Source of the DNA: Psammoneis japonica
Taxonomy: Eukaryota
Direction: 5' to 3'
DNA length: 64,000 nucleotides
NCBI GenBank assembly: GCA_008632985.1
Contig: QPGO01000130.1
Coordinates: forward strand, 62,001 to 126,000
Shown here: in pieces, positions 1 to 64,000 of the stretch
Layout: each line of letters opens with the position of its first letter
Numbering within the stretch: position 1 is the stretch's first letter
Program-made: the position numbers and the translations under genes
The notes under the pieces: generated by a model
What the model saw: the letters and a program-made list of their open reading frames with translations, nothing else
Databases searched by the model: none
Told to the model about the DNA's origin: nothing

Positions 1-3000
1 CGAGTTAGGCTTCTTCGCAACGGAGACACGGTCCGAACTAGACCTTGGGTTAGTTTGAGCCGTGGCGGTGCTCTCAGCCTCGGCGTGTTTCCCCACGACA
101 TAACGAAGCGACGGGAGGATCCCCTTCAGTATGGTACCAGGGGGAGGAAACGCATGGGTGTCTGATCGACTTGCGCTCTTGGAGAACTGCGTCCAACTGC
201 TCTCCGAGACTTCCATGGCGGCGGACCATTGCTGTGCCATCTGTAGAATGGAATGCTCCGGAATTGCGAGAGTTTCCTTCGACAAGTTGTTGCGGTTCAA
301 AGCTGCACATTCCAGCATCGATACGATTTCGCGGTTGATCCCTTCGCTGGACATCCCTCGATACATCCAGTCCCAGGCTACCGAGACGCAAATTTCTTCC
401 TTGTAAGACCCCCCAAGATCATGCAGAATCGCACCACGGAGCATCGCGTGGCAGTCCTTCTCTGGGAGCGGCGACGGCGCCATCTTACGAAAGGCGTGTA
501 GCCTTCCCTTGTTGATATGGACAAGCTGTCCTGGTTTCAGAATAAAGACCGAGGGACAGTACCTTTGCCATACGTGTAGCGGCAATGCGGGCGCTGAAGG
601 TGAGAGAAGCAAGCAGGAGGGCTACAATTGAAAGCAAGTACGTACCCCATTTCTCTGCACCTCTCTATCGAGTCACATTCTGGCCAAATTGGTTTTGCTC
701 CCTGGTCGGAGAAAGTTCATGCGAGTGAGAATCGGCATTAGCAAACATACATTTTCGTGGCAATAATCCAATTCCGAACGTACCACGCCATCCCCGTGGG
801 GGAGACCGTACAAAGCATCATACTGTCCCATGCCGTTCTTTAACGATCCACTGAGAAGGTACAGTGCATACTTTTTGTGACTCTCTGGCAGACGTCGCAA
901 CATCACGACTTCGTTGTACCCTGAAAGACATTGATGTCCCGAATCTACCGTTCCATGTCCGTCCTGGTGAAAATGAGTAAAGGATGCTGGAGGAGTTACA
1001 TAAAGATTTGGACCCATGAATGGACGACCATTGTCATTGACCTATGCAACAGCAAAAAGCAAGTAGCGCACACGTGAGAAGCCATCGGACACTTTCGGGA
1101 TCAACTTTGTACCTGATGAACTTACAGCGTTCATCATGCAGTCCTTTCCTCCAGGAAGAATGCCAGGAAGCTTAAACTTGGACGCAAAGTTTTTGTACGC
1201 AGTTGGCAACAACTTGATAATATCGAAGTCGATCATGTACAAGACGGTGTCAATCACGTCAATAGAATTCTCCCTCCTGTCACCGTCATAAAAAGTAAAG
1301 TCCGTGTCAGCCCAAGTGCTTTCGTCACGTTTGTAAGTCCGTATATCATGCTTGCTTAGAGCATCCTGGCGCGCATCCAAATACCTAACATAATCCTCAA
1401 CTTTCATCGAAACGCACTTGTCCACTTCGTCGTACTCAACGGAACTGCAGTCTTCCTTTCGCTCGAACTTGCGAAACTTGTGGTAAACTTGCCGCCCCGC
1501 AATATTTCCAAGATGTTGGGGGTTCCACAAATCGGGATCGAGATCATCTGCAAGGCCCTCGCTAATGACAGATATGTCGTCGCGCTCCATCATTGACAAG
1601 AGAAACGCCTCATCGACCGTGCTCACAAATACAGCGCCGCTGTCTTTGTTTCGAAAATTGCCATGGAGAACTCGAGAGTCTTCATGCCATGTCCATTCAC
1701 AATGGCCAGTGCTTGGAAACTTCGGGAGGTCTGGAGGTGGAGGCAGCGGTGTCAACGTTAACTGGTCGAATTCGGACTGATCAGGAGGCAATGGTGGATT
1801 ATGCAAACGCCATGCGGTTTCTTCAACGTAGGTTTCGGAGCTTTCCGGAGAGGGAAGGCCAGCGGCGAAGTGACTAATGTCGAGAGTATGTCGCTTCGCT
1901 GGAAGGCACTGGTCTACGGCACTTGGATGTGATCCATCTGGCACAGTTTGAGCATCAACGGACGAAGCTCTGCGGCTCCTCGATGGAGTAGCGCGATTTT
2001 TGCTGACAGATTCTAAAGCACTGACAGATTCTGAAGCAGGTCGCCTAGCTCTCTTCGTCGCAGCAGCAGCACCACCACCAGCAGCAGCTATCGAATTCGA
2101 ATCTCGACGTATGCGCTTCTGAGCTCTCCTCCGCGGCATTTTTAACCCCATGAATTTTTCTGGGTGAGCTTTTACGTATTCTTCAGCGGCTGCTTTTGCA
2201 GCGGTCCTTGCTTCCACTACGAGTTCGTCCATCTCCTCCTCCGATAAACCGTCGGAGTCCTTCATGATTGCCGTTGCCTTTGCAAGCCCAATCTGGGCCA
2301 ACTCCTCAGTTACGTATTCACTACCAAAATAGCGAGTCTTGCCGCCGTAAGTACGCTGTGGCCTGTATCGTTGGGTTGCGGTGATAAAGCAAATATTCTT
2401 GCGCGGTTCTCTTTGGCGGGTACCGTTTCTTCCCGCAACAGAGGTTTTCGCCTTGGGCTTTCCTTGGCAGGCACTCTTGTTTCCGGCATCGGGAGTTCTT
2501 TCCTCGGCTCTCACGGCCGCAGCCCATCGTCGGTCATCCTCTGCTATCAAAGCAGATTGATAAGCGTCAACAGGCGCGGATGTAGCTTTTGATGAACGGC
2601 GAGGACGGCTAGATCTGACCTGCCCATCCACGGTATTATGCGGCTGGGGTGGATCAGGAATTTGACTCGGCATTCTTGCCTCTTCTGGTTCTTTTGGGCT
2701 TCCGGGATTGAAGGGTGAGAGCTTGATTTCCTTCGCATGCTCCAAAACAACGATGGAGGAGCCTTTCCCTTTTCTGGCAAACGCGGTTTTCGTCTTGGGT
2801 TTTTCTTGGCAGGCAATCTTGTTGAGGGCATCGGTAGTTCTTGCCTCGGCTCTTATGGCCACAGCCAATTGTCGCTCTTGCTCTGCTCTCAGAGCAGGTT
2901 GATAAGCGTCAACAGGCGCCGATGTAGCTTTTAATGAACGGCGAGGACGGCTAGATCTGGCCTGCCCATCCACGGTATTGTGCGGCTGGGGTGGATCAGG

Positions 3001-3477
3001 CATCTGGGCCGGCATTTTCGACTCTTGAGGTGCGCTCGGGCTTCGTGGTGGGACTCGGTGTAAGCTCTCGATACCTTTGGCGTGATCCAAACTATCGATG
3101 CGAGAGCCCTTCCCCTCCACCATATTTTGTGGTGGCATCTGGACCGTCATTTTCGCCTCTTGTGGTGCGCTCTGGCTTTGAGGGACACGGGCGGGTGATT
3201 TCTCGATACCTGTGGTGTGCTCCACACGAACGATACGTTCGCAACTCTCCAAAGCAATAATGGCGGAACCTACTCCGGATAACCCAGTTAATGATGAATG
3301 ATCCTCCATGCTGTTAGGACAGAGAAAAGAGGCGGAGCGTGAGTCAGGATTCTTCGTAGAGGAGGATTGCAGTTGTTTCAGGTTTTGCTGTACCGCGACT
3401 GAAGGACTCATTCGACTTTCTGGGACGCAAGTGAAAGGTCGCTTACCGTGCACAACTTCCAATCGATCAATATTCAA
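1..3477 (-). CDS. JmjC-domain protein (putative histone demethylase/2OG oxygenase), multi-exon, 3' end runs off the window
   Basis: ORF 1042..3477 splices via GT-AG introns (~1042-1125, ~702-783, ~563-645) to give MMNAVNDNGRPFMGPNLYVTPPASFTHFHQDGHGTVDSGH (HxD) ... YCPSVFILKPGQLVHINKGRLHAFRK (distal His) ... CVSVAWDW. The start codon is uncertain. Confidence 0.85.
2440..3225 (-). repeat. Intragenic tandem duplication in JmjC exon 1
   Basis: PDPPQPHNTVDGQ(A/V)RSSRPRRS.KATSAPVDAYQ occurs twice about 360 bp apart, and H..GIE...P.S.SAPQE.KM recurs. Confidence 0.8.
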
Positions 3478-4174
3478 TGCGGTATGTGACGACGCTCTAG
3501 TTCAGGCTTTTACAGGGTGGCGTTGGAGTGTTAGGGCACTGAAGGACGGCATGCAGCTGCGTCCATTTGGCATTGAGCTTGTGATACAGTACCGGTACCG
3601 GTAAGGAGTATGGCACTTTGCTGGATGCAGCATGATGCATTGCAAAAAAAATCCGAGAAATCTTTTGTCGCGATCGCTCGTCGCGCGCACATGCCTCGCG
3701 CGGCGGGATACAGGAAGTGGTCAGTCCCGCATACTCGTGACTTGACCCACGGTAAAAAATGCATAAAATTGCGTACCGATGCGACCATGACGAAAACGGT
3801 CAGATAAGCTACCGTTAGAGCCACACGCCAATGTCAACTGATTTTTTAGGAAACCGAACATTCCCGTCGCTTGCTCTAGCTAAGTCTAGACAGACAAAGA
3901 TACGGTGGATTCCAAATAATTTAGAATAAGACATTTCAGTTGCAGAATCATCAAGATTACCCGAATGTTCTTCGTGATGTACGCTTTGTCATCGAACGAC
4001 TAAAGGAGGACTTTGTGTGAGCCGTTGTCTCTCACCTTCTTTGCTCGTACCGGTACCCAAAACTACCAGCACAGAACAAAGCAAGAGCGTACCCCCAACC
4101 AGTACACATATTACTTTTCTTTCGCAGAAACAGCTTTGTGTTTTACTTTTTATGCTGCATGAAAAACTACTACT

Positions 4175-5007
4175 CTAACTCGCACCCATTGCTTGCTCTA
4201 CGCATTGCTTTGCTTTTTCGTCTCCATACTTTTCTGCCACTGCCCTTGTAGCAACAGAACTGATGCATCGATTCATTAGTTTGGTTTGCATGGATGGCGG
4301 TAACAACGAATACCCAAGAGGAAGACACGAGCCTCGTTTGACTTCTAGCATTCCGCCGCTCGCGCCGCCTTTACGTGTGAAGCAGCCATTTCTGGGCAAG
4401 TAGTAGTATCCTTTACTCCATCGTTTCGATTGTTCTCCAACTTGATTCCCGCAAGAGTCAGTTGATGTGCAAGTGCTTCCTCGACTGCTGCATAGGAACG
4501 CGGAGGTACATCCAAGAGTTCTCCAGTAGTAGCAGAGGCTTTGTAATCCTTCTTGACGAGACGATCCGAACAAAGCACAATCTCTTGATGCTCGTTTCCA
4601 CTACTAGACGACGACACGAATGCCTGCACTGTTTTCGGCACCAACTCTGCACATTCCATACACTTGACAGAAAGCATATTGGGTATCACATCAAACGACG
4701 CCTTGGTATCTTCAATCTCTGGTTGTCCGTTCCATTTGAGAGCCTCGTGGCCAATCTCTCGAACGACAACAATGCCCTTTGGGAAAAAGGAGGACGGTGC
4801 GCGGTTGGGATCCCACGCCATGGCCTTGTCTCGTATCCTAGTCAAGGCCTCTACAGCGGGAAAGAGCGTCGTATGGGAACCGTCTCGATTGATTTGCTTG
4901 GGAAAGAGTGCCTGACGAGCCATTTGGGCGACATCGAAATCACGATGCGTCGGCGGCGGTGAAGAAGACATGATGCTTTGCAAAAAAGATTCCAGATGCA
5001 CCGACAA
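4175..5007 (-). CDS. ATP23/peptidase M76-like mitochondrial protein, with a frameshift near 4345 and a degenerate catalytic motif
   Basis: IVLCSDRL, EEALAHQL (HEXXH position), C.EMAASHVKAARAAEC, and in the next frame RCISSVATRAV...AKQCVEQAM, matching the ATP23 C-terminal pattern. Confidence 0.65.
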
Positions 5008-5329
5008 GTTTTGTTCGCCACTAAAACCACCAAAGATGACCCTCAGGGGGGTGGAAAGTGCCGATGGAGATTGCGTCTACCGTTGACGAGTTGGTGAAAG
5101 GCTTCTTGTTGGCTTCTTTTTTTGCGGTTGCTTTGTCGCTCTGTTGGCTGGCGAAGATCACGAAAGATCTTCAATGCGCGCGATTTGCGCGGCGATTTGA
5201 ACAAAATGCATGTACGTACCGGTACGGTTTCCTGAATATCCTATCTGAAGACGAGCCCATTGCGTGCTTGTGCGCGCATGTTGCCCTTGCACGAGGATTT
5301 GGAACGTTTGCTGCTGCCCCGGGTCCGAA

Positions 5330-8030
5330 TTTGATGTGGTGGATTTTGACAATCTTTGGATGGGGTTGTTTTGGAAGTGGGTGTGTTGTGTTGGAGTGTC
5401 TTCTTGGTGTGTCCATTGGGTTGGCTTGCTGTGTGTTCATTCTTCTCTCTTTGTCCAGCAGCTGCGCCAGCAGGGTGCCTGACACACACAGCTCGCACTT
5501 GGAACAACTGCTGCACTGTCATTGTGCTGGGGGTGTGGGTTAGCTTGTTGCTGGAGTTGCAGAGTGAAAGTGCAACAGCACTTTAAATGTGGAATTTGGG
5601 TTTTGTTTCAGCCCCCAGCCATTGTTGTTCTTGTGGACTCCATTGTCAATGTCCACTTTTGGAAGAACTTGAGCATCTGACCCTTCCCACCATTTCTTGC
5701 CACATTTGTTGGCAGCCTTTTGGGGGGAAATTCAATGGTCATGTTGAAGAGCTGCAAGATCAAACAATGGTGCATTGCTGCTCAACTCATTTGCTTTCTT
5801 TTGGGCTTCTTTGTGTTCAGCTGATCCTTGAATTTCTCAAAATCACATTGCTGAACTTCAGGTTGCCATCATTGGCATGCATCCTTGGTGCTCATTTCTC
5901 ATTCTGAAAGAGAAATGGCGCCGCTTTTTAGGTCTTGTTTGGGCAACATTGTGCACTCCATCAAGAGTGGCAAGACAGATGGGAGGGTCTTCAGAGCAAA
6001 GATCAGGGCAACCCTCTCAGTCCACTCATCTGGCCAGACTGTTTGCATTTGTTGTCGCAAGCAAAACAAACAGACGGGTGAGAGAAGATGTGTCTGCAAT
6101 CCACACACAAGGAAACTCAAACTGCTTTCACCTTTTGACTCACATGGCTCCATCCAAACTGGACCATGCTTGCACCTGTTGCACTTGAGCATGGCCCACC
6201 TTGTGTGACATCACATGCCACAAAATGTGAGTCATGCCCAAACTCCATTGCACTTTTGTGTGGTGCATGAGTGCTGACATGCCCAAAAAATCAGTTGAGT
6301 TGCTCATTGCTGGCACCGCTGAAGCATGCAATGACTTGATGCAATGCAAGTTGCTGCGGTGATGTGTGATTGTTTTTAACAGTTTCTTTCCATTTTGGCA
6401 CTGTGCGAGCAACACCAATTGATGATGTGAACCAGATGTGCATGCTCCAGCAAGAAAACATTAAAGTGTTGTGTGCTTGTTTCTGGGGTTGACCTGTTGC
6501 ATTCAAAGAATTTGTTTCTGTCTGTTGCATCACACAAAGTCAATGCACAGGGTGGCTAAACTGGGTCTGCAAGGCACAACAATGATCCAATGGACCAATG
6601 CAGACAGGGCAGATTCAATGGGCTCATTGTGCATGGTTTGATTTTAAGCAAGCCCAACATGGCCTGAGAAGAGTGTGCAGAAACTTTTCATTTGAAAGTT
6701 TCTGAAATTCCCCAGTGAGTCTGCAGAAATTCTGCACCTGTGCACCAAGCAAAACATGGTGGCTCTAATGAGATTGCTTTTGTCATCAAAGGTGGAAATT
6801 TGATGCGCCATGTGTCACAGAACATGACTCAAATGGGACTCAGTTGATTGGGTCCTGACCACAAACAGGCAAAAAGTTTGTGGCCCCCCAGAAACACAAT
6901 CGCGAGAAGCATCGATGAATGGCACATGCCAGACTGCAGAGCTGAATGTTGCACATGGGATTAACAGATGTGACGCAATTGTGCACTCATGCCAAAAAAT
7001 GCACCACAATGAACAAACAACTCAGATCTGCAATCTTGTGTGAAAACAAAAATGACCCTCCTCACCAACATTTTAACGCAGAAAATGACACGGCCACAGC
7101 GACAAAAGATAAAAGCCGCTGGCATTGCTCTCACACTGCTCTGTGCCACAAAACCAAGGCATCAATCGATGTGCATTGTTGCGCAGATGTCACATTTACA
7201 CAATCTGGATCATCCACAATGAACTTGGCACTCAAATTGAAGGTGCGCTGTTGACACCAAAAATGATGCCCTGCAGAAATCCATGCAAATTCTGCACAAA
7301 AATGAAATCCCCAATCATTGGAGCTTGCACAAATGGCAATGGGCAATGCTGCACAAACAACCTCAGCAATCAACCAGCATGTCATGAGTGTGATGGACAA
7401 TGAATGACACGACCCTGTCAATTAAAGTGCCACACCACACAAAGGGCAACGACAGTGAGTGGGTCATTGTCATTGATTTGTGCAACTCCGATGGCTGAAG
7501 ATTGAGATTTTCACACTGTGGGGGCAAAAGCAAAGACACACAGGCAGACAAAAAAAGCATGACTTTTGGTCATGCATGGAGACAAAAAGCCACCGTTCTC
7601 AATGCAGCATGTTGTCAGCCACCACTCGTGCACCAGCACGGAGCAAGGTTGCCATCAAATTACCGCCGTGGGCATTGGCGGTGATTTTCTCACCCCACAG
7701 AAACCACCGCAGGGCAGTGCCAGAAAAAATGTTGAACCATTGAATGGTTGGCTGCACAGACAAGAGCCAAGAGCCCTGCAGAATTGGTGAACCATGCTGT
7801 GGTTTGGGAGGACGTGTGCAGAAATGATGCACGTGCAATTTCAGACAGAGGGTCAAACGCCAAATTGAACCAGAAAAATGAGGCTCACAATGAACAAGAT
7901 GGCAGCTGTGCAGAGACTTTTAAGAACACAGCAAACCACCAAAATAAAGCATGCATGTTGTCAAACAGAGTTCACTGCATCGACTGATGCAAAGTTGTTT
8001 CAGACATCTTGCCACCTTCTACATTTTCAA
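5330..8030. mobile_element. Unclassified degenerate repeat-derived tract (TA- and CG-depleted)
   Basis: TA and CG nearly absent with TG/CA excess; many Cys/His-rich pseudo-ORFs; no recognisable domain. Confidence 0.5.
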
Positions 8031-11000
8031 CCATTGTCTGTTGGGTTGTTTTTGGCACACTGCAAACTGGTTTGGGGCACCATGCAAGCTTTGCAATGAA
8101 AGTTTTCTCCCATCTTGACATCAAAAATCACATGGCACTTCACTTCTTGAAACCCAGGTGCCATGTTGTCTGGCTCTCCCTCACATTTTTCAAATGTGAC
8201 TTGCACGTTCTTCATCCCCATGCAAATGGCAACCCACCAAAGGGTGTTGCCATTTGCGTGATCAAGTTGAATCATCTCCTTGGTGCTCTTTGGGATTTGG
8301 GTGCCAAACTTGTGCATCCCAAGCCAATGCTTTGACTTGACCTTGGCAATGGATTGCTTGTGGTTCTCATGACGTGAGGAACCCACCAGGTGAATGCCAC
8401 CTCTCTGAGATCTTGTGTTGGATGGAGAACTCAGTGACTTGAACAGGAAAACTCTCTTTAGCATCCTTCAAATTGACCCAAGTCAGGCTCCCATCCTTCC
8501 ATTGAAGTGGGAGTTCCCATCCTTTGGCAGTCTTGCGCCTCTTCCAAATGCCTTGCTCAGTGTCAGAGAATGTGGATTCTGGAATGTCCTGTTTGTATGA
8601 TGATCAACTGTCTTGTCAAACAGGACACGCCAATTCCCATCCTTGTTGATCTGTGCAAACACGTTCATGGTGATGGTGTTGGCAGAGAGTGCAGCATGGT
8701 GTCCATCAGGATGTTCCCTCATGCATCCTCATGACAAGATGGGGTTGTTGTTGGCTGTTCCTGTTGGCAAGCCATTGGCATCTCTCAGTCTCTTTGTGAA
8801 CAGTCAAACAACTGGGGCCATTGTCATCCCTTGGAAGTGCTGCTTCCATGTTGAGATGCCTCCGCCCAGTCAGCCACCTCCAGAGAGGCTTCCTTGTCTT
8901 TCTTGTCATTGTTCTTGTTGGCCACCTCATCTGAAAACACAATGCAATCACATTCATCAAGGAACTCATCATTGTGTCCAAGGTGGTCCTTCCAGTCTTC
9001 TGCTGGACTGATTTTGTGGTCCTTGTTGTCAGGGAAGTCCTGTTCCCTCAACCGGTGCTTGATCTTGTCCTCATCAAAACTGTCAAACTTTGCCTTGTTC
9101 TCTTGTGCAGCGGCTTCTAGATTGGTGACTCATTGAATGGAAGTCCTCAAAATGATGCTGCCAGTCTGTGTTAAAACACAACATGACATGAGGCTCCCCA
9201 TTCTGCTGTGAGACACACCAAGCCACCTGCCAAGTTTCTTGTCACCAAGACCCGCATTCTCCCTGCACCAGACCCAGTCATAAAATCCAAAGTCAAGATG
9301 CTCTGAGATGTCCACAGTCTCACTGAGAACATTTTCCAGTGGCACTCCAGCATCCAAATGATGTGCTCTTGGGAATGTGTGAGACACAGTTTTGCATGTC
9401 CATGCAAATTCCACAGTCCCGCAGTTGCCACGGCACTCACTTCTTGACCATGATGCAGAACCACTTGCGCCAAACTTCACACACAACTCCCTCTGCAGGA
9501 TTCTGGTTGTGTCAATCAGGCTCACCAATGTGGTGATCAATGCCCTCCCTGCATGATGTCTCATGAACTCAGGGCCTGGTTTTGTCTGCTCCTTAGATCC
9601 ATCCATCAGGAGCCTCTCCAGCATGCCAAATTCTTGGCAGAGTGTCTTGAGAGCTTCTCCAGCCTTGCTCTTCTTGTCCACAGGATTGACTGTGGCAAAA
9701 TGCTGCTTGTTCACAAAGATCTGGGGTTCTGACAAAGTCACCCTGCCATCTGCCATGTTGAGTGCCCATTCACCCTGCAGTCCAGGTTTCATGAATGTCC
9801 AATCCACTTGATGACGCCTGCCCACAGGCATCAGTGCTGATCTCACAAGTTTCTGAGTGGTCTTCTTGAGTGTGTTTGTTGCTTGCTTGAATCCAATGCA
9901 CCATCCTTTGCTCAAGTCAGCAGCTGTCACATCGCTGTGCCACTCCTTGGACATTGGTGTCTTCTGGAGTGCCAAGTCCTCTTGTCCATCACCAATTGCA
10001 TCAGTTGCAGAGATCTGAACTTGTGATTGTGACTGCACATTGACAGCTGCTGCTGGCCTTGATTGAATTTGGTTGACACCATAAATGAATCATCTGTCCT
10101 GGCATTTCCTGGACTGAGGGTTGCTGCAGGCAGGATGAGTGCTAAACTTGTGTGTCAGATTGGTCTGGACTGTTGCAACTGACTGAATCAACTCCATTTC
10201 CTCCTCCACAGAGCGTTGAGTTCTGACAGGATGGAACTTGATGGTCTGTGAATTCCAGGGTTGCTGGGAGGTGATCTGGATTCTGGGGCACTTGTGCAGC
10301 TCCTGTTCTGCAGAGGAGTGCAAGTTGCCAAAATGACATTGGTCCCCATGACCTCAAGTGGCATCATGAATGAGTTGTCCTCTGTGAGAACATGCAATGG
10401 CAATTTAGAGCAGGGGTCATCCTGAACCTTGATGCCAAAATGCCACAGTTGGTTGGGTCAACCAACGGGTGCTCATGGATTTGACATCCATGAGCCCTCA
10501 TGGAAGACCAAAACAAATGTCAATCCCAATGTCAGTGACATCCACACCATGGCCACTGAGACTGTTGGGACACTCTTGATGGAATTGCATCCCTCATTAA
10601 AAGGTGACACATTGCACCCTCATTCAGAATGACCCAAAAGGGTAAAGATTTGACCAAAGACAGTGGTGTCCACATGCAAGTCCAGTTCAATTCATCCATG
10701 CTGCACCTGATTCATGTCATGGACATGGGTGATTTGTGTGTTGGACTGTGTCACTGAGATGCATCAAGTCAAGGCAACCGCCTCACAAACTTGTCAACAA
10801 CAACAATGTGGGTTCTCTTCAACAGATCAATGTGGCTGTCCCCCACCCCAATGCAGAATCCACAATGCAAAGTTGGTGCTGCTGCTGAGCAGAGTCCAGC
10901 TTGGCTGTCATTTCTGACACCCTTTGCACCCATTGCTGCATCCTCCAAATGCATCCCCCCGGCATTGTTTCCATCTTGTCTGTCACCCATTGAATCACCA

Positions 11001-12872
11001 TCACCTGAGTCAGTGGTGGCATTGGTGTTCAAGGAGGAGATTTTACGGTTTGCTTCCTTGAGCTGTGACAACAGCTTTTGATTCTTCTTCTTAAGCAACT
11101 TCATGGATGCAGCATGGCGTTTGGGGTTTTTAGGTTGCTTGGCAATTCCCAGAGGCATGCGCCTGTCGATGACCTTCTGTTTATCCTCTTTGCTCAACTG
11201 GCACCAATTCTTGTGGCATCTGGCGTTGATGGATCCGTTGGCATTGTAGATGGTGCCACCCTCTCTTCCTCCTCCTGAAGCAACTGTGGCAATCACACGA
11301 CAGTGTGCAATCGTCTCTGGAAGGGTGGCAACTTTTGCAGCAAGATGGTCAGCCGCTGTGGTGAATGCAATGCATCCTCCAAACTTGTTTTGCACCTTCA
11401 AATTTCAACCACTGCTTGCAGCTGTTGGTGCTGCACTTCTCAAAAAGCATGCACAGTTTCTGGGCCTCCGTCTTTGGCTCATTGTTCTCATCTAAGATGT
11501 GGAACATTTCTTGGAGCTTGTTCATGAACAATTCGAATGGCACAGAATGCTCACTCTTGCAGTGGAGAGCTTTCTCTCCAAGCTCTCAGCTTCAGAAATG
11601 TGATGGGAGGAATTTCCCTTTCCCTGGCAGTGGTCACACAGTGCTTGGCAATCCACAGTTCTGCTTGCTCTTGTGGTCTTTCAACCGCTGTTCACTTGGG
11701 GTCCCAGCAGCAAGGGACTTGATCAGTGAGTGGACCGTGTGAGCATCCGCTTCAAAATGTGGACCTTGGAGTTGTGACCATCAGGCTCAGGCACATTGTT
11801 CTGACAAATGCAACACACCAGTGGTGCACCAGATGCTCCCAGCACAATGCCAAGCATGTTCATCAAGCTGGTGCACCATTTCACCCAACCCTTCTTGCTC
11901 TCCAACATCATGGGTGATGCCTCTTTACTTGGAGAGTCTGCTGTGGCCTTGGTCTGAGAGCAAATCTCAGCACAACTGAGTGCCATCTGGAGCACAGTGC
12001 AGAAAGTCACCTGGTCAAGCCCATCAAGAACAGGGTTTTCACTCACACAACCAAAGCCTTGCACCCAATGGATGAGAGCCTTGAGATGATGACTGTGGGC
12101 CAATCCAAAATGAACGCACCCTTCAGTGACCGTCCTCCTCACACATGATGATGCAAGAGAGTCAATGTCTTCCTCTTGAGGTCTTCTAAGTCATCAAATG
12201 ATGCAAAGTCCACCATGAGCAAAGCTTGATGGGCTGGATCAACAAATCTGATCCAATCAAGAGCTGTCTCAATTAGATCCAGAGGGGCAGCCGCTTGGTG
12301 ACACCTGTGCCAGTGGGCAAACAGAGTTGTGTGAGAAAGCATGTGGTAAAATGACACTTCTTTTTTGTGCCAATGACAACACATGGCCATTAGAAGCATG
12401 GAGACTGGTCAAGTCTCCTCACTGCTTGTGCATGCACTGATGCCAGGTGATGAACAATCATCACACACCCTTCAATTGACCAGCATTCGTTGTCACCACC
12501 CTGCCATTGTGGCGGTGCGATCATCTCCATTTTGGTTGTTTGTCATTTTTCGTTAAACTGAATGTGAGTGATGACTTGGCTCTGACAAAGCGAGTAAATC
12601 CAACTGCCCTGATGGGCTCAGCTGCTCACAGTCTCAGCACAACAATGTGAGTGCAGCCAACAAGATGCATCCAGGCCCATCACAACTGCAAACAGTCCCA
12701 ACAAGTGAGACCATTTCATGGTCATCATTGGTTTTCCTCTTTGACCATGTCACAGTCCCACCACTTCAACTTGTGAAGCACATGAGTCAATCTGTGACAC
12801 AGTGGATTTATGCTCAAAAGGGAGCACCATCAGGTGTGTTGTGCATGCATGATGTTCAAAATTGCTCATGAC
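8030..12872 (-). mobile_element. Old, degenerate, 3'-truncated Ty1/Copia (CoDi-like) retrotransposon
   Basis: gag HLKALIHWVQ (11723-12142) and FTTAADHLAAKV; protease IELDLHVDTTVFG (~10650-10700); integrase LLMDGSKEQ and DISEHLDFGFYDWVW...LGRWLGVSH (9130-10038); RT start MKNVQVTF...PGFQEVKCHVIFDVKMGENF, broken off at ~8050. gctcatgac at 12864 may be a mutated half-tRNA-iMet PBS. Confidence 0.85.
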
Positions 12873-13650
12873 ATCCTTGGGGAAGGGTGCATGCCACACT
12901 GTTGAGTGGCACAGTTTGAGGTGGCTGGTGGTGTGGCTTTGTCCAATGGCTGCAGAACATTGTCAATTGTGTGGAGCAGCACCCAATGAATGTTTTGGTG
13001 TGCAGCTTTGGATCCTTGTGCTGCTCCGGATGATGGGTGGCAGGACAGCCAGCAGTGCACCCTGTTGGGCTGGTGGTTGGCACACTCCAGCTCTGGGTGG
13101 GACCTTGCACTGCTCCTGAACTGTGAACTGCTGTGAATCAACAGTTTTTTGGATTGCACCACATGTTGTGCATGCATGTTCCTACGTGACATGTTGGTGG
13201 AATTTTGCATCATTTTTCGGTGCAGTCATCAGGCAATCCATTTAACAACTTTTGACATTTTTTCTTCTGCGCCATTCTGAATTGTCTTGTTAAGAATGGC
13301 ACAGGGCAGGCAGGCAGATTGTAAATGCACCACAAGCTTGGTCATTTGTTTCATGTTGTCAAAGACAAAAACATGTGCATTGACCGAGCACAAACTGCAG
13401 AGCTCACACACAGAATTCCATGGGCAAATGTCACACAGAATTCCACCCAGGGCTGGAACACGTTGGTTGTGATGCTGGCTGATGCGCCACAGGTGCCACC
13501 CGCCCACCGGGAGCATTGGGTGTTTTTTGTCCCTGTTGCAGTTGTTCAGCTGGTGGGCAACAGGGTGAATGGGTGTGGGCGGTGCCCGCTGTGGGACATT
13601 GGCTTGTGCTGGCAGCGCTCCGCCGCGGGGCACTCCGTTTGGTGCCTGCA
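12873..13650. mobile_element. Unclassified TA/CG-depleted tract flanking the old Copia
   Basis: Same dinucleotide signature; may be the other half of the 5330-8030 element. Confidence 0.4.
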
Positions 13651-13940
13651 TGTTCAACGTAATCGTTGAAAAAAAAAACACAAGAAAGAGTCTGCCAGGG
13701 TGCATGCTTGTCAGGAAATCGGCAAGATAAACTGGATTCATGGGGACGATGATTTGCGGTTTGCGGAAGTAACAGCGGATCCGCCCATCATACTACTAGT
13801 CCAAAGGGCTCGCCTTCGTCTGTTGAGGGTCCTATCAACCTCCCGACGTTGTCACTTCTTGTTTTCATCTTTGTTGGGTCAGGGTCTACGAATATAATGA
13901 CGCATGCTACTTGTACACTTTGCACGACAATAGAAATAGA

Positions 13941-16900
13941 CTAATTCAATGAAAATACATGTGCAGAGCCCGACTCCTCATTCCCATTGCTGTTGCTCCA
14001 TCGAGCACCAACTCCAATCACAGTTCCGTTTGCCACCAAGGACACGGCAAATCCGAATGTGTCGAATGCAGTCTCACCACTCAACTTTTCACCCACCTGA
14101 ATCCATTCACTTGCGTCGGTGTCGTACCGAAAGATCTCAACTTGGCCGACGCTACTCAATCCGTTGACGTGGCGGAAAGAACTCCCAATGGCAACGTCAT
14201 TTCCAGTTCCACTCAAAGACAAGGAACCGAAATTATCGTTCCTTTGCTGACTGCTTAATGTTTGGCCACGCTGTGTCCACGTCCAGCTGGCTGGGTCATA
14301 CTCAAAGACTGAAACTCTTCCTATCCTCATCGTGTCTGCAGGATCGACAGGTGCACCAACCGCAATGACCACACCATCATCACTGAGAGACACCGATCGC
14401 CCAAGCTCACCCCAACTAATCGCACCATTGATTGGATCACCCAACGGCTCCCAATTTGACGCAGTAGAATTATACTCATAAACCAACACCTGGCCAGTTC
14501 TGGTTCCACCAAAATCATTTCCAAACGCTCCAACGCCAACAATTGTTCCCAAGCGATTCAACGAAACAGACCCACCAAAGAAATCCAACTCGACTTTGCC
14601 CAAAAGACGCCCCCCAAGCTGTTCCCATGATGATGTACCACGATTTAATCGAAACAGAAGCACCGACCCAGAAAAGATTCCATTCTGCGTGGTATCGTAA
14701 ATAGCTCCAACGGCAAGTATATCTCCAGCGCCAGCAATAGAAACGGAGTAGCCAAATAATATACCACTAGCTTGTCCGTCAATGCCACTTCCAAGCTGGA
14801 CCCAACTATCTAGGATGTCGTTGTACTCGTACACTTGAACGCGCCCGGCATTCTGACCGGCATTGGCGTTAGACCTGGCTCCTACAGCCAATATAGTGCC
14901 GTTGTCACTTAATGAAAGAGAACCACCAAAGCCATCACCATTGGCTAGTCCAATCAGATCTTGGCCCATCGGCATCCAATTGCTGGTGTTTTGATGAAAT
15001 CTCAAAACTGAAACATAACCGGGACCGGTATTTTGGGCTGCCCCCACCGCCATGACACCGCCGTCACGTGACAAGGAAATTGAGTCTCCGAAATGATCAA
15101 ATGACGCCTTGCCACTAAAGACTTGGCCCTGTGGCTTCCATTCTCCAGGAACAATATTTGCAGGCGCAGGCGTGATTGTTGGGGGCACGGTCGGTCTTCT
15201 AGTTGGAGCAGGGGTGGGCAAAACAGGATTAACGGTGAACATGTATACCGATCCCGAATCCTCGCCATTGACATCACGTCCCACAGCCCCAACTCCCACA
15301 ACTCTCCCGTTTGCCGACAACGAGACCGAGGATCCAAAATTATCGAACTTTCGCTCGCCATCGATGCGGTTTCCGGCCCGCAACCATCGCTTTTTTTCCA
15401 TGTTGTATTGAAAGATTGCAACCTGACCCGCATTTTCGACACTATGTTCACCGTACCAGCGACTTCCAACTGCAAGCACACTACCAGTTCCACTCAAAGC
15501 CACTGATGAACCGAACTGATCATTTCGCTGCAGACTCACAAGAGTTCCGCCACGTTGTGTCCATGACTTCGTCGTGCGATCATACGCATAAACAAACACC
15601 CTTCCAACCAATGTATCGGCAATAGAATCTCCCGGCGCAGCTACCGCAACGACAAATCCGCTGTCGTCAACAGAAACAGAACGCCCGAACCAACCATCGA
15701 GTTCTTGCCCGTTGATTGGGTCACCTAGTGGTTCCCACAACGTCGAAGAATTGAGTTCGTAAACAGAAACCTGACCTGCATTGTTTCTAACCGAGTCATT
15801 GCCAAATGCTCCAATACCAACAATTGTCCCTGAGCGATTCAAGGAAACTGATATACCAAACTGATCATTAGGAGCTTGACCAATAAGCGTCTGTCCAAGC
15901 TGGGTCCACGATGATGTGCTGCGGTTGTATTGAAACACTCGAACGGATCCAGAATTCTCACCCTTGTCTGTGTTCTCCAAATAAGCCCCTACCGCGAGGA
16001 CAGCGCCGCTGTCCGACAGAGAAACGGAAAAACCACTACCATCCCCAGCTGCCTGGCCGACAATGCTATTGCCAAGTTGGACCCAACTATCTGCTGTCTT
16101 GTTGAACTCGTACACTTGCACAACACCTGCACTGTGTCCACCGCTATTCCTTTCGTCTGATCCTACCGCGAGTATCAAGCCATCTCCATTTAATGATACC
16201 GACACTCCAAATGTGCCAAAGACTGTTCTTCCTACCAAATCTTCGCCCACAGTTGTCCACTCCTCCGTGTCAGGGTCGATCCTAAAAACGGAAACATAAC
16301 CGGGACGAGGACCTATGGTTTGCTCTGCTCCCACTGCCACGATGTTACCATCGCGAGAGACGGTGATAGATCCACCAAAATAATCTGATGAAGCCCTGCC
16401 ATTCAGAACTTGTCCGAATGGGCTCCATTCATCGAAAGAAAGTTGAGAAGGAGCAAAAGTGCTGGTAGGGAAGATAGTAGATTGCGGAGATGTCGGAGCT
16501 GGACTCCTTGATGGCACTGCTGTGCCGCTGTCAAAAATGAAAGGAGCTTGAAACACATATACAGATCCTGATTCGTCACCGTTGTCGCGGTTACCAGGTG
16601 CTCCAACTCCGACCAAGGTGCCGTCTCCTGACAACGACAACGACGATCCAAATGCACCAGATTCGGCCTCACCAATTAAGCTTTCACCAAATTGAATCCA
16701 ACTTTTTGTAATGGCATTGTAATTAAAGAGTGTCACCTGGCCTACTTCTGTCAACCTGTTGACATTATTTGCGTTGGCATCATAACGAGGACTTCCAACG
16801 GCCAATACATTTCCATTGCTGCTCAAAGACACGGACAGTCCAAAAAACTCCCCTGGCTGCTGCGAAATAAGGGTTTCACCTCGGCTTGTCCATTCTGACG

Positions 16901-19900
16901 TGGCATGGTCATGGACAAGCACCGAAACTCTTCCGGTATGAGTGTTGGTAAAGCGATATCCGGGTCCGCCGACTGCGATTATCATTCCACTGTCATCAAG
17001 ACACACAGATGAACCAAATCCACCTTCTTCGACTTGTCCATTGGTTGGATCTCCCAGTGGTTCCCATGAGGATGAGGGCAGATCATATTGAAACACCGAC
17101 ACCTGACCCGCGTCATATAGACCGCCCGAATCCTTTCCAGGTGCTCCGATGGCAACAATCGTACCAGAGCTGCTCAAGGAAATGGACTCTCCAAATAAGT
17201 CACCAGGGGCTTCACCAATTAGTGTCTGCCCAAGTTGATTCCATACTCGTTCGCCTCTATTGTATTGAAAGACGCGGACCGAACCAGTGATGAAGCCATT
17301 ATCAGTGTCATCATACAAAGCTCCAACGGCCAGAATGTCGCCCGAATCTGAAAGAGACACAGAAACACCAAACTGATCGTCACCATCTTTCCCATCAATG
17401 TCATTGCCAAGTTGGATCCAACGATCTGACTCATCGACGTACTCGTATTCGTAAACTCGCACATGCCCCGCGTCAAGTCCAGCACTGTCGTTCTCGCGTG
17501 CTCCGATGGCGACAATGGTGCCATTACCGTTCAATGAAAGTGAGCTGCCAAAGGCATCTTGACTGGCTTGGCCAACTAAGTCTTTACCAATGGCCGTCCA
17601 CTCTTGGTTGTCTTGATTCCATTGCAATACCGACACGTAACCGGGATTGGGAGAAGACTGCCCAGCTCCGAATGCCATTACATGGCCGTCACGTGACAAG
17701 GATATGGAGTCTCCAACATGATCAAATGAAGCCTTGCCAGTAAGGACTTGCCCGACTGGTGCCCAGGATGAACGTGTTGGACTTATGGTTGCCCCTGGAG
17801 ACAGCGTAGGAGGCCGAGTAGGCGGCTTAGTAAGTGGGTGCTCATCGGGTGACACGATGAAACTGACGTTCTCACGGGAAGCGAATTGTCCCCCAGCCGC
17901 CAAAAGATTTCCTCCTGTAGATGCACCATAATATATTTCGTAATATCCTCCGCAACAAAGCCCATCACCAAAGGAGTCCTCTATTGTAAACACGCACTTC
18001 GCCCCTTCGGTTATCCCCATGACGGTCATATTGGTCAGAGTGAACGGTGATTCAGTTAGAAGAAGTCCCTTCACAAATGGAACCTCGTCACAAAATAAGG
18101 ATATCGTTGTCTCCATGTAGCTGCCATCCAGCTGAATAGAAATAAAGACGGCCACTGTACCGGATGCCACGAAAAAGGAAAAAATTGACTGAGAAAAGAA
18201 CTCGCCCAGAAGATGCATTTGCGAAGTGTCGATAATGACTGGGGTATCTTCAGTGGCTCCTTCGCCATAATAGACTCGAAAGTTCTCCAAGTCCTGCACA
18301 CTTGACACTGACAACAAACAGAGACTACCTTCAGGAACGACAAACGTTTGAGTTACGTTTGCCCCTTGGAACTCAGTGGCGCCGTAACTTCCTTCCGTCA
18401 CATTTCCGATAGTTACTCCACCGCATTCGAGTAACCAAGCAAGGTATTCAGGGCTGTTGTCGAGGTCGAGAGCGAGTGTCAAAGGGACCGGCGGTCCTGG
18501 AGTGACAGATGGTGCTGCGGAAATAGTCGGAGTTGGTAATGGGGTGGTGGTTGTACCCTCTAGTTGAAACACCCGAACTTGCCCTTCGTCAGGCTGCTCG
18601 TTATTGTGACGCGGTGCGCCTATGGCCACGCGACTTCCATTGTGCGAAAGGCTTATGGTTCGTCCCGAATGGTCCCAATCAGAGGCCCCTTCAATCGGTG
18701 TCCCAATTGTTGTCCAAGTTTCTCCACGCAACTCGTACAGCCTCACAACACCACGGCCCTTGAGGTCACCGTTGAGTGATTCGGCCAAGACAGACACAGC
18801 TAACCGCGTACCATCTCGAGCAAGTCTTGAAACAATGGGATACTTTTCAGACTGCAAGCCGGCACCGATGGCAAATTGCCCTTCGTGATTATCCACTAGC
18901 TCCAGCCCAAACTGAAAAATGTTGACGGTGTTTCCTATTTGGATCCATTCGTTCCTGGACTCTGCGTACCGATATACTTTCACATTTCCGTCGTTGTCTC
19001 CCAAAGTGAAAATGTCCTCACTTGAGCCTTGGAAATTTGAACTAACTGCAATCATTGTGCCGTCGGCCGAGATAGACACTCCAGATCCGGCCTGTTCTCC
19101 TTGCTCACCCAAAGTGTCTTCGCCTTCTCCAACATCTCCTTCGATATCTTGTCCTAGTTTTATCCACGAATCAGTTTCTTCTTGATACTCAAACACTCTG
19201 ACGTGCCCAGTATAAACGGCCCATTCGACACCAGCCTTTCCCAGATTATCCGGAGCGCCAATGACTATTCTATATCCATCTGCGCTGAGATCCACACTAG
19301 TGCCGAATTTGTCTCGCCGCGCTTCACCTACAAAATCAGTAGATCCCAGGTCTTTCCATCGAGATGAGGTACTGTCAAATATGAGTACCAAAACATAATT
19401 GCCTCGTGAAGATCCAACGGCAAGAATGTTTCCATCTTCGGAGAGTGCCATAGAACTACTGTCATAGCCGTCGAGGGGAAGTGGTACACTTTCATCGTCT
19501 CGGTATTCGAAATCGTCATCATATTCATTGGGGCGTTCATAAACGTCATCGTCGGGAGGCCTGAACCCACCGATCATGTCGCCTTTTGATTTTCCGAATA
19601 TCGGTTCACCTTTAGGATCCCATGCCCCCGGAGAAACTTCTGAGTAAACTTGGACCATTCCTGCTTTTTCGTGCTTTTCGCTGTTATGTGGGACGCCAAT
19701 TGCCAAGACGGTGCCGCTGTCAGATAAAACGATGTGGTCAACAAAACCCGATGGTACTAGGATTTCCCCAGACTGTATCCATAAGTCATCTTCAACACTA
19801 AAGTCGAACACCTGAACTTTCTTATGGTATGGAGAAGCAGCCACCAACCGATTTCCATCTGAAGAGAGCTCTACAGCCCACCCAAAGTACCGTTGCCCTC

Positions 19901-21370
19901 GTGGTCCAGATTCAATTGGGTCATCATTGTTTACAATGGTTTGACCGATTTGTTCAAGGACCAATCTTGTGGGTGCCGGTGTAGCTGCAGGAGGAGCAGT
20001 TTCTTCTGGACCAAACGCAGAAGAAGGTGGCTCATCGTTATCACTTCCTGACTTGACGGCAAACGCAACGGAAATAATGACGCCACCAACGAGGAAAATC
20101 AACCCGATAAGGATGATGCGACTTTTTCTTGATTTAAAGACATCCCACCATTTTGCTTGAGTAGCTACAGCAATGGAGCCACCGCCGTCACTTTGATTTC
20201 GGGGGTCGGAAGCCACGGACTGGCCATGAACCGGCGTGGCGGTCGGCAAAACTTCTGGCGCGGGTGGTTCTTGATGCTGCACTGTGACGGGCGCCTCGTA
20301 ATCATGGAGTGGGGGCGAATCAGTACCTTGTTCTCTCAATGGTGCTTGTAGAACGACATCATCAAGTGCATCCGCGTTATTTGCGCCATTCCCTTTACTT
20401 TCCCTCCAACGGCTACGAGCATCGGCTGCTTGATTCTCAGTAGAGGAGGGCTCGACGGGGCTTGAATCTTTGTTTGCTTTCCATCTATTCCTCGCACTGT
20501 GCCCGGTATTTTCTCGGGAAAAGAGGGCGTCAGCGGCTGCAGCTTTACGCGAAAGCCAGTTCTTTCTTGCACCATTTTCGCACGTTCTATTTTCGACCAA
20601 CTGATCGGGAGAATGGTCTTGAGGTGTTTCCTTGTCTTTGCTGCTCGAGAGTTTCTTGTGTCACTTCCGTAGATTGTATTACTATTTGGCGCTTCTCTTC
20701 GCGTACCACTCTCGCGTTGACGTTCTTTCTTGTCATTGATGGTTCGAGGGTTCCTTGCGCTATTTCCGTAGATGGTACTCCTTGGCACTTCTCTTAAGGT
20801 ACCACTCTCGCGTTGACGTTCTTTCTTGTCTTTGACTGTTTGGGGGTTTCGAGCGCTATTGCCATAGATGGTACTCGTTGGCGCTTCTCTTAAGGTACCA
20901 CTCTCGCGTTGACGTTCTTTCCTGTCATTGATTGTTTGGGGGTTTCGTGCGCTATTACCGTAGATGGTACTCGTTGGCATTTCGCTAAAGGTACCACTCT
21001 CGCATTGACGTTCTTTCTTGTCTTTGATTGTTTGGGGGGTTCTTGCGCCATTACCATAGATGGTACTCGTTGGCACTTCTCTTAAGGTACCACTCTCGCG
21101 TTTATGTTCTTTCTTGTCCTTGAATGTTTGGGGGTTTCTTGCTCTATTTCCATAGATGGTGCTCGTAGGCCTCAAAGTACCACCCTCGCGTTGTTTCTTC
21201 TTTTCTCCGGATGTCACCTTTGTCTCCTCCTCCGAGAGAACGATTGGAGGCAGAGTCATTGGAGATAATTCTGGATGCTCATCACTGTGCGCTCTGTCGT
21301 CGCTTGTCAGTGATTGACGTGGCATTGGTGGTTGGGTGGGTTCATCGGCTTCGGCCTTGCCACGGACCAT
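13941..21370 (-). CDS. Large type II membrane protein with four FG-GAP/integrin-alpha-like beta-propellers (~2470 aa; one-base frameshift at ~20640)
   Basis: 2219-aa ORF with about 28 repeats of FG.SVSLS..G..(L/V)A(V/I)GA..G.V.V(Y/F)...W..G; TM helix IILIGLIFLVGGVIISVAFAV; PT-rich linkers; DSFGDGLCC module. The upstream ORF 20336..21370 joins if one base is restored in the repeat (GCA GC AAA GAC AAG vs consensus ACA ATC AAA GAC AAG). Confidence 0.85.
20645..21195 (-). repeat. Coding tandem repeat, ~96-bp/32-aa unit, about 5-6 copies
   Basis: RESGTLRE.PTSTIYGN.ARNPQT.KDKKERQ repeated. Confidence 0.9.
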
Positions 21371-21809
21371 TCTGTCAATATGAACACGTTGTTGTTATTC
21401 GGTTCCTTCCAAAAACTTCGCTGGAATAACGCTGAATAGCTCAACGACGAAAGAATTCAAATGCCTGGACCCTCACAGCGAGTATGCAATCAAACGCCAG
21501 CTACAGGAAGAAGGAAGAAGGAAGAAGGCAGTGAGTGATGAATGAGAGCGACAAAAAGATACGAACGCGAAAACAGAAGATCAGCGTTTTATGCTCGAGA
21601 TATTCTGACCGTTATATAACCGTTGATAGAAAGGAGCTGGCGTTGTCGTGAACGACGGTGTACTGTAAATGCAGTACAGTACCGTACCGTACGTATGACA
21701 TCGAAGCAAGACTGAATTTCACAGTCATGAGCGTTAAATTTAGAGATAAAAGAAGTTCGTTCCTGTCCGTTGAGAAAGGGGGAGTGTTTGGCCCGCGCAT
21801 CACCTCCAA

Positions 21810-23200
21810 TGCAATCCCTCCGCACCGGCACTCTCGAGAGGAGTGTGTGTCACAGCCACCATCAATTTTCAGGTGGAATGATGAGACTCAAGAACTGCTG
21901 GAAATTCCTCGAGCAGAGCTTGCAGCACTGCCTGGTGGTTTTGCACTGCTGCAGCTCACTGGTCTCTTTTCCCATGAGCACACATGTTTTTGTGCACTGT
22001 GTTCACACCATGCAAAATGGTGTGAATGACAAACGCCAGATGCAACATGACAACATGTTGTCTGTTTGTCAATGATTGGTGACAAGCTAATTTTCGCACA
22101 GTTTGCTCCTTTCTGTGCAGCATCATCACAGAAATGAGCTCTTTTTCACTCTGCATTCTTTGGCTTGCAACAACAACAGAAAATTGTTTTTTTTTGCGCA
22201 CTTGCTGTCTCGCGCAACAACAACAAAACACTCTGTTTGCTTTGGCGGTGCTGTGCAATGGGAGCCCTCTTTGGTTTCATGAAAGAGAAAAATTTCTTGC
22301 TTGTTCTCTTTTGCACCATGTTTCCCTCCTGCCTCAACTCGCTGTGCCATTTTGTGGGCTGGTGTGGTGTCAGAGTTCGTGGCTGTTGCAGTGTGCTGTT
22401 GCTCAAAGACCAAAAGCAAAAAAAACATGATTGCAAAAGTCACCGAGGCACCTGAGTTTCACACCACAAAGATGCAACATTTTTTCCAAAAAATGATGTT
22501 TGACTTGATGAAACATCCGTCAACTGGGGTTTCATGATCTCAACTTTTCCAGCAAGAACAAAAACAAGTGTGCCAATTTTTCATTGGAGCAAAGAGGGTT
22601 GAGCACCATGCAGAGTCAAGGGGGTGCCCTGCTTTGTGGAAACACAACAAACATGGCAGACAAAAGTGGAAACTTGTTTGGCAAAAGCCAATGCTTGAAC
22701 CATCATGTTTTGGCCATGGTTGATGAAGTGCACAGGAACAAAAGTTGGCAGTTCAATGAGAAGTCTGGCAACCTGTTCTGCGCACTCTAAAACAGTGCAA
22801 AAAATTGAAGAGGCAAAGGAGTGGGGAAGGCTGCCATGAAGGAGAAACAGGATCAGCATGTGCAATCGCTGCTGCTTGGTTCAAAAACAACAACATCTCA
22901 AACAAATGGCAAAAGAAATTAGAGACACAATGTGAGAGGGATCCAACCTGACACAATAAAATGTGTGCAGCAACTCATGTTTGTTCCAGACATCATCCAA
23001 AAAAGTGAGCAGACCTCTGCAGAGATCTGTTCAGAGAAACGTCCAGATGTCCACATGTCAATGAGTGTGGCCAAGAGAGCAGGGGCTGCTGACAATTGCC
23101 GGTGTGACCCAAATGTCGGTGGCAGAGCACAACTCACACCATGACCTCAACAATGCCATTTTTGCTTGGTTTCTATGTTGTCAAGCTTGCAAAGATGGTT
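21810..23200. mobile_element. Unclassified degenerate TA/CG-depleted repeat tract
   Basis: Abrupt loss of TA and CG relative to both flanks; fragmentary ORFs. Confidence 0.5.
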
Positions 23201-23633
23201 GCATCTAGCACTGCGATGCTACAAAGATGTACAAGACCGCATTCATAACATCTGGTGTAGACGCCACCTGTTGGTTCAGGCAGAAGAGGCGTCAAGGGGA
23301 CGTGGAGACGTGCAATGGTTAACCAGTTTTGGAGGCGACGGCGGCGAAGCAAATGGAAAAAGCTTTCGACCAGTTTAATGTACGTTTGAAATAAAAAAGA
23401 AAGTGCAGCACTTCTATAGCTACGCAATGCAACCGATGGGTAAAGAAGCACAGCCTTGGCGGGAACTGATGACCTGACACATCGTCTTCTCCAATGCCCT
23501 TGTCTCTTTCTACCGCCAAAGACTGATTCAATGCTGCTTCAAGGTGTGGCTGAATCATGTCAGGCATAAGACTACCGCCACGAGAAAGATCGCCAGTGAC
23601 AACACCCCGTACTTCCCTCTTTAGCTTTATCCT

Positions 23634-24680
23634 TCACCGATGCCCTCGCCAATTAAAGTTTGCGTGACACTTGATGCAGTGCATGTGCGCACAGCCTCCA
23701 TTCTTGGTGATGGGTGCCTTGCAATTCGGACAAGGCAACGTTCGCCCCGCTTTTCCCTCGCGCTCCATCAACTCGTTGAATTTCTCGTCGGCTTGACTAT
23801 TTTCCTTTTGCCACTGTTCAAACTTGTGTCGCTCTCGTGCTTCTTTTTGGAGCTGTTCCAGTCGTTCCACACAAGTCATGTTTGGATGCGCAGGTCCAAC
23901 TTTTCCGCCATTGGCCCCACAATGTAAACAATACGACGCCTTGCACTGTGGACAACTAAAGTGACGACCCTCGACCCCCCTTCCAGGCGTAAACGCAAAG
24001 ATGTAATTGCAACGTTCCGCGGGACATCTTCGTGTATCCGAATTGTCGTTACCAGCTTCCGATTCCAGCAGCTGCATTGCAGCGAGGTCGGCAAACTGCT
24101 GAAATTCCAAGGGACACCCTCGCAACACGAATCGGATATCCATCATGGAAAGTGTGCTGTTGCATTTGTCCTCAGGACAACGAATATCCGTAGATTTGGC
24201 ATTCATCGAAGCCTTGATTAAATCAATGATACAAGCCACACAAAAACGGTGATTACACGTTTCAAGGTTGTAACCATGGCACGATGGAACTTGATCTTCT
24301 AGACAAATTCCACAAGAAAAGTGACTCTTCTTCTTCTTTTTTGCCACTGGCCGAAAGCTGGAGGAATAACTCTGAGTAACGCCGGATGCAAGAGCCACAG
24401 CAAGCGCGTGGTCACTGCTTGTAGAAGAGGTAGAATAATGCTTCGAAGTGGATGATGGCATTTTTGCGACCCTTGCAGTCGAAACAGCTGTTGCTGCGTC
24501 TAATGGTGGTGGTGCCTTTGCTACTTTCACCACTTCTACCACATCATCCTCTCTACTATCAATCCTGTGCTTTAGTTTTTTGTGGGAACGTTCGCATGGC
24601 GACGTTGTCTTTTCCTCGTCACTCTGTGTCAAGTCAACGACCGATGAATTCTCTGCTGCGGGTGTTTTCAAGGTTGACAT
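23634..24680 (-). CDS. RBR (RING1-IBR-RING2) E3 ubiquitin ligase
   Basis: RING1 CGICLE..CNHRFCVAC..CPEDKC; IBR CPAERC..CPQCKASYCLHC..H..C; Rcat CPNCKAPITKNGGCAHMHC. Confidence 0.92.
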   Translation of the reverse strand: MSTLKTPAAENSSVVDLTQSDEEKTTSPCERSHKKLKHRIDSREDDVVEVVKVAKAPPPLDAATAVSTARVAKMPSSTSKHYSTSSTSSDHALAVALASGVTQSYSSSFRPVAKKKKKSHFSCGICLEDQVPSCHGYNLETCNHRFCVACIIDLIKASMNAKSTDIRCPEDKCNSTLSMMDIRFVLRGCPLEFQQFADLAAMQLLESEAGNDNSDTRRCPAERCNYIFAFTPGRGVEGRHFSCPQCKASYCLHCGANGGKVGPAHPNMTCVERLEQLQKEARERHKFEQWQKENSQADEKFNELMEREGKAGRTLPCPNCKAPITKNGGCAHMHCIKCHANFNWRGHR

Positions 24681-25134
24681 GTTGTGTTCCTGAAAGAAAA
24701 CTGAGCGTCGTATGCTGTACTTTTTAGAAGCGGACCAACACTTCTTGACTTCTTATTGTCAGTTCCGCAGTTTTGGGTTTCAAGTTCCAAGTTCTTTTCC
24801 GCCGCAAGCCTTTGGCAACTTGGCGCCGCGTTTGAAAACGACGTCTGTTGCACCCTCCGTTTCTACGCATAGTCTACCTGGTAGAAGTACCATACGTACC
24901 GGTAATAGCACAGCCAGTCCCGCACACGACTCGACGGCACGAATAGACTGTCAGTACAAAAACATGTAGAAACGTACAGTACAGACAGACGGCCATTGCG
25001 TTTCTGTTGCAGCTAGCTTTCAGCTTTGTGATTTTCAAGTTGACAAGTCGAACGCCGGCGTGAACGTGTTTGTTTGCCCCACTTTACACTTTACCTCCTG
25101 TCCGCGTATCTCCACAACTGGACTACGCTTCGAA

Positions 25135-25563
25135 ATGGCATCCTCACTTGATGGTGAAACTGACAAAGTCGAAAAATTGCTAGACAAATTTCATAAAGCT
25201 GCGTCGGAAAGCAACTTGGAAGAGTACATGAGCTGTTTCTCCCAGAATGGCAGGTTTCTTGGGACAGACAACGAGGAGAATTGGAGCGCGTCCGAGTTTC
25301 GAGCCTATGCTGAACCAGTGTTTCAAAAGAAACAGGGATGGGTGTATTGCTGCAGACGGCGCCGTGTCGATATTTTTCAGTCAAGTGCCATTGCGATTTT
25401 TGACGAAGATTTGACGAGTCCAACGTGGGGCAACGCGAGAGGTACCGGCTCGATCATACTCGAAAATGACGAATGGAAAATCCTGCAGTATCACTTGTCT
25501 TTTGCTGTCCCAAATAGTCTCGCACGCCAAGTCACAGATATTGTCAAGAGTAAAGGGGTGTAA
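25135..25563 (+). CDS. SnoaL-like / NTF2-fold protein (bacterial-type)
   Basis: LLDKFHKAAS...FLGTD.EENW...EFRAYAEP.F...GW.Y...FDEDL...RGTG...WKILQYHLSF.VPN; intronless. Confidence 0.85.
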   Translation: MASSLDGETDKVEKLLDKFHKAASESNLEEYMSCFSQNGRFLGTDNEENWSASEFRAYAEPVFQKKQGWVYCCRRRRVDIFQSSAIAIFDEDLTSPTWGNARGTGSIILENDEWKILQYHLSFAVPNSLARQVTDIVKSKGV

Positions 25564-25596
25564 TAAGGTGGGAATTGTAAGGGGGGATTTCTCACG

Positions 25597-25810
25597 AAGT
25601 GGTCTATGAGAGGTTTGATCAAGTTGGTTACAAAAGGCGGCTGCAAATACATCGGCCCAGCATCAACAAAAATATTGCCCCCGGCCTCAAGAAGACCTAG
25701 AGTGTATCGCCAAACGTAGTGTTGTCAGCCAAGGGGGCGTGCAAGTAGCGGAGTTGATTCCACAATGACTTGAGCCTCGCAACTTAACAGCATGGTCCTT
25801 TTGACTCAAT
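25597..25810 (-). pseudogene. Degenerate partial duplicate of the COR region of the adjacent ROCO gene
   Basis: gtggtctatgagagg.tgatcaagt.ggttacaaa...aacgtagtgttgtcagccaagggggcgtgcaag aligns to ~27890-28090. Confidence 0.8.
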
Positions 25811-26210
25811 TTCGCCATTTGTAGTCTCCATATTCCCAACTTGCTGCGCCGAAGAGTTTCCACGGCTCTCGTCATGACTTTGGACTAGCGTCCCGACACT
25901 TGATAACCTGGGCTTCGACTTTTCCAAAGCTTTGGCAGTACAAGCCGCTCCGGAATGGCAAATCCTTCAATATGCCGATCAATAGTTTCTTTAGACACTG
26001 CATCTACAAGTAGAAACGTTGAAAGGTGTCAGATGCTTTCATTAAGCTCTTTCTCTTTTCATCCTCTAGAGTGTTTTAAGTAAAGCTCATAAGCTTGCTC
26101 TAGAGTGAGAGAGGAACAGGTGTCGATCAGTCGATACATCATTTTAGCGTTGCCACGTATCCGCCCTGCAATGCCAGCGTATCAGATTAGCCACACCTTA
26201 GCACTGCCAA

Positions 26211-29200
26211 CTATCCACCTTTGTGAACTCGAACAAAGCTTTCCAAGCTCGGGTCAATAGCTGGAATGTCTTGCCTCCCCCGGTGCTCTTCGACGTACTG
26301 GATTAGCTTGTCCTTCAATGACAGCGCATCCCAATCTGATCGGTCTTGTCGTCCACCTTTCAAGCTCTTTATGAGGTCTGGCCACAGTATCTCCACCAAA
26401 TAATATGCCGGGTCCTCCGTCCGAGAATTGCAACAATTGATCTCCTTCACAGCTGGAGCGAACTTATTATCCACTTTTTGTATTTTCCAAAGATATGGGA
26501 GCACAACTAAGTTCCCCTTGCTCCGACGCATCATGAAGGTATTAAGCTCCATGACACAGTAATCACTCTCTCGAAACCGCGGTGACAGCAAAACCACAGC
26601 ATGCGAAGCACTGTGAGCAGGTTCCATTAGAGAACGCATCTTGTCGTCACCGGTTTTCATGCTATCATCGTCAAAGAAAGCGGTGAGGCCCAATATTTCT
26701 GACAGGAACCAATGCGTAGGACGAGCAATAGTCTCTTTGGTATCGATGCCTCTATGCGACAAAAACACATACGGATCGCCACCAAGGTTGACCTGCCAAA
26801 CACTGCTTGGAATTGTCACCCCAGCCATTGACAACTCTCCCACATCTGTCTCGACACCGTCTAACAGTGCTTGCGTGTACAAGTTAGAGACGTTTCGTTC
26901 ACCAGCAGTACTCGGCGAGACGTGGTTGCCGTCGTGGCCGACTTCTTGAGCTTGATAAAAATGGGAAAGACGACACATCATCTGATTCAGCAGCACCTTG
27001 TGCCTCGCTGCCTTTCCGACCTTGCTGTATATGGCTTCTCCCTTCGTACAAACCACCCGAAAATCAACGTTTTTTCTGCACATTGGGCAAAAATGCGAAC
27101 TCATTCTCCTCTCCGGATTGGTCACTTTCGACCATCCAAACAAGTGGGAATCTTGTCTTCTACCGGCCCTAATGCAGCAATGACAAGCGAGCACCACGTC
27201 ATACTGCAAACCTGCAAAGTGATCCGTCACTTCATCACTAACAAAGCTAACCGCACCGTTCAATAGGCCCCACGTTTCCTCCCAAAGCACGTCATCCTTC
27301 GGATATCGTACGGAAAACGCCAAGTAAGGCTCGCCGTCTTTTTTCTCAACAAGCTCTGACCGGATGCATCGATCCTTCTCGGCAAAAACAATCGCGCCAT
27401 TCAGCCATGCACGTACACAATTCCCATGTACATGGGTTGCAGCAGCAAAATGTGCAGTGAGACTCGTAGGGCAGCCCTCGTACATTCTCAAGCGCAACTC
27501 TTGTTCCTCTTGGCCGTCTGGTACTTGCTCCGGCCACAAATCCTCCCAATCTGTCGGTATTTCTTTCTGTAAACGGAAGAGGACAACGGGAAGAACATCA
27601 GCAGTGGCTCGGGAACTGGTGTTCTTCTTTGTAGAAGAGTCCGGATTAGGTGGAGAAGCAAATATGACGTCTGAATCAAGAAGCATCTGCAGAATCCTTT
27701 GGTAGTCTCCTTGAGCAATGTTGGAGTCACGCCATAAAAAGGGAAGAATCAGTGCGTCCAGCTCTCCGCTACGTGTAAGATCTGTCAGTCCATCAATTAT
27801 ATCTTGGCGTAGTCCAATTTTCTTTCTCTTGACAAAACTCTTAACTTCCTTGTCAAACTCGGGTGATTTTATTTTTTCGAGCGTCAAAGTGTGGTCTATG
27901 AGAGGTCTGATCAAGTCGGTTACAAACGACGGTTGCAAATACGCCAGCCCAGCGTCAACAAAAATACCCCCCCGGGCTTCAAGAAGTCCTAGTGCATCGC
28001 CGAACGTAGTGTTGTCAGCCAAGGGGGCGTGCAAGAAACGGAATTGATTCCACAATGAGTTGAGAGTCGCCACTGAACAGTAAGGTCCTTTTGCAGATAG
28101 ATCCGTTTCGCCGCCGTCTGCAGTGGTCTTCATATTCCCAATCTCACCCAACGGGATAGCATCATCCGAACTTGCTACGGAGAAAAGCGCTTTTTCATCA
28201 GCATCTGCACCGCACTGAAGAATAGCACCGAAGAATTTCCATAGATCCTGCCATGACTTTGGGATTAGCGTACCGACACTTGACAACCTCGGCTCAACAT
28301 GATCCTGTGTGTGCCTAAATATGGTACTGCTCACATCTTCCCTCGCGCGAGCAATGGCACTTTCACTCGTTACGGATACTCCCAGGACAATGGGTAGGAT
28401 CCGGAGCAGCGGTGGCTTCTTTTTCTTCGAGCCCTCTGGAATGACACGACCATAAAGAGCTTCCTCTCGATCAGCGGCGGCATCCCGCCATGCTTGAAGC
28501 TGCCCGTGGACTTTATCTTCTAGCCATTGTTTTCGTTCCGACTCGTCCGACACAAGATCAACCTTAGACAGGACAAGTTGTACCACGGCACCCGGTGCCC
28601 TCGCCTGTAGTAGCACAAGAAAGCGCTGCACTACTTCTTCATAGTAGTCGCCATGTGCCTTGTCCGCCGCCACGATAAGTAAAAAGAGTGACGACGCTGT
28701 CATGAATGGTGCCTGCCCGACAGCATAGTCTTGCTGACCGCCGCAGTCATAGAGCATCAGTGTATTTGGATCATCGCTGAGTCCTTCGGGTCCTTCTATC
28801 TGCACAGGTTCCACATTGAGATAGATGGTCCGTTCCTCCTCACCCTTTGTGCGCGCCGGGAAACGGCCGGCAACGGCATTTCGTAGGCTCGTCTTTCCTG
28901 CTTCCCCATCCCCTACGAGCACCGTCTTGAGCTGTCTGGATATGGTTGCTTCCCCTTTATCCACGGCTTCGAAGTAACGAGAAATCGCCTGGAGGCCCTG
29001 CCTGGCAATCTCGAGCGGGGGTTCCAGCAGTGGATTACCGTCCACATCAAACTCGCACATTCCCTCCAGTTTAACAAAGGAGCGTGGAAGTCTTGTAATG
29101 GAATTGTTTTCGAGATTAAGTATCGTCAACGTTGTTTTCATTTCTAGTGTTTTTCCAATGGCCACGGCACCCTCGTATCCAATGGAATTGTAGCCGAGAT

Positions 29201-29747
29201 AAAGCACCGTCAATGTTTTATTCATTTCTAGCGCTTTTCCAATGGCCATGGCACCCTCGTCTCCAATGGAATTGTTGCCGAGATGAAACACCATCATTGT
29301 TCTATTCGTTTCTAGTGCTTTTCCAATGGCTGCGGCACCCTGGTCTCCAATTGAATTGCAGCCGATATAAAGCCTCACCAATGTTGTATTCATTTCTAGT
29401 GCTTTTCCAATGGCCGTGGCACCCTCATTTCCAATGGAATTGCCGCCGAGATAAAGCACCATCAATGTTTTATTCATTTCTAGCGCTTTTCCAATGGCCA
29501 TGGCACCCTCGTCTCCAATGGAATTGTTGTCGAGATCCAGCACCATCAATGTTGTGTTCGTTTCTAGTGCTTTTCCAATGGCCACGGCACCCTTGGCTCG
29601 AATGGACTTGTTTTCGAGATAAAGCTCCGTCAATGTTGGATCATTTTCTTGGAAGCGACGAATGCTCTCTTGGTAATCTAGGGACAAAACGCGGAACCAA
29701 GGCGCTGACATGTCAATGCTGCTGCTGGAACTTGCCGACTGTCCCAT
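26211..29747 (-). CDS. LRR-ROC-COR-TIR (ROCO family) protein with N-myristoylation motif
   Basis: MGQSASS start; six 28-aa RI-type LRRs (L.L.NNSIGDEGA.AIGKALE.N); P-loop GDGEAGKTS; YDCGGQ; SKVD; COR; CHCC..CPMC; TIR VFLSHRGIDTK...LSPRFRESDYCVMEL. Confidence 0.92.
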   Translation of the reverse strand: MGQSASSSSSIDMSAPWFRVLSLDYQESIRRFQENDPTLTELYLENKSIRAKGAVAIGKALETNTTLMVLDLDNNSIGDEGAMAIGKALEMNKTLMVLYLGGNSIGNEGATAIGKALEMNTTLVRLYIGCNSIGDQGAAAIGKALETNRTMMVFHLGNNSIGDEGAMAIGKALEMNKTLTVLYLGYNSIGYEGAVAIGKTLEMKTTLTILNLENNSITRLPRSFVKLEGMCEFDVDGNPLLEPPLEIARQGLQAISRYFEAVDKGEATISRQLKTVLVGDGEAGKTSLRNAVAGRFPARTKGEEERTIYLNVEPVQIEGPEGLSDDPNTLMLYDCGGQQDYAVGQAPFMTASSLFLLIVAADKAHGDYYEEVVQRFLVLLQARAPGAVVQLVLSKVDLVSDESERKQWLEDKVHGQLQAWRDAAADREEALYGRVIPEGSKKKKPPLLRILPIVLGVSVTSESAIARAREDVSSTIFRHTQDHVEPRLSSVGTLIPKSWQDLWKFFGAILQCGADADEKALFSVASSDDAIPLGEIGNMKTTADGGETDLSAKGPYCSVATLNSLWNQFRFLHAPLADNTTFGDALGLLEARGGIFVDAGLAYLQPSFVTDLIRPLIDHTLTLEKIKSPEFDKEVKSFVKRKKIGLRQDIIDGLTDLTRSGELDALILPFLWRDSNIAQGDYQRILQMLLDSDVIFASPPNPDSSTKKNTSSRATADVLPVVLFRLQKEIPTDWEDLWPEQVPDGQEEQELRLRMYEGCPTSLTAHFAAATHVHGNCVRAWLNGAIVFAEKDRCIRSELVEKKDGEPYLAFSVRYPKDDVLWEETWGLLNGAVSFVSDEVTDHFAGLQYDVVLACHCCIRAGRRQDSHLFGWSKVTNPERRMSSHFCPMCRKNVDFRVVCTKGEAIYSKVGKAARHKVLLNQMMCRLSHFYQAQEVGHDGNHVSPSTAGERNVSNLYTQALLDGVETDVGELSMAGVTIPSSVWQVNLGGDPYVFLSHRGIDTKETIARPTHWFLSEILGLTAFFDDDSMKTGDDKMRSLMEPAHSASHAVVLLSPRFRESDYCVMELNTFMMRRSKGNLVVLPYLWKIQKVDNKFAPAVKEINCCNSRTEDPAYYLVEILWPDLIKSLKGGRQDRSDWDALSLKDKLIQYVEEHRGRQDIPAIDPSLESFVRVHKGG
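29110..29640 (-). repeat. 84-bp LRR-coding tandem array (about 6 units)
   Basis: Near-identical units containing ttctagtgcttttccaatggcc..ggcaccc. Confidence 0.9.
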
Positions 29748-29989
29748 GTTTTTGACAACGAGACTTGTTTCCAAGCAATCCAATCCCAGGCAAGCAGCGC
29801 CAGTGTCTTTTTCGTTTCACTCGATTTTATTTGCCAATTGCGCGAAGATGCGAGTCGTCCGTCCGTCACATTTGCTGGTTGCGCAGCCGCTTCTTTGCGA
29901 TGAAACTGCTCGAATGGAGCAAAAAATGACGATGCATTCAACGAGAAGAGACAGTGTCAATGATGGGGATGTGAGGGACAGTGGCACTC

Positions 29990-30341
29990 GTAAAATGGCA
30001 CAGCAATGGCGGCACAGTGCGGTGTGACAGTCAAGAGATCAAGAGTGCCGCCGGGGCATGGTGTGTTGAAAGTGTGAAAACATGCAAGATGAAGATGCAC
30101 AAAATCGAAAATGCCGGAGGAGAGACCGGCAGAAAAAAAGAAAAATGAAAGAAAGGAAGAATCTGCTCCAGCTGGCTGGCTGGAGGGCAAGTGTTTCTTT
30201 TAATTGTCGCTCCCGCCCAACCAAACTGCCCCTGCTGGTCTGGATGCAGCAAGTGCAGAAAGCAACAGGAGGGGTGTCTTGGCCACCACACACAACAAAA
30301 ATGGCACATTTTCTCCACAGAGAATGGTGGAAATGTGTGGT
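29990..30341. mobile_element. Left part of an older TA-depleted element split by the Gypsy insertion
   Basis: TA-poor sequence outside the TSD; same character resumes at 42552. Confidence 0.45.
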
Positions 30342-30345
30342 GGAG

Positions 30346-30775
30346 TGCCCTGTGCATGCACTGGGCGCTGAAAAGAAGATGTGTTGTGACTTTGTCGTTG
30401 TGAAAATTGTGAGCTAGTTTAGAGTAGAGAAAGTGGGATCGTGCGAATGGGGAATCTTGCCAAAATCCCATTCGCTCGCATTTGGATGTGTCAAATCGAT
30501 CGTGCACTCGCATTGTGGATCATGCGAATCAAGCCATCACGTGCTGTGCACGAGTGATGTCATCATGTGGAATCAGGCTGCCATCGTGGGCCAGACGACG
30601 GGCCAGTGTGCTTCACACGGATGCTCTCTCAGCATCCTTCTGGAATTGCCCAAGACCTGGAGCCACGCCCTCCTGTGGTCGTGCTTCCCAGGTGCGTGTC
30701 AACAACACTGCGTTGCCACGTGCAAGAGGCTCATGCACGGTCTTGCCGTGTTGTCCAGCAGCGAGGCATGCTGCG
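30346..30775 (-). repeat. Gypsy 3' LTR
   Basis: Aligns with 42117-42547; adjacent to the PPT. Confidence 0.9.
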
Positions 30776-30858
30776 CACTCCCCCATGATCAGGGCCGCCA
30801 AGTGACAGGATGTCTTGCTGGTGACAGGGTGCAATCTGCCGCAGATTGCAGGCATCTG

Positions 30859-33800
30859 TCAGCGCTCCGTTCTGGGTGCGCAACGTGCCGTTGTCACATG
30901 GGGCCCCACACGGACAACTCTGGCGGGTCCTGCACAGCTGTCAGAACCGCACTTAGAGGATTGTTCCTGTTTGATGAGCGCCAATTGCCCTGCGGCACAT
31001 TGATGCTCCTTGCGTTTCTGATTTTCGCGCTTGTTGTTCAAGTGGATGAGCTTCTGCTTTCTGGTTTCCACGCACTTCCACTTGGCACGAATGGATGGAA
31101 CCGCATCGCGTCCGAAGACCAATTGCATGGGACTTGCACGCGTGGTCGCATGTGCCGCAGCTCTGACAGCGAAGGCTGCTGCGGAGAGGATGCCACTCCA
31201 CAGGTCATCTTCATCCAGTTCCACATCCTGCACTGAAAAGGAACGCACCATGTCACCAAGTGTCTGGTGTGCACGTTCCACTGTGGCACTCGCCTGTGGA
31301 CTCCATTTGCTTGTGGGTTTCTTCAAAATCCCACAGTCATTTTTAATCATCTGGCCAAATTCTGCCATGAATTCTGTCCCACGGTCATGGGCCACCTGGG
31401 TTGGCCACGGACATCTGCATGGCCACGTTTGTTCCACGACGTTTGCTGCGACGTCTGCGCGTTTCGCAGACACTTCTTCAATCTTGAACCACCTGGTTGC
31501 TGGGTCAATCATTGTGACTGCCCACAATTGCAAAGTGTCCTTTCTGCGTCTTTGAATTTCACATGGCCCTGTCACATCTGTGCATGGAGTCTCCCATGGA
31601 ATTGTCTCTGCGACCTTTTCTGGCAGCTTCCCACAACGCTGCATTCGGCATTTTGTCTTCTGGCATCGATCGCACTTGACGCACGTAGAATGCACTGTAG
31701 ACCTCACACCAGGCCAGCAGAAGTGCTGGGCAACAGACATTTCCACACGTGTCTCACCTGGATGACACAGTGTCTCGTGGCACCATTCAGTTAGCGGAAC
31801 CTGCAATGACTGCGGCACTGCGATTTTGTCCTTGTGACAGATTGACTGTTGTGATGACCCTCCCCCACGACACGTGCGAATGGAGCAGTCGGACGAGTCC
31901 TCAGCTCGTGAGAGCAGGCGCTTGTCCTTTTGTTGTGCTTTTTGAATGCGCTTGAAGCCAACAGGCAGAGACACCTCATCTTGCGCGTCTGCATTAAAAG
32001 CTTCATGCAAAGGATGACTCGATGGAGTGTCTTTTACATCCGGATTGGCCTCGGAAGGCAAGCTGGGTGCTGGCCGAAGGCGACTGAGAGCGTCAGCGAC
32101 TGGGCTGTGGGTGCCCTCAACATGGCGTAATTCGGGACCGCATTTTTCGCATGTCAACCGCCAGCGCATGACGCGCTCGGCATTGAATGCTTTGCACGTG
32201 AGATTTTTATGGTCAGAACACATGATGATGCGATGACCAAGGAGAATCGTTCGAAATTCTTTCAACGTCTCCACAATGGCGAGCAATTCTCTCTCCGTTG
32301 TTGCACAATTTAGTTGCGCACTGTTGAGCTTTCTGCTGCAAAAGGCGACAGGTTTGTTGTCTTGGGACACAACTGCTCCCAATTGACATTTAGAGGCATT
32401 GGCACGCACCTCAAAGGGTTTGTTAAAATCAGGATGTGACAACAAAACATCATCCGATGTCACCCGCTCAACAGCTTCGAACGCCTCGTCTTCAATGGAC
32501 GTCCACTTCCACTTGACAGTCTCACTTGCGAGTCGTGTCAGCGGAGCCAAGACTTCAGAATGTCCAATCCACGTGTCACGGCAGTGGCTCACCACACCAA
32601 CAAATGAGCGCAAGTCGCGTTCATTGGTTGGGGTCGCGATTCGCTCAATGGCGTCAACTTTGTCAGGCATTGGTCGCGTTCCGTCTCTGTTGACCAGACA
32701 CCCAAGCACTCTAATTGGGTTTGACAGAAGTGAGATTTAGTTGCGTCAACTTTTAGCCCTGCTTTCTGGACCCTCAACAAAACTTCTTCAAGTTTGTTGA
32801 GGTGATCTTCATGGGTGCCTTTTGTCACGACGAGAAGGTCATCTGAGTGCGTTCGAATGAACGACAGATCTTCAAATGAGCCTGACATGCATTCTTGGAA
32901 AATGTCTGGTGAATTGCGTGGTCCCATGGGCAACACCTGCATCTCATGCTTGCCCCACGGGAAGATGAGCGTGCAGAGCTTCTTGCTGTCAGCATCCAAT
33001 CGGATGTGACAACAGCCCACATTTGAACCCAGCGATGCAGCCCACACAAAGCCTTCAAGCTCAAGCAGCACATCTTGGACATGAGGAATCGGATAAGGCA
33101 ATCGCTTGATCCGTTTATTCAGCTCTCTGAAATCATTGGTAAAGCGCACCGTTAAATCTTTCTTCGGTATGATGAATGATGGAGCTGCCCATTGGGATCA
33201 GTTAACGCGTTTGAGAACACCGATACGTGCTAGGCGTTCTACTTCTTTACGTAGCGTAGCTTCGTACGCACGAGGTACTTTATACGGACGAGCGTGGCAT
33301 GGTTCTACACCCTCCTTGAGTTGGATATGGTAGGGTTCTCCCTTCCATTCTCCTAATGTCCCATCAAATAAGGACTCATGGCGTTTCAATAGTGCCAAAA
33401 GGTCGTTTTGTTGAACTGTAGAAAGTCCTATTGTCTCTCGCGTTATGTCCTCGAGGCAGGCCGGCGCGTACTTAGCGTCTAAAATACGCGAAATCCGGTC
33501 GGTTTCCGAAGATAAGGCTTCTGGATCTTGAAGATAGAAGGAGGTTTCCACCGTAGCATCTACGTGCCTCATTGGTACTTCTCCATTGACTAATGGCCAC
33601 TCTATCATCTGTTTAGAGAAGACAATATCAAGGCCTTGTGTCTCCAGAATGTCACGTCCAATAATCATATCGTACTTGCCCAACTTTCCGTTGTGTACGT
33701 GGACGGTATGTTTAAGTTCTGCAGTTTCGGATAATTCTGGTAACCAAAATTTAACGGTACAGTCGTTAGACGTACTGAACGAGCCTGCTACCGTAGTCCA

Positions 33801-34073
33801 GTTTGTCTCAGCCGTTGAATGGCTTCGCAGACGTTTACAGTATCGACTGTCGAGTAGAGTACTGCTGGCGCCACTATCTAGTAGTGCCTTAATGGTTTGA
33901 GTCTTGCCCTTGCCATGTTTAGTATTCATAGCTATAAACAAGATTGGAGTAAGATGAGTCTTTTTAACTCGTTTGCGGGATTGGCCTACAACACGTGTAC
34001 GATGGTAATTCAGTTGTTCATTTATACATTCATCTAATGCATTAAAACTACCTGTGTCGTGTCGGCCACCTTC
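30859..34073 (-). pseudogene. Gypsy pol (PR-RT-RH-IN), disrupted by a TGA at 33198 and a frameshift at ~32710
   Basis: ORFs 33198..33941, 32589..33149 and 30859..32709 carry successive pol motifs. Confidence 0.9.
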
Positions 34074-34958
34074 TCAGGTGTCCGAATCTTCGGAATCACT
34101 TAAGTTGAGGTCGCGGAAGTGATTGAGCTCCTCCTCGCGTGCCTTGCGCTTTTTCTGAGCGTTGGCAAAGAACTCCTCGACCTTCGATCCGATGAGAGCA
34201 TCAATGTCTTCCTCATTCCGAGGTTTTGCATTGGGTTTGCTGCCTCCGTTGTTGGAATGTCCAGTCTCAACACGTTTCACGTGGTGCTTGAGCTGACGGC
34301 AATCCTCCGCATGATGTCCACAGTCAGTCCCGTGCAGCACACACGACTTCTGGGTGTTCCGTTGGGTCGTGATCAACGACTCAGGATTGTCCGTTCTACG
34401 TCCCCGCTTGCGTGGAACCTCAGCATGTTGGTCCAGGTTACCTTCGGCAAGCTCGACCTGCTCGATGCGCTCGCAGAACTGCACAAATTCGGCGATGGCA
34501 TGCGCCAACGGGTCAAAATTCTGCAGCGTCATGAACTTCTGCCATGCCTTCGGCACACCGCACTCGAACATGTCGCACAGTTCATCATTGGGCAATGGTG
34601 CCGGTGCTTCTCCATCCTCCGTCACGGGTGGAAACTGAGAGATGCAGCCGTTAATTTCAACAGCCCTCGCGACGCAGTCACGAGCAGAAACCTCTGCGGG
34701 CTTGCGCATGAAGCACTTCAGATGACGCTTCTGCAACAGTGCCGCCCCATGTGGGAAGATGCTTTCCTTTGGCTTCGCAACGCATGCTGTGCACGCAGCG
34801 TTGGTTTGGGATGCCTGCTTGTCAGCGGCATTGTCAAATGACGTCAGAGCATCGCCCTGCAGCAGGTCACGCATGAGGGCAAATTTTGCTGGCCCGGTCG
34901 TCATGCACGCGATCCACATTGCGCAGAAAGATTGGGAGTGTCTCGCATGTAGCCGCAG

Positions 34959-35234
34959 TGACAGAAAATGAAGGCAAATGGCAAGAATTCAAACAACAAC
35001 TCCTTGCTGCTGTCTAAATGGCAGATGAGTCTCCGCTCAGAGACCGTTGCAGGAGCCGAAAGACGTGCAAGTCGGCACAATCGGGCTGCTGTCATTGTTC
35101 TTGTGAGCCTTGTGGCTCGAAAGCAAACTGCATCGTGCGTGAACGCGCGGAACCAAAGCACACAAAACTGTGCATGGTGAGCTAAACAGCGCGCGACACT
35201 TCGCGCGCACCCAAATCCTGTTCAAATCCTGTCA
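34959..35234 (-). repeat. Copia 3' LTR
   Basis: tgacagaaaatg...aaatcctgtca; matches 41597-41872. Confidence 0.95.
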
Positions 35235-38200
35235 CTCCCCAGTTTGCTTGAGGAGCCACAGAAACAGATTCGACTTCGGATGGAATGAAGTTCCAGAACA
35301 TGAGGGGGCGGAGAAGGTCCCAGATTTGGGAGTGACCCCAATGCTTGCTGAGAATGTCAGCAGGGTTGCGGGAGCCTTCGATGAAGTGGAACTCAAGGTG
35401 ACCAGAGGCAATTGCCCCACGCACACGGTGGAACGATGGTGCGGTGTGTCGCTTGTGTAACTTGGAGTGCGGGATGGTGGCACTGTCTACAACCGACTTG
35501 TTGTCACCGAACATGCAACTGACGTCACGGATCGGGACGCCAAGGTGGGTGGCAGTGACGAACTTGCCAAGGGGTGGTGGAGCGTCCTTCGGGATCATCT
35601 CTTCTGCTTCACCATGCACGGAATGCATCCATTCACAGGCCGGAGCAGGGAGATCCGAACAGTCGGGCTCTTCCGTGCGAACGCGGAGAGCACCGTGTCG
35701 CATCTTGGAGAGGTGCCCACAGACGCGTTTGGCACGATCCAAGTGGCCTTGACGGGGCGCAGCTCGGAAGCCAGAGAGTGACATGACGGCCGTGGCAATG
35801 TCAATTCGACCAAGGGACACTGCCCATTGGAGTGAACCAACAAGAGACTGGAACTTGTGAATGCCATCGGGTCCCAGCAGTTCGGAAGTGTCCAGTTCGG
35901 GGTGGTCACCCTTCTCTAGAGGTGACAGGGCGTTGGTGGCAGGTTTCTCCCCAAACAGTCGGGCACAGCTGTCGACCATGCACTCGATGCACTTGCGCGG
36001 AGACAGGCACAAGGTTCCGTCGGGTTCCCGGGAAAAGTCGCAACCCAGATGGAACTCAATGGGTCCCGGACCCTTGAGCTTGAACTTGTGCTTTTCCGTG
36101 AGAGTGTCAACGAAAGATTGAGGGTCCTTCATGGCAATGGCGAGGTCATCCACATAAACGGCAATGCATTCACAGTGGTCGCCGTTCCTGCGCATCCAAA
36201 TGTCGGGTTCGGCACGGCAGGGGAAGAAGCCTTCAGCTCGCAGGCAGTCGGCGAAGCGCTCGTGCCAGCAGAGACCGGAGCTGCGCAGTCCACACAGTGC
36301 CTTGTGGATGACAAGGATGTGTCCTTCGAGTTTGCCGAACTCGGGTCCAGCTGCAATGTAAAGCTTCTCCTTGGTGGTGGCTTCAAGGCAGGCATTGCCA
36401 ATGTCGGTGGCCCATGTCTCCAACTCGTTGAGTTTGGCCAGGAAAATCATCAGCCGAAGGCCACGGAGGGAGACTGCTCCGGAGCAGACACTGTCGACAG
36501 GTGCGTCCGTGAGGTGCCCGTCGGCTACGAGTCGTGCCTTGTGGCGACCGTCGTGTTTCACGTCGCACACTGGGTGCACTCGGATCTTCTTGTGTCCCGC
36601 AGGAGGAGTGGAAGACTCGGAGGGCCCGCAGTCATGGAAGACTTTGCATTCCTCGAGTTGGTCCATCTTGAAACCAGTTGCGTCTCCCCATTTGCGGTTG
36701 CCGTTGTGTTCGTCTAGTGACATGGCGTGTTCGCAGTTCCGGGGAACTTCGTGTCCACACTTGTGGCGAGGTGCAGTGCGGAAGGAGCGAAGCTTGGCTT
36801 GGTTGGCCATGCGAAACAGCTTCTTTTGGCGCCTCGCGATGGTGCGGAACCGCTTCCAGCCATCCGTGTCGAGGAGTCCGTTCTCTCGTGCATAGATGGC
36901 ACAGGTGACGGGGTCGTCCTTGGCGATGATGGCAAGAGGCTCGGACGTGATCTCCCCACTTTCCCATTCAAGCATGATGTTGTAGCTGGAGCCTTTCCAG
37001 GTTGGGTCGTGAGGCTTCAGAGGTCCTTCGTGTGACACGATGCGTCGAAATTTCCAAACAGTGGTGTCTTCGTCTTCTTGCTCAATGTGATTCATGATGT
37101 CATTGCAGGCAAGGACTTCCTCGCATTCGTCATTGTTGACAGAGCAGACGAACTTGGTGAGCTCGGGATTGCCGTTCACTTTCCATTCGTGGTCTTCAAC
37201 GGCCTTGACGATGCGAGCTCTGTGGCGTTGTCCGTCCTCTTGTGGCTGCATGAGGAAGGTACGTCCAATGATGTCTTGCGGATCGAAAACTGGCATCTTG
37301 GGTGTCCTGATCTCCCCATCAGGAGAGTCGACGGGGTTGTCGTCATGGCGAGATTTGATGATGGGTTCAGGTGGCTCCCCATCAGGAGGATCAAGACGCA
37401 GGTTTCGAACGGCAGGATCGGGGGTAGCGGAGCGGACGTTGGACCGGCAGAGGATCTTCTGAGTCTTGTCAGATAGAATCTTGAAGGTCATCTGGTGGCC
37501 GACGTGCTCAGCAATGCCAACGAAGCGTCCACGCAACTCATGGGATTCGGACGGCCAATCGGAGTCATCGAGGTGGAAGTGCACGGGTTCCCACCAGTGA
37601 AAGCGAAGCAATGGGCTGATGTCCGGGGTGGAGCCAGTGAGAGTCTCGAGGGGCGTGCGCCAGTGGAGACGTGGGGACGCTGCATGGTTGAGCATGAAGC
37701 ACACGCACATGAGCGCCAGCAGCCATGCATGGGCGGGCGAACCAAAACGATCCATGACAGTGTTCGCCATGCGCTTCACGGTCTGGCATCGACGCTCGGC
37801 AAAGTTTTGGTGTTGCTGGTGAGGCTCACTTTGCCAGCTAGAGATGAAGAGGGCGCGTAGGATCCCGAGCACTTTGTTGCTGATCTCAACTTGAGCACGG
37901 TCGCTAATGAGTTTGGATGGGGCACCACGTTCACGGATCTGATCCTCGAGTGTGTTGACAAACTCTTTGTCCGTCTCAGTGCCGCAGACGTCAGTGACGG
38001 TAGACTCGGTGCCAACAAACAGTTGGGCGCTGGTGCAACCAGAGTCGACGGCCGGGGTGTCGGCATGAACGGTGTCAGTGGCGACAGGCTCGTTGCGGCG
38101 GTGCACATTAAGGGCGGGGTTGGGTGATTTGCAGGCCTTGCGAAGGTGTGTGCCGGTGGGCATGCGGGCGCACTGCGTGGTGCAGTCAAAAGTACGACGG

Positions 38201-40653
38201 ACCGCATCGGCAGGCAGGAAGCCAAAGTGAGGCCGAAGAGACTCGAAGGGGGGGTCCTTGGGCTGTACAGTGCGCTCCGGAGGTGGAACGTCATCGCCCT
38301 GGGGGCCAATCGCATGCAGATGACACTCGTAGAACACGTCGTCGTTCGGAATGAGGTGATCATCGAGGGCGGACGCGTGATCGGCAGACAAGGAAGCGGA
38401 CATGATGGTCTCGTTGACAACGACACGATGACGGTGGTTGCCGCATTCGTCAAACAGGTTGGCAGTGGGATCGTCCTGCAGGTCAGAGATCGCGTCGCAC
38501 CACTGGTCGTCGTCAGTGACAGAGTGATCGAGGACGGAAGGGTCCCATGTGTCATCACTGGTGAGGATGACATGGGGCAGGGTGTCCCATTCGGCGTCAG
38601 TGTAAGGTCGCATGGCAACACAAGGCAGGCCAGCCTTGACGTCAATGGGGATGACATGGCCATCAGGAGTGGCAATACGTTGCAAGCCGTTGGGCACCCT
38701 GACAGAGCGATCGTTGACATCCTGGTTGTGCCATTCGAGCTGGCCGCAGGAATGGATGGTCTTGCCCTTTCCCGTGCATGCATGCTGATGGAGGATGGCG
38801 ATGACGGGACCACGCTGGGTCTCAATAACGGCACCAGCAGTGACAATGGGGATGTCCACCAATTGATGATCGTCAATGCCCTGAACGTCGACTTGGCGAG
38901 AGGTGCGTGCAATGACGCGAACGTCGTCGCCAGCAATGCCGCCGTTGGCCCCACGATCGACTAGAGCGCCAGTGCGTGTGGAGCGATGAGCAGAGGCAGA
39001 GCAAATGACATTGTGGTTGTCAACGCGGCGGCAAGTGCGGCCGTTAAGTTCTGTGTCATCTGCAGAAGCTGGCGGGGTAGAGGAAGCGGCGGATGGCCCC
39101 GGTCGACTGGCATTGGGGGCTTGGTTAGGAGACAACAGACGTTGCAGATCACCGGGTGGCAGTGGCTTGCGCTTGGTGAGGTGCGCCAGGATGGGATCAT
39201 CCGAAGTGGCGTCCACATGTGGAGCGGAGTCACCAGAGTCAGCAGGAGTCGTGTTGGACAAGTTGACATCACCGTCACTCCCAAGGCGTTGGTCGTGAAG
39301 GTTGGCCGTAACAGACTCATGGCAGTCACTGGCTCGCGGGTTGCGGGGAGGTGGACGAGAATGCTCAAGGATGATCACCTTGGAGGAATCGGGCAACGAA
39401 TCCCAGAGCCGTTGGTGGTCGGGAGGGAGACGTCTCCATTGGACACCGGTGAGGCTGGGACCGCGGGTGCAGGCAGCATTGGCTTGAAGGACGTCAATGT
39501 CGCTGTCAATGTCGTAGAACACATCGTCGGATGGTTCCTCGGAGCAGACGTCGTGTGCGTGTGTGGCGCGTCGGGGAGCTCGAGGTGTCGTCTTGGGTTG
39601 AAACGTGCTGTCACACTGAGCTGCCGCGGAGAGGAGCAAGCCACAGTGTTGATCGCATGTGAGGCTCTTGCCACTCTGCGTACGATGCTGATCAGCTTGG
39701 TTCTTGACAGCACGGAGTTCCTCGACAGGGTGCACGGCATTCTCGAGCATGACGCGCTTCTGTCCTTCAGAGAAGTGGTCACTGGCCGGGATGAGTGCCT
39801 CGCACTTGCGCAACTGATCTTGCCAATGAAGGATGAACCCGTGGGTCGGACCTTTCCAAGTGCCATCACCAAGACGCGCGGTGGTGAGGTGCGTGAGCAG
39901 GGTGGAGGACTCGACAGATGCGCGGGTGGAGGCAAGCGCGCACTCAGACAAGGAGCGGCAGATGGTCTGTGCGTCAGAAGACCCCACATTTTCGCGAATG
40001 AGAGCCTTGCCCTTGTCGGTGAGAAGGATGCGTTCGAAGACGGCGAACATGTGCTTTTGCTGTTCAGCAAAGAGCAGTTTGTCTTCGGGGCTGGTCGGTT
40101 TGTACGACGAGTCTAGAATGCACTCGACGTCTTGGGCACGGGCTTGTGCCACAAGTGAGGTGTGCCAAGTGTGCCACTGCTTGTCGGATTTGAGCGCCGT
40201 GAAAGCGGTGGGATCACGCTTGATGCCTCGCTTGAAGTCCCGCACCGGGTCGCGTGCCTTGGTCGGGTTGGTGACATGTGGAGGTGCAAGGGGTGAGCTG
40301 CCGATGGACACAGAAGACATGTGGTCGGGGCTGAGGCGGTGGGCAAGGAACTCGTCATGCATGAACAAAGAGGAGTTGTTGGCAACGTCAAGACCTTTGT
40401 GTGCTTTGACAATGTACAGACTGACTAGTGCTGCTAACATGTTCTTGTGACCATGGGGCAAAGGGATTGCATTGGTGCCGTTGTCGCACTCAAGCGAGTC
40501 GATTTGGGACGGCATGAACGTGAATGGTTCCTGATGCGAGTCCATGCCGTCTTGGGCCAAAGCCAAACGAAGAGGACTCCCAGCACCTTGGGCAAGCACG
40601 GTTCCAACCACGTGCTCGAAACCATCGGTTTGTTGCTGACGAGTGAGAACCAT
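35182..40653 (-). CDS. Copia gag-pol polyprotein (hypermutated, RNase H core deleted, probably non-functional)
   Basis: FKRGIKRD; protease ALVDRGANGG; integrase ATDT..LISDRAQVE..SEPHQQHQNFAERR; RT DVKHDGRHKARLVA, KALCGLRSSG, YVDD; RNase H end FGDNKSVV, NPADILSK. Confidence 0.93.
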   Translation of the reverse strand: MVLTRQQQTDGFEHVVGTVLAQGAGSPLRLALAQDGMDSHQEPFTFMPSQIDSLECDNGTNAIPLPHGHKNMLAALVSLYIVKAHKGLDVANNSSLFMHDEFLAHRLSPDHMSSVSIGSSPLAPPHVTNPTKARDPVRDFKRGIKRDPTAFTALKSDKQWHTWHTSLVAQARAQDVECILDSSYKPTSPEDKLLFAEQQKHMFAVFERILLTDKGKALIRENVGSSDAQTICRSLSECALASTRASVESSTLLTHLTTARLGDGTWKGPTHGFILHWQDQLRKCEALIPASDHFSEGQKRVMLENAVHPVEELRAVKNQADQHRTQSGKSLTCDQHCGLLLSAAAQCDSTFQPKTTPRAPRRATHAHDVCSEEPSDDVFYDIDSDIDVLQANAACTRGPSLTGVQWRRLPPDHQRLWDSLPDSSKVIILEHSRPPPRNPRASDCHESVTANLHDQRLGSDGDVNLSNTTPADSGDSAPHVDATSDDPILAHLTKRKPLPPGDLQRLLSPNQAPNASRPGPSAASSTPPASADDTELNGRTCRRVDNHNVICSASAHRSTRTGALVDRGANGGIAGDDVRVIARTSRQVDVQGIDDHQLVDIPIVTAGAVIETQRGPVIAILHQHACTGKGKTIHSCGQLEWHNQDVNDRSVRVPNGLQRIATPDGHVIPIDVKAGLPCVAMRPYTDAEWDTLPHVILTSDDTWDPSVLDHSVTDDDQWCDAISDLQDDPTANLFDECGNHRHRVVVNETIMSASLSADHASALDDHLIPNDDVFYECHLHAIGPQGDDVPPPERTVQPKDPPFESLRPHFGFLPADAVRRTFDCTTQCARMPTGTHLRKACKSPNPALNVHRRNEPVATDTVHADTPAVDSGCTSAQLFVGTESTVTDVCGTETDKEFVNTLEDQIRERGAPSKLISDRAQVEISNKVLGILRALFISSWQSEPHQQHQNFAERRCQTVKRMANTVMDRFGSPAHAWLLALMCVCFMLNHAASPRLHWRTPLETLTGSTPDISPLLRFHWWEPVHFHLDDSDWPSESHELRGRFVGIAEHVGHQMTFKILSDKTQKILCRSNVRSATPDPAVRNLRLDPPDGEPPEPIIKSRHDDNPVDSPDGEIRTPKMPVFDPQDIIGRTFLMQPQEDGQRHRARIVKAVEDHEWKVNGNPELTKFVCSVNNDECEEVLACNDIMNHIEQEDEDTTVWKFRRIVSHEGPLKPHDPTWKGSSYNIMLEWESGEITSEPLAIIAKDDPVTCAIYARENGLLDTDGWKRFRTIARRQKKLFRMANQAKLRSFRTAPRHKCGHEVPRNCEHAMSLDEHNGNRKWGDATGFKMDQLEECKVFHDCGPSESSTPPAGHKKIRVHPVCDVKHDGRHKARLVADGHLTDAPVDSVCSGAVSLRGLRLMIFLAKLNELETWATDIGNACLEATTKEKLYIAAGPEFGKLEGHILVIHKALCGLRSSGLCWHERFADCLRAEGFFPCRAEPDIWMRRNGDHCECIAVYVDDLAIAMKDPQSFVDTLTEKHKFKLKGPGPIEFHLGCDFSREPDGTLCLSPRKCIECMVDSCARLFGEKPATNALSPLEKGDHPELDTSELLGPDGIHKFQSLVGSLQWAVSLGRIDIATAVMSLSGFRAAPRQGHLDRAKRVCGHLSKMRHGALRVRTEEPDCSDLPAPACEWMHSVHGEAEEMIPKDAPPPLGKFVTATHLGVPIRDVSCMFGDNKSVVDSATIPHSKLHKRHTAPSFHRVRGAIASGHLEFHFIEGSRNPADILSKHWGHSQIWDLLRPLMFWNFIPSEVESVSVAPQANWGVTGFEQDLGAREVSRAV

Positions 40654-41596
40654 GGCAGACGAAAGTGGTGTCAGGACAATCAATTCTGGTTGGGAAGCGA
40701 AGGTAGACTCGAAACTTGGGTGAGAATAGACTTGACTTGAAATGGACTTGACTTGAAATCTTGAACTATCTTAAAATCAGAAGTCGCCGGGCTTTGTCAT
40801 CCCGTTCGTTGTCAAGTGCTAAACTTCCCATCCGGTCCGCAGAGTTGTGCCGGCACGTCCGAACCCGCAGCTGGTGGCGCTTTGGGTTGCTTGCGAGCGG
40901 AGTAGCGGGTTGTAAACCCCTGCAGGTAAGCTGACTAGAGGTGGACAAGACCCCCGAACCGTTCTTGTTTTATGTCGGTTGGATTTCCCGATCAGGCTGG
41001 CCAGTTGATGCAGGCGTCAGGCGCTGTGGACGAACGAACAAACGCGGGAAAGCACCCTCGCCCCAACGCAGGCTGTAATCACGGCTACCTGCTCTCACAG
41101 TCGTCCTCGTGGACCTAGTGGAACTGTAGAGCACCAGCAGTCCGGGGCAGATCAGGTGCAATGGACTCGGTGTGCTTGTAGAGTGGCAGCAAAACCGCAG
41201 TCCGAAGAGTGGATAAAGGTTCTTGGCCGTGAAGATGTGCACATATACATGTGCATGTCTTCAGCGACTAAGATCCTTGAACATGTAGGGTTCTTGACCG
41301 TTAACCGAGGAATGGGCACATCAAGGGATGTTGATCAAGGATAGACTTGGATATGACCGTTGAACGTGAGTCTTCAGCGATCAAAGGTAGTGTGATCAAT
41401 CCAGATATCCAGCGGTAAGGAGACTTGACGGTGACGTTAACTTCCTGCCGATGCCCTGGCATTGAATGCGCGTAGACTTGCCGATGTATGTAGAATGTAT
41501 ACGGAGGTCCACGTAGAATTGAAATGGCGTCGTTGGTAAATCAACGACGACGATGGCGGTTGCTCAATGGGTTGACAATGAGCAAGACTGTTAATC

Positions 41597-41872
41597 TGAC
41601 AGAAAATGAAGGCAAATGGCAAGAATTCAAACAACAACTCCTTGCTGCTGTCTAAACAGCAGATGAGTCTCCGCTCAGAGACCGTTGCAGGAGCCGAAAG
41701 ACGTGTGAGTCGGTGCAATCGGGCCACTGTTGTTGTTCTTGTGAGCCTTGTGGCTCGAAAGCAAACTACATCGCGCGTGAACGCGTGGAACTAAAGCACA
41801 CAAAACTGTGCACGGTAAACTAAACAGCGCGCGACACTTCACGCGCACCCAAATCCTGTTCAAATCCTGTCA
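41597..41872 (-). repeat. Copia 5' LTR
   Basis: Matches 34959-35234. Confidence 0.95.
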
Positions 41873-42116
41873 CGCAGAAAGGCACGGAATGCCCATCTCG
41901 TGCGTTGGACCATCCGGATCAGCAGGGTTGTTGCGCAGCTTGAACGTCTGGTGCTCGCCCTGCTGCAGCTCTTTCTTCTCCGGCCGTGCGAACGGAGTCG
42001 GCGGCTTGGTCCGCTTCTTCATGGTCATTTTAAGATTTGTCGGTCCCACCAACATTTCGCAGTTTCGTTTCTGTGGATTTCGTCACCTTGCACAACATGC
42101 GGGAGTGACATCACTG

Positions 42117-42547
42117 TGCCCTGTGCATGTGCCAGGTGCTGAAAAGAAGATGTGTTGCGACTTTGTCGTTGTGAAAATTGTGAGCCAGTTTAGAGCAGAG
42201 AAAGTGGGATCGTGCAAACAGGGAATCTTGCCAAAATCCCATTCGTTCGCATTTGGATCGCATCAAATCGATCGTGCGTTCGCATTGTGGATCGTGCGAA
42301 TCAAGCCATCACGCACTGTGCACGAGTGATGTCATCGTGTGGAATCAGGCTGCCATCGTGGGCCAGACGACGGGCCAGTGTGCTTCACACGGATGCTCTC
42401 TTGGCATCCTTCTGGAATTGCCTGAGACCCAGAGCCATGCCCTCCTGTGGCCATGCTTCCCAGGTGCGTGTCAACAATGCCACGTTGCCACGTGCAAGAG
42501 GCTCATGCACGGTCTCGCCGTGTTGCCCAGTGGCGAGGCATGCTGCA
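42117..42547 (-). repeat. Gypsy 5' LTR
   Basis: Matches 30346-30775; followed by TSD GGAG. Confidence 0.9.
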
Positions 42548-42551
42548 GGAG

Positions 42552-43550
42552 GCCAAGCAGAAAAAATGCAGTCTCAAGCAAAGCAAGTCTCACTTTGAGA
42601 TTTTTCATGTGGTGAGCTGGCAGATGAGCTTGATCTTCAGCTGAGTGATTGTCATCATTGCAGCACATGTGGCCATTGTGTGCTGCACTCTCAGGGGGGC
42701 ATGTTGCCTGTCTGAGCACACCAGAAAGGATGCACTTCAAGCACAGACAATTTTGCTCAATCACAAAATTCCTTTTTTTGTTGGTGATCATTGGCTTCTT
42801 GTGTTGACCACCACCTGAAATTTTTCTGTTGCAGGGGCTTGTGCACCACAGGAGAGCTGGGCTCAGTGTTGCACGACATCCCACCTCTGGGGCTGGAATG
42901 TGTCGGGTGTGTGGCATCATCTCAAAAATGCCTGCTGCTGCTCAGGCCCCACAAAGTGTTGGCAGAGGGGCCACACACCACCTGCCAGTGACACAAGCAT
43001 GTGTTGCTTGTGCAGGGGGCTGGCGCAGGCTTGTGCTGGCTCAGCACAGTGGCTGGCGTGGCCAGCAGCAGCCTGGCTCTTGACACCAAAGCATGACAAA
43101 ACAACATGTGAACCCACTGCTGTTGCACTTGTCTCTCCATCAACACCACTCCATGAAGAAAAAACCTGAAACCTGCAGTGGCGAGAGTGTGCGCCCCAGT
43201 GATGCGCCAGCTCTGGTGCGCACCTGGAGACACGTGGCTCAACCACTTTTTGTCAAAATGGGCCCCAAAACATGCCAGACACAAAACATCTCATTGTGGC
43301 ATTGTCATGAGGGGACAGTGGGGTTGTCAACTTGCAATGACACACCAGCGTCCCGGCGGGTCCAAGTGTCAGTGTTCTCACTGTGCAGAGCTCCGCGGCC
43401 CGCCAGACTCAGCGCTGTTCAAAAATGAGCTTGTGGCTCTCTGTGGTGCATGACAAACACACCAGCCTGTGACAGCATTTGTTGGAGATTTTCTCTGGAC
43501 AGCAACTTGTCCAAAGAACAGGTTGTGCACAGACATTCGTGTTGAAACAA
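42552..43550. mobile_element. Right part of an older TA-depleted unclassified element
   Basis: TA-free, CG-poor tract. Confidence 0.45.
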
Positions 43551-44001
43551 TCTGTAGATAAGTCAGCGACCACGGGTTTTCGATGCGCACACGCGCTTGC
43601 CTGGGCGGGGGGAGAATTTCCCAAACGCACTGGGGGACAGAACTTCTTTGGACAATTCCGTCCAGAGAAGTATTCCCCCGATCCCCGATCCCCCGATGAT
43701 GCAACGCAGAGCGAGCGAAGAGCGTCATGCGATTGTTCCTGCGACTTCCAACTTCCAACTCTTGTCTGAGTCAGTCACATGCACCATAGCACCTTTATTA
43801 TTTGCAACAGCTGGTCGAGGAAAGAAAGTCAGTCACGCCGAATAAAGAAGCTATTTTATCCATTGCAACTGATACCAGCACATATCAATTTTATATTGTG
43901 CACTGACTCAAAACGGATTTCTTTGTTTCTTCTTACGTGGTGTCAGCCAATCAAGAAACAGTCTCACAATTGACACTAACGCTCTCCCACTCCCGAATAA
44001 C

Positions 44002-45026
44002 ATGAAGATTGCATCTACTCGTAAATATCTCTTGTTGCTTCTCGGAGCGACCGCTTCATCGTCTGTTGCCTTGAACATTGGTGATATTCTGGGCATTGAC
44101 TGTGAGTCGACCTCCAGCATTAGTGATTTGGCGGCGTGTGCAGACAAGGCGCTCAAGTCGTGGTTGGAAGATGTTGGCGATTATCTCGATGTTGAGTGTC
44201 TGAAAACGGCCGGAACCGATTGGGACCTCTTGAACGACTGCGCTGCTGAAACCGCTAGTGCGTCTCTCTCGAAATTGGGAGAAATTACCGGCATTGATTG
44301 CTTGACAGGATCGACCGAATTGTCCGTCTTGGAAGAGTGTGCTCCGAACAGCTGGATCAGTCGCCGAGTGCTTTGACACTTCCGACACTGGTCGAAGGGG
44401 TTGTCAAGTGTGCCAACGAGACCATTGATGGCGTGTTTGGTATTTTGGACGAAGTACCAGACTGTGTCGAAACCACTCTCCAAGCCTTGTCTACGTGTGC
44501 CGAGAACAACGCCGATGCGTGTTCTGGAGACTGTGGAGACGTGTCGCTTTCGCCTCTCAACGCGCTCTCGTACAATGAATTCACTTGCACTGGCCTCCAA
44601 ACCGGACTCATGACGCCGCTCTGTGGCATTGCCTCGTGTTGTACTCCCTGTGTCGCCGACATGGAAGCGTTCGCGCGATGCGTGGCCAACGACGTGTTGG
44701 AGTTGAGCGATACTACCGATGAGGAGTGTGCGCTGAGTTGCCCCGCTACTAACACAGATTCCGAACCGGAGGTACAAGATGTCGATGTCGCGGCGAAAGA
44801 AGGAGGAGGAGCAGTTGACCCAGACTTGCTTGCTGTCTGCGGAACGGATATTCAAGGAGAACGTCGCACCTTGGAGACTATGGAAACCATGATGGATTGC
44901 ACTGCCAAGGGATACGTGAACACTATTCAACAGAACGCTTCCGAAAACTCGAGTGCAAGCCGTTGGACTGGAGTTGCTGGAATGAGTGTCTTTGCGATTG
45001 TTGCCTTTGCCGCAGGCATGTTGTAA
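44002..45026 (+). CDS. Secreted, probably GPI-anchored Cys-rich protein (frameshift at ~44350)
   Basis: Signal peptide MKIASTRKYLLLLLGATASSSVA; GIDC...L..C repeats; CC.PC; hydrophobic C-terminus SSAS..VFAIVAFAAGML. Confidence 0.75.
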
Positions 45027-45799
45027 ACATGTGGTGTGCGGGGCGAAGAAGTGACAGGAGTCACAATCGGATGTAGAGATATACACTACTAGATCGACAT
45101 TTTGAAACGTGTTGAGGATTTAGGAGTTGCAGCAATGAATTTTGGTAGCGGTGAAAAAGAGACAGCTCAGGCAGGCAATCTTCCACTGAAGTTGTACTCG
45201 ATTCATCATCGCAGTGCCTTCCTGTCGAAACAAGGAGAAACCCTATGCTCTCTACTCTAGATGTAGTCATGATACTTCCGCTCCCTGACGGGTTGCACAA
45301 TTTTTGGATGCGAAGAGGTGCTTGATTCATTCATTCGTCGGCCTAATCGCAGTACGTGCAAAAATTCATTCGCTCGAACGAATGAACAAACAACGAATTG
45401 TGATTCTGCGGCGTGCCAGAGAAGCGCAGGAATGAGTGCTGGCAATCTCTCCAAATCGAACTATACGAGTAGTAGGTGTCAGGATCCGTTGCAATTTCCC
45501 TCTGAAGGAAAGAGCAAGAAAGCTAATTCATAGAAGTAATTAGTTGTTCCATTGTTCTGCTATCATGCTACGATTGGCTCGTCGCAGCCCTGCCGACGAG
45601 GAAAGGGTGCGTAAAGGAGCTGTTGGCGATACGTTTTGACACCAGAAGGATGAATCTTTTTCAGTAGAGTTATTTATAGGTGTTGATACCCAACATCAAT
45701 TGACAGTACAATACTCTACGATGCAATAGTCTAGTAGTCTAATTCTCAAATCATCATCTCACAGAGTCAATTACATCAAATCTTGTCAAAACGTGCCAA

Positions 45800-47047
45800 T
45801 CACCAGAAGTTCCTCCTCTTTTTATTGGAGTTCTCGTTGGACCAGGGATACAGCCTTTTGAAAGTGGCTGCGGATTCGTCAGCTTCTTTGTTGCCATCTT
45901 TATCCTGGCCTTGAAAATCGAATTGCTTGCACTGTATCACCTTAAGAATGAACTTGAGTGTTTTAATCAAGCAAAGGTTTTTCTTCGTCTTATCAAGGGT
46001 GCTGAGAAGCTGGTCCAGCGAATCCTGGCAACCTTGAAGCAACGGCGTTTGCAATGATTCATCTTCTTGTTGAAAAATCTGGACAAGAAACTCCTTTGCC
46101 GGTAGACGGCTGTTTTAAGGTAGGCTTTGCAAGGTCCATTAGCTTTGAACCTTGCTTCTACATCGAGAGCACAATCGCACGTTTCTGCCTTGTACTCATT
46201 CATCCTACGCTTTACTACTCGCCCCCATTGTCCACACTCACCACAACAATCCCAATCTCGACAGGGACACTCGCCCCTGTCGGGGCCTTCGACAATGTAC
46301 GAGTCAATGCCCTCGCATTCGCAGTGCTCGCCTTTCACCCAATCATCAAAGCACAGGGTTTTCTCAGCATCCGTTGCCTCGAGAATCGAAGTCATCATTT
46401 CACAAGCTGTTTCTCGAGCCGTGGACACAGCCAACAGGCGACTGTGGGCCACGTCATCAAAGTGTGCACGCAAGACTCTGGGGAGCTTGAATTTAGAAGA
46501 AAGCGATCGCTTCACATTGGCTTCCTCTTCCAGCACCTCTGCCATTTCCTCCAGTCTACTCATCTTCTCTTTCACATCCTTGGCGAATTGAACAATCTCC
46601 TCTTTCTTCACGCTTGCCTTTTTAAATCATGCGTTGGGATCTTCTTCACCATCTGCTTGAGTTCCTTTTTGAGTTCGAGGTGAGACTTTGCACCCTCGGT
46701 GCACAAAACCTTTCCTCCGTTTTTCGTTTTGCCGCAACCGTGTCGATCAAGCTTGAGATGTTCTCAAGCCATTGCTCATTGTCACCAGAGCAGTCATCGT
46801 CATCTTGCATTTCCATGTCGAACGAACCAAGTTCGAAGGCCTCTGGAGGTGGCACGACTTTGGTGATCTCGACCGGGTTGTCGTCATGATCCTCTTCTGA
46901 TTCTACATCATTGCAGTGTGGATCATGCGATTCATGCTTTCTCTCAGCCTTGGTGGCCAACTGCTTTCTCGGGACCATGGATCCCGTGTGTTGTCGGGCA
47001 GTCTTGAACCTTGGCAACTTGCTCCTGCTGCTTCTTTTGCACATCAA
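45800..47047 (-). CDS. Unknown protein with N-terminal histone H3 tail-like motif, acidic stretch, coiled coil and Cys cluster (about 3 frameshifts)
   Basis: ORFs 46646..47047, 45967..46611 and 45800..46054 are contiguous across small indels; motif [25 protein letters not shown]. Confidence 0.6.
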
Positions 47048-47149
47048 GCTGATTCTTCCCTTGCTGGGTGGCTTTGCTGCTCTTCACAACCGTCAATTTT
47101 GTTGGCCTCACACGTTACAACACCTCCTTGTTCAGCTTCCTCCGATGTG

Positions 47150-50100
47150 CTAGCTCCAAAAGAAGAAGAGTGTGACACCAAAAACAAAACAATGACAACT
47201 GACAACGGCCGGCCGCATTTGCCGGTGTGCACGGCAAATTTGATGGTGCCGCAATGCAATGCGTGCACCGGTGCTTGTCAAAATTTGAAAAAATAAAAAA
47301 TGGTGGGACCAGGCCTGCGGGGAGCATTGACCACTTGTCTTTCTTTTTGTGGGTGTGGGTGTGTGCCGTTGCATGCTGTGTTGCCTGCACGCACGTGGGC
47401 CCTGCCGCCGGGGCCGGCATTGTGGCGGCGTGGCCACCACACCGGTGACGCGGATGACCATTGTATTTGATGTCTCATGCCATTTTTGGGGCTGTGGCAA
47501 GGTGCACGGACACTCTTTTTTTTCCAATTTATCGCCACAGTGGCGCATCGCACAAACTCACTTGTTGTTGACATGTTTTCCCAAATGTGACTGTTTCATG
47601 TAGAATTCACAATGAATTGTCTTTGTTCACAAATGATGCATTTTTCAACATGCCACGCCGGCAATCCCAATTTTTGAGAACTTTCGAGCTCTCCTGAAAA
47701 ATCGTGCCACGCACCTGTCGCAGGGAATTTGTCGATTTTTTAGGATGTCCCCACGACCTCTCATGTCCTCAATGATCATTCTGCGAATCCGAAGAATTCA
47801 TCTGCACCAAACAACCCATCCTGCTCCAAAATCTGAGGGACACACTTTCAAATTCAGACGGACTGCCCGACTGCCCGACTGCCCGACCCCCCGACTGCCC
47901 GACTCCCGACCCCGACTGCCGGACCGACACGAAAAAGTCTGCAATCACCAACCACTGAGTGGTCAATGAAAGTTTCATTAATGCACAAATGTTCATGATT
48001 GAATAAGAACATTTTGGTGTCATTTTGGCGCCACATTTTTCAAAAAAAGCGAAGATGCCCTGCTTTTTCTTTTGGGTGCACCCAAGACAAATTGACACAA
48101 TGGCAAAGGCAAATGAGGCAAAAGCAAAGGTGGTGCAAGGAGTGGTGCTGATTGCTGCCACCACAAGAAGTGCTTGTGCTGATGCCAGTGCTGAGTGGCG
48201 ATGATGACAACCAAGAAGAAGGCCCGCACACTTGAGGTTGAAAAGAGGCCCGCTTTGGGCTCAGCGTTGGAAAACAGAGATGAGTCGTCAGAGCCAATTC
48301 TGTCATTAAGATGCCAGAGAATTGCTGTCACATGCCACTTCAAAGTTCTTGGTGAGTGCACCACCCAGACAATGAAGAGTCATGGAAAAGTCACAACAGG
48401 CTGATTTTGTCACACAATCAGAAACTCAATCAAGACATGGAGGGGTGCTGAGGTTGCACTCCTCCCACATTTCATGCATGTTTGGAGTGCCAACAAAATG
48501 GCGCACTGCATGGCTGAGAATGCAGAGCTGTTGTCAAGGGCAGCAGCCACCATGGCCAGCCTCCTGTGCTTCAGCAAACGAGCTTTTGAGAAGGGTCAGA
48601 TTGCTGCAGACACACAAGAGAAAATTTGCTCAGGATTTCTCCAATGTGGCATGTGCTGTCAACCACCATTGCAAAGAATTGGGTGAGGACAGTGCAACAA
48701 AGTTAGCCATCTTGTTCCTTGCCATCAGAGGTGAGCAAGAACCAAACTGTCAAAGTGATGGTGCAGCCAAGCTGCCATGGACGATTGCGATTGCACGTGC
48801 AAACACTTTCGACTCAATTTTTGATGTGTCTTGGATTTCAGGACCTGCAGCATGAAGAAACAAAGGATCCTGTTGCTGGCAATGCTGCTGCTTGCATCCC
48901 AGAACATTGTGAAAAAACAAGATTGCTCCAACTCAACTTTCAAAAACAGCTTGGTGGGATGAAACCCACAGACACAATGCACGTGGCTGGAAAGTTGGGT
49001 GAGAAAGAGTTCTTTTTGGTGTGTCCAAGACACAAAAATGTGTGTCATGATCAAAACAGAATGCAAGAGCTTTCCTTGTTTGCAACACAGCATCATCATT
49101 GGGAGAGACAAGTTCAAGCATTCTGGAGCTCTCCAAGCACTTGAATTGATTGAGATTGCTGTTGATGTGGCAATCATCATCCAGGCACATGATGCCATTG
49201 CCAGTGCTGTTTCCATCATTTAGAATGATGCAAAGGTTAAGGCCACTTCACACTGTGAATCTTTTTGTCACTGCAAAGTCAAAAAACAGCTGGCTCAACT
49301 GCATGCTCAGGTCAAAGCGGGCTCACAAAGAGCAAGGCACAGCTTGCTGTCAAAGAGCTGTTCATTGATCAAGATCAGGAGTGGCGACACACCAATTCTG
49401 AGAGCTGCTCACTTGCAATGCAAGAAAGAAAGAGAGCTTTGTGGGGCACATCGGAAGGTCTTCAGGTGGCTCGTCCACAAACACTCCCATGTTTGTGTCA
49501 CTGAGCCTCCTCCAAATTGTGCCAAGCTGCTGGCAAGGATGAATGCTGAAGGCTTTGTTGAATTTCATTGAGTTTGTTTCAAGGACAAAGCAATGCAGAA
49601 ACAGACAAAAATTGAACAAACATGACAATGTCACAGATGTTGGTCTCTTCTCACTTCTTTTTCTTTTTTCAATGTGACAACAATGGGGTGCTGGGGTGCC
49701 AAATTCATTTGTGAGGAGAGAAACCACAAGTCACAATGTTGCTTTATGCTGTGCCATCCAACCATCAGTTGTCTCTCGTTCATCTCTTTGCAAAACCTGA
49801 ACAAAACTTGTGTTTGCATCTCTGGAGTTAAAAATTCAGTCATGAGAAACTTGAGTTGCAGTGGAAAACAACCATGAGTTGAACCACATTGTCTGCTGTC
49901 TGCACCAACCATTGGGGGGCTGCATGGCAACTGTGTTCACATCTCCTCTGTCTTGACAGGAAAACCATGCATTTTGCAGATTCAGTCTCACAATCACCTG
50001 AGCAGTGACAGCAGAAGATGCCACAGATTTGCCATTGCAAGTCATTGGTCATTCCAAGATCTGACAACATGAATTGGTTGTGTCAGTCCTGTGAATGGGA

Positions 50101-52080
50101 TGAGCAATGCATGCACAAGCTTGCTCACACACTTGCAACCAAGAGCAGAATTGGCACAAGGAATGACTTGACTGACATCAAGATGGAGCACAAAGCATGA
50201 CCAAACAACACAACATCACAGGGCAGAAGAGCCCCCCTGCCACCTGTTTTTGTTGAAACCTGCTCATGCCATCCAGCAGCCAACAACAAATGCCACTGAT
50301 TCTTCTGGCACATTGAAGTTCATGCACTTCAACACTGTCAAGTGCACAGCCTTTGTCTTGCTCTCATGCCTCATGGCTTTCTGTTCTCATCATTTTCCGT
50401 TGTTCTGCTTTTGTCCCAAAGCACCCGACAGCCATTGGCACACATTGCAAAGCTCTTTGGCAACTGTGTTTCTGCCTTTTGCACCCATGGTCAACAACTC
50501 TGGAGCACACTTTGTTAGAAGACATGAACACCACCCCTTTGCCTCACCTCTCACAATCTTCTTTCTCCCTTTTCTTGTTTCTCTTCTTGCCCCCCACCCA
50601 CCCACTTGCTCTGCACACTCTGCCTTTTTGCAGTGGTGCCAAATGCACAGGTTGACCCTGGTTTTTTCAGTTGTTTTCTCATTTTGAAGCACTCAAAGGG
50701 CAAGCCTTCTCTCAAATTCTGTGCCATTTGCTTGGGGCAGCATTTTGGTGTTGCTGCACCTGCTCATCTCCTCTTTCTCTTTGGATTTCTTGCAGTGCAG
50801 CAGTGCAAAGAACCTTGTCCCTGGTGCACTTTTTCTCAAATGTTGTCACGGTGTCCAGCAGGGTTGCAGCTTTGCACAAGTCTGACCCCCCAGCACCCTT
50901 CAGCACTGTGTTGCAGCCCACCATGTGAGAAGGGGGTGGGGGGACAGGCTTTGTTGTTTTTGACACTTTTTTCTTGATCTTGTGCCCCAGCTTCCATGTG
51001 CTGATTGAAGAGGAACCTCTGCACACATGGCATTTGCACAAAAGCCCACTTTTCCTTGAGCTCGCCCCCTCTCCTGCATGCTTCTCCAAGTCATTGTGGC
51101 ACTTGAGAGTCTGAGGAACAAGAGAAAATGTGTCACATGAGGAACTTTGTTTTTTTGGTGGGTCAAGGTTTGCAGTGGTTTGCTTTGCAGATGAAGGATC
51201 TCTTGCAAGACTGAGTTTTTCTGGCTGCTTGGTTGTTTGTGCTGAACCCCCCCAATGGTTGGCTTTGTGGAAAAAAAATCTCCCTCAATTGGGTTCTACA
51301 TTGTCTCATGTGATGAGACAAAGCCATGTGCCTCCTGCGTGCAATTCAGCATTTTTGTGGCTGCCACTTTGCAACAAAGCGCCAGCTCTTCAACATGTGT
51401 GGTGAGGTTGCCTCAAACTGTGCACATCTGTCCTTTTGAAATGGACCCACCATCCACTTTCAACAAGAATGATGCACATTTGCCAGAGACCAACATTGTG
51501 GATCTGGACTTTGGGAGCAGGCATTGAACCAAACTTGAGGTGCAAAGCTGTTCTTCCCGACAGCTTGTTTGTTGCAAAATGCTCTCAGCTTGCAACAAAA
51601 ACTTTGCATGCTGTTGCTCCCTGATGGCTCATCTTTTCAACTCTTGAAACTGAAAGGGGAACAGTGCCAACTGCAGTGATTGAAACAAAAGCTTGCCATG
51701 CATGGCTGAGCTTTCTGGGTTTGGCAGGACTGTTGGAGGTCTTGTTGAGTGCCGCAGCTGTTTTGCATGCTGGAAAATGCTGCCAAAGAACAATGCCAAA
51801 CACCAGTGCTTCCAACCAGGCATTCCAGAAGAAACAACAGAGAAATGCAGTGACACAGACACTGCTTTTTGTTGAGAACATGACTTGCCGAGCAACTGAC
51901 TGCACCCTGGCTGCATCTTGGCAATGGGCTGAAGACAAGTTCAAACATTGCTGGGGAGTGATTGTGGACCAGAAGACAGGACTTGGCACTTTAAAGAACT
52001 TTGAGACCTGCTTGAACTCGATCTCTGCATCGTTTGCCATGGTCACAGGCGAATTGTCTCATCGTCACACACAAATCTGC
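47150..52080. mobile_element. Large unclassified TA-depleted (largely CG-depleted) tract
   Basis: About 5 kb with almost no TA; fragmentary ORFs on both strands; no transposase motif recognised. Confidence 0.5.
47860..47925 (+). repeat. 8-bp minisatellite (gactgccc)n
   Basis: About 8 imperfect copies. Confidence 0.85.
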
Positions 52081-52366
52081 ACATTCCGCGAGCTCTGGCT
52101 CTAGCGAGAAATACATGCCAAACATCCTCTCCGATCTCTTCCATTTTTCATTCCGAGCTAGTCCTCTAGCATGAGAGTAAATAATGGAATGAACTGAAAA
52201 GCAGCTGAGATTAATCTTGGTTACTATGAATTATAACATACACGCATATTAAACGTGGACTGCACTTAGTTCGAATGCGGAGGCATGCTGTCACTTCCCT
52301 GCCACGCATTCTACATCTAAGCGGAAATTGTCACCTCTGCAAAGCAAGTGGACACCTTGATTTGGT

Positions 52367-53411
52367 TTAGGCTTCATCATCGTAGAAAGTGTCCACACCA
52401 CCTTCCGTGGCTGCGCTCGAGCATTCCGTCGCAATCATGATATCCCCCTTTTCCGTCGTTGCGCCCTGGGGGACGACGCACCAGTCACTCATGGGTTCAG
52501 GCTGGATTTTGTAATGGACTTCATCGCTAGAAAAAATACGATCAAACCTCTGAAGCGGGTTGCTCCTATCGCAAGGCTTGTAACGCATCTTTGTTCCGCT
52601 GATTATGTCTCCGCCGCCGTGGCCAAGCTGCATGCATATGTTATCATCAAGTCTGCTGTGGAAGACGAATGCCCCGGTGCTAGTTTTTTCAAACCTCCAC
52701 CATCTTCCGGGGATCCACACTCGTCAATATAGACCTTGTCTCCATTCTGTGGAACGTCGCCATTCTCTGGCATCATGCAGAGAGCAACGTTGTCATACCC
52801 AACAATGATTTGCCAATAGAAGCGAGCCTCAACAAAGTCAAACTTGAATCGACGACTCCTGCCACAACGCTTGACATACATCGCATCACCATCGTCCGCA
52901 GTAGTCCCTTCGTTCGTCACGCAGTATTGTTCTTAGAGTCGAGGTGGATCCTCTTGGAGCTCGTCGAGTATCTAAACTTGTTGAGCTTGCCCTTTGAATC
53001 GCAATCATCCAAGCGCATGACGCCCTCGCCAAGGCTTTCTCCATCGTTCACAATCATGCACAGGTCAGGGTACTCGATGCTATGGATCTTCTTATCGCTT
53101 CGAAGTTCAAATAGCTGCCTTCGTCCTCCTTCCCTGTATCCGTCAAAGGCGGGCTCACATAGCGTAAAGCGTAGCTTGCTTTCATAGAAAGTTGCCTCGT
53201 CATAGGGATAGTCAAGATCGGGGCCGATGATACACCAGTCTTTAGAGCTACTCACTTGCGAAACAAGAAAATAGCCATTCTCGTCAGACAACTGACGGTG
53301 TTCAGCGGGATCAACAACAAACATTTCAGTGTTCGTATGGCCGAGCCTCTCGCCAAACGCAGGGCTGCTGGCAAGGAAGAGCACTGATAGTAATCCTTTA
53401 TGAATCATCAT
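52367..53411 (-). CDS. Secreted tandem ricin-B (beta-trefoil) lectin-like protein (frameshifts at ~52925 and ~52700)
   Basis: Signal peptide, HRQL propeptide site, repeated C...L..C...Q.F subdomains (RQLFEL, LQRFD) over three ORFs. Confidence 0.7.
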
Positions 53412-53610
53412 TGTTATTTCTGTTCTAAGGACACAAAGCAAAACAGTTAGAGACAACGAACAGCGAAAGTATACAACATTGTCAGAATCAGTCTTGTCAC
53501 ACCTACATCTGTTCTTTTTATGGCAACTTGATTGAAAGGAGAGTCGCATATTCAATCACGAGAGAGCAACGAGGTGAGCAATACTGCCGTAACGTATGAT
53601 CCTACTAGAA

Positions 53611-53969
53611 GGTTCCTCTTACGGAAAAACTGAATGAAACCCGCGTTTTCGTGTCTTTTGTGTCAGCGGGGGCAATGTGTATCGCAAATTCAATCGCGTT
53701 CCCTGGAGTTGAACGATCGTTCCGACGATTCAAGAAGGAGGCTTCGGGTTCCTCTTATGCAAAAACCGAATCAAACCCGCGTTTTGGTGTCTTTTGTGTC
53801 AGCGGGGGCAACGTGTATCGCAAATTCAATCGCGTTCCCTGGGAGTTGAACGATCGTTCCGACGATTCAAGAAGGAGGATTCGGGTTCCTCTTATATGCA
53901 AAAACCGAATCAAACCCGCGTTTTCGTATCTTCTGTTTCAGCGGGGCAATGTGTATCGCAAATTCAATC
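53611..53969 (+). repeat. Tandem repeat, ~136-bp unit, about 2.6 copies
   Basis: ggttcctctta..aaaaac.gaat.aaacccgcgtttt..gtgtatcgcaaattcaatc recurs at ~53611, 53747 and 53884. Confidence 0.9.
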
Positions 53970-54809
53970 CCACAACCACATAAGGAACCACGACAGAAGA
54001 TCGCGGTATTATTCCACCAATCATTTCAATCCCAAAAGCGAGTGGTTCGCGTCGATCTGAAACGCATTTTCAAACAAACAAAGCCCGCTCGACAACTGCA
54101 GCAGCGAGTCAGCAAAGCCTTCTTCAATGCCGCTGCTGCTGATGGAGCACCTTCAACCTCCGGTGGTTGGCGATGAAATCAGTCGTGAAAACACTTCGCT
54201 GTCGCACTTGTCTCGGGATGTTCGCATTTCAAATGTCTCGACCCTCAGGAGAGGCATCAGCCATTTTTCCTTGCACAAGACTGCGTTTTGCAATCAAGAC
54301 AAATATCATTGAACATAAAAACGTGTCGCTACAACAACAACATGATGGTTGTTTTTGACGGCTGTTTTGTCTGTGAAACTTTCGATTGGCGCGACTTGCC
54401 ATATTTTTGTATGCCAATTGATAAAATTAAATATGTAATACCCATTTTGCCTTATTAAAATTCATGCGTTTTTATATAAAACATACGTGGTATTTTCAAG
54501 GGATACGGTCTCAAAATCAACACACACCCGAGACACTGACAACTCCTGCGCGGAAAGCAAACCTTTGTGCGCGGAAAAGATACGGTACGCGCGAAGAACC
54601 TGCGCGAAGCCGCCATCAAAAAAATGCCGCCAGATGGCGGTGTCTCCAAACAATCCAGGGAGACTCGAGACAAGGTGTCGGGTAAGGTTATGTATCTTTT
54701 TGTGCTTCTATTGTTTCTCTTTTGATTTCGTTCGAGTTACTTCTTTTTAGAATCGAAGCATTCTATACAGCTGATACATCGCGAGAAAGAGCAGCCACGT
54801 TGTTTGTTC

Positions 54810-55030
54810 CAGTGAGAAGAAAATCTTGAAGAATCATTGTCGGCGGCAAGTTTCATAAATAAAAGTTCTCAGGCCACTCTGTGAAAAACGAAGCCTCGCA
54901 TTTTGCTCCTGTGAGAAGAAAAGATTGAAGAATCATTGTCAGCTCAGGCCACTCTGTGCAGAAAGAAGCCTCACACTTTGCTCCTGTGAGAAGAAAATAT
55001 TGAAGAATCATTGTCAGCGGCGGCAAGTCG
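54810..55030 (+). repeat. Short imperfect tandem repeat upstream of UvrB-C
   Basis: gtgagaagaaaa..ttgaagaatcattgtc occurs three times. Confidence 0.8.
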
Positions 55031-55110
55031 CACGAATAGACTTTTCCAGGGACGAATCTGTGAATTCTCCATGTCTCCGCTAAATCGCTTCAGGGGAAAT
55101 CATCGGACAC

Positions 55111-58100
55111 AAAATATTGTCGTAATGGTTGCTCTGTTGCTTCGTAGGGCAATTGCCTTTTCTGTTCAGAGACACAGCGCGTCTCTAGTGAGACCTACCT
55201 TCACTTCTAGAGCATCCCTGCTTCGAAACTCCAACCGATACCCTTGCCAGAGTCTAAGGAGCTTGACATCTGCACAAGCCATTGAGGAAGATTCAAACGT
55301 GTATGATGACAAGTTTCCATCGTTTTCAAATAATGAGTTTGAGGTAGTGGCACCGTACGAACCAACGGGTGACCAGCCACAGGCGATTCAAACGCTAGTC
55401 AAGCAACTGCAGGAGGGGGATCGGTTTTCAGTCTTGAAAGGAATCACCGGAACGGGAAAGACCTTTGTCATTTCACACGTTCTTTCTCATTGGGCCGACC
55501 CACGCTTGTTCTGTGTCACAACAAGACCTTGGCAGCACAATTGGCACGTGAGCTGCGTTCGTTTCTTCCCAAGAATTCTGTCGAACTCTTTGTCTCGTAC
55601 TACAACCACTATCTGCCCGAGAGTTTCATTGAAACGACCGGAAAGTACATTGCAAAAAAGTCAAGCGTCAATGATGAAATCGACTCGTTGAGGCATCGAG
55701 CCACGCGTGCGCTTCTTGAGAGACGAGATGTGGTTGTAGTGGCATCCGTCTCGTGCATCTATGGTTTGGGACTGCCTCTGAATATCTGGATGCGTCTATT
55801 GGTCTGCAAGTAGGAGATCAGGTGGATCTGGAAGAGTTGGTGGAGCGGTTGGAGTTTTCAATGCTGTACTCTAGACCTACTGCGCACGAGGATATGCTTC
55901 GTGGGAATTACCAGCTTTCGTCGGATATAATGACTGGAGACCATGTCTTGTCCGTTTGGCCGCCCCATGAAATGTTCCCCATGCGAATTACTTTGAAATC
56001 AGGTACAAGCAGGAACAGCCCTTCAACAATTCGTGCAATACACTGCGGTACTCAAGAGGGATTGGCCGAGGCAGACTCCTTTCGGATATTTCCGGCGCGA
56101 CATCACGTCATTGGGGAGGAACGATTGGAACGAGCCTGTCTTGATATTGAAGAAGAACTCAGGGATCGGTTAAAGCAACTCACGGCTGACGCGAAGGTCG
56201 TGGAAGCAAGTCGTCTTCAACAGCGTGTCCTTAACGATTTGCTCATGCTGAGAGAGACTGGTTCTGCAGCGGAGGAGAAAACTATAGTCGCCATTTTGCG
56301 CAGCGCAAGGCGGGAGAGCCCCAGACACACTGATGGACTACCTGAATCACTTTGGTGACTGGCTACTAGTTGTCGATGAGTCACACGTAACCCTGTCGCA
56401 GCTAAGGGCAATGTAAGTGTAGTCAATGTTCGATTCGTGTTGCTGAGATCTTCTCCTCAGTCGACATTCATGCCACTCTATTTGAATGCAGGTACGCTGG
56501 TGACGGGCGAGAAAAGAGCGTCTCGTCAAGCATGGTTTCAGACTTCCTTCGGCACTGGATAACAGACCGCTGAAGGAAACAGAGTTCTGGTCTCAAGTGC
56601 CGCAGGCAGTGTTTGTCTCTGCTACACCATCTCCAAAGGAAGTTGCGTGGGCCTCACAACCGCCTGTTAATATGGTCATTCGGCCCACCTACGTTTGCGA
56701 TCCAGTGATTCACGTTCGTCCAGCGCAGGGACAACTACAAGACTTGCTTTCTGAAATCAAAGCAAGAGCAGAGAAAAAGCAACGCACTCTGGCACTGGCT
56801 CTAACCAAACGGGATGCGGAGGACATGGCGTCGTTTCTCACAGAACATGATGTAATGCCACGTATATTCACTCAGGATTAACAACGGTTGAGCGATCCGA
56901 TGCGCTCAAGGCACTTCAGAACGGAGAGGTTGATTGCTTGGTTGGAGTTAACTTACTGCGAGAAGGTTTGGATTTACCTCAAGTTTCTCTTGTTGCTATT
57001 TTGAATGCTGACGTCGAGGTAATATTCAGAAAGTACAACGATTCCTATCGTTCTTGAGTGTCGATCTCATTCTGCTACATTTCTTCCTCTGCTTTAGGGC
57101 TTCCTTCGCTCAGACACCGCGCTTCTGCAAATTGTTGGTCGCGCAGCACGAAACACCAACGGGGAAGCAATCTTTTATGCTAATCGCATCACCGATAGCA
57201 TGAAGAAATGCATCGATGAGACAAATAGTCGGCGAAAGATTCAGCTTAGTTACAACAGCGAGAATTCTTTGAAAGCTCGAACCACCAAGGGCTCCACAAT
57301 GCTGTCCATATTTGACTTGCTTAAAGACGAAATCCAAAAGGAAAAAGAAATCGATCTCACGATGCCGACAAAGATAGCAAATGCTAATGATGGATTGGAG
57401 AGCATCCCTCTGACATCGAGTGAATCAATAGTCCTACCTCCCAGGTCGGTTGGTGAAACTACGCCTCAGATTTCAACGGACCATATTCCTTCCAAGCCTG
57501 GCGTCTACTTTTGGAAAGACGAGAGCAACAGCATCCTGTACATTGGCAAGGCCAAAAAACTCCGAAATCGTGTCAAGTCTTACCTATCGCCAAGTGCCAA
57601 GCACAGCGCTCGAATCAATGCCATGCTAGCCAAGGCTCAAGTGCTGGATTTCATTCTCACCCCAAGTGATCGTGACGCCCTTATGCTCGAAACAAACCTA
57701 ATCAAACACCATCAGCCACCGTACAACGTGATGCTGAAAGACGACGAGTCTTATCCATATATTTGTGCGTCAATCGGTGATCCATTTCCTCGCTTCTCGG
57801 CTGTACCACGAAAGCTTGCTGGTGCCAAGGCTGCGAAGTACAGGTACGCACCTTAGTGAACGCTGTTGCCGGGGTACTTCTGACAGGAGAGTATGACTCA
57901 CATTTTCTACTATCATTCTCTGTATTCCATCAGATACTTTGGTCCTTATCCACATTTTAATGAGATTAATCAGATTCTACAGGGCATCGAGGAGACGTAT
58001 GACTTGCGAGCAAAGTCCTTTGCTGCACGACATGGGGACGGAGAGAGGTCAGAATACACTGAACTCTTTGACAAGGCCATTGACGAAGTTTTCGACGATT

Positions 58101-59311
58101 CCGCAAAGGCTCGGTCGAGCAGTTCGTTGCCGTTAATGCGTGCAGAGTTTGAAGAAGCCCGTCTTTTGTTTGAGAGTGAGCACAATCATTGTAGAGATGT
58201 GGTTGCTCTTGCAATGCATGAAAACGACGAGAGTGTAGGCGTTGTTCACGTTCTACAATTGCGTGATGGAATGGTTGGTGGGCGCTTCTCGTACACTTGC
58301 GAGATTCCTGTTGGCGTATTCGGCTCAGAGGACTACTCTGAATTAATCCAAACCGTCTTGGAACGAAGACATTATCCATCTGGAGAGTCCGGAGGCCGCT
58401 TTCCCTTCTTTCCAAATGAAATCCTAGTCCAATACCCACTCGCCGACAATGCATGTCTGAAGCAAGCGATTCGTTCTGCAAGAGGCAGTTCGGAATCAAA
58501 GAATCCAGTCAAAATAAGAACTGTAGCAAAGCGTGGTGCAAGAGTGGCAACCGATACCCGTGCCATGGATTTTGCCATTGACAACGCCCAGCAGGTTGCT
58601 CAGTCACAAATGGAAGATAATGATAACGATGCAACCAAGACATCTCTGGACGGAACAGCCACCAAAGAGCTCGCGTCTCTGCTTTTTCTTGAAACTGTTC
58701 CAAATCGTATTGAGTGTTATGATATTTCCCATACACAAGGTGACGTGGCTGTGGGATCTCGTGTCGTCTTTGTCGGTGGCAAGCCTGCAAAGCACCTCTA
58801 TCGGACATTTAACATCAAGTCGGTAGTGGGTGTGGACGACTATGCGAGTTTGGAAGAGGTCTTGGAACGACGATTTCGGCATGTTGGAGACGGACAAGAT
58901 GAGCACCACCCATGGTCCCTTCCTGATCTCGTAGTCATTGACGGTGGTGTTGGACAGCTTGGGGCCGCCATCAAGGGAATGAAAAAGGCTCAAGTGTATC
59001 CAAAGCGTGCGAATATTGCCCCATTAGCCAATGGAGAAGGAGTCATTGTGGAAGAGGACGACGCCGTGCTGGAAGAGGACGAGTCATTAATGCTGAATGG
59101 AGTAAATGGACGTTTGCAGGGAAAGAACTGTGTTGCAGTGTGCGCTCTTGCCAAGAATCATGAGGAGGTTTTCCTTCACGGCGTGTCGAAACCTGTGAAT
59201 GAATCTCCGGACTCTCCGGCACTGTTGCTGCTTCGGAGTATTAGGGACGAGAGCCATCGGTTTGCCTTGAGCGCCCATCGACGACGTCGTTCCAAAAAGA
59301 ATGCTTTGTAG
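55111..59311 (+). CDS. uvrB/uvrC: UvrB-UvrC fusion protein with organelle-targeting N-terminus (3 introns, several indels)
   Basis: Uvr[67 protein letters not shown]. Uvr[53 protein letters not shown]. Introns 56413-56491, 57019-57097 and 57844-57933. Start is 55111 or 55125. Confidence 0.92.
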
Positions 59312-59790
59312 ACCATTTTTGATAATGTAATTGCGTAAGTGTTGGCGACCGAATGACCAAAAAATCCTAACGTGTACAGGCAAATTGGCGTCCACGGCAA
59401 ATAGTTACAAAGCCCATGATTCTTTACGCATGATTCTATATACAAGCAGGACTTAGACTAGTGTTTCGAGCTATACTCTGTCGCTTCCAATCCCTCCTCC
59501 GTAACAAAATCTGTGTAAGTCATATTTGGGTGGGCCTGTACGTTTTCCATCTGGTCTGGTCACATTGATGGCACTCTTTCTGCCGTTTCGTAGTCCAAAA
59601 GCTAGCACTCGACAGGTGCGCCGTCCTTCGAACTATGAACTACTTAAGAGCGAAACACGCCATAAAATGTGCGCAAAACTTCACTCAGAAACATCAATAC
59701 GCACCATGAGATAGGGTTGGAGTTTTGACTCGGCAAATCAGAGTGCTTCTTGCTGTTTGTTGTCGCTTGTCCTCTCTCTGGTCGCTTGCC

Positions 59791-59793
<3 letters not shown>

Positions 59794-59849
<56 letters not shown>
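59794..59849 (+). repeat. (CT)n microsatellite
   Basis: About 28 perfect CT units. Confidence 0.97.
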
Positions 59850-59850
<1 letters not shown>

Positions 59851-60424
59851 GCTAGCTAGTAGCTCTAGCTAGATTAGAGTAGCCAGAGTACAGTAGCTAC
59901 ACTCTTCAGTTTTAGTGAGTAGTAGTGGTAGAACTGTACTCTTTCCGAGCTTAACGCCTCTTTCCAATGTATAAATAATTTAACCGTCAGGTGTCATTTT
60001 ATTTAAGGGGTTCGCAAACAACAGGGTCGCTGTCATGATCTCCTCGTTTCCGTTCGCGGTTCGCGAAGGTGCAATGTAATGATTGATTGGAGATTACATC
60101 GAAACTTCAAACTCATCAGCAGAAGCGAATCTTTCTTTCCTCGCTTAGCATGAAACTCATAATTTACAAGCTATTGGCGGTCGTCCTGTGTGGTGCGTAG
60201 AGTGGTGTATATAAAGACGCCTTCGTATTGCGGTAGCATTTTGAGCTCTGCTGTTCGCGAACACGAGCGTGATACAAAGGTGGTCGTGTTGCCATGACGA
60301 GGCGACCCTTTCTCAACAAAAATGGGGAATAAACGTCTATGAGCACTCACAATGTTATTTTGCTTTGTTCTGTCCAGGTCAAGCGGCGTTTGCTACAGAC
60401 AACGATCCTCGACGCCAGAGAAAC

Positions 60425-60898
60425 ATGGCTGCCAAAGGAATTCCAACCAACATGATTACTATTTCCGAAATTGCATACATTGAAACGGGGGCGAATCGGG
60501 CTTTTGTGGAGTTTGTCTTACCAGAGTGCTATACCCCAGAGCGATTTCTTGTCCATGGTGTGTATGCTGCACCGGGAATTGACTACAACCAGAATTCTCA
60601 TCTTTTGGGCCTCGGATTATGGAGTGTGTCGGTTCCAGTAGCTCAACGCTTCACGTCAACAGACTCACAAGGGAACTCTGATAACGGGAGTCTAACAGTT
60701 AGCTTGAACCTCCTTGGTGAGGGTCCATACCCCTTGACTGCAGAGTTACCAGCTGGACAAGTGGCTGTGCTTTTTAACGACAACCTGCGTGTTGAAGTCA
60801 GACTCCTTGAACCAAGTCGACGTGGCAACAGGAACCGTCATGTCTTTAATATTCATGTTTGGGGTTACTGTGGTGAGGGATACACAAAGGAAATTTGA
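60425..60898 (+). CDS. Hypothetical protein (weak lamin-tail-domain-like ISEI.Y..FVE start)
   Basis: 157-aa ORF with normal composition; the domain resemblance is weak. Confidence 0.4.
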   Translation: MAAKGIPTNMITISEIAYIETGANRAFVEFVLPECYTPERFLVHGVYAAPGIDYNQNSHLLGLGLWSVSVPVAQRFTSTDSQGNSDNGSLTVSLNLLGEGPYPLTAELPAGQVAVLFNDNLRVEVRLLEPSRRGNRNRHVFNIHVWGYCGEGYTKEI

Positions 60899-61605
60899 GG
60901 TAGGAAGAGCAATCAGTAGTAGAATCCAGAAACAGATATTGTCGCAATAGCAGAATTTTTAGTGGAGTCAGGTACTTTCAAGAAAAGTAATACGTCTACG
61001 CATGGAAAAACATGAGAGTAAAACCTGGGTTACATGTAACGACTACATTTTATTGGCAGAAGGGTTAGGAACAAAGCATCCACGTTGGCAGTTCCCTTTT
61101 TTGGGTTGGCTTCAAACCCCAACGCTGAGTCGACCGATGAGAAGCTGGTAATCCTCGGAGTACATAGTTATGACTGTCTTATTACTGGCATTGAGCATAG
61201 TTTTAACACGACATTCTCCACAATGGGACCATGAATGAGTGTTCATCGACTATTTTGGGTACCGTGGTACCGGTAGAGGCTTCGAGGCGACAGACATCAG
61301 GAACAGCTGCTGCATCCACGCGGTCGCGCCTCTATCAATGACGCAAACTCAACCGGTTAGCCTTGAGCACCCACCGATGACGTCGTTCCAGTAAGAATGC
61401 AATGTAAACGATGAATAGAACACTTTTAGGCTTGTACTGTCGTCCTAACTGAAGACAGTCCATCCATCCCTGCTCATCTTAACCAAAACGAGGGTCGGGC
61501 ATGTAAAACCAAATTGTCTTCTATGGCAAGTTAGTACCATCCCATTATTCCATGTACAGAAAAAAAATGAGGTGCATCCTTTCAAGACTACAAGACTTTC
61601 AAAAG

Positions 61606-62112
61606 CTACTGCAAAACAGTCATCTGGCTTGTTAATATTTTGAAAACGTCACCGCTGTCGCCTCCAAAACCGCCGCTACCACCAAAATCTGGGTACCGGT
61701 ACGCGCTCTTTGGCCGACCCTGTACATTGGTACCGTTTGGTCCGGTCACCGCACTTTGACGGCACTCTTTCGGCCGTTTTCGTCCTCGACAAGTTCGTAC
61801 TCGAAAAAACGAAAAATGTGAGGTGAAAGGTGAACTCAACAAACAACAAAGTGAGAGGGAAAAAGAGTAGGAATTCACAATCAAGACGCACCATGAGAGA
61901 GCGAAATCCCTCGGCATGAGTATTTGAGTGGAGAACAAAGACATTCGTCGGGAATTAGGAAACCAAAGCCCTTCTTTCGCGTCAAACCACCTGACAGTGG
62001 CCAAAAGCTTGGAAGCACCCTTTTTGGAAAAGGCACGGATTCCAGTACATTTTACAGTAAAACCAAAGCTAGAAGCACGCCGGATGGCGCTTGCAGCAAT
62101 GGCACGAAACAT
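61606..62112 (-). CDS. Cold-shock domain protein with mitochondrial presequence (indel-fragmented, one probable intron)
   Basis: MFRAIAASAIRRASSF presequence; TVRWFDAK.G(F)GFL RNP1; VTGPNG.NVQG; Gly-rich tail. Confidence 0.7.
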   Translation of the reverse strand: MFRAIAASAIRRASSFGFTVKCTGIRAFSKKGASKLLATVRWFDAKEGLWFPNSRRMSLFSTQILMPRDFALSWCVLIVNSYSFSLSLCCLLSSPFTSHFSFFRVRTCRGRKRPKECRQSAVTGPNGTNVQGRPKSAYRYPDFGGSGGFGGDSGDVFKILTSQMTVLQ

Positions 62113-62169
62113 GGCACTGCACATGGTTTACATCTTACATGGTTGTTGTTGCTGATATGAATTTTTATT

Positions 62170-63369
62170 GGTTAGTGTCACCAAGTGTGTGCTGGCTCAT
62201 AAAAAAAACACCCACCAGCCAAACAAGAGTGTGGTGGGGGGACAGGCAACCAACTCTGTGGGGGGGCATGCCAAGGGCACTTTTCAGATGACAAGGGTGT
62301 GCCAGCAGGACAGCGCATGAGCCAGAAAGTTTGAAAATTTGACAAAGAGTCTCAAATGACAACAATGGCAGCAAAGGAGATTCAACAATGTGAGGAAAAA
62401 GCTTGGTGGGAGAAAAAAAAGTGGTGGCTGGTGCAGCGTCGCACAGCCAACGCTCAAATGATGACTTTGACTCTAGCCTCAGTCTCTGACTTCTTGGCAC
62501 CTCTCTTTTCCCAGCTGGCCCACCACTGTGAGCTTGTGTTGCACTGACATGTGAGACCAACGCACATCTGCCAGAGAGTGTCCTCCAAGACTCTCTTGGA
62601 CTTGCTTCGTTGGCGAGAAAGTTGCGCGCGGCACCATGTTGTCAAGGAAACAAAAAGTGTGCAGACAGCCTGGGGGCACTGGCTGCAGGTGCTCCTGTGG
62701 AGCTGCTGATGAGAAAACTCAAATCTCAAAGCCAGCTCAATGATGTGGACAACAGACATTTTGTCAAGCCCCAGCTGTTGTGTGTGGTCACCAGCTGGCC
62801 CTGCCCCAGCAGTGCCACAGCCCAAATGTGCTGCTGGCACCGTGCCTTGTTGTTTTGTTTGGGTTGTTGCTCACTTTTCCTGCAACACACATTTTAGTCA
62901 ACTCCAGGGGGGGGGATGCTGTGTTTGCCATCAGAGGGCATGACACCAAGGCATGACACACTGACATCATCCCTGGGTGTGGCAAACAAGTCACTGCTGC
63001 AACATGCGTTGTCATGTGCGCATTGTGTGTGTGTGTCCACACATCAAATAAAAGCACATTTCAATCGCACGTCAATCGTGGGTTCGTACGAAGTGCAGAT
63101 CAGTCACACAGAAGTGATCGGATGTCGAGAATCGCAAATGCGATCGTACGATGATGTTGACATCTTGTGTGTCAATGTCAATCGCACCCGGACAATCTGT
63201 CATCACGATCATATTCTCCGAAAGGCCTTTTGTCTGTGGGAGCAGTGCAAAAGGTTTAGGCTGTTGAGAACCCGTTCGGAGAAACCCAAAATGATTGCGT
63301 GGAAATAATTCTTGTAATTTTCACCTTTTGAACTTCGTTCTACTTTCGTTTGCACTCGTTCTTCGAGCA
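62170..63369. mobile_element. TA-depleted repeat tract, probably including the 5' LTR of the downstream Gypsy
   Basis: Dinucleotide signature; ...gagca|tggtgc junction just upstream of gag. LTR start not defined. Confidence 0.5.
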
Positions 63370-63412
63370 TGGTGCATTGTGTGTGCACACCACAGAAGGC
63401 AATGAGTTCAAG

Positions 63413-64000
63413 ATGAAGCTTTCACCTCATGTGGCCAACGCCAAAACTTCGTTGAGGCAGGAGAAAATCGTCCCTCAACCGCTGGAATCGAACTCCGAGC
63501 CGAAGAGCCTCAAACCGAGCCAGTGCCTCAAGATGGAGCAACGTTTTCATCCCGAGAAGAAGGGTGGCCACACCCACACCATCAATGTTGAGCACTGCAA
63601 GAAACAAGGTGTCCCCAAGCTCATCGAATTTCTCAAGAGCTACGATCAACTTCCAGTGGGCCAGAATGTCAGGAAGCAATCTGATGAGTTTCGTCTCATG
63701 CGCATGTTGCTCCAAGGAGACGCTCTACGTGCTTTCGAGAATGCGGCAGCAAACCTTGAAGACGAATCTGCGGAAGGAAGCTTCGAGAAATGCCTGCAAC
63801 ATCTCACGAGGCATGTGTTTCCCAAGAACGCACTTTCGGTGCAGAAACGTTATTTGCGTCGTGATCTCAAGAAGCCGGAGTCCATGAAAGTACGCGAAAT
63901 TGCTGCTTGGGTCCAGGAAGTCAACGAAGACCTCAAGTTCTATCCTCCCTTTGAGAAGGAACAGAAGATCGAGGACGACGAGCTCAAGGACATCCTCTTC
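63413..64000 (+). mobile_element. Second Ty3/Gypsy gag, runs off the window
   Basis: Open frame from ATG 63413: GQN...FRLMRMLLQGDALRAFENAA...VFPKNALSVQKRYLRR.LKKP..M.VRE...DDELKDIL, homologous to gag at 34074-34919. Confidence 0.85.

Follow-up and report, generated by a model that had tools for sequence, protein, structure and literature searches.

Near-saturating loss of TpA from dead retrotransposons in a diatom-related genome follows a flanking-base rule on both strands

In ascomycetes, RIP kills transposable elements by a DNA-level process that is transition-only and dinucleotide-specific. As a rule, deaminase-fold enzymes recognise the base that lies 5' of the one they attack, and TadA and ADAT2-ADAT3 target an adenine preceded by U or T (U33-A34 in tRNA); to our knowledge, no natural member of the TadA/ADAT group strips transposons. 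Some TadA variants are reported to edit DNA adenines preferentially in YAC (PMC13109818), and amphioxus ADAT2, described as the sole natural ADAT2 shown to edit DNA, reportedly prefers GAA for adenine and TCG for cytosine (PMC10354150). In mutation-accumulation lines of Bigelowiella natans, 230 of 231 reported mutations are A>G/T>C, all at TpA and in integrated viral DNA, and the authors propose an ADAT2-like deaminase (Mettrop et al., bioRxiv 10.64898/2026.01.13.699255). This 2026 preprint, on one chlorarachniophyte and with no demonstrated enzyme, was the first to report a genome defence that destroys TpA. In a literature thinly covering subscription journals, it was the only report that we found of the signature itself, and we found none there of TpA-specific loss in diatom transposons.

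The signature described here matches the TpA hypermutation of B. natans. It was observed in the window, the whole stretch of 64,000 nucleotides of Psammoneis japonica DNA that was analysed (contig QPGO01000130.1, positions 62,001 to 126,000; coordinates below are those of the window). Two-state segmentation yielded seven TpA-stripped tracts, which make up 46% of the window, hold copia and gypsy domains and have borders sharp to tens of bases, with the flanking genes spared. About nine tenths of the TA steps in the dead retrotransposons of the window are gone, turned into TG or CA, and TG is about as common as CA in the tracts. Contigs built independently from a public read set, possibly from the same sample as the assembly, reproduce the stripped sequence with 0-12 differences each (0 in a contig of 423 nt, 3 in one of 978 nt), at a word depth of 45-60 that equals the depth of single-copy flanks; TA/CA and TG/CA are among their differences from the window.

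The focal tract (5243..13727) holds 47 TA, 103 CG, 1015 TG and 940 CA in 8485 bases, with a CpG-depleted stretch (5327-13460) nested in it. Its borders are sharp, TA steps standing at 5237 and 5242 and next at 5541 on the left, and at 13322 and next at 13660 and 13728 on the right. Per kb, TpA O/E is 0.04-0.16 in the stretch 5330-13650, compared with 0.5-0.67 in adjoining genes, and O/E is 1.4-2.2 for TpG and CpA in the tract. The tract looks like a patchwork of dead, copia-type retroelement remains, with at least two unrelated pieces stripped alike. Only 8078-10754 could be assigned to a family: tblastn with a family consensus placed a copia-type (RVT_2) polyprotein fragment here on the minus strand, covering residues 1-863 of ~1350, interrupted by stops and ending within RT. 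The homologues of an ORF at 9133-10089, which include one from Fragilaria crotonensis, are copia polyproteins ~1400 aa long. At conserved columns of the fragment, Tyr is kept in 1 of 18 (H6, F4, C3), Arg in 13 of 41 (W4, Q3, H3, C2, stop 1) and Trp in 13 of 16. Searches for LTRs of the focal tract in ACGT and in a purine/pyrimidine code found none.

A gypsy element with a copia element nested inside it carries two tracts that are depleted of TpA with CpG kept. The first (29680..33093) comprises the gypsy 3' part, with RT, RNase H, integrase and LTR (RVT_1 at 32592-33197; RT_RNaseH, Integrase_H2C2 and rve at 30862-32736), and ~650 bp outside the LTR; the second (34102..40703; 41 TA and 483 CG in 6602 bases) comprises the gypsy gag part and the body of the copia element. 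The latter contains an RVT_2 reading frame of 1862 codons on the minus strand (35185..40770), which is open but dead, ~60 RNase H residues being deleted. A further TpA-depleted tract (41822..43786) takes in a copia LTR, a gypsy LTR and an older CpG-depleted piece (42535-43181). Of the other tracts, 21748..23173 is depleted of both TpA and CpG (4 TA and 23 CG in 1426 bases), 46217..52101 is TpA-depleted throughout and CpG-depleted from 47931, and 62201..64000 is TpA-depleted and runs past the window end.

The stretch 5330-13650 (8321 bases) retains 46 TpA in a full listing, compared with ~466 expected for an unmutated copia-type element. A sequence-only reading had described the survivors as mostly TTA or TAA, and indeed 41 of the 46 have a 5' T or a 3' A, 14 of them being TTAA and 27 one-sided (TTAB or VTAA). 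The remaining VTAB sites, of which that reading had named four, number five (8020 cTAc, 8596 gTAt, 9118 cTAg, 11247 gTAg and 13183 cTAc). The survivors are thus a non-random, context-defined subset: the non-tract parts of the window contain 68 TTAA, 436 one-sided and 842 VTAB sites (chi-square p=1.5e-17), and a comparison with 68 unmutated related metagenome copia loci (366,523 bases), in which each context was normalised by its Y-R class, gave p=4e-18. The bias is common to all seven tracts pooled (156 TpA, p=2e-28) and is weaker in the younger, TpA-only-depleted ones (9 TTAA, 38 one-sided and 46 VTAB; p=0.02). Survival in the focal tract was 0.60 for TTAA, 0.33 for CTAA/TTAG, 0.15 for GTAA/TTAC, 0.11 for ATAA/TTAT and at most 0.06 for the rest. 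The suggestion that A/T-tract contexts are refractory was wrong, as ATAT (0 survivors of ~28), ATAC/GTAT (1 of ~73) and ATAA/TTAT (6 of ~57) are among the most efficiently destroyed.

The loss runs from TA to TG or CA and affects both strands, and the two LTRs of one element were mutated independently of each other. The gypsy LTRs (30345..30774 and 42116..42546, both on the minus strand) are 91% identical in ACGT and 99.8% identical once transitions are ignored, as in the purine/pyrimidine code; the copia LTRs (34959..35235 and 41597..41873, both on the minus strand) are 93.5% and 100% identical, respectively. The gypsy pair differs at 11 TG<->CA, 2 TA/CA, 9 CG/TG-or-CA and 5 other sites, the copia pair at 5 TG<->CA, 3 TA/TG-or-CA, 4 CG and 1 other site. 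Taken together, 21 differences are TA-derived (16 TG<->CA and 5 TA versus TG-or-CA), compared with 6 at non-YR sites and 13 of the CG/TG-or-CA kind. Assuming that concordant double hits are as frequent as discordant ones, TpA changed at ~320 and ~600 times the rate of other sites and ~15 times that of CpG; 77-92% of TA was lost per copy.

The same direction is seen in protein sequence and in a paralogue. Tyr makes up 0.5% of the copia frame 35185..40770, compared with 3.0-5.0% in all 120 of 120 homologues. Among its 44 conserved Tyr columns (Tyr in at least 70% of 40 homologues), 35 became Cys (22; A>G on the coding strand) or His (13; T>C), with four Phe and five retained Tyr, and Arg (56 of 59) and Trp (23 of 25) were largely kept. 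Related loci elsewhere retain TpA, with an O/E of 0.47-0.99 in 79 of 80 from metagenomes. Within 46217..52101, the segment 49050-49620 is a mutated paralogue of a TpA-normal stretch (52885-53470). TA in the normal copy reads CA 8 times, TG 6 times and otherwise 12 times in the tract copy (14 of 26 CA or TG), and CG reads CA 12, TG 10, CG 1 and other 11 times. The segment is lectin-like and not a retroelement, an exception to element-only stripping. Long single-strand processive events were considered and rejected, runs tests of TG versus CA being within the range of unmutated elements; the changes are not processive, and the mutator would act one site at a time.

Which sites escaped is governed by the base next to the A. 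Protection comes from a purine 3' of the A on the A-bearing strand (on the opposite strand, a pyrimidine preceding the T), A being stronger than G. In a four-parameter model of two independent strands, where the escape of each A depends on the base 3' of it, fitted escape was 0.86 for A, 0.31 for G, 0.13 for C and 0.09 for T, values that do not separate C from T. The multiplicative model agrees with the data in all ten tetranucleotide classes (deviance p=0.30 in the focal tract, 0.19 in all tracts); uniform survival is rejected (p=3e-13 and 3e-23, respectively). Within tracts, A at +2 is also protective, with TA/(TA+TG) at 0.093 versus ~0.035 (p=6e-18). Among two-base contexts, survival is 0.17 for TAAA and 0.13 for TAGA, intermediate for TA-CG (0.10) and TA-AT (0.08) and at most 0.06 for most others. 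The VTAB-like target first proposed from sequence was a fair description of the sensitive class, but is better written 5'-T-A-Y on the mutated strand, with TAA(A) and TAGA resisting. The accompanying notion of an enzyme-like fingerprint holds in that the pattern behaves as if left by an agent that reads sequence, as the fit of the two-strand model to the ten classes indicates; that it is an enzyme, and which one, we infer.

The products reveal the strand that was hit. At R-TA-R sites, 76% of products come from the strand on which A is followed by a pyrimidine (bootstrap 95% CI 0.62-0.89). The flank rule rests on ancestral counts estimated from host genes or from elements that are related to the stripped ones but distinct from them. 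The host-gene baseline showed poor mass balance and contradictory strand shares (for GTAA, GTGA +18 versus GCAA +7.5) and was replaced by 40 unmutated related elements for the product analysis; with an unmutated copia baseline, TA lost is roughly balanced by TG + CA gained, context by context. For the split between Cys and His at Tyr codons, the T-A-Y reading is 4.5 log-likelihood units better than its mirror image and is not separated from a plain 50:50 strand choice (logL -23.8 versus -24.3). In a hand count of single TA/product differences in LTRs and read contigs, five of eight fit the rule and three do not, and the relative rates obtained from different contexts do not agree fully.

CpG is depleted as well in five of the seven tracts, with an O/E of 0.07-0.25 in five nested segments. 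This loss in the older tracts is a separate, slower process, for which deamination of methylated CpG is the likely cause. Decay at 5-methylcytosine turns CG into TG or CA in silenced repeats and between LTRs, as seen here, but it cannot remove TpA, and in these LTRs the TpA process outpaced it ~15-fold. Its flank effect in this window is also opposite to the TpA rule, TCG being most lost and GCGC kept. A single T-preferring deaminase behind both losses was considered, TCG being the most depleted CpG context, and was rejected because non-CpG TC is not depleted.

The restriction to elements with sharply drawn borders, a rate several hundredfold above that of other sites and the flank rule all belong to the observed pattern. 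We consider it probable that a DNA-level mutator, a deaminase-fold enzyme with a T-A-Y target, drove dead retrotransposon DNA almost to saturation. Such a mutator would be confined to elements and would change A:T to G:C only at TpA, on either strand. Surviving TpA would then reflect its sequence preference, the target being 5'-T-A-pyrimidine on the strand of the mutated A; G at +1 would roughly halve the rate relative to C, and A at +1 would nearly block it, more so with A at +2. TTAA would survive best because it presents two poor targets, followed by CTAA/TTAG, and ATAT, GTAC, ATAC and ATAG would present two good ones and so vanish. The agent would most likely be a deaminase-fold enzyme that converts adenine to hypoxanthine in DNA, presumably acting on integrated copies across many generations as a genome defence. 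The window ORFs that were scanned gave no Pfam match to a deaminase family.

Two stretches of ~1 kb with normal TpA inside the stripped elements count against this explanation. One (33094..34101, minus strand; O/E 0.96) is the protease region of the gypsy element; it shares the reading frame of the stripped sequence on either side, and homologous polyproteins align unbroken over both borders. The other (40704..41596) lies between the start of the copia ORF and the 5' LTR of that element, and showed no similarity to 80 related loci.

Attack on thymine instead of adenine is the alternative that fares best, although we regard it as unlikely. A TET/JBP-type oxidase or another thymine-modifying enzyme would mark the T in 5'-R-T-A of silenced elements, and the resulting 5-hydroxymethyl- or 5-formyl-uracil would mispair with G, giving T>C. 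Every result obtained here is symmetric under strand exchange, and the flank rule cannot tell which base is attacked, because T-A-Y on one strand is R-T-A on the other. In favour of this alternative, thymine modification preferring TpA occurs in dinoflagellates and kinetoplastids, and 5-formyluracil promotes A:T>G:C changes. However, the known base J sites of telomere repeats, T-T-A and C-T-A, are precisely those contexts that resist loss here. The group that observed the signature directly also favours adenine deamination, in its preprint on homology only.

It is quite improbable that the mutator hits all TpA alike and that the bias stems from context-dependent repair, better in TTAA/CTAA, or from TA arising anew in those contexts. 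Targeting and repair cannot be told apart by survival alone, and the context effect could reflect how the lesion is repaired. Given its age, the focal tract could also have gained some new TA from its 1927 TG/CA. At four surviving TA (7198, 8459, 10082 and 10406) the read contigs depart from the window sequence, which indicates that these sites are still changing. Creation at a uniform rate from the tract's own TG/CA, an origin that the sequence-only reading had allowed for, predicts 3.2 TTAA, 18.3 one-sided and 24.5 VTAB sites, however, and is rejected (p=1e-12). It is also contradicted by TpA that is shared between LTRs, which lies in TTAG/CTAA in three of three cases (TTAG, CTAA and CTAA, both copia LTRs keeping TA at two CTAA), and by the five Tyr codons kept at conserved columns, three of which have a 5' T. 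At least some of the surviving TpA is ancestral. Moreover, the strand on which products arise follows the 3' neighbour of the A, as targeting predicts; repair would give this pattern only if it were strand-specific in the same way.

Editing before integration, whether of RNA (ADAR-like, fixed by reverse transcription) or of cDNA (APOBEC-like), is very improbable, even though tracts end sharply at element borders and the targets that could be identified as elements are all retroelements. ADAR-type hyperediting changes A>G on the transcribed strand only, and reverse transcription would fix sense-strand A>G alone, whereas 13 of the 35 changed Tyr codons carry sense T>C and TG and CA products are equally common. 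Double-stranded cDNA could be hit on both strands before integration; nevertheless, at least two unrelated element pieces make up the focal tract and are stripped alike, the lectin-like paralogue, which is no retroelement, was stripped too, and loss of 77-92% of TA per copy in one passage would be unprecedented. In addition, the Bigelowiella signature is reported to arise in integrated DNA viruses during vegetative growth. It is hardly credible, finally, that the depletion is an artefact of base calling or consensus at modified TpA, or that living elements avoid TpA adaptively: a consensus of long reads may contain errors at modified motifs and the read set may come from the assembly's own sample, but the independently built read contigs carry the stripped sequence at single-copy depth, and adaptive avoidance is excluded by the loss of 35 of 44 conserved Tyr, by the RNase H deletion, by independent divergence of LTRs at former TA sites and by relatives elsewhere that keep TA.

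Adenine deamination by a DNA-level mutator, the reading that we prefer, allows a more specific version, which we put forward tentatively and hold to be somewhat doubtful: a diatom-lineage alga would possess a natural DNA adenine deaminase, chromatin-targeted and strict in its 5'-T-A-Y motif, as the A-to-I counterpart of fungal RIP. If this were true, retrotransposons would be erased in less time than it takes 1% of other sites to change, the defence enzyme would be identifiable from a four-base footprint and, together with Bigelowiella, TpA hypermutation would be an ancient form of genome defence in the SAR supergroup as a whole. Base-editing work, too, would have a use for a natural DNA adenine deaminase. 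For candidate deaminases and thymine-modifying enzymes alike, the flank rule (T-A-Y sensitive, TAA(A)/TAGA refractory, strands separate) provides a fingerprint. TpA mutation cannot create stops, and dead elements therefore keep very long open frames and get called genes; in homology work, the stripped tracts align only with transitions ignored.

Compared with known systems, the tracts resemble the products of RIP in being sharp and compositionally deviant, with adjacent genes spared. However, RIP converts CpA to TpA and enriches TpA, whereas TpA is destroyed here and CpA/TpG enriched. RIP also acts by cytosine deamination, needs duplicated DNA and hits both copies, whereas 49050-49620 is mutated and its paralogue 52885-53470 is not, a weak test given the divergence of the pair (83% identity in purine/pyrimidine code). 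A TadA/ADAT2-like enzyme would leave a footprint with T before the target adenine, and all changes inferred here are at TpA. The YAC preference reported for TadA variants resembles the T-A-Y found here, although TadA and ADAT2-ADAT3 enzymes act on tRNA, and base editors on single strands exposed by Cas9. The GAA preference reported for amphioxus ADAT2 differs from TAY and counts against the deaminase reading.

The closest match is the process in Bigelowiella. According to the preprint, changes there are likewise almost only A>G/T>C at TpA, yielding TpG or CpA by strand; they are confined to foreign or integrated DNA and accompanied by long-term loss of TpA with gain of CpA+TpG, and TpA-poor coding sequences are enriched in reverse transcriptase and transposase domains. 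The reported rate is ~1000 times background, compared with 300-600 times here by LTR comparison. Bigelowiella is a chlorarachniophyte, whereas the nearest named homologues of the genes here are from diatoms, and background TpA frequency differs. Its experimental targets are giant-virus and virophage inserts that are described as still TpA-rich (Rho 0.45), in contrast to the LTR retrotransposons near saturation here (O/E 0.04-0.16). The main text of the preprint is without an analysis of flanking bases or CpG; the T-A-Y rule, the +2 effect and the LTR evidence come from the present window. As the same signature is found near saturation in a diatom-related genome, TpA hypermutation may be widespread in marine algae.

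Two-state segmentation assigned 29,577 of the 64,000 bases to seven TpA-stripped tracts with borders sharp to tens of bases. In dinucleotide profiles, these tracts have TpA O/E ratios of 0.02–0.16 and TpG and CpA ratios of 1.4–2.2, compared with TpA O/E ratios of 0.5–0.67 in the intervening genes. The genes of the window are long and intron-poor, and their nearest named homologues come from diatoms, as does a transposon homologue (Fragilaria crotonensis); the window is therefore assigned, tentatively, to a diatom-like alga. An FG-GAP repeat protein of 2239 codons (13941–20660, minus strand) and an LRR-Roc-TIR protein (26214–29816, minus strand; 84-bp tandem repeats at 29096–29646) are encoded in uninterrupted frames with normal TpA, and an RBR ligase is also present. 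TpA depletion begins at 29680, about 650 bases beyond the gypsy LTR and already within the LRR-Roc-TIR frame, at its upstream end. On the plus strand, consecutive ORFs at 54990–59308 encode a UvrB-like helicase with UvrB interaction and C-terminal domains, followed by GIY-YIG and UvrC RNase H-like domains. They resemble a eukaryotic UvrB/UvrC fusion gene of bacterial type with relatives in marine metagenomes and a Pseudo-nitzschia transcriptome; the UvrC portion shares 49% identity with a Pseudo-nitzschia arenysensis protein, and unnamed matches reach 60%.

The 46 TpA remaining in the tract at 5330–13650, a mosaic of dead retroelement pieces, comprise 14 TTAA, 27 one-sided (TTAB or VTAA) and five VTAB sites, so that 41 of the 46 carry a 5' T or a 3' A. 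This mix differs from that in the untouched part of the window (68/436/842; p = 1.5e-17). As a better baseline, we used 68 related metagenome copia loci with normal TpA (366,523 bases), normalizing each context by its Y-R class (TA + TG + CA + CG), which is constant under TA>TG/CA and CG>TG/CA. NTAN counts did not match the expectation from this baseline, survival being context-dependent (p = 4e-18). The context bias of surviving TpA picked out in the sequence-only reading is confirmed as real and highly significant. Estimated survival in this focal tract was 0.60 for TTAA, 0.33 for CTAA/TTAG, 0.15 for GTAA/TTAC, 0.11 for ATAA/TTAT, 0.06 for CTAG, 0.04 for CTAC/GTAG, 0.01 for ATAC/GTAT and 0 for ATAG/CTAT, ATAT and GTAC. 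The values for ATAT and ATAA/TTAT contradict the suggestion that A/T-tract contexts as such are refractory. All tracts pooled gave the identical context order, with 156 TpA remaining of about 1673 (p = 2e-28); in younger tracts depleted in TpA only, the bias was weaker (p = 0.02).

Such a bias might also arise if TTA and TAA sites were newly created from TG and CA rather than spared. Uniform creation from the tract's own TG/CA predicts 3.2 TTAA, 18.3 one-sided and 24.5 VTAB sites, however, and is rejected by the observed 14/27/5 (p = 1e-12). In addition, three TpA are common to both LTRs of a pair (TTAG, CTAA and CTAA) and were thus present at insertion. Five Tyr codons retained at conserved copia columns, three of them with a 5' T, are likewise ancestral.

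Three independent lines of evidence establish a loss of TpA to TpG or CpA that affected both strands. The two LTRs of one element are identical when made. The gypsy LTRs (30345–30774 and 42116–42546) are now 91% identical in ACGT but 99.8% identical in purine/pyrimidine code, and those of the copia element inserted in it (34959–35235 and 41597–41873) are 93.5% and 100% identical, respectively. Their differences comprise 16 TG vs CA, 5 TA vs TG/CA, 13 CG vs TG/CA and 6 others, and TG vs CA at one site is the outcome expected when an ancestral TA has been hit twice, independently. Such sites cannot be put down to double hits on CpG, because just 16% (gypsy) and 10% (copia) of CpG changed per copy. 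The corresponding values are about 92% and 77% for TpA, and 0.8% and 0.24% for other LTR sites. Assuming that concordant and discordant double hits are equally frequent, TpA changed about 320 times (gypsy) and 600 times (copia) as fast as other sites, and about 15 times as fast as CpG.

The encoded proteins bear the same mark. In the copia frame (35185–40770, minus strand), Tyr makes up 0.5% of residues, as opposed to 3.0–5.0% in all 120 homologues listed. At the 44 columns with Tyr in at least 70% of 40 homologues, the frame has Cys 22 times, His 13 times, Tyr five times and Phe four times, and it retains most conserved Arg (56/59), His (31/33) and Trp (23/25). About 60 RNase H residues are absent, and the element is dead. 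Its frame nevertheless remains open over 1862 codons, since no stop codon can arise by TA>TG/CA; gene callers will for the same reason list such dead relics as genes. Within the focal tract, a fragment of another copia family (8078–10754) retains 1/18 conserved Tyr, 13/41 Arg (replacements including W, Q, H, C and stop) and 13/16 Trp. TpA O/E was 0.47–0.99 in 79 of 80 related metagenome loci; the remaining one, a fragment of 1025 bases, has two TpA (O/E 0.04) and a TG/CA O/E of 1.5, so that environmental assemblies, too, carry traces of the process. That living elements adaptively avoid TpA is excluded by the protein and LTR evidence.

The same TpA loss was seen in the tract copy of a paralogue pair (49050–49620 vs 52885–53470), showing that non-retroelement DNA within a tract is attacked too. 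The tract copy is stripped of TpA and CpG, and the unmutated copy lies 3.8 kb away, overlapping an ORF (52920–53555) with a weak ricin-B lectin match. That a single copy is mutated speaks against duplication as a simple trigger.

TG and CA outcomes are equal in frequency, and we found no clustering of either along the DNA beyond the range seen in unmutated elements. Cys and His outcomes also alternate freely along the copia frame. Sites are thus struck singly, on either strand. Editing of RNA followed by fixation through reverse transcription is excluded, as it is unable to yield the T>C changes on the sense strand found at 13 of 35 Tyr codons.

We described survival by a model with two independent strands, in which the escape of each A is set by its own 3' neighbour. 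The model fits all ten context classes (deviance p = 0.30 for the focal tract, 0.19 for all tracts), while uniform survival is rejected. Escape in the focal tract (all tracts) was 0.86 (0.62) before A, 0.31 (0.42) before G, 0.13 (0.19) before C and 0.09 (0.11) before T. Survival does not distinguish an effect of the base following the A from one of the base preceding the T on the same strand, but the products do. Against a baseline of 40 unmutated related elements, the loss of TA from each asymmetric context is approximately balanced by gains of TG and CA. ATAA yielded 29.8 ACAA vs 5.7 ATGA, GTAA 28.5 GCAA vs 8.5 GTGA, ATAG 25.6 ACAG vs 2.1 ATGG, and CTAC 36.8 CTGC vs 21.6 CCAC. The gain goes mainly to the product predicted if the A preceding a pyrimidine (TAY) is struck. 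Summed over TA flanked by purines, the TAY strand yields 76% of products (bootstrap 95% CI 0.62–0.89), with 66% for the copia element taken by itself and 82% for the remainder. Ratios across contexts are not wholly consistent, with small counts, and when host genes served as the baseline, the products gave a noisy picture that partly contradicted TAY. The split between Cys and His at Tyr codons gives TAY an advantage of 4.5 log units over the mirror-image reading, although TAY does no better than a plain 50:50. The second base downstream also matters: within tracts, TA/(TA + TG) is 0.093 with A at +2 vs about 0.035 otherwise (p = 6e-18), the most resistant two-base contexts being TAAA (0.17) and TAGA (0.13). 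Based on these results, the earlier proposal of a context-specific mutator stands in substance; its target, worded as VTAB-like with A/T tracts spared, is better described as 5'-T-A-Y, with TAA(A)/TAGA as the refractory contexts and the two strands judged separately.

CpG was also lost in five nested segments (5327–13460, 21836–23213, 42535–43181, 47931–52018 and 62106–63006), within the window always inside TpA-stripped tracts. Its flank dependence is opposite in sense to that of TpA, survival being about 0.09 in TCGA, TCGT/ACGA and TCGG/CCGA vs 0.39 in GCGC (p = 1e-4). Conversely, two stretches within stripped elements have normal TpA and borders sharp to a few bases: about 1.0 kb at 33094–34101, native gypsy protease sequence that is in frame and delimited by in-frame TGA codons, and about 0.9 kb at 40704–41596, the leader from the copia 5' LTR to its ORF. 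These may be gene conversion tracts, chimeric assembly or locally protected DNA.

Regarding a possible artefact, public-run contigs contain the stripped sequence at word depths of 45–60, compared with about 62 in single-copy flanks, and differ from the window at 0–12 positions per contig. The support is partial, since the run may come from the same sample as the assembly. Transitions make up most of the differences listed (110 of the 134 places tallied by kind for run X1). Four surviving TpA have other letters in the read contigs (A>G at 7198; T>C at 8459, 10082 and 10406), which also show CA/TG swaps at 5870–5871, 7170–7171 and 8928–8929; copies or haplotypes thus still diverge exactly there. 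Summed read-contig depths reach 2100 at 5293–5623 and 3400 at 12906–13567, as compared with about 60 in the flanks; these segments are parts of highly abundant repeats, which may be the LTRs of a large family. No LTR pair was found in the focal tract.

The signature in the window is that of localised hypermutation in Bigelowiella natans. There, according to the preprint, two integrated viral regions gained 231 new mutations, of which 230 were A>G/T>C, every one at TpA, at a rate about 1000 times background. Coding sequences poor in TpA showed an enrichment of reverse transcriptase and transposase domains, and the authors proposed an ADAT2-like deaminase (bioRxiv 10.64898/2026.01.13.699255). 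Its main text analyses neither flanking bases nor CpG (bioRxiv 10.64898/2026.01.13.699255). A full-text literature search returned no other report of a TpA-loss signature, nor any for diatoms. TpA hypermutation here probably represents a new lineage for a process first described in 2026, and the flank rule is, as far as could be checked, new. An obligatory T 5' of the target is common among deaminase-fold enzymes. A TadA variant is described as editing within YAC (PMC13109818). The single natural ADAT2 known to edit DNA is reported to prefer GAA and TCG, which does not match the T-A-Y of the window (PMC10354150). With fungal RIP, the process in the window shares its purpose and the type of tract; it differs in its opposite chemistry and, from the paralogue pair, in showing no sign of a duplication trigger.

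Follow-up and report, generated by a model that had tools for sequence, protein, structure and literature searches.

Probable post-insertion hypermutation of TpA in LTR retrotransposons and older repeats of Psammoneis japonica

In a 64-kb stretch of Psammoneis japonica DNA (GCA_008632985.1 QPGO01000130.1:62001-126000; hereafter the window, with positions counted from its first letter), retrotransposons and older repeats have very probably been altered after insertion by a DNA-level A:T>G:C transition that occurs nearly only at TpA and on either strand. This reading follows from conserved tyrosine columns, doublet differences between paired LTRs, and a decayed copy of a neighboring gene, all of which agree with the A>G change at TpA on either strand proposed in a preliminary description of this DNA. 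The observation in that description is confirmed, and its interpretation is partly supported.

The affected region consists of a Copia-type element nested in a Gypsy-type element (Table 1). With two TA-normal islands included, 177 TA dinucleotides are present in 30346-42547, corresponding to an observed/expected (obs/exp) ratio of 0.28, compared with 0.90 for CG, 1.34 for TG, and 1.47 for CA. With the islands excluded, both elements have 70 TA in 10,369 nt (6.8 per kb), whereas three host-gene stretches have 847 in 22,122 nt (38.3 per kb), in agreement with the initial report that TA is nearly absent while CG is abundant. In these young elements, the obs/exp ratio is about 0.1 for TA and still about 0.9 for CG, and the GC content is 0.52-0.60 versus about 0.48 in host DNA. 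The flanking host genes, which had been described as unaffected, are largely spared (TA obs/exp about 0.5-0.7; Tyr 2.5-3.2%). The depletion had been assigned to the nested elements; it is present there but is not confined to them, and it is absent inside the two islands. Low-TA DNA makes up about 31 kb of the window in nine segments, which are transposons or unrecognizable repeats next to host genes with normal TA. The boundaries of these segments are inexact, and the TA-poor DNA to the left of the Gypsy element, which extends to the 5' end of an LRR-Roc-TIR gene, may represent either an older repeat or a spreading of the mutational process. In the right flank, each 250-nt window across 42501-43500 contains no TA, and the CG obs/exp is 0.12-0.40. 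None of the 131 ORFs in the old blocks has a Pfam match above the cut-off.

Table 1. Features of the 64-kb window; ratios for TA, CG, TG, and CA are obs/exp.
Feature	Position	Strand	Remarks
Gypsy-type LTR retrotransposon	30346..42547	-	LTR pair; protease, RVT_1, RNase H, integrase by Pfam; TA-depleted except one island
Gypsy target-site duplication	30342..30345 and 42548..42551		4 bp, GGAG
Gypsy LTR, left copy	30346..30775	-	Pairs with 42117-42547
Gypsy LTR, right copy	42117..42547	-	Pairs with 30346-30775
Copia-type LTR retrotransposon, nested in Gypsy	34959..41872	-	LTR pair, target-site duplication
Copia target-site duplication	34954..34958 and 41873..41877		5 bp, CGCAG
Copia LTRs	34959..35234 and 41597..41872
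Copia polyprotein frame	35272..40653	-	Pfam RVT_2; tblastn with 5 homologues spans 40653 to 35272
TA-normal island in Gypsy, protease region	33094..34060	-	TA positions
TA-normal island in Copia leader, between upstream LTR and start codon	40767..41540	-	TA positions
Gypsy left flank	29680..30345		Just 3 TA in ~650 nt, CG near normal
Gypsy right flank, older block without TA and CG	42548..43800		Counts in 250-nt steps
Old block without TA and CG	5301..13800		TA 0.09, CG 0.21, TG and CA 1.84; faint Copia reverse-transcriptase remains at 8114-9408 (weak tblastn, E 1.2e-7 to 7e-4)
Old block without TA and CG	21701..23300		TA 0.11, CG 0.35
Old block without TA and CG	46201..52200		TA 0.08, CG 0.37; includes decayed gene copy 49074-49823
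Low-TA block at window end	62101..64000		TA 0.17, CG 0.60
Intact TA-normal gene region	52907..53656		ORF 52917-53555 on minus strand; weak Ricin-B-like Pfam match, below cut-off

The Copia polyprotein frame is full length relative to its homologues and open across 1862 codons, with about 60 residues of the RNase H part absent (alignment columns 2004-2067). It is depleted in Tyr (0.5%, with 2.9% Cys and 5.2% His), compared with medians of 3.9% Tyr, 1.0% Cys, and 3.5% His among the 120 homologues listed, none of which has less than 3.0% Tyr. At the 47 columns where at least 70% of 40 Copia homologues have Tyr, this element has Cys at 22, His at 14, Tyr at 6, Phe at 4, and Trp at 1, whereas six control homologues have Cys at 0-1 and His at 0-2 of 48-50 such columns. 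In terms of codons, TAY became TGY in the 22 Cys cases and CAY in the 14 His cases. The seven peptides that drew attention to this pattern (KALCG, GNACLE, AERRC, FCSRKL, VGCCHI, WCHE, and THSDD) all occur on the region's minus strand, and the consensus of 20 homologues has the expected Tyr (KALYG, GNAYLE, and AERRY) at the three Copia sites. Among 131 changed conserved Copia columns, 95 are one base change away, including 45 TA>TG/CA, seven A>G elsewhere, and one T>C before C; one-step A>G and T>C changes thus total 53, with 45 of them at TpA. The L>P and V>A replacements that had also been reported are present but minor (two each among the 131 columns). Moreover, the Gypsy RNase H-integrase ORF has no Tyr in 625 residues, compared with 2.4-4.8% in 25 homologues, and its six conserved Tyr columns have become Cys (five) or His (one), whereas eight controls keep Tyr at 4-6 of the six. 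Because TA>TG/CA creates no in-frame stop, Tyr is replaced by Cys or His while the frames stay open, which is in line with the suggested inactivation by missense load.

Both LTRs of an insertion derive from a single template and start out identical. In the Gypsy LTR pair (431 columns), 38 bases are mismatched, of which 22 form 11 TG/CA doublets; the remaining differences are two TA/CA, 10 CG/(TG or CA), and four others. In the Copia LTR pair (276 columns), 18 bases are mismatched, with five TG/CA doublets, three TA/(TG or CA), four CG/(TG or CA), and one other difference. The mismatches are transitions throughout, except for those caused by alignment ends. In principle, a TG/CA doublet may derive from an ancestral CG, and it is the rate estimate alone that argues against this origin: at most about 0.6 such doublets are expected from CpG in Gypsy and about 0.1 in Copia, compared with the 11 and five seen. 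Copia is nested in Gypsy and is therefore younger, and it is less converted on all three measures, namely TA conversion (0.77 vs. 0.92), CpG conversion (0.11 vs. 0.20), and other LTR mismatches (1/276 vs. 4/431). The loss of TA outpaced change at other LTR sites about 500- to 800-fold (about 540 and 800, which are rough values given four and one background mismatches) and, equally roughly given the very few background mismatches, that of CpG about tenfold. These ratios are historical estimates. The order of TA loss is TAT, then TAC, then TAA/TAG.

The process also reached a target other than a transposon. A decayed copy of a neighboring gene was compared with the intact gene, which served as a stand-in for the ancestor. 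Among 31 TA in the comparison, one is kept, 10 became CA, and nine became TG; among 37 CG, one is kept, 13 became TG, and 12 became CA. Just one of these two gene copies was struck, and selection on the working copy may have protected it. The CG losses belong to a second layer of slower CpG>TpG/CpA decay in the old blocks, where CG obs/exp is 0.21-0.37 compared with about 0.9 in the young elements. Such decay follows TA loss and leaves old relics that lack TA and CG and are rich in TG and CA.

In the proposed process, TA would become TG or CA depending on the strand struck, and since a converted site would no longer be a target, the process would stop once TA is exhausted. The elements are disabled by missense load, with conserved Tyr turned into Cys or His in open frames. 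A point against the hypermutation reading is the presence of two sharp-edged TA-normal islands in otherwise saturated elements. Together, these islands have 61.5 TA per kb, and conserved Tyr in Gypsy is kept at 3/3 columns inside its island and at 0/13 outside.

As for the chemistry, we tentatively favor an enzyme, TadA/ADAT2-like or another deaminase, that converts adenine to hypoxanthine in a 5'-TA context and is guided to its targets by chromatin or small RNA; the ORFs of the window yielded no deaminase domain. The main alternative is an oxidized thymine that mispairs with G, in which a targeted TET/JBP-type dioxygenase would convert T at TpA to 5-hydroxymethyluracil or 5-formyluracil and thereby cause T>C. 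Because T>C at TpA is A>G on the other strand, all counts fit this route equally well. Furthermore, hydroxymethyluracil in dinoflagellate DNA is found preferentially at TpA and TpC, and 5-formyluracil gives rise to A:T>G:C transitions. However, an effect at TpC would then be expected as well, and adenine deamination is the sole proposal in print that we know of (Mettrop et al., bioRxiv 10.64898/2026.01.13.699255). Thymine oxidation appears rather doubtful.

Alternatively, silenced DNA may contain a modified base at TpA, such as a thymine or adenine derivative, that was misread, and the TG and CA calls would then not exist in the DNA. The sequencing platform of the assembly is not on record, and polishing with reads from many copies could restore TA by majority vote, which might explain the TA-normal islands. 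Even so, a base-calling artifact on modified DNA is unlikely. The same signature arose in Illumina-sequenced lines of Bigelowiella natans (bioRxiv 10.64898/2026.01.13.699255). A check against reads had been suggested, and contigs from run X1, one of four read runs (X1-X4) that have no platform on record and may be the assembly's own data, reproduce the TA-free stretch (4363 of 18,632 contigs at least 99% alike; longest record 315 kb). These contigs were built from exact 31-letter words at word depths of at least about 52, unlike noisy long-read output. Among 573 places where contigs and stretch vary, 537 are transitions (A>G 137, T>C 146, G>A 115, and C>T 139), and all four directions are represented, since differences between copies run either way and CpG decay contributes further C>T. 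In addition, each site in each LTR reads cleanly as TG or CA, and the old blocks decayed past recognition, together with indels in the decayed gene copy relative to the intact gene, reflect evolutionary history.

Error-prone repair synthesis of the Pol eta type (WA>WG), recruited to heterochromatin, was among the mechanisms considered in the preliminary description, and A>G errors by Pol eta occur where the preceding base is T or A. This explanation fits poorly and is very unlikely, since the changes are specific to TA: the 45 Copia changes at TpA stand against one A>G after A among the 53, and AA is not depleted in Gypsy and Copia (obs/exp 0.9-1.4). Likewise highly improbable is A-to-I editing of retrotransposon transcripts by ADAR-like or ADAT-like enzymes, with the edits fixed via reverse transcription. 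Retroelements are the main targets here, and such enzymes favor U before the edited A, a preference stated for ADAR in the Discussion of the preprint (bioRxiv 10.64898/2026.01.13.699255). However, sense RNA would yield coding-strand TA>TG alone, yet Tyr>His, a coding-strand T>C, represents 14 of the 36 changes. LTRs made from one template also differ at 11 and five doublets, and the decayed host-gene copy and flanking DNA are affected as well.

Among 78 environmental relatives, TA obs/exp is 0.35-1.02, and none shows a comparable depletion; in the 14 relatives examined at Tyr columns, Tyr>Cys is absent and Tyr>His was counted 0-2 times. A TA-free family with Cys or His at these positions, which had been raised as a counter-explanation, was not found among these relatives, and their sequences indicate that the family is not natively TA-free. 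Given these 78 relatives, the hypermutation process may have a narrow range. Although moderate TA shortage is common, as in the host genes and some relatives, the chance that selection on RNA or codon use made these families natively TA-poor without a mutator is negligible, because conserved Tyr is replaced by Cys or His at 36 of the 47 columns, the listed homologues are all richer in Tyr, divergence of the LTRs at TA-derived sites postdates insertion, and islands within the same elements are TA-normal.

Several known systems resemble the TpA-directed process proposed here. Fungal RIP causes C>T mainly at CpA, which creates TpA and lowers GC, and it mutates both copies of a duplication. RIP and the process here share transition hypermutation in a dinucleotide context that degrades transposons, and blocks of odd composition may adjoin normal genes. 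In contrast to RIP, TpA is destroyed here, CA and TG are enriched (1.3-1.9), GC is raised, and one gene copy decayed while the other is intact (selection may have protected the latter); RIP was therefore rejected. Deamination of 5mC at CpG likewise turns a palindromic pyrimidine-purine dinucleotide of silenced DNA into TG/CA, and it explains the CG loss in old blocks and the 10 Gypsy and four Copia LTR differences at CG. Nevertheless, it cannot remove TA and was rejected as the cause of TA loss in a region with CG at 0.90 and TA at 0.28. The earlier argument that neither RIP nor CpG decay explains the TA loss thus holds.

APOBEC3 and ADAR target cDNA or RNA while the element replicates, and their changes fall on one strand. 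These enzymes likewise disable animal retroelements through deaminase-driven transition clusters, but here both strands are struck (22 Cys and 14 His), the changes came after integration, and DNA other than retroelements is involved. Strand-specific editing before integration was rejected on the basis of the two-strand pattern and the LTR doublets. The tRNA adenosine deaminases TadA and ADAT2-ADAT3 naturally act on A preceded by U, which resembles the context seen here, and TadA-derived DNA base editors belong with them; no deaminase gene lies within the window. We know of no demonstration of natural ADAT activity on nuclear repeat DNA in algae.

The earlier statement that no such system had been described is outdated. 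According to Mettrop et al. (bioRxiv 10.64898/2026.01.13.699255), integrated viral DNA in mutation-accumulation lines of B. natans undergoes TpA-only T/A>C/G hypermutation; in two viral regions, 230 of 231 new mutations were A>G or T>C, all on TpA per the authors. The same preprint gives a rate about 1000 times background, limited to foreign or silenced DNA, reports an excess of reverse-transcriptase and DDE domains among coding sequences low in TpA, and proposes an ADAT2/TadA-type deaminase as the agent, with an ADAT2 homologue as the candidate. Because the signature in the window equals one arising in B. natans culture, we infer that targeted hypermutation of this kind, directed at silenced or foreign DNA, is at work here too. 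The two cases have in common that almost only A>G/T>C occurs at TpA, giving TpG/CpA with a GC-ward bias, that the changes are local to foreign or silenced DNA within an otherwise normal neighboring genome, and that repetition is not the trigger, given a single-copy giant-virus region in B. natans and one of two gene copies struck here. The hosts differ, as B. natans is a rhizarian and the host here is probably a diatom (stramenopile). De novo mutation was observed in B. natans, whereas in the window the changes are read from existing sequence. In addition, high-copy LTR retrotransposons are near saturation here (TA obs/exp about 0.1), while the giant-virus region still has 3.3% TpA (bioRxiv 10.64898/2026.01.13.699255). 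The words "diatom," "trinucleotide," and "retrotransposon" have no occurrence in the available text of the preprint. Beyond B. natans, the window provides LTR-pair proof of change after insertion, a TAT > TAC > TAR order of loss, a layer of CpG decay, and TA-normal islands. Taken together, a TA-erasing signature that was described for the first time in 2026, in another alga, is found here saturating LTR retrotransposons in a probable diatom.

Two LTR retrotransposons are nested within the window, a Gypsy-type element and a Copia-type element inserted into it. The Gypsy element carries Pfam domains for a protease, RVT_1, RNase H, and an integrase, and its frame is broken by a frameshift near 32700 and by two TGA stops. 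The Copia element has RVT_2 (Pfam) within an open frame of 1862 codons. Because five homologues match this frame from their residue 1 at 40653 to 35272, the polyprotein is full length except for about 60 residues absent in the RNase H.

Features of the window and their positions
Feature	Position	Strand	Details
Gypsy-type element	30346-42547	-	LTRs 30346-30775 and 42117-42547; target-site duplication GGAG
Copia-type element, nested in Gypsy	34959-41872	-	LTRs 34959-35234 and 41597-41872; target-site duplication CGCAG
Gypsy island (TA-normal)	33094-34060
Copia island (TA-normal)	40767-41540		leader, upstream LTR to start codon
Left flank	29680-30345		about 650 nt; 3 TA in all, CG near normal; extends to first codons of LRR-Roc-TIR gene
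Right flank	42.5-43.8 kb		CG lost too, obs/exp 0.12-0.40
Blocks without TA and CG	5.3-13.8, 21.7-23.3, 46.2-52.2 kb		CG obs/exp 0.21-0.37
Weak Copia reverse-transcriptase matches in the 5.3-13.8 kb block	8114-9408		E 1.2e-7 to 7e-4
Decayed gene copy	49074-49823
Intact counterpart (gene region)	52907-53656		lectin-like, weak Ricin-B-like Pfam match
FG-GAP open frame	13941-20660	-	2239 codons, many FG-GAP repeats; internal repeats about 1.3 kb, about 65% identity
Tandem repeats after FG-GAP frame	20680-21170		96-nt repeats
LRR-Roc-TIR gene	26211-29816	-	single exon, 1201 aa; adjoins transposon nest
Partial duplicate of LRR-Roc-TIR gene	25599-25914
Tandem copies between lectin-like and UvrB-UvrC genes	53611-53969		three copies, about 136 nt, 88-94% identical; gene direction switches here
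UvrB-UvrC fusion gene	54990-59311	+	at least one short GT-AG intron, about 43 nt, near 57854-57896

The span of the outer element contains 177 TA dinucleotides (obs/exp 0.28), with CG near normal (0.90) and both TG (1.34) and CA (1.47) in excess. Inside both elements most 250-nt bins carry 0-3 TA, the exceptions being the two islands. With the islands set aside, the elements have 6.8 TA per kb (70 in 10,369 nt), compared with 61.5 per kb in the islands (107 in 1,741 nt) and 38.3 per kb in three host-gene stretches (847 in 22,122 nt). The older blocks, which are decayed repeats without TA and CG, have 5.1 per kb (83 in 16,207 nt), and TG and CA rise to 1.84 in such blocks. The depletion reported for the nested elements in the preliminary description was confirmed, and all seven of the peptide strings quoted there were located on the minus strand. 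Its extent proved wider than the region then delimited, since nine segments with TA obs/exp below 0.3 cover about 31 kb of the 64 kb.

The consequences are visible in the encoded proteins. The Copia frame contains 0.5% Tyr, 2.9% Cys, and 5.2% His, whereas the medians of 120 listed homologues (of 1219 proteins found at E <=1e-10) are 3.9%, 1.0%, and 3.5%, respectively, with Tyr never below 3.0%; taken together, the three residues make up a similar share in both (8.6 vs 8.4). Conserved columns were defined from the first 40 homologues in the list that exceed 1800 residues, with Tyr columns being those with Tyr in at least 70%. At 47 such columns Copia has Cys 22, His 14, Tyr 6, Phe 4, and Trp 1 times, compared with Cys 0-1 and His 0-2 among the 48-50 Tyr columns of six control homologues. 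Among 852 conserved columns 721 are unchanged and 131 changed, 95 of the latter requiring a single base change; 45 of these 95 are TA>TG or TA>CA, seven are A>G elsewhere, and one is T>C before C. Similarly, the RNase H-integrase frame of Gypsy has no Tyr among 625 residues, compared with 2.4-4.8% in 25 homologues (from 150 listed representatives, chosen for a match in one long stretch). Six conserved Tyr columns of this frame hold Cys (five) or His (one), whereas eight controls retain 4-6 of the six. The earlier proposal that A>G changes at TpA, on either strand, account for these replacements was therefore right.

Relatives of the Copia protein were also sought in metagenomes, where 78 loci encoding them have TA obs/exp of 0.35-1.02; no locus among these environmental relatives falls below 0.35, and the same damage was not found. 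In 14 loci checked (the six with the lowest TA and eight more), conserved Tyr is retained, with Cys at 0 and His at 0-2 of the positions. Because these relatives keep TA and Tyr, the Copia family is not natively TA-free, and the damage is particular to this genome. One metagenome locus, L036 (TA 0.35), was considered as a clear damaged relative and rejected, as conserved Tyr is retained at 24 of 29 positions. L036:1-3500 and L045:9501-11225, the latter from another Copia-bearing locus, show partial TA loss (0.2-0.45) or flanks without TA and CG. Other organisms may carry the same process, which is a lead only.

The two LTRs of one insertion are identical at integration, and their differences thus record later change. 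The Gypsy pair (431 columns) has 38 mismatched bases, comprising 11 TG/CA doublets (22 bases), 2 TA vs TG/CA, 10 CG vs TG/CA, and 4 others. The Copia pair (276 columns) has 18, comprising five doublets (10 bases), 3 TA vs TG/CA, 4 CG vs TG/CA, and 1 other. A TG/CA doublet is the outcome expected when one ancestral TA converts independently in the two LTRs, on different strands. Such doublets could also derive from ancestral CG, but the CpG rate predicts merely about 0.6 (Gypsy) and about 0.1 (Copia) of them. The fraction of TA sites converted in each LTR is estimated at 0.92 in Gypsy and 0.77 in Copia; for CpG the estimates are 0.20 and 0.11, respectively. Copia, the nested and younger element, lies below Gypsy on all three measures (TA, CpG, and other mismatches), as progressive decay after insertion predicts. 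The hazard at TA is roughly 540 times (Gypsy) and 800 times (Copia) that of other LTR sites, rough figures based on 4 and 1 background mismatches.

Four runs from a single sample contain the stretch, with one run, X1, containing 0.59 of the sampled words. Read contigs were compared over 29700-41550, and 4363 of the 18,632 X1 contigs are at least 99% alike to the stretch. Summed word depth, which is not itself copy number, is 217 in 29700-30095 (outside Gypsy), 11,600-19,600 in most of Gypsy, and 65,000-120,000 in the Copia interior, showing that many related copies of the elements exist. The X1 contigs reproduce the stretch, and their differences from it are mainly transitions (537 of 573). 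A base-calling artefact behind the TG/CA calls is therefore unlikely, although X1 may be the assembly's own data.

Both islands have sharp edges within otherwise saturated elements. In the Gypsy island all three conserved Tyr are kept, whereas none of 13 is kept outside it (Cys 8, His 3, other 2). The islands are not unique sequence, because their summed word depth resembles that of the rest of each element. Local protection against the process is a possible explanation, as is gene conversion with an undamaged copy as donor. Assembly polishing is also possible, with reads of many copies restoring TA by a per-base majority vote, but an in-frame TGA within the Gypsy island is weak evidence against a pure consensus. 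The low-TA left flank may be either an older repeat or a spread of the process beyond Gypsy, like the leakage of fungal repeat-induced point mutation (RIP). An X1 contig of 1142 nt (word depth 52.5) tracks 29792-30345 to the exact Gypsy boundary and then diverges into other sequence, with four differences from the flank, all transitions. This contig may represent a second haplotype without the Gypsy insertion or a further copy of an old repeat.

Surviving TA are a non-random sample. With both strands pooled, densities in depleted elements vs host genes are 0.7 vs 21.1 per kb for TAT/ATA, 3.6 vs 22.7 for TAC/GTA, 4.4 vs 16.1 for TAA/TTA, and 4.8 vs 16.7 for TAG/CTA, such that loss is fullest at TAT, then TAC, then TAA/TAG. 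This order could equally be an effect of the base at position -2 relative to the A. A test of the base before the Tyr codon left the two readings unseparated: a purine comes before the codon in 9 of 14 cases for His and 11 of 22 for Cys, with no signal for the choice between Cys and His.

The older blocks indicate what follows. Self-comparison matched 49176-49608, in a block without TA and CG, to a TA-normal gene at 53004-53456. In an alignment of 787 columns between the intact and decayed copies, one of the 31 TA of the intact copy is kept, while 10 are CA, 9 TG, and 7 AA; of its 37 CG, 13 read TG and 12 CA in the decayed copy, with one left unchanged. TG (22 of 38) and CA (36 of 57) are largely retained. 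These counts indicate that TA and CG losses both head to TG/CA. That one of the two copies is affected argues against a RIP-like trigger by repeat pairing, although selection may have shielded the working copy. When 131 ORFs (75 aa or longer) in the blocks without TA and CG were compared with Pfam, four weak matches resulted, none above curated cut-offs. Relics of this kind evade similarity searches. As the frames of relics stay open, gene prediction will yield long spurious proteins.

The neighbouring genes have features of their own. The fusion gene joins a bacterial-type UvrB (ResIII, UvrB_inter, UvrB) to UvrC (GIY-YIG, UvrC RNase H) according to Pfam, and homologues with the same domains are 1200-1490 aa long. 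All 12 organism-named homologues of the fusion type belong to Nitzschia, Seminavis, Amphora, Cyclotella, Mayamaea, Epithemia, Cylindrotheca, Thalassiosira, Pseudo-nitzschia, or Bacillariaceae (46-53% identity), which we take to be diatoms; the best matches overall reach 61% identity. The LRR-Roc-TIR protein combines LRR, Roc GTPase, and TIR domains in an arrangement resembling an immune receptor, and it has three database matches in all, the best at 42% identity. The proteome is therefore absent from the collection searched, and the genome differs from the annotated one of Bigelowiella natans. Judged by the fusion gene, the organism is probably a diatom or a close relative.

Taken together, the change occurs at the DNA level, after integration, on both strands, and specifically at TpA. 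The process is self-limiting once TA is exhausted, produces no stop codons, and works region by region, with CpG decay as a slower, later layer. Four rivals were each rejected by a direct test: fungal RIP, RNA editing, repair of the Pol-eta type, and native avoidance of TA. Adenine deamination is a tentative candidate for the chemistry, and thymine oxidation with G mispairing a less likely one. The process would target silenced chromatin rather than repeats per se. Candidate deaminases, thymine oxidases, and chromatin maps offer a way to test the TAT > TAC > TAR order and the sharp-edged islands, and a natural DNA-acting adenine deaminase, if that is the agent, would be of interest for base editing too. 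The window also shows an end state: retrotransposon-related contigs number in the hundreds to thousands in the reads, and the copies in the window are disabled by missense changes alone.

The first report of targeted A:T>G:C hypermutation at TpA in DNA dates from 2026 and concerns a single organism. Among 302 nuclear single-nucleotide mutations in 15 sequenced mutation-accumulation lines of B. natans, 231 lay within an integrated giant virus and virophage; 230 of the 231 were A>G or T>C, every one at TpA according to the authors (bioRxiv 10.64898/2026.01.13.699255). These mutations were limited to some lines, with a rate of about 6e-7 in the viral regions vs 3.5e-10 elsewhere, and reverse-transcriptase and DDE domains were over-represented among 324 low-TpA coding sequences; the authors proposed an ADAT2 homologue as the agent (bioRxiv 10.64898/2026.01.13.699255). 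The words "diatom", "trinucleotide", and "retrotransposon" do not occur in the accessible portion of that preprint's text (bioRxiv 10.64898/2026.01.13.699255). Our literature search found a TpA-directed process in this preprint alone, otherwise fungal RIP papers, and nothing for diatoms. The claim of an undescribed system has been superseded (bioRxiv 10.64898/2026.01.13.699255). The process in the window would be of the same kind, and the window is probably a further case, probably in a diatom, with added testable features. A second occurrence would show that the process is not one strain's oddity and would give a second genome in the hunt for a shared enzyme. On a joint reading that we consider evenly balanced, TpA-erasing hypermutation reaches beyond one chlorarachniophyte and is a genome defence common to, or repeatedly evolved in, distant algae (rhizarians and diatoms); it silences LTR retrotransposons to saturation without stops, acts by chromatin domain and not by repeat, prefers TAT over TAC over TAA/TAG, and leaves sharply bounded protected islands that could map its targeting.

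Follow-up and report, generated by a model that had tools for sequence, protein, structure and literature searches.

What process can leave the two long terminal repeats (LTRs) of a single retrotransposon with TG in one repeat and CA in its partner at the same dinucleotide? The question is raised by a minus-strand Ty1/Copia element at 34959–41872 of the window, the 64,000-nucleotide stretch of DNA analysed here, where it is nested inside a minus-strand Ty3/Gypsy element (30346–42547). The Copia LTRs, 276 bp each and both on the minus strand, lie at 34959–35234 (3′ LTR) and 41597–41872 (5′ LTR). They are direct repeats with TG…CA termini, flanked on both sides by a 5-bp target-site duplication, CGCAG (34954–34958 and 41873–41877), and are a true sister pair. 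Between them runs an open gag–pol frame of 1,862 amino acids (35182–40770, minus strand) with the Copia-type reverse transcriptase RVT_2 (PF07727; E = 4.4e-23, Pfam), the sole domain that Pfam reported in this polyprotein and its homologues. The surrounding Gypsy element has its own minus-strand LTR pair, at 30346–30775 and 42117–42547, with a putative 4-bp duplication, GGAG, at 30342–30345 and 42548–42551.

Aligned without gaps, the Copia LTRs differ at 18 of 276 positions, and all 18 differences are transitions. They comprise five TG/CA doublets (35019–20, 35068–9, 35076–7, 35087–8 and 35093–4), three sites at which TA is present in one copy, always the right-hand LTR (35130, 35154 and 35179), four CG-versus-TG/CA sites (35136, 35148, 35175 and 35203) and one AA/AG difference (35181); the LTR coordinates and the counts, free of indels and transversions, are exactly those that an earlier note on this DNA had obtained by eye. 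Five TAs are kept in the 5′ LTR, including those at all three TA-versus-TG/CA sites, and two in the 3′ LTR; the TAs common to both copies are both CTAA. The Gypsy pair shows 38 differences, again all transitions, with 11 TG/CA doublets. Across both pairs 56 of 56 differences are therefore transitions, with 16 doublets, five TA-versus-TG/CA sites and 14 CG-versus-TG/CA sites (4 in Copia, 10 in Gypsy). When 18 random transitions were placed in the Copia LTR, doublets averaged 0.21 and five or more never arose in 100,000 trials; for the Gypsy pair the chance mean is 0.69, compared with the 11 seen.

We consider it likely that both nested elements have undergone post-integration hypermutation of TpA to TpG or CpA, accompanied by a separate and slower decay of CpG. 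The A of 5′-TA-3′ would be changed to G on either strand, so that TA ends as TG or CA, and the loss of the same TA on opposite strands in sister LTRs would leave TG in one and CA in the other. Such a process would reach about 75–95% of the TA sites in each copy and leave host genes alone, and the slower CpG-to-TpG/CpA decay would account for the CG sites and for the CG loss of older blocks.

TG and CA are also both the products of CpG decay. Methyl-CpG deamination would therefore explain the doublets if the swap sites had once been CG, lost on a different strand in each LTR, and both the 14 CG-versus-TG/CA sites and the CG depletion of older blocks testify that such decay occurs here. As a source of the doublets it has hardly any probability. 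CG is found in both LTRs at 16 (Copia) and 20 (Gypsy) sites and in a single LTR at 4 and 10, a distribution from which a CpG fit expects 1.3 and 4.7 doublets, as against 5 and 11, and far too many single changes; a G-test over the unchanged, single and double classes rejects a CG origin (P = 2.5e-4 for Copia, 2.7e-5 for Gypsy). An origin from TA fits the same test (P = 0.12 and 0.09), although more TA is left unchanged than this model predicts (pooled G-test, P = 0.012), a surplus that we attribute to resistant contexts. Moreover, ρ(CG) in the retrotransposon element is 0.91, whereas ρ(TA) is 0.23.

The coding frames record the same polarity. We took as conserved the 48 columns that hold Tyr in 70% or more of 60 homologous polyproteins. 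There the Copia frame encodes Cys (TGY) at 22, His (CAY) at 15, Phe at four and Trp at one, and keeps Tyr (TAY) at six; 37 of the 48 columns have thus changed to Cys or His, and Tyr makes up 0.54% of the polyprotein, versus 3.9% in homologues. None of the 60 homologues, each put through the same test, has this pattern of Tyr loss (Tyr to Cys, 0–3; Tyr to His, 0–3). Conserved Arg is intact, a further point against methyl-CpG deamination, with one of 62 residues changed to Cys, His, Gln or Trp, namely to Cys. The hypermutated part of the Gypsy pol (30859–33014, minus strand; the C-terminal part of the reverse transcriptase, RNase H and integrase) keeps none of about 18 conserved Tyr, with 11 Cys and 4 His among them; the alignment mode may have displaced the coordinates of some Gypsy Tyr codons, and those at the border of the island described below were verified by hand. 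In a host control, UvrC, 10 of 12 conserved Tyr are kept and none has become Cys or His.

Other copies of the family, whose states were taken from assembled contigs (Logan), carry TA, TG and CA side by side in contigs of the same organism. Two doublet sites in the open frame require TA in the family: among the 41 variant rows listed of about 960, the marginals cannot be satisfied with less than 25% TA at 35615/6 or less than 10% at 36293/4. A point on the other side is 35437/8, where the window has TG and the family depth is about 96% CA and about 4% TA among the variant rows listed; the window copy must come from a minor TA-bearing lineage or have taken two steps. At the Copia target site, copies of the Gypsy element without Copia read CGTAG or CGTGG (contig joints 34955>41876/41877), that is, TA or TG at the position where the window has CA. 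The polarity comes from the Tyr codons of the open frame, the class fits and the two family sites in the frame rather than from the five LTR swap sites, and it supports TA as the ancestral state at those sites too, as the earlier note had proposed. The four CG sites of the Copia LTRs are separate, slower, ordinary CpG decay; among the variant rows listed, most of the family carries C at 35175.

The abundance of the family (summed contig word-depth of 70,000–154,000 compared with 52.5 for the flank contig, a measure that is not a copy number) would give ample opportunity for ectopic gene conversion, in which LTR patches come from other members and the differences do not postdate insertion; the untouched islands within the elements could likewise be conversion tracts from unmutated copies. 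We consider this quite improbable. Places of change among family copies comprise 880 transitions and 71 transversions, as well as indels, yet the 56 LTR differences contain neither transversions nor indels, and the sizes of their classes agree with a model in which every TA mutates independently. Conversion would also still require a TA-to-TG/CA process in the donor copies. The same contigs bear on the possibility that modified TpA sites in transposon DNA were misassembled or miscalled. Some long-read base callers make systematic transition errors at modified bases. Nevertheless, 57% of sampled 31-letter words from 32501–42500 occur exactly in independent contigs, those contigs vary between TA, TG and CA among copies, old blocks lose CpG as well and the borders are sharp, so that an artefact is barely credible.

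Opposite states in the sister LTRs, alternation along the element and the same behaviour of the Gypsy pair place the mutation after integration and on both strands. Along the Copia frame the Cys and His states form 28 runs, compared with 20.0 expected, and there is no strand coordination. Editing before integration, by an ADAR-like enzyme on RNA or a deaminase on cDNA and then copied in, has some precedent: A-to-G change beside a 5′ U is the known neighbour preference of ADAR according to a recent preprint (bioRxiv 10.64898/2026.01.13.699255), and edited retroelements are known in animals (PMC4866542). It is nonetheless highly improbable here. One template would give shared LTR states, and the opposite is seen at 5 Copia and 11 Gypsy sites; the changes fall on both strands without coordination, non-LTR blocks and flanks are affected too, and editing of whole transcripts fits poorly with untouched islands whose borders lie inside a coding domain. 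The earlier note's view that the mutations postdate integration and struck both strands, and its argument against RNA editing, hold for the Copia pair and extend to the Gypsy pair. Its warning about dating is borne out as well: total divergence of the LTR pairs is 6.5% and 8.8% but falls to 0.5% and 1.2% once TA and CG sites are set aside, so that naive LTR dating overestimates age about 7–13-fold here. Where the process acts, LTR-divergence dating in diatom transposon histories (such as those in bioRxiv 10.1101/2025.10.24.684338) would overestimate ages several-fold.

Loss of TA is confined to mobile DNA. In a 500-bp profile ρ(TpA) is 0–0.2 in transposon blocks and 0.45–0.75 in host genes, and the host genes, including the Tyr codons of UvrC, are spared; tandem repeats within host genes are unaffected. 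TA makes up 0.54% of dinucleotides in hypermutated blocks versus 3.76% in host stretches, with TG and CA enriched, while the four YpR dinucleotides together make up an unchanged share (0.248 versus 0.239). Non-LTR blocks and flanks are depleted as well. They include an old block at 5501–13500 that has lost both TA and CG (ρ(TA) 0.03–0.19, ρ(CG) 0.07–0.40, CA/TG 1.7–2.1), a second such block at 46501–52000 and a short TA-depleted block between host genes at 22001–23000; across the old blocks ρ(CG) ranges from 0.03 to 0.4. Pfam gave no credible domain in 19 frames of the old depleted blocks. Because TAA and TAG stops vanish, gene finders would call long false frames in hypermutated DNA. The Copia gag–pol, although its frame is open, is predicted from its sequence to be biochemically dead; it also carries an in-frame deletion of 66 amino acids in RNase H near 35545. 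Two host genes of the window have diatom proteins as their nearest named relatives (49% and 43% identity). A metagenome scan with the Copia polyprotein returned 22 loci at 36–58% best-segment amino-acid identity, none of the same family; 21 of them have ρ(TpA) of 0.51–0.85, and CG is mostly low.

The Gypsy element itself entered older TA- and CG-depleted DNA (42548–43550, continuing on the left at about 29600–30341). One contig joins 30341 to 42548 with 9 differing letters in 794 bp. This empty-site contig could be allelic to the window or could come from a paralogous copy of the old repeat entered by Gypsy, and we regard the Gypsy insertion only tentatively as polymorphic.

Within the elements, two stretches of roughly 1 kb are untouched, which the hypermutation model leaves unexplained. 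The Copia island (40704–41592, minus strand) covers the leader and the start of gag and holds 36 TA in 889 bp, a host-like density. The Gypsy island (33094–34101, minus strand) spans the protease and the N-terminal part of the reverse transcriptase, with ρ(TpA) of about 1.0 and four of four conserved Tyr kept; its border falls within the reverse transcriptase domain, and the reading frame is continuous across it.

The sites that escape differ by context. Relative to host, retained TA density in hypermutated DNA is 0.60 at TTAA and 0.47 at CTAA/TTAG, 0.02 at GTAT/ATAC and 0 at ATAT. At Tyr codons the Cys:His ratio is 16:13 after a preceding A or G and 21:6 after C or T, a preference for preceding A/G at His-type events that is suggestive only (Fisher P = 0.095). 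From the LTR pairs we estimate about 2–3 hits per TA site, as against 0.0024–0.006 changes per other site; the TA rate would thus exceed that of other sites a few hundred-fold, as an indirect ratio.

The chemistry is presumably enzymatic: a candidate TadA/ADAT-like deaminase would turn the adenine of DNA into hypoxanthine, would prefer T-A-pyrimidine and would be directed to silenced mobile DNA by some mark or guide. T-to-C change at TpA mirrors A-to-G change, and the attacked base is indistinguishable by sequence. Modified thymines such as 5-hydroxymethyluracil may mispair with G, and the signature of polymerase eta is WA to WG. Another chemistry for the same process, through a modified thymine at TpA or through error-prone, polymerase-eta-like patch repair at WA motifs, is unlikely though not negligible; polymerase eta would also strike AA and make transversions, whereas 1 of 56 differences is AA/AG and none is a transversion. 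A natural DNA adenine deaminase with a T-A-Y preference would be of interest to base editing.

It is possible, although we hold it tentatively, that diatoms or this lineage have a RIP-like defence of opposite chemistry, in which a guided DNA adenine deaminase that prefers T-A-pyrimidine would remove almost all TA from entire transposon families once they have integrated. Such a defence would act in tracts with borders sharp to less than 100 bp, and the untouched 1-kb islands would be places where the guide or chromatin mark was missing. CpG loss might even be due to the same deaminase, were it to act on both A and C, and the rhizarian alga Bigelowiella would either share the process or have converged on it.

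Of the known systems, fungal RIP is likewise post-integration, transition-only and dinucleotide-biased, inactivates many copies and inflates LTR divergence. It differs in converting C to T, mainly CpA to TpA, which makes TA and stops, whereas the process seen here removes TA and keeps frames open, with 34 frames of at least 100 amino acids over 7.8 kb; for the elements of the window RIP was rejected on its opposite polarity, in both the Tyr test and the dinucleotide profile. APOBEC3 and ADAR in animals also cause deaminase-type, transition-only, neighbour-dependent hypermutation of retroelements, but they edit cDNA or RNA that has yet to integrate, and do so strand-asymmetrically, whereas here the action follows integration, affects both strands and leaves sister LTRs unlike. 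Methyl-CpG decay of silenced transposons is present as the second, slower component, and leaves the doublets, the loss of Tyr codons and the loss of TA unexplained.

TpA hypermutation is not unprecedented. The sole description of TpA-specific DNA hypermutation that we found in the literature is one 2026 preprint on one chlorarachniophyte, Bigelowiella natans, which reports it in the integrated DNA of NCLDVs and virophages (Mettrop et al., bioRxiv 10.64898/2026.01.13.699255, 2026). There, in mutation-accumulation lines, 230 of 231 de novo TpA-to-TpG/CpA changes fell in two integrated viral regions, the rate was about 1000 times background and the process was active in only some lines; TpA-poor coding sequences were enriched for reverse transcriptase and DDE domains, and an ADAT2/TadA-like adenine deaminase was hypothesized as the agent (bioRxiv 10.64898/2026.01.13.699255). 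The likeness extends to almost exclusive A:T-to-G:C change at TpA, with TpG or CpA as the product depending on the strand, to restriction to foreign or mobile chromosomal DNA in a genome that is otherwise normal, and to a long-term signature of low TpA and high CpA plus TpG. By analogy, we infer a kinship in kind between the two processes. The differences are that the host here is probably a diatom, judging by the two host genes whose nearest named relatives are diatom proteins; that the targets are LTR retrotransposons, whereas the preprint text contains none of the words LTR, retrotransposon and Copia; that depletion is far deeper (TA 0.54% here, compared with 3.3% in the B. natans NCLDV region); and that borders here are sharp and islands untouched, with the rate here coming only from the LTR-pair ratio. 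Sister LTRs add a natural, clock-free proof of action on integrated DNA. Its recurrence, near saturation, in the LTR retrotransposons of an alga that is probably unrelated suggests that TpA hypermutation is a widespread eukaryotic genome defence rather than a curiosity of one species.

The Ty1/Copia-type element at 34959–41872 (minus strand) is bounded by 276-bp direct repeats with TG...CA ends (34959–35234 and 41597–41872) and flanked on both sides by a 5-bp target-site duplication, CGCAG. A Copia-type reverse transcriptase domain (RVT_2, E = 4.4e-23) is encoded in its single open frame of 1,862 codons (35182–40770, minus strand). A gap-free alignment of the two long terminal repeats (LTRs) shows 18 differences, every one a transition, confirming that neither transversions nor indels separate them. 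The counts of the earlier note, made by eye, were reproduced exactly: five doublets (TG in one LTR, CA in its sister), three sites with TA in one copy, four with CG against TG or CA, and one AA/AG. When 18 transitions were placed at random, doublets averaged 0.21, and five or more occurred in 0 of 100,000 trials.

Because TG and CA are products of lost CG and of lost TA alike, the ancestral state has to be polarised independently. We aligned the Copia polyprotein with 60 full-length homologues (49–57% identity), taken from 120 listed among 1,438 matches; the top match in a region search had 69% identity. At the 48 columns in which at least 70% of homologues have tyrosine (codon TAY), the window's element has 22 Cys (TGY), 15 His (CAY), 4 Phe, 1 Trp and 6 Tyr, whereas each of the 60 homologues under the same test shows 0–3 Tyr-to-Cys and 0–3 Tyr-to-His changes. 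The 62 conserved arginines, by contrast, include one change to Cys and none to His, Gln or Trp. With these tyrosine columns replaced, and with 0.54% Tyr (3.0–4.5% in homologues) and 2.9% Cys (0.5–1.3%), the protein is dead despite its open frame. Its RNase H also lacks 66 residues near 35545 that are present in at least 90% of the 60 homologues, and contigs of other Copia copies diverge into unlike sequence at the same spot (35545–35548). Because TAA and TAG stops have been lost, 34500–42300 contains 34 stop-free frames of at least 100 codons, which overlap in all six frames across 7.8 kb and would mislead gene finders.

The Copia element is nested within a Ty3/Gypsy element (30346–42547) whose LTRs (30346–30775 and 42117–42547) have TG...CA ends and GGAG on both flanks, and whose minus-strand frames encode RNase H/integrase, reverse transcriptase and protease. 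This second, independent LTR pair differs at 38 positions, all transitions, plus one 1-bp indel; the classes are 11 TG/CA doublets, 2 TA sites, 10 CG sites and 4 others. Compared with 24 homologues taken from 150 listed, no conserved tyrosine is retained in 30862–33014, the replacements including 11 Cys and 4 His. CG as the source of the doublets was rejected: in the Copia pair, 16 unchanged and 4 singly changed CG are incompatible with 5 doublets, and a CG origin fits the LTR classes poorly (P = 2.5e-4 for Copia, P = 2.7e-5 for Gypsy), whereas the fit of a TA origin is acceptable (P = 0.12 and P = 0.09, respectively). Separately, a 1,142-bp contig from one sequencing run (X1) joins 30341 to 42548 across a single GGAG and differs from the window by 9 letters in 794 bp, all four differences shown being transitions. 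The 12.2-kb Gypsy and Copia insertion is thus missing from either an allele or a paralogue.

Four runs from one sample of the same organism contain this stretch, and their contigs were placed on 30001–43000 at 80% likeness. Both families are very abundant in them, with summed word-depths (not copy numbers) of 70,000–154,000 for Copia and 10,000–26,000 for Gypsy against 52.5 for a single flank contig. Places of change among family copies in X1 comprise 880 transitions and 71 transversions. At 35615/6 (TG in the window) the other letters are C in 48% and A in 73%, giving TA in at least 25% of depth; at 36293/4 (CA in the window) they are T in 74% and G in 64%, giving TA in at least 10%. Family copies split roughly evenly between TG and CA at 36089/90, and A makes up 43% of depth at 35179, one of the TA sites in the earlier note. 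At 35175, where the left LTR has T, the C in about 91% of family depth polarises one of its four CG sites as CG to TG. Position 35437/8 runs against this simple picture, with TG in the window, CA in about 96% of depth and TA in about 4%. Five contigs joining 34955 to 41876/41877 represent Gypsy copies without Copia; their target site reads CGTAG or CGTGG, and since both duplications in the window read CGCAG, this TA had already become CA before Copia landed. The proposal that TA was ancestral at the TG/CA sites is therefore backed by the tyrosine replacements with arginine intact, the LTR class fits and the family contigs that carry TA. Among 22 environmental polyprotein relatives, one (positions 1–3516 of its own locus) has rho(TpA) of 0.27 and a CpA/TpG value of 1.53, the other 21 lying at 0.51–0.85 for rho(TpA); it may be another hypermutated copy, from another organism.

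Sister LTRs hold opposite states at the same site in two elements, which excludes editing of an RNA or cDNA template and upholds the claim that mutation followed integration. Independent action on both strands is likewise borne out, as Cys and His states alternate along the Copia frame in 28 runs where 20.0 would be expected, and so do not cluster by strand. It follows that the process strikes each TA of the integrated duplex independently, on either strand. Estimated TA loss per copy is 0.75 in the Copia LTRs, 0.92 in the Gypsy LTRs and 0.86 at Tyr codons (37/43), and LTR differences outside TA and CG number 1 in roughly 210 positions (Copia) and 4 in roughly 330 (Gypsy). We infer that TA mutates a few hundred-fold faster than other sites. 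LTR dating is indeed inflated, the raw divergences of 6.5% (Copia) and 8.8% (Gypsy) overstating age about 13- and 7-fold. Relative to host DNA, the density of retained TA is 0.60 for TTAA and 0.47 for CTAA/TTAG, compared with 0 for ATAT, 0.02 for GTAT/ATAC and 0.06 for GTAC; the two TAs common to both Copia LTRs each lie in CTAA. Hits at Tyr codons fell on the coding-strand A (TAY context) 37 times and on the opposite strand 19 times, at 16:13 where the opposite strand is also TAY and 21:6 where it is TAR, which suggests a preference for T-A-pyrimidine. The leading idea for the chemistry is adenine deamination by a TadA/ADAT-like enzyme; thymine modification and error-prone repair are alternatives.

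A dinucleotide profile in 500-bp steps showed that TA loss is regional. Blocks with rho(TpA) of 0–0.2 and CpA/TpG of 1.4–2.1 occupy 5501–13500, 22001–23000, 29600–33014, 34100–40600, 41597–43550, 46501–52000 and 62500–63000, whereas host-gene stretches (encoding an FG-GAP protein, an RBR ligase, an LRR-Roc-TIR protein and a UvrB/UvrC-like protein) have rho(TpA) of 0.45–0.75 and rho(CpG) of about 0.9–1.1. TA makes up 0.54% of dinucleotides in depleted blocks and 3.76% in host DNA, and the sum of TA, CG, TG and CA is unchanged (0.248 versus 0.239), which is what conversion of TA and CG into TG or CA would give. The UvrC-like frame, which served as a host control, retains 10 of its 12 conserved tyrosines, with none changed to Cys or His. 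Repetition alone is no trigger, because tandem repeats within host genes carry normal TA; an unbroken 2,239-codon frame at 13941–20660 (minus strand) has many FG-GAP repeats and normal TA. The oldest blocks are also depleted of CG (rho 0.03–0.4) and the young Copia element is not (0.91), so CpG decay is a second, slower process. In the old blocks 5501–13500 and 46501–52000, TA and CG are nearly gone (rho down to 0.02–0.1) and CpA/TpG is near 2.0; no recognisable protein domain was found in the 19 frames tested there.

Two islands are spared. The one in Gypsy (33094–34101, minus strand) has rho(TpA) of about 1.0 and 4/4 conserved tyrosines; its border falls inside the reverse transcriptase domain, between Tyr codon 33095 and Cys codons 33014 and 33011, with the frame unbroken across it. 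The one in Copia (40704–41592, minus strand) has 36 TA in 889 bp, and the adjoining LTR retains five TA compared with two in the other. These islands may derive from later gene conversion by an unmutated copy, or may mark places where the guide of the process is missing; family contig depth over them is not reduced.

Two host genes have features of their own. A run of frames at 54990–59311 (plus strand) has two UvrB motifs, one of helicase type and one C-terminal, together with GIY-YIG and UvrC RNase-H-like domains. It resembles a fusion of bacterial-type UvrB and UvrC in a eukaryotic setting, interrupted by short gaps that may be introns; its top named relative is a diatom transcript. One 1,201-codon frame at 26211–29816 (minus strand) unites LRR, Roc GTPase and TIR in an innate-immunity-like architecture, and a TA-depleted block adjoins its 5′ end. 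For two host genes, the closest relatives with a name are diatom proteins (Pseudo-nitzschia arenysensis, 49%; Chaetoceros tenuissimus, 43%), which makes the organism probably a diatom or closely related to one.

A full-text literature search found one description of a TpA-specific signature, in Bigelowiella natans (bioRxiv 10.64898/2026.01.13.699255). In mutation-accumulation lines of that alga, two integrated regions, one from a giant virus and one from a virophage, gained 231 new mutations, of which 230 were A>G or T>C and lay without exception on TpA. The rate there was about 6e-7 per site per generation compared with 3.5e-10 elsewhere, and an ADAT2-like candidate was put forward; the paper's text does not mention LTRs or retrotransposons. 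Nor do the searched passages of two diatom transposon papers (PMC2806351 and bioRxiv 10.1101/2025.10.24.684338) mention such a process. The original observation is borne out, and its interpretation as a DNA-level mutation of TA after integration is supported. Repeat-induced point mutation of fungi has the opposite polarity, APOBEC/ADAR editing differs in being pre-integration and strand-biased, and CpG decay, which operates here too, is secondary. The phenomenon is real, striking and precedented; its occurrence in LTR retrotransposons is new, and so, probably, is its occurrence in this lineage.
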